From Trichosphaerium sp. ATCC 40318 (taxonomy: Eukaryota > Protista > Tubulinea), in contig JALMLS010000208.1 of assembly GCA_038496445.1 (NCBI GenBank), positions 197,233 through 261,232 on the forward strand: a stretch of DNA of 64,000 bases, written 5' to 3'. Of the stretch, positions 1-64,000 are shown piece by piece; positions within the stretch are counted from its first letter, which is position 1; the number at the start of each line of letters is the position of its first letter. A program made the position numbers and the translations under genes. The notes under the pieces are model-generated. The model was not told where the DNA came from, made no database searches, and saw only the letters and a program-made list of their open reading frames with translations.

Positions 1-1483
1 CCTGCAAAACGTTCCAGAAGCTGAGAAGTTGCGTGAATTGAACTTAACTCGATTTTTGTGTGTTTTATGATTCCTCTATGCTTTACAACTTCTTTGACTT
101 GTTTATCTGTTATACTTATGCTATGGTATCCGACTATGTCGTGAATGATAGAAGAGAGGGTACGACACGTTTGACAAGCTGCAAATCGATCTTTTGTTGT
201 ATGAGTTAGTATACTTGCTAGAATCTCAGCTGGCATGTCCAATAAAGTTGTATAAGCACTAGAACTAGTTATTTTAGAGCAATTTAGATATTTTACCTTT
301 GAGTCGCTAATATTACAGGTTTTTTGTTGTCCATGGCGTTATGTTCGTGATTTACAGATATTGTGTTTCGTATTACAAACAGTGGTAAAAAAGTCAATGC
401 GAGTTCAACCCTTCTAGCTGACTTCATAAAAAAAATCAACACTAATTCTGTTGACTACTTGCGAGTTCAAGCAGTAAAGCTTTTTGTTCCTACCCACAAG
501 TTGAAAAATAGCTCTATGTATCTTGTATGCAAGTATTTACTTGTAATCGCCCGCTCAGTGAGCCGTCCTTGTACTTAGTAGCCCTAGACTCAAAAAAAAA
601 AACAACAAAAAGTGCTTGGCTAGTACTAGTCGCCCTTACAGGCTACCTTGTCAGCAAAACTGTGGAAGAGTCTACGCTACTATATTTAGAAAAACTCGGG
701 AGCAGAGGTCTGTCCTCAATCTCGCTACCTAGCAGGTTTATCGCCTTGTGGAATACGCCATTGACCAGAACTAACGTAACGTTAAGAGTCTTTCAAAAGG
801 ACATTCCTGTTTAGTACCAGGAGTGTGTAGTTTACCAACTAGTACCAGTAAAGATCTCTATCTAGGTGCGGTCATGGAATCTAGCACACGTACTGTAGCA
901 GTTACCTGCGCTCACAAAAAACCGTTAAAAACTATGTTTAGATCAGAAAATACTTCAAGTCATGCTACAATGTTTGTTGTCACTTAATAGTCCATATTCT
1001 GGTACAACAAAGGACGAAAATACAGTAGGTGATCAAAGTGCAGTTCAGGCGAACATCTGTTCTGTAATATCTATGCAATCAGAATTTACTTTCGAAGCCT
1101 ACATAAGATTCTCGCAAACTGTTCTGTGAATGAGATTAACAATGAAATCAGTTTTACGATATGCTATGTTTGGAACAAAGAATTGGAGGTGAATTGAAAT
1201 AAACTTGTTGTGCAAGCAGAAGTTACTAAACTGTGCTATTCAGTGAACATTTTTCCGCATGTCGAACACTTTGTAATTCGAATTTCATGACAACTTAGGA
1301 ACGTTGTCACAACTAAGATGCGGCTTTAAACAAACGCAATGAAAACAACTTTTCAAAAACGCCATTTTTGTGCTATAGGGTGTCAGTCTTGAGAAAAAAG
1401 TCACATTTTCTCCGAAAAAAAATCGAAAAAAGCACCAGTTTTCTCTTTTTCTATTCCGTAAAAAGGAGCCTATTACAACTACG

Positions 1484-2994
1484 ATGGCAATATCTCATCA
1501 CCTTTTTCTGGTTTTTCTATGTATCGCTATAGCACTTGCTGCTGTTCCTGGTACTTTTGAGAGTTACATTGTCGACTATGAGGGAACTAATTTTGAAACT
1601 GGAATACGTTTCTTGAATAAAACTGACCCAACTCAAGTTATCGGAGGTACATTTTATCTATGGCATCATATCACTTCTACTGTACTATTCCTTTTTTGTA
1701 GAGGAGTTGACCATTTAGGAGTAGAGTTCTTGTCAACTTCCACTCTTTACTAATTTCGTCGTTTTAGAGTGCGCAAACGTTACATCGCAGCGATTTTATG
1801 ACGTAGTTGGAATGGCTGTACTTCCAGACAATAGAATCGTACTTTCTCGCGGCCCTTCAAGAATAGGATCAGGTCCTGCTTTACCTACATATGTGTATGA
1901 CCAAAACTGTACCAAAGTACGCAACTGTTGCACAAACAACCCCAAGTCAACGACTTTCCGACTTGTCTTTTTTATCAGCTTTCCTAATTCTGTACGACCT
2001 GTTAAACTTATTGGATCTAGTTGAAAGAATGTAACGTTTCTGCATATGCTTCATTGTCTGTTGACCCTTACTCTGGAAAGTTGTTTTTATGGGGAGAAAA
2101 CGATGGAACTAACTTCGTTCGTGGTCTTGCAGAGCTTGATGTAGATACCTGTAATATAACAAACAGGTGTGCTGATATAGTCACTGGATCCCCTGACGTA
2201 GTTCATGGTACGCAGATACATTATTAGTCAAGTAAAGTAGCTGATTGTAATTGTTTTAGCTGCTGTTGTTGGAGACTTTATTTATCAGGTTGCTGGTTTT
2301 TCTGAAATGATCATTGAAGCATCAATTCCTAAAGACAACGCAACAGCTAATTGTGAGACAACCAGAAGCCAATCTTTTCCGGATTTTTGTGACCGCCCAA
2401 GGGGTAAGAAACATGAGCAATTCTTAGCAAGTTTTTTGCACTTTTTCTTGTACTAACATCTCTTTAGGTGTATCAACGCTGGATATAGAAACTCTGTTAA
2501 TTGTCTGTAATAACGACTCAGTTATATTATTTAATATTACATCGTTCTCGTTCTCAGATGTTGTTGCTAATGATGTTGACGTTGGTTTGTTTGACATGGC
2601 ATTATTTCCAAACCCAAGCATTGTTGTACCTCCACCAACAACTCAACCTCCAACAACTCTACCTCCAACAACGTTGCCTCCAACTACGTTACCTCCCACA
2701 ACGGAATCTCCTTCAACGTCAGCACCAAATGCTTCACCAACTACAGAAGCACCTACTACGGAAGTACCGTCTACATCAGCTCCACCTACTACTGAAGTAC
2801 CGTCTATATCAGCTCCACCTACCACTGAAGCCCCAACAACACCATCCTCCACTACTGTTACTCCTACAACTGCATCAAATACAACAGTTTCTCCTACTAC
2901 TGTGGCACCTACTTCATCTAACACACAAAGTAGCAGTGTGCGTATTGTATTTGGAAGTATACTTGTGTTAGTGATGGCTTTACTGTCACTATAA
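1484..2994 (+). CDS. Secreted surface protein (possible beta-propeller-like head) with Pro/Thr mucin stalk and GPI-like C-terminal signal; multi-exon
   Basis: Signal peptide MAISHHLFLVFLCIAIALA; several short GT-AG introns; last exon has PPPTTQPPTTLPPTTL/APTTE repeats and ends SSS-VRIVFGSILVLVMALLSL* (small residues then hydrophobic tail). Confidence 0.75.
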
Positions 2995-4086
2995 TATTTT
3001 TGGTTGTTACTTTAATAAACTACAATTAGTGCAATTTTGAATGAAACCAAAAAAGATTCAAGAGTTTTATATCACGTAATATTACGTGTTTGAAAATCAG
3101 TTAAAACTATTGCTTTGTTTCAAGCGAAGTACCAACTTTGTAGATCTTGCACACGTGGTTGTTATGTTGGTTCAAGCTGTCGCTATGTATAGTAGACCAC
3201 ACATCCTCACAGCAAGTGTTTAGTCCAAGTGGCTTACTTTATTATGTATATAGTTTTACTTAAGCACGCCAGGAAGGCAGGACTTAGATTTTTCAAAAAC
3301 TAAGACAGTTTCATTTCGTGACATTCAACCTACTAATGTGAGAAGTTATGAACAACTTCTTGTATTGGTACAAAGAAGCAACTGGCTTTACTTGCAGAGC
3401 TCAGACAACCATTGGTTCGAGGCGGTTACCTAGCTCACGATGATAATATCCAATTAAACATTGCAGATACGCAGTACATCGTGGTGATTTCACTATAGAG
3501 TCAGATTAGCTTTTGTTGATTTCTTTACTTTAGTATCATATTTACTGTAGTATGTACAGTTACGTGAACACTAAGATCAATTGCCAGCTATTTTCGCTGG
3601 CACATGAATCCAAAAAAGCTCCTTGATCGGTGTACTAAAATGTCGAAAAAAAAGTCGAAAAAATGTTGAAGTGATATTGAACTACTTATTTGGGTTTTCC
3701 CCTTTGATCCAATCGCGTGTTTCTAGTTTGCTTGTTACATGAACGTCGTAAAACGCATGTTTTCTCGGCACTTTGCCTCCCGAAAAATTATTTGAAATTC
3801 AAATTGAACAACGGGTTCTTGATGGCCCTGTTTTAGTACCGAAACATACTATTAAAACTATGAATCCCAAGCCAGGTAATGAATAAATAGCATCATAATC
3901 ACGAGTTTTCTCGCGCTTTGAAACGCACGTGATTTCTCGTGACAATTTACTCCAAATGTTTATCTGAATTGAAAGAAAGCCTTAAAAAATGTGTCTGTTG
4001 TGTTTAGAAGCATGTCATTAACAACTGAGAGTTAAGTCATTCCTACGTTCTTTTTTGATGCTTTTTCAAGAAACAACTCTCGTAGA

Positions 4087-5363
4087 ATGCATCACAGCTC
4101 TAGAAAATTATCTCTAATTGTTTTTCTGGCGTGTATTTCTGTTTGTATTTGTCAGAGACCTCCTGGATACTTATTCGGCCAGTTTGATGATACAGTTCCT
4201 CTTCCTCGACAAGTAGAGATATTAACAACAGATCTTGAGTTTAACAGTAAGCTATGCAGTTGTAATTATTGCTGCTCAGCTGAACGAGGTTAATCTGAGA
4301 TAATTTTTTTAGATCTTCGATCATTTGGCATCAATGTTCCTATTACAACTCCAGAAGTTGAGTCACCTAGAATCAGTATGTCACTTCTTTATTGGATGTA
4401 ATACATCATTTTCATAATCACGTTTCCAAAACTCTTACTCAAGCTTGTAATGAGGGTGCACTACACCTACTTGTAAACTTGCTTTGTATTTTTCTTTTTC
4501 ATCCCTAGCCTCTTTTTAATGTCGAGTTCATAAACCCTCTGTGCTGATGCATTCGTTTAGTACCTACATTAGATGGTGCGATGATATTGGTTGTATTTGG
4601 TGATTTTGTGTCAGTTAGAGCAATAGATAACACTGAGATTTGTACTGGTTCTATTCCAGGCTCGATTACTACTGGCGGTTTCGTTGATGACACTCATTTT
4701 TATGCAAATTTTAATCAACCACCAAGGTCAATAGGCCTATTTACGCTTGACATCACTAACCAAGGCGACTGTATATCTCGTGATTTTGTTGCTTGTACAT
4801 TGACAGATGGTCTGCTGTTCACCAGTATGTGAAAACTTTGTCTTTTTTGATTTTCTTACTTTTTTTTAGTTGTTGTTGATGATGACACAATATACGTAAA
4901 TGGTGCCCTTTTCGCGCCTACGCCTGTAGGTGTCGCATTAGAGCTAGATATATCACTTTTAACTGGAGGCTCTTGCACCATTGACATGAGAACTCTTCCT
5001 GCTATTTACCGTGGTCCAGTTTTTCCACTATTTCAATCTGTGGGTCTCAATGATACAACACTACTATTAACAGATTCACTAACAGGTGAAACGTTGTCTC
5101 TTGATAAGACAACAGGTAATCGTCTTTCTCATTCTTATAAGTCTGTCATTGATACTTTGCTTTCATAGGTACTACAGAATCTTACAATATGGCACCTATG
5201 GTTGAACCAAATTCAAGACCTGTTTTTTATCCTGGTCTTTTGTGTTTAAAGGTACGTAATGTTTATTGGGTTTTTTTATGTTCAAATGATTTTAATCACG
5301 TGACTACTGCCATAGATCACGCCACAAATGAATGCTGCCAGGATAGAATTATTATCTCGTTAG
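4087..5363 (+). CDS. Secreted protein of unknown function, multi-exon (3' end uncertain)
   Basis: Signal peptide MHHSSRKLSLIVFLACISVCIC; exon fragments at 4581-4830 and 4870-5250 bounded by GT-AG; probable stop TAG at 5361-5363. Confidence 0.5.
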
Positions 5364-5489
5364 TCTTTAGTTGTACTTCCAAAATGAGTTGGCAAAAAAA
5401 TCTAAATACATAAACTCGTTACTTGTTGTCTTGAGCAATTTCTCTGGCAAAGTGGGGTTTTTACATTCTAACATCGTAAACACATGTTT

Positions 5490-5950
5490 TATTGGGTATT
5501 GACTTTGCGAATAATTGTTTGCAGAGGTTAAACAAATACAATGTTTTATCTGTTAACAACATGTTGCTTACAAGAGCTCCAATTTCGCTACAATGCTTGC
5601 TAATAGCAAATATTTCGATATATACTACACTTTTGCTTGGTTCTGTCGTTGGTTATATCCTTATTATTAATTACTGAGGTATGATATAGCGATGTTCCAA
5701 ACGGATAGATTGCAAAATCCGTATTTGAAAAAATTTCTTGGTTTATTCGAATATATTCTTCTCGCTCTTATGGTGATACAACACGGCACAAATTACATCA
5801 TTATCACTGTCCTAAAACCATTTCTTTACGTCCTCGCAACGTCTGAGACTTTTTTTTAATACAGCGACAGAACAGATCAAACTACAAAATTATGTCAAAA
5901 TTTGTTATACCTCTAGTGATGGCTATTTCTACGCTTGGAAAGTACTAAAA
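5490..5950 (+). pseudogene. Decayed fragment resembling the PA-7TM receptor family
   Basis: Fragments LQCLLIANI, YILIINY* and SKFVIPLVMAIS echo LACLYIEVVANI, VLIAFYW and KFFIPSIVVVS of the 18.4-26.4 kb receptors; contains stops. Confidence 0.3.
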
Positions 5951-6221
5951 AGTGGTTTTGAGACAGCAAAAAAATAGATCACGTGGCGTGGCTCGCCCAC
6001 AAACACTAGAATTCAACAAAGTAACCTTGCCTGCTTGACAATTGCGGTTTGAACAGTAACCTAGTAACAAAAGCAGTAACATAGAACAAAAAGGTTCTAT
6101 GACTACACCTCTGGTTTATTAAATACTCAATAGCTACAATGCCATACTGGAGCAGTAAGAAAAATGCATCAACAAGTATGGGTCAAGCTTACACCAATAA
6201 CAACAGCAAGGTTTTGGTTAA

Positions 6222-8518
6222 TTAGCCATAATATCTGTAATAGCTTGCTTTAAGAGCCTGTAGTCTTTTCCTTGCTTCTATTTCTTTTTGTTGCTTTTCT
6301 CTCTGTACCTTGTCTTTATACTCTTGTATAGTGTTACAGAACTTAGTAGAGCATAACAAGTCTTTCCATATAGAACAAACTTGTCTTGCATTTGATACAT
6401 CTTTTGCTTCAAAGTTCTCAAAGATAACCACAAAAACTTCCAATGGTAGCGGGCTTTCGCTTGAGTATGATTGTATTCCCTTGAAAGACCATGATGGTAC
6501 CCATTTTTGTTGAAATTGAGGTGATGGCGTATAGTTTGGGAGTACATTATTAATAGGAGCAATCATATCCATTATTTCGGTTGTGTTTTCTTTGAAGATG
6601 ATGTCTTGTATGCTTGTTACTGTTCTCTTTGCTATCCTTTTAGCTGCTTCTAGGCATAGTGGTTTTATTACATTTTTATACAAGTCTCTACAGCAATGGT
6701 TAGTATAGCTTAAATCTCCAGAAGAACGAAAACAAAGAAAAAAATATAATGTTCATGAAACAAAGCAGTAAAACATCAGAAATAAAAAAAATGATTCAAC
6801 GAAGAACAAATGAATTATCACGTGCTCCAAACCCGTATTGGAAACAAACTGAACATTCTCTATGAAGAAAAAAACTTGTAATTCCAATTGGTGCTAATAG
6901 TTGTTGTTTACACACCACATCAAAGCGTTTTGGTGGCTTTTTGTTTTGACAAAATGTGCGGCATAAAAGCAATATACAACTAGTTGTTACCACGTACTTA
7001 TGCTCTTCTGACATAGGACTGATAGCAACGTTTATTCTTGTAAGGTTATTGGTGAAGCAAGCAAAAGAAGCAAGTGATTGAATATAAGATAATGACTTAT
7101 TTGTCATATTCTAAATAAGGATTTATTAGAGTGTAAACAATATGCCAAACGGTTACCTTCAATTTATCAAGCTCTTTAACATATTCCGGTGATTTTGAAG
7201 TAACAGGTTGAGCTCTAAGAAAGAAAATTAATCAACTACAATAACCACATGCTTATAAATGGAGCTGAAGTTTAAAAAAAGAGGTTGCTAGTATCAATAA
7301 TTAAAGAGCTTTCTGACGTACAACTTCCTCTTTAAATCAGTGACTGTAATTTGCACACCTCTATACTTATACCGCTCTCCAATATCCAAGCATGCTTTTG
7401 AAATTGGTTTATCAACTGAAAATGGAAAACCAAAAGCAGCATTTCCACGAGCTGAACGGAAGGTTGTGCTTGCTATTAAAAAACTTATTGACTCTATTTG
7501 TTGCAGTATTGCCCTCTTAATAGCATCAAATTCTGTATTAAGAGCTGGATACTTTAGTATCCTATCTTGGAAAGAGTCTTCGCGCTTATATCTCATCAGT
7601 TGCCAGACATAAAGAGGGTATATATTGCTTGCAATATCGTATACTTCTTTCCATTTTTTGCTTATTAAAATAAACCTATCACGTGTATCTCTTCTTTTCA
7701 AAATATATCCTAGTAGTTGTATACATAAGCAATGATAAGAGCCATGATGTCACTAGAAACAAAGCTTACCTTTGAGTGGCCCGTTAAAGTCAAAAGATGG
7801 CGGATCGTTTTCTCTATTCGAATACGTCTCTGGAAGTTGTATGTTGGTACCAAGAGCTTCACTCTCCTCACGCAGTACAGAAGATGAAACCTCGTTTCCC
7901 TTATCATCCACTAGATCTAACAACGCGATACCTAATATCAAGTGTGGTCAGAACTTTCAAAGCAAGTAAACAACAAGTAGTTCGTACCTTGTTTCTCGTT
8001 TTGAAAAACACTGAATGTCTGGTTTGAGATTATTTCTATTACATAAGTGTAGCCTGGTTTCATTGACACTACGTTTGCGTTTTGTTCTAGCCATTCTTTA
8101 GCCCATTTGGCGGGCTCTGATGTAAAACTGCCACAAGCAAAAACATAGACGCTGTTACTAACAGTGAACGCGATTCCAGTTTCACCTTTAGCGTATTAGC
8201 ATACTCTGACTGTTTTTAGAGCGTACAATCATATTTTGGCACTAAAGTGTACTCATGGGTGTTGAACAGCGCAGGTGTATCTTCAAGAGCTATTTCTATG
8301 GCGTTTGGTATTGATGACGCTGCAATACGGTTGTACTCATCATCAAGCACCAAATAACCGTCAAAGTAAGTATCATCGCCTTTATTAGCGTTTTTACCCT
8401 TTGTATAGACACTCAAGTTATTTTTAACGTCTTTTTCGATACAAATAACTGATAACTTATCAATAGCCTCCAGAATAAGCGATTTTAATCTTGCAGGCGT
8501 ATTGTAATATTTTTGCAT
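6222..8518 (-). CDS. Multi-exon protein with a C-terminal F-box
   Basis: Exons from 8518 can largely be joined by phase-compatible GT-AG introns (e.g. YD|CETGIAF, EKQ|VDDKG, PLK|GYILK, EHK|DLYK); last exon has PLPLEVFVVIFENFEAKDVSNARQVCSIWKDL (F-box consensus). Confidence 0.6.
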
Positions 8519-8919
8519 CGTTTAGCGCAATTACAAGCAGAAGAAATAAAATTATGTTACTGATTATTCTTGGTAGCTTGTTGTGTATGGTATTCGCAGT
8601 TTGAGCTGATTAATGAAGATCCTTAAGCCTGCGTTCACTTAAAATGGCACTAAATGAACTTTCACGGACTTCATTTCAGTGGCTGGCTTCTGCCATTTTA
8701 AGAGACCGTGAAACAGATCTGGCGATTAATCTGTTGACACATCGATTCTTGTTTAGAGATGGCATGTAAATGCGTATATTTTAGCAAAACACAAACAAGT
8801 CACATGGGACGCATTGAGTAACATTAATTTCTCTTTCAAATACAAATCCATAGCACAACAAACCAAAAACAAACAAATCAAAAATAATTCACGTATTTCA
8901 GTTGTTTTCTTTTAACTTT

Positions 8920-11068
8920 TTAACGTCGTCTCTTTAATGGTACAATATGTACTGAATTCTTTGCTTCATCTAGTTTTTTCCATCGTCCTAGTCTATGTTC
9001 TTTTCCAACAGCACAGCAAACAAATTTTTTTGATTTTGCAAACTTGATATCATTAATGAATCCAGTCACTGGGGCTTCAGCATACATTGTTACTGTACGC
9101 TCCTTCAAGCTACTATGCCAGAATTTAAGTGATCCAGTTGATGACCCAGAAGCAAAAACATCTGAAAATTTTATAGTCTCAACAGCAGAAATCCAGTCAT
9201 TGTGGCCAGAAGCAACCTAAGTTTTTTTTTCGATTAGTTTTTTTTTCTTTTTTTTTTCTTGCTTTGCTCATGACGTACTTCTATGAGTGGTCGTTTCTTT
9301 GATGTTGTCCATAGTCCTATAAGACCTGCTTGATCACCTGATACGAATGTATTTTCTGTTACAAGTGATAAAGCATCAATATGTGATTGTTTGTGTTTGA
9401 ATACAAGTTGAGTCTCATCCAAGACTTTCCAAAGTCTTGCGGATTTGTCCTCTCCTGTAAGACACGCCAATTAGTCTCAGTGCCTCTCAATCGCGTTTGG
9501 GCGAGTAGATACATACCTGCTGATAAAGCTAGATCTTTTGCAATAGAGTCAATGACATGAACTCCTGATTGATGACCGAATAATGTTTCTACATACATAC
9601 TTTGTTCACAACTCCAAACACGGACTGTTCTATCAGCGCTACCACTGTATAGTTCGTGGCTTAGTGGTTGAAAAGCAAGAGCCGTTACTTTTTCAGTGTG
9701 ACCTTGGAACGCAACATGAAGACTCTTTTGCCTAAAACAAGTCAGCAAAGCAATTGCGAAAAATGAAAAAAAAAAATTGATATTCTACGTACCGTGTATC
9801 CCATATTCTAATTGATTTATCTTTACCGCCAGTAGCCAAATATTTACCATCGGAAGACAATGCCATAGCGTAAATCTAAATGTAAATTTAATAAAAAATT
9901 TGTCAAAAAAAACAAAAAAAGATTCTGCATTCTTCTTGCGTCAAGCCACACAAGCCAACTTTTTTAGGTACATAATACAATCAACAAGATTTCATACTTA
10001 CCTCGTGTGTGTGGCCCTCCATTTTACCATATTTTGGCGTTCTAGCACCTCTATATGTCCATTTTTTCTTTCCAGCTTCAATATCCCACATGATTACACA
10101 ACAATCTTTTGAAGCGCTGAAAGCGATTGAGTCATCTGGTGATAGAGCGACTTGTGTGACCTATGATTTAGTTAGATTTAAGCGTAACAAGCTATAGCTT
10201 CAAATAAGCAGAAGTTTTGTAGCACCAAACGAAAAGAAAAAAAAAACGCTATTGTCATTTTTTCTACGCTCTGACAGACGCTTTAGTTGCTCAAACCAGG
10301 TATTATGCGTACAGGTAGTGAATGGCCTTTGAGTATACGATGTTTTGAAGGGTCTGTTTCTGGCTAAAGTAATTTGTTAGCAACGATCTTACAATTTCTT
10401 TGCGGCTGCGTTTCATTGTTCGCGCTAGCGTACCATAATTGAAGAACGTAAGTCTTGAAATGGCTCAAGGCCTTGTGCTCGCATCTCATCTTGGTATAGC
10501 TTTTCTATTAAATGTGTTAGTGGCGTAGTGCAATGCGTTAGACGTGATTAACAATTGACACGCTATTCACGTCAAAAACGAATAAAATAGCGTAGTGGTG
10601 CTGAGAAATCGTATCACTGCGCAAAGCGAGCGTCTCGCACCTTGTGTATCTCGTTCATCTAAATCTAAGTCTTTTATGTACTGTTTCGCGATTTTTAGCC
10701 TCTTGGCGTCAGCATTATCCTCTTCATACTCCTATATTACAATATTAATATGATTGGACGAAACTACAATAATAATTATGCGTGTAACTATGAGTTGTAG
10801 TAGTTGTACGATCTGGAGAGCGTTTTAACGCAATTGGTTTGTATTGACAAAATTGTTTTACAAACCAAGAAATTAGCGGTAATGATTTGCTACGCTTTGA
10901 CGCAGGTAATGGTTAGCGCCGCTCACAAAATAGCCGAAAGATTACTGTCACAGGCCAAAAATATTGATGAGAGTATGCACATACGCTAGATCCAGTATTT
11001 GTATAATCTCTGCTTCTTTTGCTACCAACTGGAACAAAAAATGTTTCAGGCCTTGTAGTTGGTCGCAT
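8920..11068 (-). CDS. RRP9: U3 snoRNA-associated WD40 protein RRP9/U3-55K
   Basis: N-terminal ADAKRLKIAKQYI motif; WD repeats (GHSLPVTQVAL, SSDGKYLATGGKDKSIRIWD, LYSGSADRTVRVW, YVETLFGHQS); diagnostic C-terminus AVGKEHRLGRW; ATG at 11068. Confidence 0.9.
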
Positions 11069-11325
11069 TGTGCTCTTTCTATGCGTATTAAGCGTTTAAT
11101 TATCAAAACGGGAGAAAGGACGGGCAATAAAAAAAAATCAGGCTGAGCTAATCTTTTGGTCAACCTTGGTTCAACCAAGTCTGGGCTTTCTTACTTGCAC
11201 AAAAAAGAAGGTGGACGTTTATACAATCTACAACGCGTGTAGCTTTGCCTGTTCGAACTTAATTGCCTTATTTGTATTATACAGCAAGTTTGTAACCAAA
11301 CGGCAACCGACTTGCACTAGTTCGC

Positions 11326-13005
11326 ATGGGTAGCGGCTACTCAGGTTGCTTGTCCTTCGAGAGCCGTACGACACACTCGAAGGCGATAGACTCCGTTATA
11401 AAACAAGAGATCAAAGAACGTAACCGCACTACAAAAATACTCATTCTGGGCGCAGCTGGAAGTGGCAAATCTACAATTTTAAAACAAGTCATATCGTTGT
11501 ACTCTGGCTTTTCAGACGTAGACGTTGCAAACTACAAAAGGATTATACAGGTGAATATCCTTTCGGGTATGAAGTTCCTTATAAACAAAGCAAAAAACAA
11601 CGGCATAAAGATACCACTCCGTCATAAGCCATACATGCGTATTATTAATGAAGCAAATGTATACGGTACGCTAAAAACCTCTTTTGTAAACTGACAGTTT
11701 TTTGGTTGTTTTGTGAAAATAGCGCCTTTAGTAAAACACCACTCCTTTACTTTCTATTGTCGTATTCTACAACATGAATGGAGAAATTGGACATTACGAA
11801 AAGACATTTGTTGCTCAAAACAACTGAAAACCCATCTAGTTTGTTTTTATGTAACGTTTACTGCGTTTTCCTTGTTTTCTGACTTTTAACAGACACAATT
11901 ACTAAACAACAACTCGACGCTTGTCATTTCCTTTGGCCTTTACGCTCTATTCAAAGCACATACGAAATACAGACGAATGATGCTGTTATACAAACACAAC
12001 ACTTAAAATACTGGATGGACAACGTAATTAGTAATTTAATAGACAAATACGACTCCTGGACGCCAAACGATAGAGATATTGTCCGTTGTAGACAACGTAC
12101 AACTGGAGTAAACGAAATGTCCTTTGACCATCTCGGAAAGCGATGGACGATTATAGATGTTGGTGGTCAAACAAACGAACGGAGGAAATGGTTACATGTG
12201 TACGTTTTTTTTAGGTGTTTTTCTTTTTCGGCGGTTTTTGTCCTTTTCTTGTATTCTACGCAAAAACCACGTATACACGCGTAGAGAGTATTTATTCAAC
12301 GACCAAAAGAACTACATTTAGCTTATTTTTTTTGTTCTCCCGTTTTGGATAAAAGGGTTTACGTCGGTCGCGTGTACGCGTGTGAATGCGTCCAAACAAA
12401 AATTAGGAGTTTTACTCTGCTTTTTGTAGGAAATTTACTGTATCTACTATTTTTACGACACTGTGTTCTTTTTTTTTGAGTTTCAACACATGGTAGCTTA
12501 TTTATTTTTTTTTTTCTTTTGTCAGGACACAATTTTTGGTCACGTCATCTTTGTCCTTACTTCTTTTCTTAGATTTGAAGGCACTCGTTCTGTTTTGTTT
12601 ACTATGGCTACAAATGAGTGGGATGTTCCTTGTGAAGAATGCGCTGGCGGCACAAAGTTGGATATGTCTTTGCGTATTTGGAAAGATCATATCAAGTCTC
12701 CTTTCTTCTCTAATGCATGTCTTATTCTATTTCTGAATAAGATAGATATTCTAAAGCAGAAGCTTTATGCTGTAAATTTTAAGGATAGCTTCCCGAACTT
12801 TCAGGGACAAGAGAGGGATGTTGATAGTGTTGTTTCATTTTTAAAAGAAAAGTTCTTGGCTGAGCTTGATAATTCAAAAGATGGGTTAAAACGGACTGTT
12901 TATGTTCATGCTATTAGCGCTATAAATAAGTCCGATGTATTTTCAGTTATGAAGGAAGTCCTTAGTAAGATTGAAATATACAAAGGTGGTCTTGATGTAC
13001 TATAA
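11326..13005 (+). CDS. Heterotrimeric G-protein alpha subunit (3 exons)
   Basis: MG N-terminus, P-loop GAAGSGKST, switch I RCRQRTTG, DVGGQ, FLNKID; introns about 11666-11892 and 12200-12572. Confidence 0.93.
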
Positions 13006-13551
13006 ATAGAGGAAAAAAAACGTTTCAACAAAATACTTACAAGTAGCGTAAATAAAACAAATTGTACAATGGTTAAACTAATCCGGTAGTGGCTTATTAA
13101 TAATGTTTTTGAAGATATCAACAACAGCGGTGCAGTACATAGGATGCGGTTGATTATTTTATAAGTCGTAAGCTTGAGCGATTGAATCTCGTTGCAGTTA
13201 ATATTGCATATGATTCCGCCATTAGATACAGTCTGTAGTACTTACATTGTGCCAAACATCTGAATATCACGTTTTGAGGCACTGCTGTATTTTTGCATCA
13301 TTGGGAGTTGAAACAAAACGAGAAATCAATATCGTTTATTGCGAGTGGCATAGTACATTCTTTCCCTACTCCTCAAATTATCTTGACGCAATGAGATGTC
13401 AAAATCACAAATGTGACACTTTACACTGAATTCGCTTTTCTTGAATTCAGAAAACTGTAAATATTTCATGGCCAACTTCTACAGCTACAAACACACTTCG
13501 GTACTTCACTCTCAGAGTCACAGAATGAGTATGTAGTGAGAACTTCTTTCT

Positions 13552-14067
13552 TTACATAAGGCTCATAATAGCTTCAACAATATCTCCATTTGCTTTACGT
13601 AGTGCTTCCTCAGCGCGTTCTCGCGACACGCTGACCTGTTGTTATAGTGTCAGTGTAAGTATGACAAATAAAGAATACCTGGGTCTGTACTAAGGAGATG
13701 AGCGTATCATGTTCTTGATTGTCCTTTTTATATCTGCTTGAGGTGCTTTTTTTCGGTCCTGGGTCGTTTGTGGGTTGAGTTTCTGTTTCTTTATTCTCGT
13801 CAATACTTTTTGTATTATTCGCTTCTAAATACTCTTTAGTGTTCTCTTTTGCGTTGTTTTTTAGGTTTTAGTTTTAATTCTGTAAAACTTTGCTACAGTT
13901 TCTCTATTTTACCTTCAGTACCGTAAGTTTCATTCCTTTGATCCTCTAAACGCGGTTGAGAGAGATAAATGGACTTTTAGCGTACGTTCAAATGTATTTG
14001 TTCTTTCTACTTCTGGCTCTACAGGCACATCAGGAGAAACACCAGGAAAGCGAATATCAAACGCCAT
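13552..14067 (-). CDS. Small protein with C-terminal NAC-alpha/HYPK-type UBA domain
   Basis: Spliced model MAFDIRFPG...ISLVQTQ|VSVSRERAEEALRKANGDIVEAIMSLM*; no NAC domain seen. Confidence 0.75.
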
Positions 14068-14337
14068 TGTATACGTCAAGTGGAGCAATTCCAATCTGAT
14101 TCACAGAGCCGGCTTTTTACAGGCAAAGTCAGTATTGGATTTTGGTCTCACAATTCTGCCGTTTGTCATTTCCTCACTTATTGACAAACGATGGTCATGG
14201 ATTTTGTATGTCCTTCTCAAATAGGTAATCAAAAGCTAACAGAGAAGGTATACTGGGTTAATTTTGTACTCAACAAAAGAAGTTCTCGGTTGATGTTTAG
14301 TTTATTTAATTTACATTTTTTTTTGTTGTGATTTTGT

Positions 14338-16921
14338 TTAAACAGTTAACAACAAACAACTGAGAGTCACGATTGTGGACACAATTAAAGCAATCGAATT
14401 ACTAGTATTAGCATTGTTACCAGGCGTTGGTTGTATAGGAGCTACTGGTGAGGCGGGTTGTGTTGGTACACTTGTTGTAGGCATAGAAGGAGCGACTGGT
14501 TCAGTAGGTGACATTGTCGTAGGAGGAAGCGTAGGAGGCAATGTTGTTGGTAATGTTGTAGGAGGTTGTATGGAAGTTGGTGGTTGAGTTGATGGTGTAA
14601 GTGTTGAAAGCGAAATAGGGAATGTTGGTGTATTTGTTGGTGCCACAGTAGTTGGGATAAGTGTTGTAGGAGGTTGAGTTGTCGGTGGTAGTGTAGGTGG
14701 TAACGTTGTAGGAGACAATGTTGGCGGTAACGTTGTTGGTGGCAATGTAGTTGGAGGCAACGTGGTAGGTGGTAAGGTTGTAGGAGGCAATGTTGTAGGA
14801 GGAAGTGTAGTTGGAGGTAATGTAGTTGGTGGCAAGGTTGTTGGAGGGAGTGTGGTTGGTTGCAATGTGGTAGGAGGCAACGTTGTTGGAGGCAGCGTTG
14901 TTGGAGGCAGCGTTGTTGGAGGGAGCGTTGTTGGAGGCAGCGTTGTTGGAGGGAGCGTTGTTGGAGGCAGCGTTGTTGGAGGGAGCGTTGTTGGAGGCAA
15001 CGTTGTTGGAGGCAGCGTTGTTGGAGGCAGCGTTGTTGGAGGGAGCGTTGTTGGAGGCAGCGTTGTTGGAGGCAGCGTTGTTGGAGGGAGCGTTGTTGGA
15101 GGTAGTGTAGTGGGCGGCAAGGTTGTAGGTGGTAACGTTGTAGGAGGAAGTGTAGTTGGAGGAAGTGTAGTTGGAGGCAATGTTGTAGGAGGTAACGTTG
15201 TCGGTGGAAGTGTAGTTGGTGGCAGTGTTGTAGGAGGAGCTGTAGTTGGAGGCAACGTTGTTGGAGGCAGCGTTGTTGGAGGGAGTGTGGTTGGTGGCAA
15301 TGTAGTTGGTGGTAGTGTAGTTGGAGGTAATGTAGTTGGTGGTAGTGTAGTTGGCGGTAAGGTTGTAGGTGGCAACGTTGTAGGAGGTAATGTTGTAGGA
15401 GGAAGTGTAGTTGGAGGCAATGTAGTTGGCGGCAAGGTTGTTGGAGGGACCGTTGTAGGAGGGAGTGTAGTTGGCGGTAAGGTTGTAGGAGGCAATGTAC
15501 TTGGAGGCAACGTTGTAGGAGGAAGCGTAGTTGGAGGCAAGGTTGTAGGAGGTACCGTTGTAGGAGGGAGTGTAGTTGGCGGCAATGTTGTAGGAGGTAA
15601 CGTTGTCGGTGGAAGTGTAGTTGGTGGCAGTGTTGTAGGAGGAGCTGTAGTTGGAGGCAACGTTGTTGGAGGCAGCGTTGTTGGAGGGAGTGTGGTTGGT
15701 GGCAATGTAGTTGGTGGTAGTGTAGTTGGAGGCAACGTTGTAGGAGGAAGTGTAGTTGGCGGCAATGTAGTTGGCGGTAAGGTTGTAGGAGGTAATGTTG
15801 TAGGCGGAAGTGTAGTTGGCGGTAACGTTGTTGGCGGTAGTGTAGTTGGAGGCAATGTAGTTGGCGGCAACGTTGTAGGAGGTAGTGTAGTGGGCGGCAA
15901 CGTTGTAGGAGGTAACGTTGTAGGAGGAAGTGTAGTTGGAGGCAAGGTTGTAGGAGGTAACGTTGTTGGCGGAAGTGTAGTTGGAGGCAATGTAGTTGGC
16001 GGTAGTGTAGTTGGCGGTAAGGTTGTAGGTGGTAACGTTGTAGGAGGAAGTGTAGTTGGTGGCAACGTTGTAGGAGGTAGTGTAGTGGGTGGTAACGTTG
16101 TAGGTGGAGGCGGAGGAAATGAGAATACCATAATTTCTACTCCAGACGGCAGCGTTTGTGCTGGTACTGTAAACCTAAAGCACCAGTAAATATGTTAAAA
16201 AGAGCAATTTTAACGCACGTAAATGAATTAGAATTAGATGAAATAGCTACTGGAGGCAATGTGAACGTAGATGCTACAAACTCAAATCCTAAAAAAAATA
16301 ACAGTAAGCACGTGTTTGCAATGCATAATTAACTGTAAAATCAGTTTTTTGTTTAATGTACATGTAAAGTATTAAATTGAGCGTATTAGCGCTCTTTGAC
16401 AATGAGAAAATGGAAATGGTGTATTTGGGAACGTGTTTTGGGTGATCCAAAAAACTATAATTGTAGAAAACTGAAAAACGTACCTAGAACGACTGGATCA
16501 TCCATTGTGCATGTCAGAACAGTATTTGGAATAGCAGTTCCCGTATTCATTACTTGTCTGTGTAAAATAAAGCTTGTAGACCCGACTTGAATACTGATAA
16601 CATCAGCAGCGTCAGTTGCAATATATACTTCGTTTGAATCGTCTGCAAAGAACTTTGGGTTGTTTGGTTCGCTTGATGACTCCAATACATTTTCATTTGT
16701 TGTTGAGCGTGTGTATGTACAAACACCTGCGTCGCCAACGCCTAGGTAGGTGTGAGATATCATATAGAGCAAAGAAAGAGAGCAAAGCAACTTTTCTTTA
16801 ATTGTTTTGTTCTAATTTTGTCTTTCTCCGTAATGACGGGTAATAAATGTGTACGTATTGAATATGATGTTGCTAAGAGACAACATAAAATTATTGTAAG
16901 CGTTAGAGGTGCTTTAATCAT
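14338..16921 (-). CDS. Secreted mucin-like surface protein with about 90 PPTTL repeats and GPI-like tail
   Basis: Signal peptide MIKAPLTLTIILCCLLATSYS at 16921; globular exons (GVGDAGVCTY...); long last exon of PPTTL repeats ending NSIALIVSTIVTLSCLLLTV*. Confidence 0.85.
14720..16110 (-). repeat. Coding 15-bp minisatellite (PPTTL)n
   Basis: About 90 tandem 15-bp units varying mostly at synonymous positions; homogenised block about 14880-15100. Confidence 0.95.
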
Positions 16922-17469
16922 CTTGAGAAGCTAAGTTTAAATAGTAAATCTCGAAAACAAAGCAATATCTGTTCGGAATTTTCTGGAAACACTTTTGCGC
17001 TGTTTTCCTTCCAAAACCGCTCCAGACGCACTTTTATGCCAACTAGCGTCATATTGTTGTAAAATTAGTTAATTTGAGAAACTCCGCAGTACAGGCCTAT
17101 TGCAAACATTCCACTAATGGAATATTCTTGTCGTACAACACTACACATTGTTTTTGTTGGATATTCGTACCTCCAACTTTGAATATCTAAAATTAGAGTT
17201 TTGTGCAACTTTACTAGATTTAAAGTCACCTGGCTACTGTCAGTGATGCCAGATGTATCTCTAAAGTGGTTATAGTTCTGTTCAGCAAATACTATCTCAA
17301 AAACACACAAAAGGCGCTAAAACTATCGTAGATACAAATAACTACGCGTGGAAACGATAGAAAACGGGTTCTTAAGTTATTCTGCATTGTGGTGTTTATT
17401 TTTAAGTATTCGTGACTTTGCTGCGTTCACGTGAACAAGTTGTACCTTTTTTGTGAGCGAAGGTCGGGT

Positions 17470-18160
17470 TCTTGTCCCGAGCAAAGCAATGGGTCACACC
17501 GAAAGCAAACAGAGACCTCTACTTGCTTGCATTCATTGTACCACTGTCATATTTTTCCGTACTTTTTCAAACAACTGTGCACGCCTATAATTGTCATGAC
17601 ATACGGGTGCATGAATATCACATGGTACAACTGTGCACCGGTGAATCAAAAAATGCTCTTTTGTATTATTCTCCGTTGTTACGAGAACAGACGGCACGCA
17701 CTATTTGTAACGTAGATACTAGCCTTTTATAAAAACAACCTTTGACATCACCCTACATGGCTGGAATAGTTGTATTCCAGCGTCATTACGTTGAACTCAC
17801 TAATATAACTCTAGGTGACACTTTCTTCTTTTACCACATGGTACGTTGATGGAAATCTCAAAACGCTTACTTCTCTTAAAGCCACTGCTCCGCAGGATCA
17901 CTCCTTTTAGTCGTGTCAAGAGAGTATCACCAGATGAGACTATAAGGGTTCGTGTATCGGGTGTAGATGCCCTGAAGTTGTGTAATTAATCGCTTTCTAC
18001 GCAAATTTGTTTTTGGCAAGTCTATTGTCCGACACCATGTTCCTTCCAGATACCTTGTTCTGTTCGCCCCTATGACAAAGTAGATAATTTTCCAGTACCT
18101 CATGTATGTACTATGCTTGTCACACGTGACAATAAAGCAATTTTTAATTCGCACTACCAA
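17470..18160. pseudogene. Possible highly decayed MORN-repeat remnants
   Basis: Fragments YGCMNITWYN and FTTWYVDGNLKT (+ strand) and KHSTYMRYW...RYLEG (- strand) resemble the HGxxxxWYxNG repeat; many stops. Confidence 0.25.
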
Positions 18161-18420
18161 TCAAAAGTGACATTGCCTATGTTGTGACTCTGCTCTACGT
18201 TCACAATAAGTACTCCACAAGGACATATAAATGTGATAGGTTGTAAAATCAAGCTGGGATACATGTGCTAACCAAACTAGATAGTGTATTCATAAAATTT
18301 TAGGTTTTTTCCTGAAATCCAACTCCGAAGATGTCCTTTCGGAAGGGATAGTATACTGAGTATTCACTTATTTGATGATTTTATTGTAGTACAACTGCGC
18401 ATACGATTTGGAGATGGATA

Positions 18421-20261
18421 CTATATCTTGCTTATAGTAGTACTGATAGTCTGTATAGATAATTCTCCTTCAGATGATTCTTTCTTTGGTTTTTTTCGAA
18501 TTGCAGATATTTGAATGATACTTACGAGTGTTAGAGGTACCCAATAAAGCAGACCAAATATTAAATCTAACCATGGATAGTATAAGTTTAATATGGATGG
18601 GGCAGAGGCAATTGAATAAATAAATACAAAGACTGCACTGGACATGAGCTGTATTGTTACCTACAAAATAAAAGTTTAATTCTGCCTTGTTTGGACAATA
18701 AGAGTAGTGTTTTGCAAAATCAGAAATTAGTGCTTTGCAGTTTGACGTACAAATCTGATTGTTTTGAGAGTTTTTGATTTATCTTTGACTTTATTCAAGC
18801 GTTTGAGTACAAAGGATCCCGTGATAAGCAAGTAACATCCTGAAGAAAAAGAAGCAAGGAACAAGAAAACTTGGTAAATGTTGAAAAGTGTATCGAAAAT
18901 ATAAAGCAAGAAAAGGGTTACTCCCAATACTTCAAGCAATACAAGTAGAGATACGACAACAATACTTGGTATAAAAAACTTGTCAATGTTGTATTTATCA
19001 TTTTGCTTTAAGGCTTTGACATTTAGAAGCATTTCATGCCTAGGACACTTTAAAAAAGGAATACGTAAGTTTTCTTGTTTTATTCTAATTTGTACTTTTT
19101 CACGTGATTAAATTATGTGCTATAGAACTAGTTTTTGACGTACCAGTAGAATGCAATCAAAACTGTCGTTGCAAGTGATAAAGAAACGAATCCGAAACCC
19201 ATGATAAAGTGAACAGGTATTGGAAAGATTCTTCTTGCGAATGCCGGATCAATAATAACATAAATACTCCTCAGTATGTTTGCAACGACTTCAATGTAAA
19301 GACATGCCAATTGAGTTGTTAGTTGTAAACCTTGAGGAGACTTTGATATTGTATATATCTTGCTACAAGCCAAGAAAGTTGCAAAAAGACAAAGGAACCC
19401 GACAACAATAGAGAACAGCATCTAAACAAAAATTTTAATTCAGAAACGCGATTTGCTATCATTCTACGTACACTCCCGTACAAGTTGCTGGTCTTCCACG
19501 GATTTGGATCTATAAAAAGATGTCAATGGTAATAATGTAGGAACCCTTATACTGGTACCATTGCTATAAAGAGTGACATTAAACTCTTGATAACTGCCAT
19601 TTATTTCCAAGTTAATGTATCCAACGATGTATGAAAATTCAACACCAGCGGCTTCTACAGTTGGAATACGAGGCAGATTTCCCGGCGACTCAATATGGCT
19701 TAACTTAACATAATTGTACGCGCCTGGTATGTCTACAAAGAGACTTAGTTAACAATGCTTCGTTTTACTTACAAAACTCAGTAGAGTGTAAGACAATAGC
19801 TTTAGCTCCACGTAGGTATACGTCTCTAACTGTATAACCCCATTTTCTTTCGTCTTCTAACAACACAATCTTGCCACTAACGTTCGGGTGGTTTACGCCT
19901 ACAAGAACGCCTACAACACTAGATTATGCCACAAGTACTTGCTTGGCTTTAAATGATAAATAAACAAACTTTAGTGGTTTTTAGGATCTTGCGTCACGTG
20001 CCATTGACGCTACATGACATCACGTGATAAAAACGTGATTTCTAGTATTTAGCGTACCATTGATTTTATTGGAGCGCCATGAATCTCTTGAGAGCCACGA
20101 TATGTTTGGAGTATCGAAATGTACTTTAGAAACGGATTAAAAACAATAAGTATTTGGGTCAAATACGTTATTGTATTGTACATACGTTCAGTGTTGTTTT
20201 CATGTATAATGAGTGCGGCGACTCCTGTAATAAATAAATAGAACTTAAACACGTGATGCAT
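18421..20261 (-). CDS. PA-domain + 7TM (GPCR-like) receptor, copy 1
   Basis: Signal peptide MHHVFKFYLFITGVAA; PA-like VSGKIVLL...RGAKAIVL...IPTVE; DPNPW linker; seven hydrophobic segments over three exons; stop TAG. Confidence 0.75.
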
Positions 20262-20542
20262 TGAACAAACTGAAATAAGGAAGAGATATTGACTAGGATT
20301 GACATTTCAAAACTCACAATCAAGATTGAAAAGTTTTACAAATAGGCGAAAACCGATGTTGTCAAATCTACATAGAGCAATAATCAGGGACAGCTTCAAG
20401 TGAATAGGGTCAGTCTTGAGAAAAAAGTACCAGGTTCTTCCTGTTGCTATTCCGTAATAAGTAAAAAAAAACTGAGAATCGAAATACAATTTGATTATTT
20501 TATTGTATTTACAATGATAAGATGAAAAGTTGATGTTGGAAA

Positions 20543-22504
20543 TTATATCTTGCTAATAGTATTACTGACTGTCTTTATAGATGATTCTCCTTCAGATGAT
20601 TCTTTCTTTGGTTTTTTTCGAATTGCAGATATTTGAATGATACTTACGAGTGTTAGAGGTACCCAATAAAGCATATCAAATAATATATCTAACCATGGGT
20701 AGAATAAGTCTAATACAATTGGGATAAATCCAAATGAGTAAATAAATATGAAGACTGCACTGGACATGAGCTGTATTGTTATCTACACAAAATATAAGCA
20801 AAGTCAATTCTGTATGTAAATGATAAAATCTGTCGTTTGTGGATTTGACATGATTTGGTGCATTTTAAATCTTGGAGTTTAAGAAGCAATTATATAGAAG
20901 ATTCAGATGTAATAAGTGATTAGTGCTTTACGTACAAATCTGATTGTTTTGAGGGTTTTTGATTTATCTTTCACTTTGTTCAAGCGCATGAGTACAAAGT
21001 ATCCTGTGATGAGCAAGTAACATGCTGAAGATATAGAAGCAAGGAACAAGACAGCTTCAAAAATGTAGTACAGAGCATCGAAAATATAAAGCAAGAAAAG
21101 GGTTACTCCCAATACTTCAAGCAATACAAGTAGAGATACGACAACAATACTTGGTATAAAAAACTTGTCAATGTTGTATTTATCATTTTGCCTCAAGGTT
21201 CTGACATTCAGAAGCATTTCATGCCTAGGACACTTTAAAAAAAGGAAAACGAAATAAAATGGTTTTTTCTTGTTCTATTCTGATTGTGCTGTTGTCAATC
21301 ACGTGATCAAAAATATACACTCTAGCATTAGTTTTTGACGTACCAGTAGAATGCAATGAGAACTGTTGTTGCAAGTGATAAAGACACAAATCCGAAACCC
21401 ATAATCAAGTGAATAGGTATTGGAAAGATTCTTCTTGCGAATGTGGGATCAATAATAACATAAATACTCCTCATTGTGTTTGCAAAGACTTCAATGTAAA
21501 GACATGCCAATTGAGTTGTTAGTTGTAAACCCTGAGGAGACTTTGATATTGTATATATCTTGCTACAAGCCAAGAAAGTTGCAAAAAGACATAGAAACCC
21601 GACAACAATCGAGAACAGCATCTAAACAAAATACGTCATAACTTGTTCGAGGTAATGTTATACACATACACTCCCATACAGTCTGCTGGTCTTCCACAGA
21701 TTTGGTTCTATTTACAGCGTCAATGGTACTAATGTAGGTACCCTTATACTGGTAAAAATCGTACCATTGCTATAAAGAGTGACATTAAACTCTTGATAAC
21801 TGCCATTTATTGCCAAGTTAATATCTACAAATTTCGTTGAAAATTCATCACCAGCAGCCTCTACAGTTGGAATACGAGGCAGATTTCCTGGCGACTCAAT
21901 ACGACTTAATCTAACATAATTGTATACGCCTGGTACGGCTGCAAGAAAATGGGTTTAGCGGAGAAATTCTTTGCTGTTATTACGTGCCTATATCAGTAGC
22001 ATGTAAGACAATAGCTTTAGCTCCACGTAGGTATACGTCTCTAACTGTATAACCCCATTTTCTTTCATCTTCTAACAACACAATCTTGCCACTTATGTTC
22101 GGGTGCTTTACGCCCACAAGAACGCCTACAATACTAGATTATGTCACGAGTTTTTCTAAGCTTTGACTGTTAAAGTAACAAAAAAATTGAGAGGTTTTTA
22201 AGCTCTACGCCACTCTACACTTGACGTAATACGCGACTACTTAATCACGTGATAAAAACGTGATTTTGTAATTAATTAATAATTAAGCGTACCATTGATT
22301 TTATTGGAGCGCCATGAATCTCTTGAGAGCCACGATATGTTTGGAGTATCGAAATGCACTTTAGAAACGGATTAAAAACAATTTGTATTTGTATTTGAAT
22401 CAAACACAAGCTATTGTATTGTACATACGTTCAGTGTTGTTTTCATGTATAATGAGTGCGGTAACTCCTGAAATAAATAAATAGAACTTAAACACGTGAT
22501 GCAT
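20543..22504 (-). CDS. PA-domain + 7TM (GPCR-like) receptor, copy 2
   Basis: Same exon structure as copy 1 with high nucleotide similarity. Confidence 0.75.
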
Positions 22505-22912
22505 TGAACAAACTAAAATAGTAAGATACTGACTAGGATTGACATTTCAAACTCACATCCAAGATTGAAACGTTTTACAAATAGGCGGCAACTTATTTAG
22601 TCAAATCTAAATAGCAAAGAATCAGGGACAGCTTCAATTGAATATAACAGTTTATAGCAACTGTAAGGCACTTCATTTCATATTAATATCAGAACTTACT
22701 CTTGTAAATAGAGGTGATCCGGTCCCAGCTTAGCCTGCTACAACATCTAAACGGCATGCCATAGTCCGTAAGCTCAAGTTTCCATCACATTTTTTTTGTG
22801 CAAGTTGTCAGGTACATCGCCAAAATATTGTGGCTCTTAGTTCTTGGCCAGTTCCCAAAATCCCAATGAACACAAACTGTTTTCTCAAGTGTTCTTTCTT
22901 TATTTTTTGTTG

Positions 22913-23938
22913 TTACAAGGAATTACGTCTCACAGTTGTTACTGGATGTTCAGATCTCTTACCATCAACATATATTCTGCCTAGCTTAAGATGTCCATCC
23001 TCATGCCACACAGTGCATTCACCATATCTCTTTCCTTTAATATACATTGTTTGTCTCTGAATTTGACCATTTTCATACCATCTCTTTACCTCACCATGCT
23101 TCTTACCTTGAACGTACATAGCTTGGCATCTGAGTATACCATGAATTGTATTCACCATTTCTCTTTCCTTCGATATACATTGCTTGTATATGGAGTTGTC
23201 CATTCTTATACCATAGTTTGCATTCACCATTCTTCTCACCTTTTATGTATATAGCTTGATCCATTATTATACCATTCTCATACCACCAACAGTATTCACC
23301 ATTCTCCTTTCCATTAATATAGGTTGTTGTTAGCTGATTTTGTCCATTCTCATACCACTGTTTATGTTCTCCAGTCTCTTCCCCATCAGTATACATTTTT
23401 TGTACTGCAAGCTGTCCGTTTTTATGCCATGTCTTTATCTCACCAGTCTTCTTGTCATTAATCCAGGTTTTTGCGACACAAGTTGTCCATTCTCATGCCA
23501 TATTTTTTTCTCACCATTCTTCTTGTCATTAACATACATTGTTTGATATTTAAGTTGTCCGTTCTCATACCACTGCTTTAGCATGCCTTCCTTTAGTCCT
23601 TTTACATACACAACGTCTAGACAAGGGTTTCCTCCTGTGTACCAACTGTTGTACTTACCATGTTTTTTATCATTATTGTACCATGCTTGAAACCATAGCT
23701 GTCCGTTCTTATACCACCGTTTCATCATTCCGTGTTTTTTACCGTCAACCACCATTGTCTTATTTAGAACACGACCACATGGATACCAAGTAATCCAAAT
23801 ACCGCGTTTGTTCAGACTAGTATTGTAATGTGTGTTAATAGCAGCCGTTTTTGATAACACGTGGAACTTATGAAATGTTTCCTTGTTGAAAGTACATAGA
23901 TATTGTTGAAGTTCATATGGAAGTTGTAGAAGTGACAT
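22913..23938 (-). pseudogene. Frameshifted F-box-like + MORN-variant repeat gene (intronless)
   Basis: Paralog of 51716-52687; 1-nt deletion near 23470 and an apparent 11-nt deletion between TGGTAT direct repeats near 23140 split it into three ORFs. Confidence 0.85.
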
Positions 23939-24430
23939 CTTTACAGGATGGTACTTACGTTTTGGGTTTTAGTTCGATCTTTTGTAATTTAGGAACTAAG
24001 ACTGGTAATCTTGAAGCGCCACTCTTTAATCTTCGAATAGCACCACAAGAACGCTTTCACGTGTTTAGGTGTTAAATTTAATAACCGTTATACCTGCGTT
24101 ACAAATAGACAGGATGCCAATTGTAAGCGTTTTCACGTGTATAAGACTTAGGATGACTTTAAAGGCTATTTATTCCGTGTTTCGAGAGATCTGTTTTATA
24201 ACTAATAGATGGTACGTCAAAAACACGTGTTATTCCAACCAAACAGGAAGCAACAAAAAGATGACGTTTGAAGGTGTTGGTAGGAGTTCACATAATTGGC
24301 TTGGAGGGCTGTGAATCAATTGCAGATGAGATTTTTAAAGCACTGGTTTTTTTCTCATAACACAGCAAGTCCTAAGTGGTATTCGCTTATTTTATTGTAT
24401 TACAATGATAAGATGAACGGGTGGTGGATT

Positions 24431-26405
24431 TTATAACTGGTTCATAGTAGTACTGATAGTCTGTATAGATGATTCTCCAGATGATTCTTTCTTTTGTTTT
24501 TCTCGAATTGCAGATATTTGAATGATACTTACGAGTGTTAGAGATATCCAATAAGGCAGACTAAATATTATATCTACCCATGGATGATAGTATAAGTTAA
24601 ATACGGTCGGGATAAATCCAAATGAATAAATAAATATGAAGACTGCACTGGACATGACCTGTATTGTTATCTACACAAATAATAAGCAAAGTCACTAAGT
24701 TAAGTCTGTTTGTAGGCTTGAAGTGATTTAGTTGAAACTAAATCTTAGGTGTATGAGGTTTAGTAGATATTAAAGGATCTACTGTTTTCAAAATAGCTTC
24801 TTGTTCTAAATATTTTTGTTGTAGTACGTACTAATCTTATTGTTTTGAGGGTTTCTGATTTACTTCCAATTTCATCTTTGAGTTTATTCAAGCGCTTGAG
24901 TACAAAGTATCCTGTGATAAGCAAGTAACATGCTGAAGATATAGAAGCAAGGAACAAGACAGCTTCAAAAATATAGTACAGAGTGTCCGAAATATAAAGC
25001 AAGAAAAGGGTTACTCCCAATACTTCAAGCAATACAAGTAGAGATACAACGACAATACTTGGTATAAAAAACTTGTCAATGTTGTATCTATCATTTTGCC
25101 TCAAGGTTTTGGCTTGCAGGATAACTTCATGCCTAGGACACTTTAAAAAAAGGAAAACGAAATAAAATGCTTTTTTTCTTGTTTTATTCTAGTTGTTGTG
25201 CTTTTTCACGTGATTAAATTATGTGCTCTAGAACTAGTTTGACGTACCAGTAGAATGCAATCAGAACTGTTGTTGCAAGTGATAAAGAAACGAATCCGAA
25301 GATCATAATCCAGTGAATAGGTACTGGAAAGATTCTTCTTGCGAATGCCGGATCAATGATAATATAAATACCCCTCATTGTGTTTGCAAAAACTTCAATG
25401 TAAAGACATGCCAAGCGAGGTGTTAGTTGTAAACCTTGAGACTTTGACATTATGTATATCTTTCTACAAGCCAAGAAAGTTGCAAAAAGACATAGGGACC
25501 CAACAACAATCGACAACAGCATCTAAACAAAAATTTAGTTCATAACTTGTTCGAGGTAATGTTATACACATACACTCCCATACAGTCTGCTGGTCTTCCA
25601 CGGATTTGGCTCTATTAAAAGATGTCAATGGTAATAATGTAGGTACCCTTATACTGATAAATATCGTACCATTGCTATAAAGAGTGACATTAAACTCTTG
25701 ATAATTGCCATTTATTGCCATGTTAATATCTACAAATTTCGTTGAAAATTCTTCACCAGCAGCCTCTACAGCTGGAATATGAGGCAGATTTCCTGGCGAC
25801 TCAATACGACTTAATCTAACATAATTGTATATGCCTGGTACGTCTGCAAGAAAATAGGCTTAGAGGAGAAATTCTTTGCTGTTATTACATACCTACAATA
25901 GTAACGTGTAAAACAATAGCTTTAGCTCCACGTAGGTATACGTCTCTAACTGTATAACCCCATTTCCTTTCATCTAACAACACAATTTTGCCACTGACAT
26001 TCGGGTGCTTTACGCCTACAAGAACGCCTACAACACTAGATTATGCCACAAGTACTTCTTAGCTTTGACTGCTAAAGTAACAAAAACTGTAGCGGTTTTA
26101 AGCTCTACGCCACTCTACACTTGACGTAATACGCGACTACTTAATCACGTGATAAAACACGTGATGTTGTAATTAATTAATAATCGAGCGTACCATTGAT
26201 TGTACTTGATCGCCATGAATCTCTTGAGAGCCACGATATGTTTGGAGTATCGAAATGCACTTTAGAAACGAATTAGAAACAATTTTTATTTTGTATTTGA
26301 ATCAAATTGCGTTATTGTATTGTTCATACGTTCAGTATTGTTTCCATGTATAATGAGTGCGGTAACTCCTGAAATAAATAAATAGAACTTAAACACGTGA
26401 TGCAT
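24431..26405 (-). CDS. PA-domain + 7TM (GPCR-like) receptor, copy 3
   Basis: Same exon structure; ATG at 26405; small indels relative to copies 1 and 2. Confidence 0.75.
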
Positions 26406-26819
26406 TGAACAAATTAAAACAGGAAGGTGCTAGAGATGTCAGAAAACCGGTCCGGACCAGTCGTAACCAGTCAATAAGCTGCTCATTTCACGTAAAAGGT
26501 CGAAAAACACTTAAAAACTGGACTAATACAGTTGTGGCCGTTTTCACTTAAAAGGACTGTATCTGGTAAAAACTGGTAAAAATCAAAGGGTACCGCTTTG
26601 AAAGCGAGCGAAATAAAACGTAACCTCATTCTGTGGGGTGGGGGAAAAAAAGTGAGAATTTGAACGAATAGAACTGCAATTGGGAGGAAAAGCAACAAAG
26701 TTTCAAGTTTAAAAAGAAGACATGTAAACTGTGAACACCTTTTATTTGCCTTTGCATACTTGCCTAGTGGTCATTAAAGTGTTGGTTTAATTGCTGTCGT
26801 ATACTAAGAGCAATTTATT

Positions 26820-29279
26820 TCAATTGAATCGCACAACAGATTCGTTAATCGATCTTTTGCATCTAACAAATGAAATATTAGAAAAACAAACATATTTTCG
26901 AATCCAAAAAAACTCCAGTACCTTTTGGTATGCCATTCACTGTGATACTTTTTATCTTTGTCAATCTTTTTATAGAATCTGGCAAACCTTTCCTAAATAT
27001 CATTAGACTATGAAGTATACGAAGACTCAAGGCTTACGGTTTTAGTGGTAATCTACTCAACCACAAAAGTGCCAAGTTAACTAAATTCCCAATATTTTCT
27101 GGAAGAGATTTAAACTTGTTTTCACATCGTCTACGAAAGAAACGTGTTAATTTGTTGGGTGTTACTATTCACTTTATCCAAATATGTACCTAATATGATG
27201 TCCAACTCCTTCACCCAAATAAAGCTCTGTAAGCTTTGTAAGGTTGCATATTTCATCAGGAAGTGTGTTTAGTTTATTTCCCAATAAGTTAAGTTTCTCC
27301 AAGTTTACTAGGTTCCCAATACCTTCACCAAGTGTCTCAATACCGTTATCAACTAAATTTAGTAGCTTTAAGTTGGTAAAGGAGAACAAAGTTTCTGGTA
27401 GAAACTGCAGGAGTGGAGTAGTGTTGTATAAGCTCAAAACTTGAAGTGACTCAGTTTTTCTGTCAACTTGATCAATTTCATCTGGAAGTACTAGCACACA
27501 AGATTGTTCATATAATCCTTTAAAAAAGTTTCCGTACAATGGCGAAAGATCACCTAGTAAAACTGTTAATAAAAAGTAGCTAATTTTAGAACAGAAAACT
27601 CTGAGAGCGGAAAAAACAGTATGCGATTTTCTTCTTTCTTTCAAAACGAGTTTTCGTATTTGTTTGGATATTTACCTGAGTAATAAGTACATTTATCACT
27701 ATGTCGTGATGGAGTAATAAAAGAAGAATACCTTAAAGGCGAAATAGCTTTATGTTGACCGTCTTCTCCATTGTCTTGTTCTAAAACAAATACTCATTAA
27801 AATCTTGTAAAAAAAAACAGTCATAAAGTGATCAGTACCTAGCATTATTGATTCAAGTTGTTCCTTAAGATTACCCTCAGAATAATCTGGTAATTTACTT
27901 ATCCATTGACGTATTGTAGAACTAAAACAAGGATTTCTGAAAGGCTTGTATGTTTCGGTTTCAGGTAAAGGTATCCCTCTAACTTTTATCATGTACAAGT
28001 TTGTCATGTATGAGTTAGAAGAGTCTACTCTTATTTTACCAAGCAATCCAACCTTTAAGTACTTTCCAACTGCATTAAAAGGCTTCAAGATAAAGTGTTT
28101 TTCTCCTAAAGAAACCATACATAAGCATCTCATTCGAGAACAAACAAACTAATACTAATACGACAACAGATTTTCAGAAAAAATATCACGTGATAAATGG
28201 TTTGAATAGAACTCAGCTTATAGCAAAAGTAGTCTCTATAAGTTTTTTTAGCGTACCGGACGATCTACTGTATTGGTACGCAATTGATGTTGTTTGAAAA
28301 TCAGTTGGAGAAGATCCAACAGAGAAAGTTACTTCACGAGGTGTATACGGGTTTCCACCATAAATTTGTTTCACCAATAAAGATACCATAAGAACAAGAG
28401 AAACTTCTGAATCCATTATTTCGTAAATTACATAATCAGTAGAGTTTGGATCAAAACTACCAGTAGTGCTATGCGAAAAAGGGTGAGAAGCTGATTGGTT
28501 TTTTTTAGAAAAAGAAAATAAAAGGAACGTGATGCAACAGTTCGATTCAGTCAAATGCTTCCCTTTGTCCACCCACAGACCCACAAACCTCACGTTGGTA
28601 AACCCAGTGGAAGCGCTAACGCCCTTTTAATACTGGTTCTGTAGACATGAGGTATGTGGGTCTGTGGGTGGACAAAAGGGAAGCATTTGAATGAATAAAA
28701 TTGCACGTGTTCTTTGTTTTACAAAAACTGTACTGTTGAATTTAGACAAACGAGAACAACTTTAAGTTCGTTGATGATTTGTTATACCTGTACAAGTTCC
28801 CAGCCAGGCTATTTTCGGGACCTTGGAATCGGTAATCTTCACTTGAAGCTCTATTTTTAAACAAGTTGCGTTAGTCCTGTTAAAACAGCGTGTACGCTTA
28901 TTTCCTTACTTTACAACTGATAACTCCATAGGTTCCTTTGCACACAGGCGTTCAGTACACTCTTTCTCTGCGATTGAGTTAAATTAAACCGTGGGTGCCT
29001 TTTAAACTATGTACCCATAAGCTCCATATCGTAAGCTTGTTTACAAGAGTCCCAGATGCCGTTTATAGCTTTTGTGTTTTTACTTACGCTAATTAAAACG
29101 AATAAACAACGTTAGTTTTATGTAAAATAAACGTACTTTAGGAAGTGTCGGCTCCACAGCCTGTCGCTGTCAGATATTTCTTTGAACAAAGTGCATACGC
29201 ATGCACACGTTGTTAAACTGCTTGGAGGCAGCGGCCATAGTATCAATTCTATTATTTCTTCTGGTAGTTGCTCCATCAT
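26820..29279 (-). CDS. F-box protein with central galactose-binding/discoidin-like region and C-terminal leucine-rich repeats
   Basis: Exon 1 MMEQLPEEIIELILWPLPPSSLTTCACVCTLFKEISDSDRLWSRHF (F-box); middle ASSEDY...STTGSFDPNSTDYVIY...GKYLKVGLLGK; LRRs such as NLEKLNLLGNKLNTLPDEICNLTKLTELYL. 3' end approximate. Confidence 0.8.
28545..28696. mobile_element. MITE-like fold-back element inside an intron
   Basis: About 50-bp inverted repeats TCAAATGCTTCCCTTTGTCCACCCACAGACCCACA / TGTGGGTCTGTGGGTGGACAAAAGGGAAGCATTTGA; more GC-rich than flanks. Confidence 0.7.
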
Positions 29280-29303
29280 ATGTATGCCTTAGCTTATCAA
29301 CGC

Positions 29304-30172
29304 TAGTGGTTGTTGGTAAACGGCTTATTTAACCGGCTTAGTCATTTGGCTGTTACGAAAAAAATAAATGACTTAAATCTTTTCGGCTGAACCAAGTAGC
29401 GGAACCAAAAAACGTCTACGAACAAGAACTGCTGATGTTTTTGTTTATGGACCATGATAGACTCGCCTGATAAGGTTTCTTGTGCCTATTGTCAAGCACC
29501 ATTCAGTCGCAACTCCAGCACTGATACACTTCGTAAGCATTTACAAGTTTGTAAATTGTGCTTAAACGATGGAACAAAAGCCCAGCTGAAACAACTATCG
29601 CTTACCTCAATGGGATTCAAAGCAAACCCTACGCTATTGCATGAAGATCAAGTGCGCTTAGACAATTTGTTATTGAGATGGGTTCTACGAAGATCAAAAC
29701 CATGGCAAGTAACATGTTGCTTCCGCTCTTGATCCTCGGATTCTTTTTTTTTTTCGAGAACTTTTATTTTCTTTTTTTCTTAGATTGCCAAAGAACTGAA
29801 GCAATACAGACAGATGCCTGCACTTGCCTTAAACCAGTGTCCATTAACATGGTGGCGTGGCAACCGTTCTTACTTTCTCCTTTCAGCTTTGCCTAGAGTG
29901 TACTTAGGAATGCCAGCAAGTTCCGCAACAGTTGAGAGAGTATTTTCTCGTGGTTCTATTGTGATGACAAGCAAACGTACTAGTCTGAGTACAAAATCTC
30001 TAGAACTGCAAGTTTGTGCTGCAGTTAATGCTAAGTACTTAGACTACATAAACTACAAATAAATTCCAAACACGTGTTTTATTGTAACAATTTGGAGCCG
30101 GTTAGCCAGTTAAATAGAGTTGTTTTTGTTTGAAAAGTCATTTAGAGCTGAGCCGTTAACTTTCAACCACTA
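29304..30172 (+). mobile_element. Non-autonomous hAT DNA transposon (internal deletion derivative), 869 bp
   Basis: TIR TAGTGGTTG...AACGGCT (18/22 match), perfect 8-bp TSD ATCAACGC at 29296-29303 and 30173-30180; encodes a BED finger and the hAT C-terminal dimerisation domain. Confidence 0.92.
29454..30062 (+). CDS. Truncated hAT transposase: BED zinc finger + C-terminal dimerisation domain, no catalytic core
   Basis: CAYC...STDTLRKHLQVC; intron 29709-29783 joins KPWQ|IAKELKQY in frame to PLTWWR...PASSATVERVFS...KRTSL. The original 5' end (29368-29453) has a stop and a frameshift. Confidence 0.7.
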
Positions 30173-30283
30173 ATCAACGCCAAAACCAGTTAAGTCACTC
30201 ATTGCATTAGAGGGCAATACGTAATTCATCACGCTCAATCAGACTTTCCAATGTGAAGTGTTGACAAGTCAATAGTACATCAA

Positions 30284-30585
30284 CCGAATGTCAGCCATAT
30301 TGTCTGGGCAGCATCGCTTTTGAGACAGTTTCAGAAATTCCGACATTTTTGAAAAAGTGTTTTGAACAAAATTGCTTTGACTGTCGGTACTTTTGCTCGG
30401 CACAGTATAAACGAATCGCCAAATGGGTTGTAACACTATTATTATAGCATCCTAGCTACATGGTGAAAATATCAATTGAAGTTTAAGATGGTTCTGAGGT
30501 GAGTAAAAACCGTCTCAAAGATTCTCAGTAATTTTCGAGACTGTCTCAAAAGCGATGCTGCCCATACAATATGGCTTACATTCGG
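30284..30585. mobile_element. MITE with about 55-bp TIRs
   Basis: CCGAATGTCAGCCATATTGTCTGGGCAGCATCGCTTTTGAGACAG versus CTGTCTCAAAAGCGATGCTGCCCATACAATATGGCTTACATTCGG; flanks TACATCAA / TACTTAAA may be a decayed 8-bp TSD. Confidence 0.8.
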
Positions 30586-30904
30586 TACTTAAACTGCTTC
30601 TTGAAACATTGGCAGCGGCTGCCACACCGCAAACTACACTGCTTGAAGTGCATTCAATCTGTTCCTAGATGCACAAGGAGTTGGCGACTAAGTCTCGAGA
30701 ATATAAATAATTATAAATAGCTTTCTAATAACCTGTACATTGGGGCCTCCAGTGACAAAGTCATTAACAAAGATAAAGTGGAACAAAAAATACATGTTAA
30801 TGATGGCAAAGATGGCGTCCGTCTATCCGTGCACAAGTTAAGTAAGGCTAAGTTATTGTTGGTGTTAATTGGCGTTAATTTGACTTTGCTACAGGTAGTT
30901 AACG

Positions 30905-32171
30905 ATGAGGTACGTAGTTTTGTAACGATAATTTGTTAATTGTTAGTGAGACTCTTCCTACTGAAGTTTGGTACAAGATTGCTTCGTTCCTTCCAATATC
31001 ATGCTTACTCAATCAATTTGGTGTTTGTTCTACATTTTACAGAGAAACAGCTACCCAAGACTACATTTGGCGTTCTAAAATTAAAGAATTGTATGGAGCC
31101 ACTTACATTACAGCCGAGCCATGTCTAGAGACGTTTAAACAACTCTACCTTGTTAGATGGGATGTCAACAAATGTGGTAGGTACGTTTCCTTTCAACAGG
31201 CGCAAACGCCCTTGAGACTGCTTTAACAGTGCTCACGTCGCGTAGGAACGTTGTAATAAAAGAAAACGGAACAGTCCTCATCATGCCATCGAATGACAGC
31301 ATTACACTATCCACTAGATGCTTTAAAGGTGAAGAGAGGTACTATTGGGAGATGGAAACTTCGCTTCCAAACGGTTCAAGCAGTGGAATGGGTACGACTG
31401 AAAAACGAAGAGAATCGATGTAAGATCTTCCGTTTTTTTTCTTTGAAAGAAGAAGTGTCAGTTAATCCTGGTTTGGTTTAGGTAAATGGACTTTCCGTCT
31501 TGGTGTTGCTGATAAAAGCGCTTTAGATTGTCCTGGTGGTGATTTATGGTATGTCAATAATATAATTAGATTGAAAGTCTTTTTTTTTTTGTTGCTGTCT
31601 AGAGGAGGCTGATTAACAGTTATAGCCGGCTAGCCGTTTAAGTTTTTTAAATCGGCTATAATCGGCTATAGTAGGCTAAAAAATTGAACTGTCAAAAAGT
31701 ACAAGAATGCACAAATGTGACGTTTGAAAACATTAAAAAAAATTTCTCATAAAATTCTGATTTCGGTCTCATTTTGGTTATGTGGATTTCTCTACAAACA
31801 CGTTTTTTCAGGCAGCAAGGTTGGTCAGTCAATGGCATTGGCAGTGTTCATTCAAAAAGAATGACAATTAGAAGTACAAAATCATACAATAAAACAGAAG
31901 AAAGGGTTGGTTTTCTTCTTGATATGAAAGAACGTACTGTAAAGTACTTTCTTGGTGGAAAGTTTATTGACACAGTATTCACTGATCTACCAGGTGTGTG
32001 ACCTTTCAACATCCCAACCACTTTTTTTTTGTTAATTGTTTGGTACTAGATGAGATCTACCTAGCAGCTAGTAATGGCATAGGTGCAGGAATTGTAAAGA
32101 CATATTTTGGTTTACCAATACCAGAGTATATTGAAGAAGAAACTACTGTTAAACCAATAAATAATAATTAG
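30905..32171 (+). CDS. F-box + SPRY domain protein
   Basis: MS|ETLPTEVWYKIASFL...IWR F-box; SPRY motifs RYYWEME, RLGVA, GWSVNG, RVGFLLDMKERTVKYF, IYLAAS; start inferred. Confidence 0.8.
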
Positions 32172-32534
32172 TCATTCATAAAGGAAAGGGAGTAAGTCAT
32201 TCAGCTCACCTTCTGAACTCTTAGTTTTGGTCACTTTGTTACAATACGTTTGATAGTTGCTTAAGTTCATGGTATGAAGAAAGTTTCGTTTTAGTTTGAC
32301 TCTGGAACTTACGTATTTTACTTCTTTTTATCTCCTTGTGAGCTTCTTTTTATTTACCTTTCGAGTCACGTCCGTGGTTAAACAAAGCTTCGTTATCGTA
32401 GCAATAGAGTTAACCACATTCCTTGTTATACACTGATTTGTTCGTACTAATATCAAGCACGGCCCAGAAAATGTGCTTCTAATGGTACTGCTCACAAAGT
32501 CATTTGGATTGAATATTAGTATATTGTTTTTTCT

Positions 32535-34399
32535 TTACACTTTTCTATCGTATTTGTTTAGATTTTGTGGTGGCGACTGAGGAACATGATTATGGTTCTC
32601 TCCAGTATATCCATATTCGGATGAAGACATTCGAAACTCATCAGTAGCATCAGATTTACCATCAATTTCGATATAAGCACGCCTTGTATTTCTATAGTGA
32701 CACCATACAAAACAAGGTAAACAAAAGGCAAATGATAACCACAATGCCACCTAACATTAAAGATTAGCAGAACAATAGAAGTGCGTTCTAAGAAAAAAAA
32801 GAAAAAAAAAGAAGAGAAACTTGAGCCTTCGTATTCGTCTTGGTAGCTTGTAACAACAACCTAATACAAAGTGTTCATCTAAACATACATGAAAGAAAAC
32901 AAATCTAAGGTATCCAGTTGTGAATATACAAGCCAAGAATAAACCAGTGTAAGATACAACGAGAACAGCAACCAAAGCAAAAGTTGATGTTGCTGTCGCT
33001 GCACTTAAATGGACCAAACCTCTTACAACATAACTGTGCGCAGCTAATTAATACTTTAGAATAGCAGAATAACAATTGATAAAAGAGTTTAGTGTACCAA
33101 ATGTCAATACTGCAACAAGTAGGAGGGAAAAGAATATCCAGTGTAACCAATCCATTCCTTTATGCCAAACAATTCTGACTTTTATCGACTTGAAGAACTC
33201 CAGGAGAGCACGTGTTTCAACCAAATCTGAAAGCAATTAAAAAACATTGCTGAACATATTAGAGATATGGAAGAGGAGGTACCGCTGTATCCCTGTGATT
33301 GGGCTTGAAAAACAAGACCAGAATGGCCATTGCATCCGTTGGAACATTGAAGCTCAGTTGAAAGAACAAGTTTCTTTCCAGGGTCTACGTTCAAGCATAT
33401 CGCTGAGTCTGTCCATAAGTACCTGTACAAATAAACAACATTTAGTACACTCTTTTTATAGTATGATATTCAAACCTACTTGTCATAGCCCTCTGGTCCA
33501 GAAAGAGAATCATATTGTTTATCTCTGAACGTTGGAGCAAGAACGAACATATTTTGGTTTTTCATAGAACAGTTAGACTCAAATTCTGCGGTGAAATCAA
33601 ATAACGAAGCATTAGATCGTAGTAACCATATGAAAAGTTTTTCATGCAATCCACGAGGTACATCTCCACCTAGATCAACAAATTAAGAAAAAAAACAGAA
33701 AGAAAGTTTTTACCTTCATGTATGAATCCTGTTGTGTTTAAAGTACAAGCGCAGTTGTTAGGTAATTTTATACCTACTGCTATAAAACTATTAGGCCAAT
33801 CATTCTCGAATTGACCATGATCAAAATCATGTAGTTCCAATAAGTTAACATTCTTTGGGTTCGCTTGGTACAGCAAAACTAAAGACAAGAAAATTGCTCC
33901 AGTAAAGATTAAGAAAAGAGTTGAGGCGCCTCCTTGAATGTAACTTCACGTTAGTACTCTTTATCGCTATCATTAATATATAGGGTACCTATGACGCTCT
34001 TATATCCGTCTTGAATGTCAAGAAAGCGTATATATTTCCGTGTCCTTTCTTTGCAACTTCGAAGCAAAAAATTAGCTATTTCAAAGAGATCACCGCCTAT
34101 TGTGCAACACAAATATCCTTTAAACATACCTGCATATCGATAAAAGTATAGGAGATACTGTAGCAAGAACAGCACATGCTATTATCAAACCTACAAAGTG
34201 CGGTCAAAAATACTGTTTTTGTTTTTTCGCCACGTGCTCGATGTGATGAAAAGCACTTAAATCTGATAAATAAACGCGTACCAAAGCGAATGCGGTTATC
34301 TTTATTAGTTTGAAAGGGATCCCATGTTAAAGGATCGTGATCTCCTACATTTCTCTCCCGCACGCATGCGTATTGAAACACACTCTCGTAATTAATCAT
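32535..34399 (-). CDS. Multi-pass membrane protein of unknown function, multi-exon
   Basis: GT-AG-bounded exons with an N-terminal TM (STLFLIFTGAIFLSLVLLY), a lumenal region and several C-terminal hydrophobic segments; start inferred. Confidence 0.5.
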
Positions 34400-34539
34400 G
34401 TGAGAGCCTTACGAACCTTTTTAGTGAGCTTCCTTTGACTTTTTTTACAACAGAATTTTTTCTATTTTGAAAAAATCAACGCCTTAACTACAAGGGCTTA
34501 AGGCAACATCGATCTTTCATCTTTAGCGTACGCAATAGT

Positions 34540-36415
34540 ATGGAGAAAGAAGTAGCGTCTTCGTCAACTATATTACCTAACCAACCTATTGTCATAGACA
34601 ACGCAAGTTTTTTTTTTTTTGATTCGCGGACAATCACGTGTAGTTGTTTGCGTAGTCACAAAATTAATGTATTCGATAGGGTTCAGGTATACTAAAAGCT
34701 GGTTATGCTGGTGAAGAATCTCCAAGGCTCATTTGTCCTTCTTAGTGCGTTTATTATAAGCTCCGCTCACTTGTGACGCTGTACAAAGCGAAATAAGCGA
34801 AGAGAAAGCATGTATTTGACTATTGTTTGGTTTACTTTTTTTTTTAGCGTTGGAAGACCTAAACATGAACGTGTAATGGCTGGAGGAGTAGAAGGAGATA
34901 CGTTCGTAGGCAAAGACGCAGAGGTATTGATTATTTTGTTCTAAATACGCCTATTTGTTCTCTAAAATATTGCTGTTAGGAGATACGAGGGCTTCTTCGC
35001 TTAAACTACCCTTTAGAGCATGGCATAGTTACAGATTGGTGAGATATCATTCTTGTGATGCTATAGCGTTCTTATTTATTATTAGGCATGATATGGAGCT
35101 CGTTTGGGATCACGTGTTCGAAAAGTTAAATTGTGAAGCAAAAGAAGTATTACTCAGCGTTTTTTCACTTATTCCCGTAATTCTAATCGATTTAGCATCC
35201 TGTTCTTCTTACTGCAGCGCCTTTGAACCCAGTGAGGTACGTCTGAACCTATTTTTAAAGTGTAATCTTTGTGTAGCTCTGTCGATAAATCAGCTCAAAT
35301 ATTTTTTGAACAATTTGGCTCTCCTGCTTTGTATATATCTCCACAACCAGTTTTAAGCCTTTATGCAACAGGAAGAACAACTGGAGTTGTTCTAGGTAAG
35401 TGTCAGCGTTTTGATTTTCTCTAAGTGTTCTTAAGATAGCGGTGATGGCGTCACATTTGCTACTCCAATATACAAAGGATTCTCACTTAATAATGCAACA
35501 GTACGCATAGATATGGCTGGAAGGTAATATACTACAAAAAATTATCACGTGGTGAAATTTTATTCGGTTCTTTTCAGCAATCGTAAACCGCTCAAAAATA
35601 CGTGAAGACACGAAGTCATGTTGTTGTCAAATGAAAAACTTTGTTTTTTTGAAATCGATTAGTTCTTTTGTGTTAATTATTGTATTATCTTAGGGATGTA
35701 ACTAATAGACTACAACTTCTTCTGCGTCGTGCTGGGCATATTTTTTCGACATCAGCTGAGAAAGAAATTGTAAAATCTATAAAGGAAAAGACATGTTATA
35801 TCGCTTTTGATCCACAAAAAGAAGAAGATGAATTACCAAATAGAGATGATCCAGTTACTCTTGCTTATAAGCTTCCAGATGGCAATAAGATATCTTTCGG
35901 CCCAGAGAGGTTTAGAGCACCCGAAATATTATTTTCTCCTCACTTGATAGGCTCTGAGCATCCGAGGTAAAAGAAAACGAAACAGAACCAAAAACTCAAA
36001 GGTTTTTTAATTACTTTACTTCTAGTGTCGCTCAGAGTGTCGAGTATGCAATCACACGCTCTGATATAGACATGAGACAGATGCTATGGTCTAATATTGT
36101 ACTTGCAGGTGGATCAACACTATACAGTGGTATGAGAGACGTCAATTTTGGAACAAACAAACAACTTTTTCTTAACATGTTTTGTTGATTTTTCTGATTG
36201 CTTGTTTAGGCTTTGGTGCACGTTTACTAAAGGAGCTTCAACTTGTTGCTCCACAAGATACTAAAATTAAAATATTCGCACCACCAGAGCGTGCACTTAC
36301 ATGTTGGCTTGGAGGTTCTATTTTAGCATCATTAACAACATTCAGTAGTATGTGGGTAACTAAACAGCAATGGGAAGAAGAAGGACCAAATGCATTTCTC
36401 TCCCTTACCTTATAA
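34540..36415 (+). CDS. ACTR1: Actin-related protein, Arp1/centractin-like
   Basis: NQPIVIDN|[102 protein letters not shown] and T-AE-EIV match Arp1 better than conventional actin. Confidence 0.85.
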
Positions 36416-36623
36416 CAAACCCAGTAATAATAAAAGCATACTAATACTAATACGGCAGACGCTAGAACTAAAGTTCCTTGAAACTCTTACCAACGTACAT
36501 CAAGTATCATTCGTCAAACAAAACATTTTGTATAGTAAGTTCATTGACTTCAATGTATGTCATATGTCACGTGTCATTTAACAAAAAATCTATTGCACGT
36601 TCTTCTTTACATTTCGAAAGCGT

Positions 36624-37226
36624 TTACTCTTGCGGTCTTGGATTGAAATACAAGCCTACAATAGGCATTGCAGACTTGACAAGCTCCGTAGGCCAAATGA
36701 GTGAGTTAAAAAAATTACGTCCACTGTGCAATTTCATACCACCTCTGAATGCCTCCATATCACCCTTATAAGGTTCAGGTTGATGCCAATGGTGTGGTGA
36801 CATATCACTATGCTGAGGGTATGCGTTTCCTTCTTTTTCCGCTGCTCGAAAGCTCTGCAGCTCTTCTACGCCATCGTTGTAGTGTAAAACAGCTTCACAG
36901 GCAATAAACCCAGCAAAATAAGCTGTAAGAGCGGTTTTTACGCGTGGATCAGCTTTATTCCATCTATTTATCCATGTCGTTGTAGATTTACGCGTGGTGT
37001 GCGCTGGGTTGCCGTCAACAATTATTTCGGTTACTATTTCTTTGGAACTCCCTTCACCGACTCCCATAGCGCCTTCCGTAACCTTACCATCCGTTTTCCA
37101 TCGTCGAAAATTACGTAAGCGATGGCGTAGTGCAATTTGGGCATATCTTGATGTATTTCCTGTTTAAACGGCTTCTGTTAGGCGGATATAATTTGTTTAT
37201 TGATGGAGAAGTAACGTACGTATCAT
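36624..37226 (-). CDS. Hypothetical protein, possibly mitochondrion-targeted membrane protein
   Basis: Arg-rich N-terminal segment (IALRHRLRNFRRW) in frame with the 147-aa ORF; one or two hydrophobic segments; start inferred across a short intron. Confidence 0.45.
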
Positions 37227-37586
37227 TTGTGTTATCTAATAATGTAGCAGGTGAGTTTAAGCAGCAAACAATGACATAAAGAGTGAGTTCATTTCCATGT
37301 TTTCAGTGAATCTGGTTAACTCATCTAGGCTAATCTTTTGCAAACACATATAACTTTGTAATAACCGTTCGCGTTTTGGCAGCCTCAATTAAAAGACTTT
37401 GCTAAAACTATCCGTTCTTACTTGACAGAGAAGTACAAATGTGCTAGTTCCAGGCGTATCAAAAATAACAGAAGTACTACTAACACATACAGACTTGATT
37501 TGGTCGGACACGTGGTAAACCAAACGGATTTGGTTTTTTTTTGTCTTCGCTTAACTTCGCTTTAGTTTGCCTTCATTTTACTCACC

Positions 37587-38710
37587 ATGCAACCTGTTAT
37601 TATTTGTATCCTTCTCGCTGTAACCACTGCTTACGCCGGCAATTTTCAATGGCAGAATTGCGGTAAGTCGCTAAAAAACGGTGTAAAGGTATCTAATAGC
37701 GTTATAGATGGTACCAGTCCTGTTCAATTCGATCTGGTTGAAATGACGCCTTGTACGTTCACATATGTTTTAATTTAGTTGCAATATGGTCTCCAAGCGT
37801 AAGGGTGTCTAATTCAGCGCCAATAGCCTTTTTCTAACGAAAATGTTCGCTAATTTAATTAGATCCACCTCAAGTTGGCCAAAACGTTACTGTAAAGAGT
37901 CACGGAGATTATGAGACTGCTCTAGTAAAAGGAGACTTTTGGACGACTTCACTGTACCGAAACGGCTTCAAAGTGTCAAGCGAAAACGGTACGTAGTTTA
38001 GAAAGCCGTTGCAAGTGACTAATTGCTCCGAGCGGTCTTCAACTTCGCAGCAGCTCCGTTTTTTTCTCTTTCGCTAAAAGTTCTTCTCTAGGTGACGTTT
38101 GTTCTCCACCTATTGTTACAGGATGCACTTGCCCTTGTGCCTCTGGTTACCACTCAACCTCACAAACATCTATAGTACCAAGTAATACATCTCCAGTACG
38201 TCCAGACGTCTTTTTGGATTTTTTTTGCAATTTTTTTTAGAAGTTATTTTTTTTCTCTTTGTTCGTTTTGAAAACCTACCTCAACGCTATTGTAATCCGT
38301 TAAAGTTGTGATTTATGACAGGGATAATTTTTCTTCCGTTTGTGATCTTAAAAATTTCGGATTGTTGAGCGCGAATCTTCTTTTATGGTTTCCCACGATT
38401 AACCACAATAATTATTACGATTTACCGCCGTTTATTTATTTAATGACTTTGAAAAATCAGAGTAAAATACCCACGTGTGTTTTCATATACCTTCGGCGTC
38501 CTAATAACTCAGAAAAAGATTTTGTTTGGTTTTTTTTTGAGTCTGAAAAAGAAAAGTTTCTTTCATTTTTTTTACGGCTTCACACTGCTTGTTAACGTGT
38601 TTGATACTTATATTTGCTTAAAGGGAGATTTCACTGGACGCTTGGAAGTTACAACCAGTAGCTATCAACGTATCTCTTGTGTTGAGTTTCAGTTTACTGT
38701 AACCCAATAA
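37587..38710 (+). CDS. ML-domain (MD-2/NPC2-like) lipid-recognition protein
   Basis: Signal peptide, FQWQNC, MTPYPPQVGQNVTV, DVC...CPCASG, P|GDFTGRLEV...RISCVEFQFTV*. Confidence 0.85.
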
Positions 38711-39014
38711 ATTAACCATTCACAGTAAAATTAGTTGGCACAATGGATAAATATGATACCTGGTAGGCATATTCTTGTGTTTGGTTCCTGAGTAAGTAGG
38801 TGAGTAGGTGAGTAGTACTTCAATGTGAAATTTGATACATCGTACCAGATATTAATGTAAACCAGGTGCTGTTAGTTCATAATTTTTACAATTTGTTTGT
38901 TTTATTAGATACAAGTTAACTCATTTGCTTGTTGTGTGATCTTCCTGAGATGTTCCTTTCTTCTTGAGATTTACACCACGTGCACTTTTTATGTTTGTTT
39001 CATTACAACGTGGT

Positions 39015-39341
39015 TTACAAGTATCCATGTTCTTTTGCGTAATCCATCCATTTTATCTTTTCTTCTGGTATTGATATACTAACTCCATTTAAGTCAGAAA
39101 CCTCTTTTCCAGTTACAATCTGTCTAGCAAGTAAGAAGTACCATACTTGGTACTGACTTGCTTGGTATGATCTCATTATTGTAGGAAGAGCAGGTTTTCC
39201 TAACTTTACAAGTTGTTTGTAAGCGTCACATGCTAAGTAAGGTTCAAAACATGAATGAAATCTCTGTGTTTCGCTATGCTTTGCCCAATCAGATAATAAA
39301 GTTTCTACTTCCTTTGTACTATTGTTACTAGCTTTGTTCAT
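39015..39341 (-). CDS. Small intronless protein resembling an uncharacterised prokaryotic family
   Basis: 108-aa uninterrupted ORF with pattern W...S...AYKQLVKLGKPALPTIM...WY.L..IVTG...W...GY. Confidence 0.6.
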   Translation of the reverse strand: MNKASNNSTKEVETLLSDWAKHSETQRFHSCFEPYLACDAYKQLVKLGKPALPTIMRSYQASQYQVWYFLLARQIVTGKEVSDLNGVSISIPEEKIKWMDYAKEHGYL

Positions 39342-40370
39342 TGTGTGGTCTTAAAAATATGAGTGTTAAGCTTTGACACATGTCTTAAGAAAGCTGCGCA
39401 ACACAAGTGTTTGATTTGACGAATTTCGTCAAAAGAACTTGTGTTAGGTGAATACGTAGTTGCTTCAGTTTGTCTTAAAAGGCTTCTAACGTTCCGTAGA
39501 TCACTCCAGTAGGAAGAATGATGTTCTATGTTAGGGTATACGGCCAAGAGTCTTCAGACAAACTTTATACCTAAAAAAGGTGATACTAAGTAGGTATGAA
39601 TGAAACAGACAATAAGAAGAAAATATAGATTATTGAGAACATCAATAACAAACTCAATGTCTGGCTTGTTTAAAAGCAAGTAACAACTCATTCCACACCT
39701 GTCTGTAAAGTATACCAATAAAATAGCAGATTTCTTACATCACATAAAGTTAATACCACAAAGTATATATCGGGCTTATTTGGTTGATCTATTTTGTAAA
39801 GAACTGATTTACTAACATTGTACAAATAGCTTTTAGTGTTTATCACTGAGATGCTAACGCAATCGAAGACCAGAAAAGAAGAGTGTAGAGGTGGCAAATA
39901 CCGGTCGGATACCGGTCTGGTTTCAAGATATAGGTTTTCAGTCCGTAACCGGTCCACGATTTAGAACAAGAAAAAAAAAAAAGTGATATTCAAACATGCC
40001 ACAAAAGTATACAGCCATCTTATGTGCATGCACACAGTGAGTAGGTCAATGGATGGATCATGTATTGTTTTCAACACGTACCCTCATAGTACTAAAACAT
40101 CCGTGCATATAAATTCTAACGAACACTACCGTACTAACCGAGCTTTCTATTCAAGAATAAACCGATTCGGAATTTCAACCGTTTTTACCCTTTGACCGTT
40201 CTATGAGTTAGCTCTCTACCTGATACCACTAACAAATGATTTGGGCTAAATTGAGATTAGGATGTGACAAAAGAATGGAAGATCACAGAGAATAGTTCCG
40301 TAGATATCAAATGTCAACATACTTCTCTAAGTTGTAAAATGTCAAAGTGAGTCTTTTTTTTGAGTTGCAA

Positions 40371-40946
40371 ATGGCCAATAATAACGTTAACGCATACTAT
40401 ATTGATAGACTTACAAGACTGCAAGAGCTATGTGACAGGTATAGAACCGCTTATGAACAAGAAAGAGAGGACAAAAATGCACAAATAGAACAACTTCAAA
40501 TCTTCCATAGACAGTATGAAGAGCGCACTGAGAGCGAAAAAGGACAAATCGTTAATCTTTGTGTTTGTCAAAAAAAAGCATTATTTCAATTGCTCACGCA
40601 ATGGTTAAAGGCTCGCCTACGCGAAAGACAACCAGCAGCACCTGTTCAGCGATACCGACATGACCAACAAGTAGAACCAGCATACAATCATCCGAGGAGA
40701 CATAGTTTTACCACTGGACATGTACACGTCCATTCAACGCCTGAGCTGAATAGGTAAGGTGTTCTTGTAAGGTTAAATCTCACGATGAATTCTATTAGTG
40801 AGAAACAGTTTGATCCTCTTGATTATGACCCTAGAACCAGCCAGCAGCAACTGTATGATTGGGTGCGTCATATAGACTTTAAAACAAGACAATTGTTCGC
40901 CATATTAATTTGTGATAGCAACAAATGCCTTGACGCCATCTCGTAA
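40371..40946 (+). CDS. Hypothetical coiled-coil protein
   Basis: MANNNVNAYYIDRLTRLQELCDRYRTAYEQEREDK... heptad-like; a plausible intron after 40754 leads to TAA at 40944-40946. Confidence 0.4.
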
Positions 40947-41442
40947 TAATTGTACCACCGAGAGCTTGTAAAACAGTGAATTCTTAATGTTATTGTAGCA
41001 TTTTTAGCTTGTTTTTGAGTAGTCCCGCTGTAGGAGCAGCTGTTGCCTATTTTATCAAGTGATAGCTCGTTCTATGGCGTTTTAGCTGTAAAGACCTCCC
41101 AAGTTACAACTTTTTCGTGTAGTGTATTAAATCGCGTAATTATGTGTTTTCAGATAATACAGAAGGTTTGAGAACAAAACCTGAGGCTTGCTGAAAAGCA
41201 CTTCGAGAAGTGGTAGTAAATGAAAGTAAAACTGTTTTCAAAAAACTCATGACATTTCATTTGAACTATCACATTCTTTGCTTCCCATCTATTTCAATGA
41301 CACCAAAATTTAATCCAGTGTACACATCAAGTTGTGTAACAGATTTCATCGGATTTTTTAACAGCCACTCGCAAAGATCTAAAAAAGGATAAAACAAAAC
41401 CTGTCACGTGACTAAAAAATTTTGGTTTAGGTATATACTACC

Positions 41443-41483
41443 CCTTGCTTTTTCCCTGCATTTTGGGCAGGGAAAAAGCAAGG
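41443..41483. repeat. Perfect 17-bp inverted repeat with 7-nt loop
   Basis: CCTTGCTTTTTCCCTGC-ATTTTGG-GCAGGGAAAAAGCAAGG. Confidence 0.9.
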
Positions 41484-42103
41484 TAAACAACTTGTTTTCG
41501 TACTTCCTATGAGTTGAGTGCCACAAGTATGAGTGATACCGGATGAAGTGACTTCAATATACCATATTTAGATATATTCATGTGTCCACAAGAAAAGGGT
41601 GCATAACGCATATAAACGCTTTCCTATGTTAGCATACGTGCTTACGTACCCCAAAGGTCAGGTTTATAGTTTACAATGTCATCCACATGTCTTGAGGCAA
41701 TTTACGTCTATTGCAGCTTGCAAACGCGATTTTAGATACTCCATCGCTAATTACTTCATTTGCTGGCTGGCACGCAGTAAGCGCTAAAACTCATAGAAAA
41801 TACGTACACAGTATACTACTTGTATTAACACAATAAGTATCGCTACTAGGCGACCAAGCACAGTCATTTACACAGTTGCACCCTTCAATGAAGACAAAGC
41901 GAGTAAGTGAGCAACTTAGTTGCGCCAGCATTGTGACTTTAATGAAAACAATTTACGTTAAACTTGTTATCCAGTGTTTTATGTACATAAAAACTTGATT
42001 GCTCAAGTGTATTTCAACCCTCGCAATCTTAGTGTAGGTGTAAAATACCATAAAAGGAAGACAATTTGATGAAATTTAATATAAAAAACGGAAATAGACA
42101 AAA

Positions 42104-45100
42104 ATGGTCACTGAAATTAAGCAATTACAGTACAACACTAAACAGTACGCCTATAAAGCTTGGCAACTTAGTTTTATGGCCACTACTGAAAAGCCACGCC
42201 TTGGTAAAACCTATAATTGCGCCTGCTGTTTCAGAAAAATTAAACATGGTGAAATACGCTATGGATGCACCTCTAGTTCATGTACAAAGACTAGTTTTTG
42301 CGTTGAATGTAAAAACGCGAATATTCATTCAAAACATACTCTTTTCCCTGAAGAAGGTACTTATTGGCTAATCAGACGCCTAAACTATCGTTTAAAGTAT
42401 AGTTTGATTCGAAATGTTAACGCCTGGTTAATTTAGTGTTTAAATACCATCGAAAACACCTAGTTTCAGCTGATACAGTATCAGGATCACTTTGGTACGT
42501 CAGGCTTTACGGTTGTTTGTTAATTGAATCGTAACGTATCAAAAAGGAAGGCGTTCCTTCTATACGCCAATAGACCAGCTATTGGTTATCAAACACCTGA
42601 AATGACAGAACCAAAATGGCTTTCTTACAGAGATCTACATAAGCTTGTTTTTCGATTTCGTTGTGTTCTTTCAGAACGTCTTGGATTATGTCGTGGAGAC
42701 TTTGTTGGTATTTCAAGTGCTAATTGTATAGAATGGATAATAGCTGACTTGTCTTGTATTACACTTGGAATAATCCCCGTGCCAATACACGTGCCATTTG
42801 GTACTTGATTTTTTGTAATTATTTCCTCATTGCCTTTTTGTTTATGCTATGGTCACGTTAATGTACGATGTCTTTAGATGCAACCCAAATATCGACAGTT
42901 GTAGATAAGACAAAAATGACGTGTGTTGTATGCTCAAAGGCTTTGAGTGAAAAGGCAAGTTTAAACTGTCCTGAAATAGAATACCGACATACTTGAGGTA
43001 GTTTCTGAATGTTAGAGAGCAAACAGATTCGCTAAAGAAACTGGTTGTGATAGGAGATGTTGCTACCGACAAGAACAAGAATATATATTCCTACACATCG
43101 CTTATCGACGATATACCAGAACCTACAGATGAGCAACTAAAGTTCTTTATCGATCCTTCTTCACCGAACGATATATTTGCTGTAGTGCCAACAAGTGGCT
43201 CCACTGGCGTGCCAAAGGCAACTACATATTTCTAATAGTTGTAGATATATCTAATCTTGCTTGTTAGTGCGTAATGTTTAAAGTGGGTGCTTATCTATGT
43301 GATACTCTTCGTGTTTTTTATGGACAAGGAAGCAGTTTGCTACATGCTCCTTTTGCTTATAGTACTCGAAGAACAATAATTAGATCACTTATTCATGGAA
43401 CACGTCTTGCCTTATCAACTAATGCAAGTATACGTTGGTGTCCCCTTTATGTCTTTCTAAAAAATAAGTTAGGGATCAGCTAACGTGTTTCAAGATATGT
43501 ATGTGTTCAAGCCAACAAGAATAAGTGGTATGTTTTTTATTCTTTGAAATACATTTACTTGTTGTTCGTACTTACTTGAGCGGTAAGGTGTCCCTCGATT
43601 TTGGCAAATCTTATATTTAAGATATCAAGATCTACTTGAGGAATACAAAAGAAGACATAAAAGTCATACAGTAAGTAGCACTGCCGTTATAAAGTGAGTT
43701 CACAGGACAAAAATTTTAGCCTTTTGATGAAAATGTTGTGCGGAAAGATTTTTACGAGAGGCTTGGCGGACAGCTTTCTGGTATTTCTATTGGAGGTGCA
43801 TCGGTACCAAGAAAGATATTGAAATGGATGAAGAGGTACAAAGCATTTTTCATTCAAATCTAACGCACGTGGTGTAGCACATTTGGCGAAACGACGAATA
43901 TTTATGAAGGTTATGGTATAACTGAAATCGGCGGTATTTATTCAAACAATAAGATCAAATCAGCTGCACAAGTTAAACTTGTTGATTGGCAAGAGTATAA
44001 AGTAACAGATAAACCTTATCCACGTGGTAAATATCGTCAAAAGTTCACACAACAAAAAAAGGAGGTTTCTTTTTCTATTTCAGTAACTCTTTGTAACAGG
44101 TGAGATTTGTGTTAAGAAACCATCCATGTTCTGTGGTTATTATGGAGACGAAGCAAAGACGTAATTTACAGAAATGCTACTTGTGCAGTATTAATAAACT
44201 AAAGGGCTGAGGTTATTGATAAAGAAGGCTATTTCCACACAGGTGATATAGGAAGACTTGATAATGGTAACCTTGTCATTGTGGATAGGTATGTGTTCAA
44301 ACATACTACTAAATTCATGTACTCTAAACATTGTTTAGGAAAAAGTCGTTGTTCAAGCTTTCTCAAGGAGAGTTTGTTGCGTATGTACAAACAAATATGT
44401 TTTACTTGCATATATTTATATTGTTGTAGGCCTGAACGTTTGGAGAATATTTACGAACGGAGTGAGTTTATAGATCAGATATTCATTTGGGGAAACGTGC
44501 AAAAGAGTTATATTATTGCAGTTATCATCCCAAATGAGGAAGCTGTCCTAAATTGGATTCAAAACACCAAAGAACCTCCAGTGCGTTGCATTAAAACCCA
44601 AATCCCTTTTAATATGGTTTGGGTTAGAAGAGTGTTGATGACGCCCTCACGGATAAAAGGTTGATAAATGATATTATGGATACTATAAACGATCTTGCTA
44701 AGAAAGCACACGTGCGTCATTGAGCATCATTTCTTGAGATGAGTTGTTTTGTGCTAAGTTTTTTAAATCTTTACTAGGTCCGGCGCTATGAAATACCTTC
44801 TGGTATAATACTCTCAAACCACAGGTGGACACCGATGAATCAATTATTAACGCCTTCTCTAAAGCTAAGAAGACCGTTACTGGAAAAACATTATCGTACT
44901 TCATTAGAAAAAGAAATGGATGTTATAGACAACCAAAGTGGTTCTGTTACAGCTAATACTAAAGGTACAATGGTGGGTTATTTGTGGGTTTTCTTTTATA
45001 AGTATTAACACTAATTAAGCTACTGGAATGGCGTCAATCTTAAATAGAGTTCTACAACTCGATGCAAACAGAGATATTTCAAAAGCAGATGATTTTTCTT

Positions 45101-47092
45101 CTCTTGGCGGAGATTCAATGGCAGCTGCTCAAGTAAGATATCTTCACAACTAACTAACGTATGTACTTTAAATAGCTTGTTAAGATTGTTAAAGATGAAA
45201 TGGACGTTGATATTTCTGTACAATCGCTTTACGAAGTTGAAGGGTCAGTCTAACAAGCTTGTTCTCTTTTTTTTCTTTCTTTTGATTTTGTCTTTTGTGC
45301 TTCACTCAGAACAAGTACGTTGTTAATATAACATCTAGACTACGCCAACTTGCAGATTACGTTGATGGTGCTTCATTACTACCGAGTGAGCCTGTAGAAG
45401 TGAATGGAGACTTACAAATCTTCGACTGGGCTTCTGAGACCTCCCTTGATGATGATTTCAAACCAAACACGTCTTATAGCGGCCCTAAAGGAAGCGATGT
45501 ATTTCTCACTGGTGCTACAGGATTTGTTGGGTGTTTTCTTTTGAAGGAATTATTGGATAAAACAACCTCTAAAATTCTATGTTTGACACGTTTGAAAGAG
45601 TGTTCAAAAGATCAATCTCTTAATGAGAAACTTGCGAAAGAAAGGATTGAATCTACTGCAAAAAAGTTTGGGATATCTCTAGAAGGATACAACGAAAGAA
45701 TTATACCTGTACACATCATGCACAAAACGACCTTTTTGCTTTTTGTTTTTATTCTGTTGACTAAATGTTTTGTTCAAGATTGTTGGAGATTTGTCACAAC
45801 TGAGGTTTGGACAAAGTGACAAAGACTTTTCTACGTTGGCTTCACGTATAAATACTATATATCATTGCGGTGCTATGGTGAATTTTATAAAGCCTTACTC
45901 AGCACATAAACCCGCAAATGGTACCACAAAAACGTCTTTCTCAAAATACTTACTTTTTACCTATAATAGTGACAGGGACACGTGAGGTTATTAAACTTGC
46001 TTCTATTGGATATCCTAAACCTATACACCATATATCTACATTATCAGTATTCCCACCTGGCTTTCCCGTATGTTAACAGACTTTAACGCCAATGCTAACC
46101 TAAGGTTACAGATAAAACGAGAGGAGGAAATTACTGACAAAACTCATAAAATGAGTGGATACGGGTACCTTTTTCATAGAATGTTTGCGTTTGATATGGG
46201 CTAACAAGTAGTAAGGTTAAGCAAGCTTGTTTCTGAAAAATTGTTGTTAAAGGCAAAAGCAAGAGGACATCCAGTAGTCGTGTATAGACTTGGCACAATA
46301 ACAGGTGAGATTGACTGATTTCTGATTTAAAGAAAAAACCGTTATTCTCTCTATACTTACTTTCTTTGCAATTTTTACCACTTACTTCATATTCTTTTCA
46401 TTTCCTTCTTCATCTTCTGATTGTTTCTTTGCGTTTAAAAAAACCTGACAGTTTTTTGCATTATTTTGTTGTTAACTTTTTACTTGTACAGGCCACTCTG
46501 TCACTGGCAACTGCAATGAAACAGACTATATCAATAGACTAATTATTGGTATAATCAATGCAAAGTGTATACTGTCATATGATAAAGCAGCATATAAAGT
46601 CGTACCTGTCGATACATGTGTACAAAAGATAGTTCAAATAAGGCACAAGAAAAACTTTCTTTTGTGTTGCTCTTTGCTAACTATGTTGATAGTTTGATGC
46701 CTGCATTGAAACACTACATATTCCATATAGATCATGAAGGTGAAACAAAGTTATCTCTTGTAATAGATCATGCAAGGAAAAGTGGATATCGCATTGATAA
46801 TGTCGGTATTAAAGATTTTCGAGAAAAAATTAAGAACAAATCAAACCCGCTCTGCGTGTTACAGCATGTTTTCAAAGATGGACACAAATGGCCTAGACTA
46901 GTTACAACAGTGTAAGTAACCTTACCAACCCTCATTTCTTTTATGCTAGCCCTTACCAATTGTAGATGTGACAACACCAATGAAGCATTGAAAGAATCTG
47001 GATTAGAGTTTCCTAAACTTGATGTTAAGCTGATTGATGTCTACTTCAATTATTTTGAGTCCAGAAATCTTATTCACAAGGATTCTAAATAA
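42104..47092 (+). CDS. Carboxylic acid reductase-like NRPS-type enzyme (adenylation-thiolation-reductase) with N-terminal ZZ-type zinc finger; about 20 exons
   Basis: CACC...RYGC....C....FCVEC.....H..H; YANRPAIG, TSGSTGVPK, YEGYGITE, TDKPYPRGEICVK, YFHTGDIG, DRKKSLFKLSQGEFV; carrier FFSLGGDSM; reductase VFLTGATGFVG, YHCGAMVN, GYGLSK. Confidence 0.9.
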
Positions 47093-48089
47093 TAAATTGA
47101 GTTTTGCAACAGTAACCCAACCAAAAACATTCTTCGAAAATATGGGCATAAACTTGAAAGCGTTATCTTGCAAAACCATGTTAAATACCTTTCGGTTAAC
47201 AAGGTTTAATATCTTATTAGTGTACCTTGTTTTATTTTGGTAAGTACCAAATGTTAGAACCCCTGAGCATTGATTTCTACCCAGCATGCTATCAAAGAAC
47301 GATTTTCTTTGTAAGAAAAGTTTATTTACTCACTTAAATAATGCCAGCGAGTTTACGTATATCGGCCTAAGGAAATATGCTTATCCTCTCAAAGCGCTTT
47401 CTAAAAACATGCCAGATATCACGTTCTTGTTTTTTTCGTTTGCACTCTTTCTTTTTTTTCAACAGATGCCAGAAGATCAGATTCGTTTTTAAATCAAATT
47501 AGAATCTATTCTAGTTTACTCTCTTTGACGCACCAAGAATACTATAACAGGTATGTCCATTTTGTTATAACATGTTTGTGGGAAATAGACATGATCTCTG
47601 TCTTTGTCAAGCCAAAACCTGCCAAGAAACAGTCAGCAAAACGGAAGAAAACAATGTGTTTCGTGTTAAATCCAGTACTTTGGTACATTACGTGCTACAA
47701 ATTGTGTTACCAAACAAGATGAGATTTCCTAGGCTTAAATCCGTAGTTGTTCTAACAACATGTATCAAAACAATTGATCAAACAACGTTATAGTATCGTA
47801 GTACCTACAGGGAGCTGTTTTCCTTCCCATTGCTGCCTTACATGCTGTTTAAAGCCACGGAAACAATGGTTTTCTGTGAAGTAAGCTATGTCATTGATAC
47901 CTCCCCCACACGTAGTAGTGCAGCGTTGGGATTAGTTCAACAGCAAAAGCGTCCACCTCATAGTAGCAAAAAAGGAAGTCTAACTTAAAGCTGTTGTAAG
48001 TTTGGCACCTGGTTCTTTTTTGACTTAATTTTTTTTTTTTCAACCAGGAACTCGCTCAATGGTGTTCATTCAATTTATTTATCCGTACA

Positions 48090-48185
48090 TTAGAGTTTCT
48101 GATGGATGTTTAAACGCATTGAAAGGTGTGCATTCTTTACACTTAAATTATTGTGAACGTATAAGAGGGGATCAAGGCATGGACT
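48090..48185 (+). pseudogene. Isolated LRR-like fragment
   Basis: VSDGCLNALKGVHSLHLNYCERIRGDQG fits a Cys-containing LRR unit; no complete gene traced. Confidence 0.3.
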
Positions 48186-48858
48186 GGTGTACACGAAATC
48201 CATTTGTTTATGACATTCTACATGGTACAAGAAATTCTGATAGTAAAAATGAAGTACTTTATATACAGGTGGAAGCCGCTGTAAGAAATTAGTAAGAAAA
48301 AATGCACGGATGGAATAATTTAATAAAAAGTGACACTTACCCTATAACAAAAACTGTTAGCAAACATTCAAGAGCTATTATCAAACAGTCGAGTACCAGT
48401 GTCTCCAACTTTGACAGAAAATCAAAAACTGTCTGCATAATGTGTGCAGTTAAATTCTTTTGAATATTTGTTTAGACAGCTTGCAGAAACATTCTCAGTG
48501 CTAATGCATCTAGCACTACTTACTTATGTGAATGGGGCAATCAAATTTCGGTATTTGCACCCTAGGCCATTGGAACACTATGCCTATCAACTAGAGAGCA
48601 CATATCATGAAACTTAACCACAGCAAAGCAATACCAACGCCCTGGTGACAGAGATGACAGTGTCCGTACTACCACAGATGCTTTAATGATATCAAGGTTG
48701 TTTCAATTATGCAATACAAGGGTGTTCAAGCCTTGCCAACTTCTTTGTTCCTCTTAGCTCAGCACAACATGGACATAACATGATCATATTGTGTATTTGT
48801 GTTAACACTTGAAGGAAACATACTAATAGCGAGAAAAGCAATAAATTTGTTTTGTAGC

Positions 48859-49689
48859 TCATTTATATATCATTGGAGATAGTCTTCGAATACAAGTTTG
48901 TCTACCGTCTGCATATACAGGCGCTAAGGTTGGTGCTGTTGTAGTTGGAGTTCTTGTAGTGGGTGGGGGTGTCAAATGTTCAAGTGTTAGTGTTAATGCA
49001 ATGTCTATGGAAAAAGGTCGTATTAGAGGAACCAATACACTAAAAATACGTTAGCTGTCAAGTGCAGCAACAAGAATACTCACGTGAATGAATTCATTGT
49101 ACTTGTAACCACCAGGTTCAGTGAGTTTTCAACAATATTAACAGCTGTTTTACGTTTGTAAGTTAGTACTCTATACTATGTATCATTTGGTTACAACCGT
49201 TTCCCGTACCACTAAAAGAGCCACTAGTGAATGTACATTCTATAGTAGCGGGAAATATACTCTCAGGATAAATACTGATGAGTGAGAGGCTATACTCAAA
49301 ACTATTGTCTGTGAAATCGAGAGTAATAGTAAGCTGATTATCATTGTTATGGTATTCAATAGCGTCATTGGCAATAACAAAGTTAGGAAAGTCTGGTGCT
49401 GTTGTTGTTCCAAAGTCCCAGAAACTAATAGTTGGATCATTGGTTAAAACATAGGTACATACTCCAGTGCTGCCTTCACCTTTGTTGTGGTTAACTTTAA
49501 GGAATAAAGATAAAGGAAAGCCAGCAAAACGCAAAATACATCTCATGCACCTTAGCGTTGTGTATACAGGCTTTACTGATGAAAGAAAAACTCCGGAAGA
49601 AACGTACCAACCATTCCAAGTGAAAAGGACATCAAACCAAAGACACCAAGTATGGATATCACGGATAGGTGATAGGACGAGGTGTACAT
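48859..49689 (-). CDS. Secreted protein related to the head of the 14.3-16.9 kb mucin, with a short PPPTT stalk
   Basis: Signal-like N-terminus; GEGSTGVCTY...IECTF matches GVGDAGVCTY...LTCTM; ends TPPPTTRTPTTTAPT; 3' end uncertain. Confidence 0.55.
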
Positions 49690-50435
49690 GGTTTGACTAT
49701 TAGCAATATTGTAACGAGATGATTCGGGACTTTCTGAAACTACTTTTTCACTGAACATTCAGTGGAATCACGTGATTAGAGAGAACTGTCGTGTTTTAAA
49801 TGAGATATGCTGATTTATGAAAGTAACGCGGCCAGTTCCGAATTTTGAGAATTGCAAAATACGGAGGTTCGTAATAAAATAATGAAGTTGCTGACTTTCT
49901 ATAACAAGCGCTTCCAAAGTATCTTCCGCTTAGCGTGCGGTATTAACACATGGCGTAATAATCCGTTTTAGAGTGTAGGAGACGATTGTTGGACCTTAGG
50001 GGTCATCCATCAACAGAATTGCAAACTAGAAACTATGACGATTGATTATCATTAATTCATTTACATCACCTACAGATGCAACTCTACTACAATGTCTCTG
50101 AAGACCCTTTTTTTTAATCCTTTGGATAGCTTCCATTGTATTACATAGGTACCAGTTGAATGCTAGAAATGAACAATGAAACGTAGGGAGAAGTTGGTAC
50201 AACAACAGTACAGAAAACATCTTTTTTTTTTGTTTGTTTATTACTTGTATACAATTTATCTTACACGTGTCTTTTTTAAAAATATGAGGTTTGTAATTAT
50301 TGTACCACTCATTTTTTCTACTTTTGTTTACCAGAATACAATCCTTTTCGCTCCAAACACCCGAAGGATAAAAATTCTCAAAAAAACGAAAATTTCATTT
50401 TTCTTCTGTGCATTTAGAATATAATGTAACTACTA

Positions 50436-50772
50436 CTAAGTCTCTAGAGCCCTAGATAGCCAATCTAATCCTGGGTATAATCCATCACCAGTTGTTGCAC
50501 AACAAGCTTGAACGTGCTACTTTCTTTTTTTATGACTATGAAGATCTAGAACATCCACAAGCGTGCTTAGTTTAGCAGCACCAGGAAGGTCTTGTTTATT
50601 CCCATATATCAGTAACGGTGCTTCTTCTAGTGTTTCACTCTCTAGGAGCATCTTAAGCTCTTCAGATGCTTCTTGAAAACGTGATGTGTCAAAAGAATCA
50701 ACAACAACAATAATCGCCTGTGTATTCAAAAAATAATGCTTCCATAGAACGCGAACAGCTGTTTGACCACCC
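50436..50772 (-). pseudogene. 3' half of an Arf-family GTPase with an in-frame stop
   Basis: GGQTAVRVLWKHYF...LLIYGNKQDLPGA...KRK*HVQACCATTGDGLYPGLDWL; TAG replaces the conserved Trp; no P-loop exon found upstream. Confidence 0.8.
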
Positions 50773-50919
50773 TAAATAATACTTTCGTTAGTACTCATAG
50801 CAGTATGAACGTTCTCAGAGAATAAGGGAACAACTAAACGGCAAGATTCGGTTTTTCTTTAGCGGTTTAGTTTTTTTCCTTTTCTTTTTTTTACACCTTT
50901 TACATGCAAGAATATGACC

Positions 50920-51680
50920 ATCGCTTACTTGTCCCAAAGGGCAAGAAACTTTGAATTTGTTAGCTCTTTGTTTGTTACGTTACAACAAATATAAGATAGT
51001 TGAGAACTAGTAGGAAAAAAAAGAAACAACTGCTTGCCTTTATCAACGGTGTTATTTTTGAATAAAACACTGAACCTTGGATCTCCTGGGCTCTCTCCAT
51101 ATGGCTTGCGAAAGGTGGGGCATTAACCTCAGTTCCCTTAACAAATAAATAAGTCAAAAAACTCATACAAAGCTCTTACATTAACAACCACAATGTTTTC
51201 TTGAAAAGTAAAGCCGCTCACTTCAAGTGTGTATGGATGTTCATCTTTTGGAGTAAGAAACTAGACATTGTGAACAACAAATTGATAAATCATGAACCAG
51301 ACGGAACGTTTCAAGGCAAGGAAAATAAAAGAAAAACCAAAGAAATGAGCTTCTTACCAATGGCCAAATTTTGGCAATAGTATGTGGATCTAGTCTATCT
51401 GAAAGAAAATCATCATACAGGTTTTTTGTATTCTTGAAAGTGCAGTTGTTTACTCGAATTCCATTGAATGTAGAATTTGGTTCTGCTTCTCTAACAATAA
51501 ACGAAATGTACTCCTACTCAAAAAGATTAAACTACTGTAGTTAGAGTGTCTTATGTAAGTACTATTGCTGAAAAGGCAAGAGTCTAAGGATATGCTGCTA
51601 CCGGATACATCAAGACTAGTTTTCATTTGAGATACTTCAACACGCTCTAAGGTAACTGTGCTCGCTAATAAAGAAGTCAA
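50920..51680 (-). pseudogene. Orphan internal exons of a beta-helix-like protein
   Basis: VTLERVEVSQ...SISLDSCLFSNST and further spliceable exons; begins at an acceptor AG abutting the MORN gene 3' end, with no start exon. Confidence 0.4.
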
Positions 51681-51715
51681 CTAAGTTCCCAAAATTTCAA
51701 TAAACTAAGTTATTC

Positions 51716-52687
51716 TTATTTATTTTTGTGTACAGTGCTTAAGTTTGTTTCTGGATATTTACATCTCTTTCCATCACCATACATTCTTTTAGCCTTAAGA
51801 TGCCCATTCTCATACCACTGAGTACATTCACCATCCAACTTTCCATCAACATATCTTGCGTTTACCTTACGCTGTCCATTCTCATACCACATACTGTATT
51901 CACCATGTTTCTTTCCTTCGACATATCTTTTTTGTCTCCGAAGTTGTCCATTCTCATACCATCTCTTGACCTCACCATGCCTCTTACCTTGAATGAACGT
52001 AATTTGGGCCTTGAGTATACCATTCTCATACCACCAACAGTATTCACCATCCTCCTTTCCATCAATATATGTTGTTTTTAACTGAATTTGTCCGCTTGCA
52101 TACCACTGTTTATGTTCTACAGTATCTTCCCCCTCAATATACATTTTTTGTACTGCAAGCTGTCCGTTTTCATACCATGTCTTTACCTCACCAATCTTCT
52201 TGTCGTTAATACAGGTTTGTTGCTTCGCAAGTTGTCCGTTCTCGTGCCACATCTTTTGCTCACCGTTCATCTTGCCATTAGTATACATTGTCTGATACTT
52301 AAGTTGCCCGTTCCTGTGCCACTGCTTTCGCATGCCTTCCTTTAGTCCTTTTACATACACAACGTCTCGACAAGGGTTTCCTCCTGTGTACCAACTGTTG
52401 TACTTACCATGTTTTTTATCATTATTGAACCATGCTTGAAACCATAGCTGTCCGTTCTTGTGCCACTGTTTCATCACTCCATGTTTTTTACCATCAACCA
52501 TCATTGTTTTACTTTGCACAGTACCACGTCTATGCCAAGTAATCCAAAGACCTCTTTTGTTGAGATTGTCGTTGTAATGTGTGTTAATAGCAGCCGTTTT
52601 TGATAACACGTGGAACTTATGAAATGTTTCCTTGTTGAAAGTACATAGATATTGTTGAAGTTCATTGGGAAGTTGTATAAGAGACAT
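51716..52687 (-). CDS. Intronless F-box-like + MORN-variant repeat protein
   Basis: N-terminal LIQLPNELQQYLCTF followed by about 11 repeats of 24 aa (KHGxxxxWYENGQ). Confidence 0.9.
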   Translation of the reverse strand: MSLIQLPNELQQYLCTFNKETFHKFHVLSKTAAINTHYNDNLNKRGLWITWHRRGTVQSKTMMVDGKKHGVMKQWHKNGQLWFQAWFNNDKKHGKYNSWYTGGNPCRDVVYVKGLKEGMRKQWHRNGQLKYQTMYTNGKMNGEQKMWHENGQLAKQQTCINDKKIGEVKTWYENGQLAVQKMYIEGEDTVEHKQWYASGQIQLKTTYIDGKEDGEYCWWYENGILKAQITFIQGKRHGEVKRWYENGQLRRQKRYVEGKKHGEYSMWYENGQRKVNARYVDGKLDGECTQWYENGHLKAKRMYGDGKRCKYPETNLSTVHKNK

Positions 52688-52827
52688 CTTTATAGGATGG
52701 TACTGAAGTTTAGTTTAATTGTTGTAATTTCGAAATAAGAATGGTAATCTTGAAGCGGCACTCTTTAATCTTCAAATAGTACCACAAGAACGCTTTTACG
52801 TGTTTAGGCGTTAAATTTAATAACCGC

Positions 52828-52967
52828 GGGTTTGCACTACTTTTCGCGAAATTGATTAGAGCCACAATTGACTAAAAAGTGTGCTGTTTTCTGCAAAAAT
52901 GTTGTACAAAAGGCCGCTAAAAGAACAGATTTCGAAGAATACAACATGCTGCCAAATGTGCAAACCC
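52828..52967. mobile_element. 140-bp MITE inserted upstream of the MORN gene
   Basis: TIR GGGTTTGCAC...GTGCAAACCC; the paralogous upstream region near 24085 (TAACCG|TTATACCTG) lacks it, giving the empty site. Confidence 0.8.
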
Positions 52968-53287
52968 CGTTTAAACCTGTGTTACAGATAGACAGGAAGC
53001 CAATTGTAAGCGTTTTCACGTGTTTTAAGACTTAAGTCACCGCTGCGGCTATTTATCGTGTTTTCAAAACATGGTGTTCATGACTGTTCTATAACTGACT
53101 GTAGATGCTTGTCAACAAAACACGTGTTAAAATAGTCACAAAACAGGACGTTTAGAAATCGTTAACACCAGGAAGCGGCAAAAACCACAACAAAAAATCA
53201 TGTTCTCCCTTTTCTTTTCAATCAACTGGTAATATTGAATCTAAAGAATGGTACTCTGTTTTATTTATTCGTTGTACATAATAGTTC

Positions 53288-56097
53288 TTATTCAACAGTT
53301 GCATATCCTTGTTTCTTTCTGCAAACAAAAAACCACACAGCAAATACTAAAGAGTAGAAATTAGAATGAACACAAAAAGTATCAGGTTTTTCTGCATTTA
53401 AAAAGTCTGCGTACTAGCACTCAACAAAACAACTGCAACAATAAATACAACTAAAACTGAGAACCACAAGCCACCAGCTAAACAATTTGTTAAAGATTGA
53501 AAAAAGTGAACAAAAGAAAGACAACCTTTCGTGCATTCAGTTGCACCAACGTCTGATGTCAACCAACTGCATTTCTTGCATTCGTTTCCGGTTTGGTATG
53601 TATCTTATAAAACAATAAGTGTATAAGACAGTTATATTAGCTACTTACCAGCACTACATGGAGTACACAGCGCTCTATTATTGGTGACAACACTACCATC
53701 AATACATTTATCACATGTTATTGTTCCATTGCTAGACCATTCGTGTCAGTTCCTCAAGACATTCAATAAACCGATATACTTACATTGGACTAAAGTGACG
53801 TTCGTCACATGGAATACAACTTGTCATACCTTCGCCAGGAGCTTTTAGACCTAATGATGATATTAGTAATGAGAACAGTTTGAAATTTGCTGTTGAACGT
53901 ACCAGGAGGGCAAAGATCACATGATGATGCTCTTGTAGAGTTTGAATAACTTCCTTTATCGCAGTTTTCGCATGTAAGAATAAAACCGTCGCTTGCTTTT
54001 CCCCTGTCACAAGAGACTAGGTTTACAGCAGTTAGTAATGAAGTAGAGAACAAGTATCAAAAAAAAATTAGCATCATAAATCTTATTTCGTTTTCAGAAC
54101 ACGTGATCTTTTAATTACCTTTTTCGTCGACTTGATTATTACTGAATAGACTATGAAATGTTGCGTTAGGGTATTCTGTAGTATTAGGAAAAGTAACGTC
54201 AAAAGGAGGAGCATTGAAAATGCTTCCCTATGGTTCAATGTTAGCTTACAAAGTACGAAACAAAAACAAGTCTTACTTGGTACATCAGAATGTTATCTTG
54301 AAAGGCTGATCCCGTGACTACAAATTCGAATGGAAATCCGTCCTCAGAAAATTCCAACTAGGGCATAGTTAACAACAAATACTTGGTAAGAGATGAAACC
54401 AGAAAGGAGATTCTTACATCTGGATAAATCGAGCCAATTGTGAAGGGTTCCATAATACATTCTCGGGATTTGCATGTTGTTGTTGTCTTCTCAAATATAC
54501 TGTTATTGATACGGATACCACTCATTCTTGTAGGAGTGCTGTAATCTCTCTTTATTTCATTTCGAATATATCGAGGGCTTAAAGCCTATGGTTCGCAGAA
54601 AGTGTTAAAAGTATACCAAAAAAAAAAAAAAACAACTTACGTATGTGTTGTTACTGAAAACACATGATTCAAAGGTCGTATATACACTTGTAATTTCAAT
54701 ACTACTATTTGCCATCTGGGATACATTGACATTGGTAAAGATAACTTCTGGTGCTAAAAAAAGATGTCAAGATATGCCAAAAAAAAAACAAGACAAAAAA
54801 AAAATCGTGTGATATTTTATCACAGGCTGTTAAAACAAGTACTGCGTTCACGTTCGCTTAACTACTAACAAAATGGGTGACTAAGTCATTTTCCCCGCTG
54901 GAGTAGTTAAGCGAACATGAAGAAGTATCTGTTTTTACGGCACTCATCGATGGGTGGGCACATTTTGAAAAGGGCAAGAAATAGTCTGGTACCATTTAAT
55001 TGTACGATGCTTGTTTCAATAAACTGACAGTCTGTTAAATAAAGTGCTTTTTGAAAGACAGAAGGTTTTGTTACTGATACACGTATTTTACTGAATAAAG
55101 TTGAGTTGATGAATACGTTTATTCCGGACATTGATAGCTGTGAGGTAACTATATAAATCCTCATTAGTACAGTTGTACCAATAAGAAAAAAAAAAAAAAA
55201 AACATAACACGTGCCTGAGGATGAGAAAGAACAGCCATGTATAAAAACATCATGTCTCGCTGATATTCCATAAACAGAAGAAAATCCTAAACAATATTGT
55301 AAGAAGCTAGGAAGCCTTTTTGAATGATTGTGTAAAAAACCCCAAGTCGAAGCTGAACCTTCTCAAAAACAAACGAGAATCATTCACAAACTTTCTGTTA
55401 GACGCTTTTTCAGAGCTTCCACAAAATTATGTCGACTTTCATTTAACACTGGGAAAAGATCATAAAATTTTTACTTTTCGGGGCAGCTCTTTTTGGACAA
55501 CCAAAATCGCCTCTAACAAACTCATAATTTATGTTGTCCAGTGAAAAATGAAAGTCGATGCATCGTTATCGTTATCAGCTTCAAAAGAAAAATAAATAGA
55601 TAATACATTTTTGAGCACGTGATTTCGAATTTGCGTTAAACTTTACCTTCAAGTTCTATTGATCCAAACGTAGCTTTAAAATCCCAACTAAGTGAATTAT
55701 AAGGCAGTGACGCGTTTAGGGTCGGTACACCACGAAAAACAGCTAAACCAAGTGTTGTCACTTCCACTTCTTGACTGTAGTCCGTGTACGCGCCAGCTAC
55801 AACACAAAAACAGTAAGTCAACGCGAACAGAGGAAAAAAGCAATGTTGTGCTTTAACATACCTTCAACGCAAACAACAAACGTGTTATCTATCCCATCTA
55901 CTGTCGATACAGCTTTTTTAATGGTGTAGAAGGGAGATATTTCTGTGCCATTTCCTGTACCGTCAGATCCTCGATTACTAACGTATGTATCACATGGCTG
56001 CGCATTGGAGAAGCATAAACAAAACACTACAAAGATTAGTGGAGATAATGGAAACCCAGTCCTATAACGTACGTAAACCAATTACAACCTTAAGCAT
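53288..56097 (-). CDS. Type I membrane protein: pectin-lyase-like beta-helix + Cys-rich (GCC2/GCC3-like) repeats + TM
   Basis: Signal peptide MLKVVIGLLFCLCFSNA; YVSNRGSDGTGNGTEISPFYTIKKAV; CQF/SCVFSNN repeats; CENCDKGSYS...CDLCPPGTF; TM GLWFSVLVVFIVAVVLLSAS. Confidence 0.75.
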
Positions 56098-56697
56098 AAT
56101 GATAAAGAGGAGCGACTGTTAATGTAGGCGAAAGGTAAAATACCGTTTTGAACACGTGAATTTAATGGCACAAAGTCATTGTTCCCAAAAGCCTGAGAAA
56201 GGTAAAGCAACAACACTCAAGCGTAGCAAAAATACAGGAGCAAACGTTTCTTGAATATTCAAGCGCAAGTGATCTCGTGAACTCGAAAAGTAAAAATGAT
56301 ATCGACCGTACCTTTCTTTTCATTTACAACGCTTTAATCGCCTATTGTATAAAAGTACACGCCAATAAATAGTACTTCCAATACCCTTGCTAATTTGTGC
56401 TGAGAGAGCTGCGATTGTCAAAAACTGTGACGTCACTGTACGTAACACCAAAATTATTTTTTTTTAAATACTAGCTATTAATCACGTGGGTCGTATGCTT
56501 TAGAAGCTTTGTACAATTATTTTCAATCCTATTAAACGGTATATCACATATCTAAGAAAGGTACTTGGTGGAATAAACTACGTTTCATCTGATTTGGGAA
56601 AAGTTGTTTATTACTTTTTTGAGAAAAGTTGAAAAACGGTTTGTTGTATTTCACGGATATCTATCACCCTAGTCCTGTAGTATTCTACTCTACAAGT

Positions 56698-57776
56698 TTA
56701 AGCATCTGTAAACTTGTTCTCTTTGATGATTCTTGTTTTCTTTGGATCAGGAACAATACCAATAGGATTCTTTGTTGAGTGAGATTCATACCACATGCCG
56801 AGCTTATTAGAAACAAGGCGAAAGAATATTCTTCTTCCTGATTCTTTCATTGGTAACGCTTCATGCGGTGTTCTATCTGTTAACCAATACATAGACCTAC
56901 CTTTCAGTAACGACATTCTCTCTCTTGGCAAGGCATTCTTCAAGTGCTCCAAATCACCCAAAGATCCAATAACTGATGTTCCATCTTTTTTATCCTCAAT
57001 GCTTACGTCCCAGATAGCGCACGTGTCATCCAAATTTGTAGCAATAAACATACCATCTTTTAAACCATATCCGCCACCCCAAGCTTCATCATAATATCCA
57101 TGTGAGGTTCCTAGTTTACCCGGAAACTCAATATGAACACCTGGTCTTCGTTGTGTTTTACCTTTCTCAACAAAAGACTCTTGTATTGTTAAGAAGCATA
57201 TTGTACCTTCTTGCTGCTTGTCTACAGTAAGTGCGATATCTAGCAAGTATATGTAAGGCCACAGATCTTCAGGGAGTTGATCCTTGAAGAGTTTTTTGTC
57301 CATCTTTAGAGGCATCATATTGATATCAATATCTTTTCCTGAAGGTGAAGGAAACTTGCTTGAAATGACTTTTGCGAATTGAGTTGGTTCGTGATCCCAG
57401 GATTCACAGTTTAGCTTGTCGATGATGGCGAAGTATGCCTCAAAGTAACCGTAACCCCATGTACCTCTTGGTGGGAGTTTAATGAACGGGTTGTAGTGTT
57501 CTTTGTTGTATTCAAGTACAAATTCCCAAATACGCTTTATGACAATATAGCCAACGCCTGGACTCATGTTTAGCTGAAATAAACTTGTTTTGAGTCGTTT
57601 TTTTAACAGGCGCTTAAAACCGCTTTATATTGCTACTTGCGCGTAGAAATTGTACCTTTTAGTACTGATAGGGCATTACCATCGTCATAAACGCCCATTA
57701 GAAAGATACGTGCCATAGGGTCCAAGCGAACAATTGGAGGTGCGTCATAGCCGCGAGAAGGTGCTACGTGCAGCAT
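56698..57776 (-). CDS. Putative 2-oxoglutarate/Fe(II) oxygenase-like protein (5' exons may extend to about 58.1 kb)
   Basis: RRPGVHIE (HxE), TPHEALP (distal His), RRIFFRLV (Arg); upstream exon RIFLMGVYDDGNALSVLK|GVGYIVIKRIWEFV joins in phase. Confidence 0.6.
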
Positions 57777-58422
57777 TGTCTAGGTTTACTATTCAGCTTG
57801 ACTTATTAGTGGCTTCGTTGAATGTTGGTGGCAGCAACTTCTCCTTTTTTTGCTTTGGTGAATGTACCTCCTTCAAAAAATGTACTCTGAAGACAGGCTC
57901 AAAAATCTGGTCTGCAGCTTTAAAAAAACAAGCGAGAACAGGAAAGCGTAATAACTTACTATGAGTGGAATGTGTTTATTGCACCACATTTTTTTTGCCA
58001 TGAATTCATCGGGAAATGGCCACTCTTGTGATTTCAATGGATTTTTTAGGCATATCCCATTCAACTTAGGCAAGCGCTTACACGTGATAATAGCTGCCTA
58101 TACCTTACCTGAAAACAACTGTGTACTGATTTTTTGTTAGTATCACAACCCCAGTGTGGACAGATTCTGGTTCTTGTAGCATATCTCACAATTATTCCTC
58201 GGCTAGTAGATGCGAGAGACAATACTTTGTTGTGGTTAAAAGTACCTTGAAGTACACGCCTTTTATATATTGAAAAGAGGTGCTGAAGAAAAAATGTTCC
58301 TAAGCAGTTTAAACCAACAGTGAGTTGTCAAACAGTAAACGAACCAAATATTATACTAAGTGCACTATGATCCACTATGGCTACCTACTCTTTTTATGTA
58401 TTCATATCCCTTAGTGTACGTA

Positions 58423-60344
58423 ATGAATACAACGCATCACAGCACTATTCTATGGTTTCTTTTTGTATTGTTTTCATTTCAAGGTACCTAGTGATGTTTC
58501 CGTTTTGAGTCTTCGAGCAGTTACACTTGTACCTTCCTACTTTACGTTTAAACCATTACTAGCATTTGCTTTGGAGATGAATACATGGGGTGACTTACGT
58601 CCCTTGGGTATGGAACAAGTACTGGAGAATACTGAAGAAAGAATTCGTGACCCTGTCGTTGCTGTTGGTAAAATACCCGGCAAGGGAGATGTTGTGTGTT
58701 TAGCTGTGCGCACCGCTAGTACTACTGTGGAGGGATATGTGAACATAACTGGATTTGCTATTATGATGGGTACAATCGAAGGCAAGTCACGTGTTTTTTT
58801 CACATCCACGCTGGCAATTAATATGGTGTTAGAAATTTCCGACGGAGCTGCCAGTGTTCGTAAAGTAGTGTCAGTAGAAGTGGATTACTTACAGATTGTA
58901 TATGGAAACAATGAATTTGCTGTGTTAACTCTGGATACAGTTAGTCCTTCAACATTCGCCATGAACCTACGATTTGTTGGGTACAATGAAGGTGTACGTA
59001 CTTTATCTCAATTTAATTGAGCTAACCCTCATCTGTGTAGCTTACAATTTCAGAACCTCTTGAACTACATACTAGTAGCGCCAAATTTAGGGCGGATTAT
59101 GGTTTCACCTTTGCTAGCTGTATGTTTCTATAGCAAAGCAACATGTATTGATAATAACCTGATACTTTAGCTACAAAAACGTACATGATTATCAAAGGAG
59201 GTTTTATTCCTATCTTCGTGAACGAAGACAAACAAGTCCGAATGAGCGACAAAAACTGTACGTTTATAACAACACTTTCTTATTTACTACCCTTTTTAGT
59301 TAATAACCAAGGAGCTGAAAGACTTACTACCGCTGTTGCCATGGATGACTGCTTCCTTTTCTTATATGTTAGAAGTCATTCAATCTTTTCAGGGTCTACC
59401 ACTTATCCCTACGCCGACGTAAGGATATAAGCAAACATGTAAAATACTTGTAGTATTTCTAACTTATCAACTAGGTACTTCTTCCTGGTTACATAAGCAG
59501 CTCTACATATTTTTATAACAATGTAGCATATGACCCAGTATCCAAACATGCTGCTGTGTTTGTATACTTCCTCAGTGATAAAAGCCTGAAGCTTAAGCTG
59601 CTTTCATTGAATTGTACACACGAAAACTCACTACAAGTTAACGAAACTCTCTTGTCAAAAGAACGTGACATTGACATAAATCCAAGAAAAGTGGTCATAG
59701 CTGCTTCTTCACATGATGACAAAGCGTTTATTGCGTCTGTGATAGAAACGAAAGGACGTAGAAAGACAGTTCTCTATTCCATATCAGGTGAAAACCATGT
59801 AATTTCAAATGTATTACCAAGAGAACCGTATCATCCTATAACTCAAGATGTAGCTTGGATATCCCATGTCGGAACACGATGTGGTGTCGGTATTGTACGC
59901 ACTATAGACTAATAAGTGTTTTATTAACCGCCATTTAAGGTTGTGGCACAAATCCAAAAGACAGTGTATTTTTTTTTCGCTGATGATCAATATTTATGTC
60001 CTCCTCCACCTACTCCTCGTCCGCCTCCCCCAACGTATTCTCCATCTTTACAACCTCCTACAAACCCATTATCACCAATGTCAACCCAAACCCGGTCTCC
60101 ATCAGTACAACCAAGTGTCAACTCGCCAAATGATTCAAACGTTCCAGGTGAAGAACCTCCAACAAACATCCCTGATCTACCTCCAATGACGTCTAGTGCG
60201 CTTTCGGTGAAAATCAACACAAGGTTGTTTGCCCTCTCAGGGTGTTTGATAATATGTCGTTTACTGAGTGTAATGCATTCAAAACAACCAATAAACGCTG
60301 CAATCATGATTCCCCAAAATGTAATTTGGATTTTGAAAATCTAA
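58423..60344 (+). CDS. Secreted surface protein with Pro-rich stalk and hydrophobic C-terminus, paralog A
   Basis: Signal MNTTHHSTILWFLFVLFSFQ|AFA; PVVAVGKIPGKGDVVC, IVYGNNEFAVL, VAYDPVSK; CPPPPTPRPPPPT stalk. Confidence 0.65.
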
Positions 60345-61117
60345 AAAGGTTGGTTGCACTTATCTAATATCATTTACAAGTTGTTTATTTGTTAACAATT
60401 GTTAATACATACTAAAGCTTTTTCACCAAAATTTGAACGTGATATGCCATCGTTTCAATCAATTTGATCTTCCACACTTTTCTGTTTATTCTAATTAGAG
60501 GGCAGCTTTGCTTGTTTAAACTAGCACCATTCAACATATAGCGGACCCTCCAACTACTCGCCATTCAGAATTCTGTCCAACAAAGTTCTGCTAATAAAGT
60601 AGTGCAGGTCTCTCTGGATGTTCACACTGTATTATTTGCAGTATTACTTAAACCGTAGCAGTAGAAAGAAGCGTGTATTATTCTGTTTATGGTCTCTTAG
60701 ACCATAGCTCTAATTCAACCTTTTGTAGGAACTTCACAGTTCCATGGTTTGAGTGCTTGTAGTTGAAAAAACAGCATTGCTTTCGTTGTACCATAGTAAT
60801 AAAAACTGCAGTGAAGTATCTTTTTGCTACACCCAACCTAGAGAGTAGCAATTTTGCTTCTAAGTCAAGTTTTCAGAAAGTTTGAACTGGAAATCCTCAT
60901 GCGTAATCACTCTACGAGATTCCACTATGCCTTGGCTAACGTTAATGTTGGATTTTTGCTAGTGACTCAAAGAAGCGTTGGGTTTTGGTTTTTGGTTTTT
61001 GCCACTATCCGCCACAGTCGTAAAAAAATTCATGAGAAGCAACAAATGTTCATTGAATGCAAAATCTTATTTTACTTCCTCCTTCATTACGTGGCAACTT
61101 CTCAATTAAACACGAAA

Positions 61118-63011
61118 ATGACTATCACATCATTTTATACGCTATGTATAGTTGCCGTACTGTTCATGTCTGCAAGTACGCCTTCAATTTTTCGGAGTCT
61201 TTTTTTTTATGTGGATTCTTACAAAGGATTTTCTAGGCGCTACGACTTTCAACACTTGGACTGATATGCGCTCAGCAGGGCTTGATACTTTTCTATACGC
61301 TTCGCCTGAGGATGAAGGTTTAGAAAATCCTGTAGTCGCTACAGGTGTTATTGAAGGACATGGACAAGTTGTTTGCTCGTTGTCGACCATAATGGAAACT
61401 CCTGATACTAGCAAGCGGAAGACAGCTCCTCGAAGGTCTGCAGGATTATTGATAACAGTAGGTTCAATACAAGGTAACAGTACAAAATAAGTTCGGCTTG
61501 GATTAAAACTTACTAAATTTAGATATCCAGACCAACAGTAGCACCACTATTAGGCTTGATAAAGAAAGAGAACCAAGAGCTGTTAGTGTCATACACGGTA
61601 ACAATGAGTTCGCTATATTGTATTGCGCTTCTGTTTTCCCAAAAAGAAGAGTTCCGGCCAACATCCCATGTGCAGTTCGTTTTGTAACATCAAACAATGG
61701 AGTACGCAAAAAATCAACACAGAAGACTCGACACTGGCTAACTATTTATTTTTTGTAGACGTTTGAAATTTCCTCAGCTCAAGAAATTATAACAGGAAGC
61801 CCGTCTAATAGCGAGTATGGATTCACTTATGATTCAAGTACGGCAAAGTTCTAACAAACAAAAAAAAAACCAGAATTTTCTTCTTTTTTTTTCTTACTTT
61901 TCTTCTTTGTAGAGACCAATAGCTACATGATTGTACAACAAGTTGATGGCTAATTCCAGTTTTTATCGACCAAGTTAGCCGAAATGAAACTATGTCACCT
62001 AAATATGGAGCAAACTGTAAGTGGCTTTTTAAGCGTTGTACTAAACGAAGCTCACTTTTTTGTAGTCACACAAAACTCAGTACAATTTGGTGCCTCTGCA
62101 GTTGTTGATGGGTGCTATATCAGTACGTTTAAAAATACTGGAGTAAATGGAATCTTTGTAACAGCACTTAACCAAGTTGGGAATGAGGTACGCTCTTGAC
62201 TAGACAAAATCAATCAACGACTGAAGCTGACCATTTTTACAGGTTGTCTATCAACAACTTCTTGTTAATGATACTCAAATTACCGCGTATGGAAGTCTAG
62301 CTTATGATCCAATATCTAAGCAGTTTGCTCTTCTCTATGGTAATGGCACAAACGATGCTGTGACTATTCGTATTCAACAGTTCTCACTTGACTGTAATGC
62401 AACCAACCCAAGTGTCACAATTCTATCAAATGTAGCGCTTACAAATGATACCGAGTTTACTAATGACGAATCACGTGCTTTCACAATCATAAATACAACT
62501 GCGTATGAGTCATCGTTTTTAGCAGTCTACACTGTTGATCCATTCAACCCGAAACTATTCATGGCATCAATTGACAGCAGCAACAACATTGTGAAGAAAG
62601 AGCTACCTACAACATTAAACAACAGTCCATCAAACCCTGATATACGTGGTTGGATGATCAATCTTCTAACTGTGGAGCAGCATTGGTAAGCGCTTTTGGC
62701 CCATAGTTTTTTTGCAATCTACTAACTGTTTATCAAAGGTTGTTGTTCAAACTACAATACAGAACAACGAAGTGAATACAACAACAGAAATAATGGTTAC
62801 AGACGATTCACTTGAAGTCTTTTCATGCCCACCGCCGCCAACTACAACCCCTCCATCTACGTCCTCACCAACAACCGAACCTCCCACAATGGAGCCGCCT
62901 GTGTCTACTTCACCAACTCAAGCAAATTCTCCGTCCTCAGATACAAGTGAAGCATCTATTCCAAAGGTTTTCGCAATGTGTTGTATTACAGCAATCGCAC
63001 TTCTTGTTTGA
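61118..63011 (+). CDS. Secreted surface protein with Pro/Thr stalk and GPI-like tail, paralog B
   Basis: Signal MTITSFYTLCIVAVLFMSA; PVVATGVIEGHGQVVC, VIHGNNEFAIL, LAYDPISK; CPPPPTTTPP stalk; ends KVFAMCCITAIALLV*. Confidence 0.7.
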
Positions 63012-63475
63012 ACCCTTCATTGAAAGCCTATCAAAAATAAACTACACATTGTTTCACGCTTTGTCGTCATTCTGTGTGCCGATCTTTTTAGTATAATAGA
63101 GTGCTTTTACCGTGTTCTTTCAACTTTCTATTCAAACACGCGCATCACAGTTCCAAATTTGAGGCTTTGTGTTTAGCGCTTGGGCTTCCATAGCTTGTCT
63201 ATTAGTGCTTTATTTAAATAATGACACGTCCTGCTTCTGACTTACGTTTGTCAGTCTGCTGAAACATAACTACTACTGATGAGTGTAGTAGAAACCATCC
63301 CGGGCTTGTTGTATTGATCACGTGTTCGAACGAGTTGGAAAAAAATGCTCGAAAAAATTCAATACTTTTTTTTCTAAACTCACAATGGAGAATAATTGCG
63401 GCGGGTTTTTTTAATTGTTTGTGTTTATTGTGCGTGTCTTAGTAGCGTAATATCGTACTGTTCAATGTTGAGCGT

Positions 63476-64000
63476 TTAATTATCAGTCTTTGGTCTGCTT
63501 TCTCTCCATGCCTTGAAAATTTCGTCCGTTGCAGTTCTAGGAACAAAGGTAAGAATCAAAGAAGAATAAAACGTTAGAGTAATAAAAAGTACCTTAATTT
63601 TTGCAAGTTTGGAAGTGTCTTGGTAACAGAACCATCAACATCAAAGTCGTCAGTACCACGTGCAAGTACGATATCGGCAAGTGATAGTTTATCACCAAGC
63701 AAGAAGGTACCCTTGGGAGACGTTAACTTAATATAAAGGCACAAAGAACAAGCTGAACGTACTTCATTCTTTGCATAGAACGTCTCGATGATTTTGAGTT
63801 TTGCTGGTACACTCTCTTCAGATAGTTTCTTGTACTTGGCAGGACGTTCGGCTTCAGGCGTCAGAAAACGGATGACAGAAGCCTCTTGGTACAAGTCTCC
63901 GCACAGTTCATCTATGAGTGTTAGTTCTTCAGAACATGTGTTTTGATTTGAGATACTTACAAACCATATCGATGAGGAGCTCGTCTTCGGCGCAAGACCC
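63476..64000 (-). CDS. Glutathione S-transferase, C-terminal part (truncated by window end)
   Basis: GLAPKT..., FLLGDKLSLADIVL, LPNLQKL, FKAWRESRPKTDN*. Confidence 0.85.

Follow-up and report, generated by a model that had tools for sequence, protein, structure and literature searches.

The locus at positions 42104-47092 on the + strand of the window (the whole 64-kb stretch of Trichosphaerium sp. DNA analysed here, 64,000 nucleotides) raises the question of whether a ZZ-type zinc finger and a carboxylic acid reductase (CAR)-like enzyme are encoded together in one intact gene, and of what such an enzyme might do. To our knowledge, CARs are valued biocatalysts whose characterised representatives are bacterial or fungal. 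The reading that we prefer, with a probability of about 0.65, is that the locus encodes an intact eukaryotic ZZ-CAR, predicted to consist of a ZZ finger with two zinc sites, a FadD9-type adenylation (A) domain, a carrier domain and an SDR thioester reductase (R) domain.

Gene model and integrity

The exon chain leading from the ATG at 42104 to the TAA at 47090-47092 was open throughout, without a stop codon, and since this chain joins both ends, the outer coordinates proposed in the first-pass annotation were correct. The chain was assembled from the raw sequence and the exon phases, together with exon-wise matches to Pfam and NCBIfam models. We prefer a model of 26 exons (3399 nt, 1132 aa) to an alternative of 25 (3429 nt, 1142 aa); the 24-25 predicted introns are about 50 nt long and have canonical splice sites. 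An in-frame TAG (42095-42097) precedes the ATG, a second in-frame ATG is located at 42176 in exon 1, and an AATAAA hexamer (47091-47096) overlaps the stop codon. Bacterial contamination as the source of the gene was ruled out because of the 24-25 spliceosomal introns. Nor is the contig human, and a neighbouring ORF (56701-57567, -) had its best matches among foraminiferan transcriptomes and cnidarians, at 41-48% identity.

Two of the predicted introns, both of 50 nt, are of the GC-AG type. The intron at 43218-43267 (AAG/GCAACT...TTAG, + strand), placed from the raw sequence and the alignment with relatives, is the sole [GT/GC]-AG solution that escapes an in-frame TAA at 43233, and its removal gives TSGSTGVPK/CVMF with no indel relative to the relatives. 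The intron at 46643-46692 (AAG/GCACAA...ATAG, + strand) was chosen by comparison with P0148, and this choice restores the nine-residue spacing from IVxxS to FH found there. No paralogue of the gene was found in the 64-kb window, in which Rfam also gave no match at the gathering threshold. As read from the DNA, 42104-47092 is a real, intact, intron-rich eukaryotic gene for a CAR-like enzyme with an N-terminal zinc finger.

Adenylation, carrier and reductase domains

The adenylation, carrier and reductase domains follow each other in CAR order in a continuous chain, as shown by exon-wise Pfam matches and by collinear matches to NF041592 and TIGR01746. The central proposal of the first-pass annotation, that one gene encodes both an A-T-R enzyme resembling CARs and a ZZ-type finger at its N-terminus, is supported, and all of the motifs that it quoted were found on the + strand inside open exon segments.

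The A domain (ANL, LACS/FadD9-type) covers 14 exons at 42547-44964 (+) and was delimited with Pfam AMP-binding (E=5e-13 on segment 42524-42805), NF041592 and exon-to-family alignment. Its motifs include AFLLYANRPAIG, TSGSTGVPK, EGYGITE, TDKPYPRGE (split by an intron), YFHTGDIG, FKLSQGEFV and TPSLKLRRP. NF041592, the "carboxylic acid reductase" model, was the only NCBIfam match for exons 43879-44025, 44431-44580 and 44778-44963, in collinear order, at 15-34 bits for each exon scored separately, the curated cut-off of 1300 bits applying to the whole protein. The essential hinge glutamate is kept in FKLSQGEFV (exon 44339-44380), as are the A10 lysine and the other core motifs of the alignment. 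Two positions differ. A fragment alignment to 22 family, CAR and LACS proteins placed a tyrosine (TAT, 43358-43360, +) at the position of the PxxH histidine; mycobacterial CARs have MPLNH and LACS have LPLAH where the window sequence is P-F-A-Y. In the P-loop, PKC stands in place of PKG. The description of all domains as apparently intact therefore holds for the absence of stops and frameshifts and for the remaining motifs, but not for these two sites.

The carrier (phosphopantetheine-binding) domain lies in two exons at 45020-45243 (+), was identified by alignment and by Pfam PP-binding (E=7e-5 on segment 45028-45150), and carries the attachment serine of LGGDS at 45115-45117. The R domain, an extended SDR thioester reductase, occupies eight exons at 45339-47092 (+). 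It was recognised by alignment, by NAD_binding_4 on segments 45295-45816 and 45770-45982 (about 1e-10) and by the TIGR01746 thioester reductase model on its exons (1e-11, 2e-10 and 6e-4). TGATGFVG (TGxxGxxG) is located at 45508-45531, the threonine (HISTLS) within exon 45970-46067, the tyrosine at 46160-46162 and the lysine at 46223-46225, the motif GYGLSKLVSE (GYxxxKxxxE) being split by a 51-nt intron at the 46164/46216 junction. A search of a representative library with the largest exon (45295-45816) returned no close homologue; PKS/NRPS hybrids matched best, with 39% of residues identical over 65 aa.

The N-terminal zinc finger

Exon 1 (42104-42356, +) encodes an N-terminal leader and a finger, ends in ...HTLFPEE and was delimited by its donor (AAG/GTACTT), BLASTP and hhalign. 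The finger core (42218-42337, +), defined with a family-ZZ HMM, an AF2 model, Foldseek and alignments, has the pattern C39-x2-C42 ... R52-Y-x-C55-x4-C60 ... C66-x2-C69 ... H75-x2-H78, in which all eight zinc ligands (C39, C42, C55, C60, C66, C69, H75 and H78) are present and the second cysteine pair is CxxxxC where the ZZ pattern has CxxC. When the N-terminal family-ZZ profile was run against 1505 six-frame segments of the window, exon 1 alone was matched (E=1.3e-5; next best 0.27), which establishes the Cys/His module as real and beyond chance. Exon 1 also matched the N-terminus of the Cavenderia fasciculata protein by BLASTP (E=4e-6) and the N-termini of the ZZ-CAR family by hhalign (E=4e-5).

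Pfam ZZ (PF00569) gave no match to exon 1 at E<=1, while relatives scored from 6.5e-9 to 3e-3. The only Pfam match was zf-UBR (E=0.05), and a phmmer search of PDB with exon 1 returned only UBR boxes (E=0.17-0.5). A UBR box (PF02207) has 69 positions and three zinc sites; just profile positions 1-41 were matched, and no Cys/His cluster for its second half was found in any frame of 42357-42546. Because the first half alone matched, and because the family member P0155 gives a like weak UBR cross-match alongside its true ZZ match, the UBR-box reading was rejected. Among solved structures, the family ZZ profile matched the ZZ domains of Nbr1, p62 and p300/CBP (1e-13 to 1e-8). The AF2 model of the finger (pLDDT 83-91) retrieved almost exclusively ZZ domains as top matches in Foldseek PDB, with p62, CBP and HERC2 first (probability 0.97-1.0 for the best twenty); it superposed on known ZZ structures with an rmsd of about 2 A and a TM (target) of 0.6-0.77, at Foldseek E values of only 0.03-0.1, and this fold match is partly circular because the AF2 input alignment consisted of ZZ-family rows. 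The assignment of the module as a ZZ finger is upheld by the family-ZZ match and the ZZ-like model and weakened by the missing Pfam score; its ligand pattern combines all eight ligands with a divergent second cysteine pair. On these alignments and models, exon 1 encodes a divergent ZZ-type finger homologous to the N-terminal ZZ of the family.

An analogy with the binding of N-degrons or histone tails had also been put forward. In p62, D129, D147 and D149 are each needed to bind Nt-Arg, and D-to-K mutants lose binding (PMC6197226). Their equivalents in the window ZZ are A40, K62 and S64 according to the alignments; with the three acidic residues replaced, the N-degron or histone-tail analogy is unsupported for the window copy. 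A localising or regulatory role for the finger can only be conjectured.

The ZZ-CAR family

The first-pass annotation did not recognise the architecture, and no novelty follows from this, as the order ZZ, AMP-binding, carrier and NAD_binding_4 was found in at least 15 relatives from Dictyostelia, Balamuthia, Clydonella, Sycon ciliatum and environmental eukaryotes. The architecture is not unique; it is shared with uncharacterised proteins of amoebae and a sponge. Members are Heterostelium album PPL_05336, Cavenderia fasciculata DFA_09189, Acytostelium subglobosum SAMD00019534_123670, Dictyostelium purpureum DICPUDRAFT_157845, a partial Balamuthia mandrillaris entry named "LACS 7", Clydonella sp. 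transcripts and Sycon ciliatum XP_065187235.1 (RefSeq "carboxylic acid reductase-like"). The fusion is present in the Clydonella transcripts, in the Sycon RefSeq entry and in one ORF of 1309 aa carried by a contig of 71.5 kb, and uninterrupted ORFs encoding ZZ-CAR are included among the environmental relatives. Literature searches on ZZ with CAR, or on CARs of amoebae or sponges, returned nothing relevant and no paper on the architecture.

Summed tblastn scores against the window gene were 392 bits for P0152, 120-280 bits for bacterial CARs and 108-167 bits for LACS, and the start of exon 42547-42800 (AFLLYANRPAIGYQ) aligned with AFDLYAHRYAFGYR of P0164. By these comparisons, the closest relatives of the window gene are eukaryotic ZZ-CARs. 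One of the 16 mapped introns was exactly shared with the Sycon gene (44288, corresponding to Sycon residue 719, phase 2), against about 0.2 expected by chance, so this comparison carries little information. The two genes have the intron that follows the ZZ at one and the same codon, yet its phase is 2 and not 1. We classify the window gene as a divergent new member of an existing, unstudied ZZ-CAR family.

Joining of exon 1 to the A domain

The first-pass annotation had a ZZ exon at 42170-42357 spliced to the A domain. A predicted in-frame path between the two does exist; the junction was wrong in detail. The donor at 42356 is the strongest, scoring 7.3 where the median of the gene is 6.6, but splicing it straight to the A-domain exon, at either of the AG acceptors (42547 or 42551), breaks the frame, and an in-frame stop codon (42521-42523) lies upstream of that exon, so that in-frame joining needs either a micro-exon at 42470-42494 or weaker donors at 42396/42415. 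The acceptor at 42579 is in frame with the donor at 42356, and was rejected because its use would remove the family-conserved AFLLYANRP motif. The proposed micro-exon (42470-42494, +, 25 nt), obtained by splice-path scoring, encodes A-DTVSGSL-W including split codons, brings donor 42356 and acceptor 42547 into frame, and is flanked by introns of 113 and 52 nt. This route ranked first among 105 in-frame, stop-free paths, and its four splice sites (7.3, 5.8, 7.2 and 4.0) are within the range of the other sites of the gene. We infer that exon 1 would be spliced to exon 2 by this micro-exon route.

The frame of the donor at 42356, the weak scores of the single-intron in-frame donors (1.6 and -0.6) and the failure to reach the Pfam ZZ model would all be expected if the Cys/His ORF were a separate small gene or a chance non-coding ORF and the true first exon lay elsewhere. 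We hold this very improbable, since the ORF lies 190 nt upstream of the A-domain exon on the same strand and is the sole family-ZZ match within the 64-kb window, since at least 15 relatives, transcripts and uninterrupted ORFs among them, have the ZZ first, and since the micro-exon path offers four good sites. Moreover, exon 2 has no in-frame ATG ahead of YANRPAIG, and an upstream exon is therefore required.

Proposed function

For the intact ZZ-CAR that we prefer, the reaction steps are drawn by homology with bacterial and fungal CARs. The serine of LGGDS would be primed by a phosphopantetheinyl transferase, the A domain would adenylate a carboxylic acid with ATP (a fatty acid or another hydrophobic acid being the likeliest substrate), the acyl group would be loaded on the pantetheine thiol, and the R domain would reduce the thioester with NADPH and release an aldehyde. 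We infer both substrate and product by analogy with these enzymes. The ZZ finger would have been inherited from the family ancestor, and in the window copy it has lost the acidic pocket with which ZZ domains hold a protein N-terminus; we therefore take it as a putative structural or partner-docking module, and not as an N-degron reader.

The tyrosine at the PxxH histidine and PKC in place of PKG suggest that adenylation may be altered or weak. Alanine at the equivalent histidine (H237A) abolished the activity of NcCAR (PMC5826065), and roughly half of the ZZ-CAR proteins likewise have V, I or L in place of this histidine, which suggests a family-level shift and not decay. An A domain that is catalytically altered or dead, the reductase being fed in trans, the protein serving as a pseudoenzyme or scaffold, or activation following a different chemistry, is nevertheless unlikely in our view, as the other core motifs, the A10 lysine, the hinge glutamate, the carrier serine and the R-domain triad are all retained, and the absence of any frameshift or stop over 25-26 exons speaks for purifying selection acting on the protein as a whole. 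It is quite improbable that the reduction proceeds by four electrons and yields a fatty alcohol instead of an aldehyde, as with certain terminal R domains and with fatty acyl reductases. The NAD_binding_4 ("male sterility") fold also occurs in alcohol-forming reductases, and the top library matches of the R exon were PKS/NRPS terminal reductases and not CARs; however, the A domain and the A-R collinearity fit the CAR model NF041592, among outgroups, actinobacterial CAR/FadD9 stands closest to the family, and characterised CARs halt at the aldehyde (PMC5826065).

We see only a slim chance that ZZ-CARs form an ancient class of eukaryotic reductases that activate carboxylates, as yet undescribed and distinct from the known bacterial and fungal CAR subtypes, in which the ZZ would dock the enzyme on a protein N-terminus or partner, acyl or aldehyde chemistry would be aimed at that protein, and the loss of the PxxH histidine in about half of the members would mark a changed activation chemistry; the window copy, having lost the acidic pocket, would be a derived member of such a class. 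For the window alone, the outcome is mainly a corrected annotation: the gene is real and intact, and the family to which it belongs already exists. Beyond it, amoebae, a sponge and this genome share a conserved eukaryotic CAR branch with a zinc-finger front and no described function. If the ZZ does direct or regulate the enzyme, this would be a new way to control aldehyde production, and the change from histidine to tyrosine or valine at a position held to be essential would inform CAR enzymology.

Comparison with known systems

The relatives that tblastn ranks highest for the window gene are the ZZ-CAR entries, which are about 27-38% identical to it over aligned exons and have the same domain order: an N-terminal ZZ, a linker ending in AF.LY..R.AFG.R, a LACS/FadD9-type A domain, a carrier and NAD_binding_4. 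Compared with most members, the window ZZ lacks the N/D and Asp residues that they keep and has a CxxxxC second pair; its linker is much shorter than those of dictyostelids, and the gene has 24-25 short introns whereas some relatives have none.

The finger shares the cross-brace eight-ligand layout and the conserved R-Y/F with the ZZ domains of p62/SQSTM1, p300/CBP, HERC2 and Nbr1, but differs from them by a two-residue insertion in the second cysteine pair and a score below the Pfam threshold, and from p62 by Ala, Lys and Ser at the D129, D147 and D149 positions.

Bacterial CARs (Nocardia and Mycobacterium CAR/FadD9; NF041592; EC 1.2.1.30) have the A-T-R order, the motifs specific to CARs (near TDKP.PRGE, KLSQGEFV and the A10 region), the catalytic Thr/Tyr/Lys and the TGxxGxxG motif in common with the window gene, at 25-30% identity. 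Unlike the eukaryotic, intron-rich window gene, they have a helical segment of about 50 aa at the N-terminus in place of a ZZ, and histidine instead of tyrosine at PxxH. LACS/ACSL belong to the same ANL subfamily as the window A domain (FKLSQGEFV-type A8 motif), but rank after CARs in searches, with lower scores, and are without carrier, reductase and ZZ. The A domains of fungal CARs are generally regarded as NRPS-like, whereas that of the window is LACS-like. Judged by its published essential residues, the type III enzyme of Neurospora crassa (NcCAR) has the catalytic logic of the window enzyme, in which four of the five have equivalents (Glu433, Ser595, Tyr844 and Lys848; PMC5826065) and the equivalent of His237 is a tyrosine.

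Structure of the ZZ-CAR-like gene

With a GC of about 0.36 the window is AT-rich, and its DNA is eukaryotic. In the gene at 42104-47092 (+) short open segments in alternating frames carried Pfam matches to AMP-binding (42524-42805, +, E=5e-13), PP-binding (45028-45150, +, E=7e-5) and, twice, NAD_binding_4 (45295-45816, +, E=5e-10; 45770-45982, +, E=1e-10). The exon chain was built from the raw sequence, its junctions and phases were checked by script, and the exons were translated singly and searched one by one, so that the scores are exon-wise. The chain was free of stops from the ATG at 42104 to the TAA at 47090-47092. Its preferred version comprises 26 exons and encodes 1132 aa; the version with a single intron comprises 25 and encodes 1142 aa. 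The first-pass annotation, which had described an apparently intact adenylation-carrier-reductase gene, was essentially right: the 25-26 exons hold the domains in order and the gene is intact.

The introns were 42-187 nt long (median about 50). Two of them, at 43218-43267 and 46643-46692 (50 nt each), are GC-AG and all others GT-AG; the chain would meet stops without these two, and both reproduce the spacing of the relatives. A third GC-AG intron is possible at 42955-43001; in all of them the donor is AAG|GCA and the length is close to 50 nt. The GC-AG share of this gene, two and possibly three of 24-25 introns, is unusually high.

The zinc finger and its predicted junction with the enzyme

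Exon 1 contains the ligand set C39, C42, C55, C60, C66, C69, H75 and H78. Searched alone, it did not reach the Pfam ZZ model and matched zf-UBR instead (E=0.05), and its search against the PDB found UBR boxes alone (E=0.17) and no ZZ. The decisive sequence evidence for a ZZ came from the relatives. A profile of the family N-termini matched the solved ZZ domains of Nbr1, p300/CBP, MIB1, p62 and HERC2 (1e-13 to 1e-7), and when the family-type profile was run against all 1505 six-frame segments of the window, exon 1 was the sole match (E=1.3e-5, next best 0.27). Exon 1 also matched the Cavenderia N-terminus by BLASTP (4e-6) and gave 4e-5 in hhalign. An AlphaFold model of 42182-42415 (12 family rows) had a finger pLDDT of 83-91 and its best PDB matches were almost all ZZ domains (p62, CBP, p300, HERC2; rmsd about 2 A). 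There is some circularity in this match, since ZZ proteins supplied the rows of the alignment. We class the finger as a divergent ZZ: the family profile supports the original ZZ call, all eight ligands are there but the second Cys pair is C-x4-C, and the Pfam model missed it.

In exon 2 an in-frame stop lies at 42521-42523 and YANRPAIG is preceded by no ATG; an upstream exon is therefore required. Splice sites were scored with a matrix derived from the other sites of the gene. The donor at 42356 scored 7.3 (gene median 6.6) and is out of frame with the acceptors at 42547 and 42551, so the direct junction first proposed was wrong in detail. The in-frame single-intron donors at 42396 and 42415 scored 1.6 and -0.6, under every other donor of the gene. 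Among 105 enumerated in-frame, stop-free paths from exon 1 to the A-domain exon, the best joins 42356 to 42470 by a GT..AG intron, continues through a 25-nt micro-exon (42470-42494) and joins 42494 to 42547 by a GTACGT..AG intron of 52 nt, a length typical for this gene. All four splice sites of this path lie inside the normal range of the gene, and the micro-exon model is the preferred predicted junction. Each of these predicted in-frame routes, single-intron or micro-exon, would leave the ZZ in frame with the enzyme.

Catalytic residues

NF041592 (carboxylic acid reductase) was the sole NCBIfam match for three A-domain exons, collinear with the model, and the R exons matched TIGR01746 (thioester reductase). 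Exon peptides were added singly to an alignment of 22 proteins that comprised relatives, mycobacterial CARs and LACS. The A domain keeps the P-loop TSGSTGVPK, with C in place of G as the next residue, together with GYGITE, YFHTGDIG, FKLSQGEFV and the A10 lysine; LGGDS was found in the carrier, and TGATGFVG, the Thr of HISTLS and GYGLSKLVSE in the R domain.

Of the five residues demonstrated to be essential in Neurospora crassa CAR (PMC5826065), this gene retains four; in place of the fifth, the histidine of PxxH, it has a Tyr (43358-43360). In the 22-protein alignment about half of the eukaryotic ZZ-CARs (P0161, P0163, P0164, P0270, P0271, P0274 and P0282) carry V, I or L instead of this His, so that the family as a whole departs here from the characterised CARs. 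The loss therefore looks more like a trait of the lineage than like decay, but with Tyr at this position the catalytic activity of the window enzyme is putative.

The acidic pocket of the ZZ

The p62 ZZ binds the N-terminal arginine through D129, D147 and D149, and every D-to-K mutant loses binding (PMC6197226). The dictyostelid copy P0152 retains all three residues (ICDGC...CPDFDLC), and most members keep the D149 equivalent and have N or D where p62 has D129. The window ZZ has Ala40, Lys62 and Ser64 at these positions. The analogy to N-degron or histone-tail binding drawn at first reading lacks support in this gene; it may hold for some ZZ-CAR members. For the window ZZ we infer, tentatively, a structural or docking role.

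The ZZ of P0277 (Balamuthia mandrillaris, residues about 56-100) reads RYKSFEVPDFDLC; it retains the acidic pocket residues, and one zinc site appears lost because its second Cys pair is Ser/Val.

Family and placement

The window is not human DNA: the gene is without a human counterpart, and it is related to amoebozoan and sponge proteins. Word searches with P0135 of Acytostelium, the best full-length library homologue, and then with P0164 gave many matches with an N-terminal Pfam ZZ followed by AMP-binding, PP-binding and NAD_binding_4. By Pfam domain order, ZZ-CARs occur in Heterostelium album (PPL_05336), an Acytostelium paralogue, Cavenderia fasciculata (DFA_09189), D. purpureum, Balamuthia mandrillaris, Clydonella sp. 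transcripts, several metagenome and Logan proteins, and Sycon ciliatum (XP_065187235.1, RefSeq "carboxylic acid reductase-like"). In one relative, on a contig of 71.5 kb, an unbroken ORF of 1309 aa encodes the whole protein, and the fusion is therefore independent of splicing predictions.

Summed exon-wise tblastn scores were highest for eukaryotic ZZ-CARs (392 bits and 38% identity for P0152), followed by bacterial CAR/FadD9 (120-280 bits, 25-30%) and finally LACS (108-167 bits), and the next-best matches of the eukaryotic family itself were mycobacterial CARs. No description of a ZZ-bearing CAR was found in the literature searched. The domain order reported in the first-pass annotation was seen in the window gene and its relatives. 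The architecture, which that annotation did not recognise, is recurrent in public data, yet uncharacterised. The window gene thus adds a divergent new member to a family that already exists.

The close relative P0158 (Logan contig, 1273 aa) has an N-terminal ZPR1 jelly-roll (PF22794, E=6e-16) and no ZZ; because the jelly-roll stands in the ZZ's place, the front-end module of this enzyme family is exchangeable.

Other features of the window

A mucin-like ORF of 597 aa at 14338-16131 (-) is built nearly throughout from the pentapeptide PPTTL, repeated in tandem about 100 times, and has a hydrophobic tail at its end; the GC there is 0.48 and the GC skew 0.6. Another PTT-rich ORF, at 2587-2994 (+), is shorter. 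Two single-exon MORN_2-repeat genes are present at 51716-52687 (-) and 23435-23938 (-), the longer with Pfam E=1e-42, and because their first 165 residues are 78% identical, a recent duplication inside the window is suggested. The ORFs at 58463-59020 and 61152-61490 (+) have an approximately 80-aa region in common (33% identical, E=2e-10), suggesting another local gene family. A 289-aa single-exon ORF without a Pfam family (56698-57567, -) has relatives in foraminiferan transcriptomes (Bolivina, Nonionella; 41-48% identity), cnidarians (Hydra, Aurelia, Sanderia) and many environmental contigs. Exons of a G-protein alpha subunit gene (11326-11694 and 12463-13005, +; Pfam G-alpha 1e-17 and 3e-28) lie near WD40 (9359-9748, -), F-box (6222-6683, -) and LRR (27174-27644, -) exons.

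Comparison with the Sycon gene

The Sycon ciliatum orthologue (OZ025896.1, 1001-28317) extends over 27 kb; its introns are long, and one interrupts the ZZ after residue 67. Exact coincidence with an intron of the window gene was found for only one of 16 mapped introns. The layout after the ZZ is comparable in the two genes: in Sycon an intron lies in the codon directly after the equivalent H-T-x-x-x-E-x motif and is followed by a separate 25-codon linker exon, but this intron is in phase 2, whereas its counterpart in the window gene is in phase 1.
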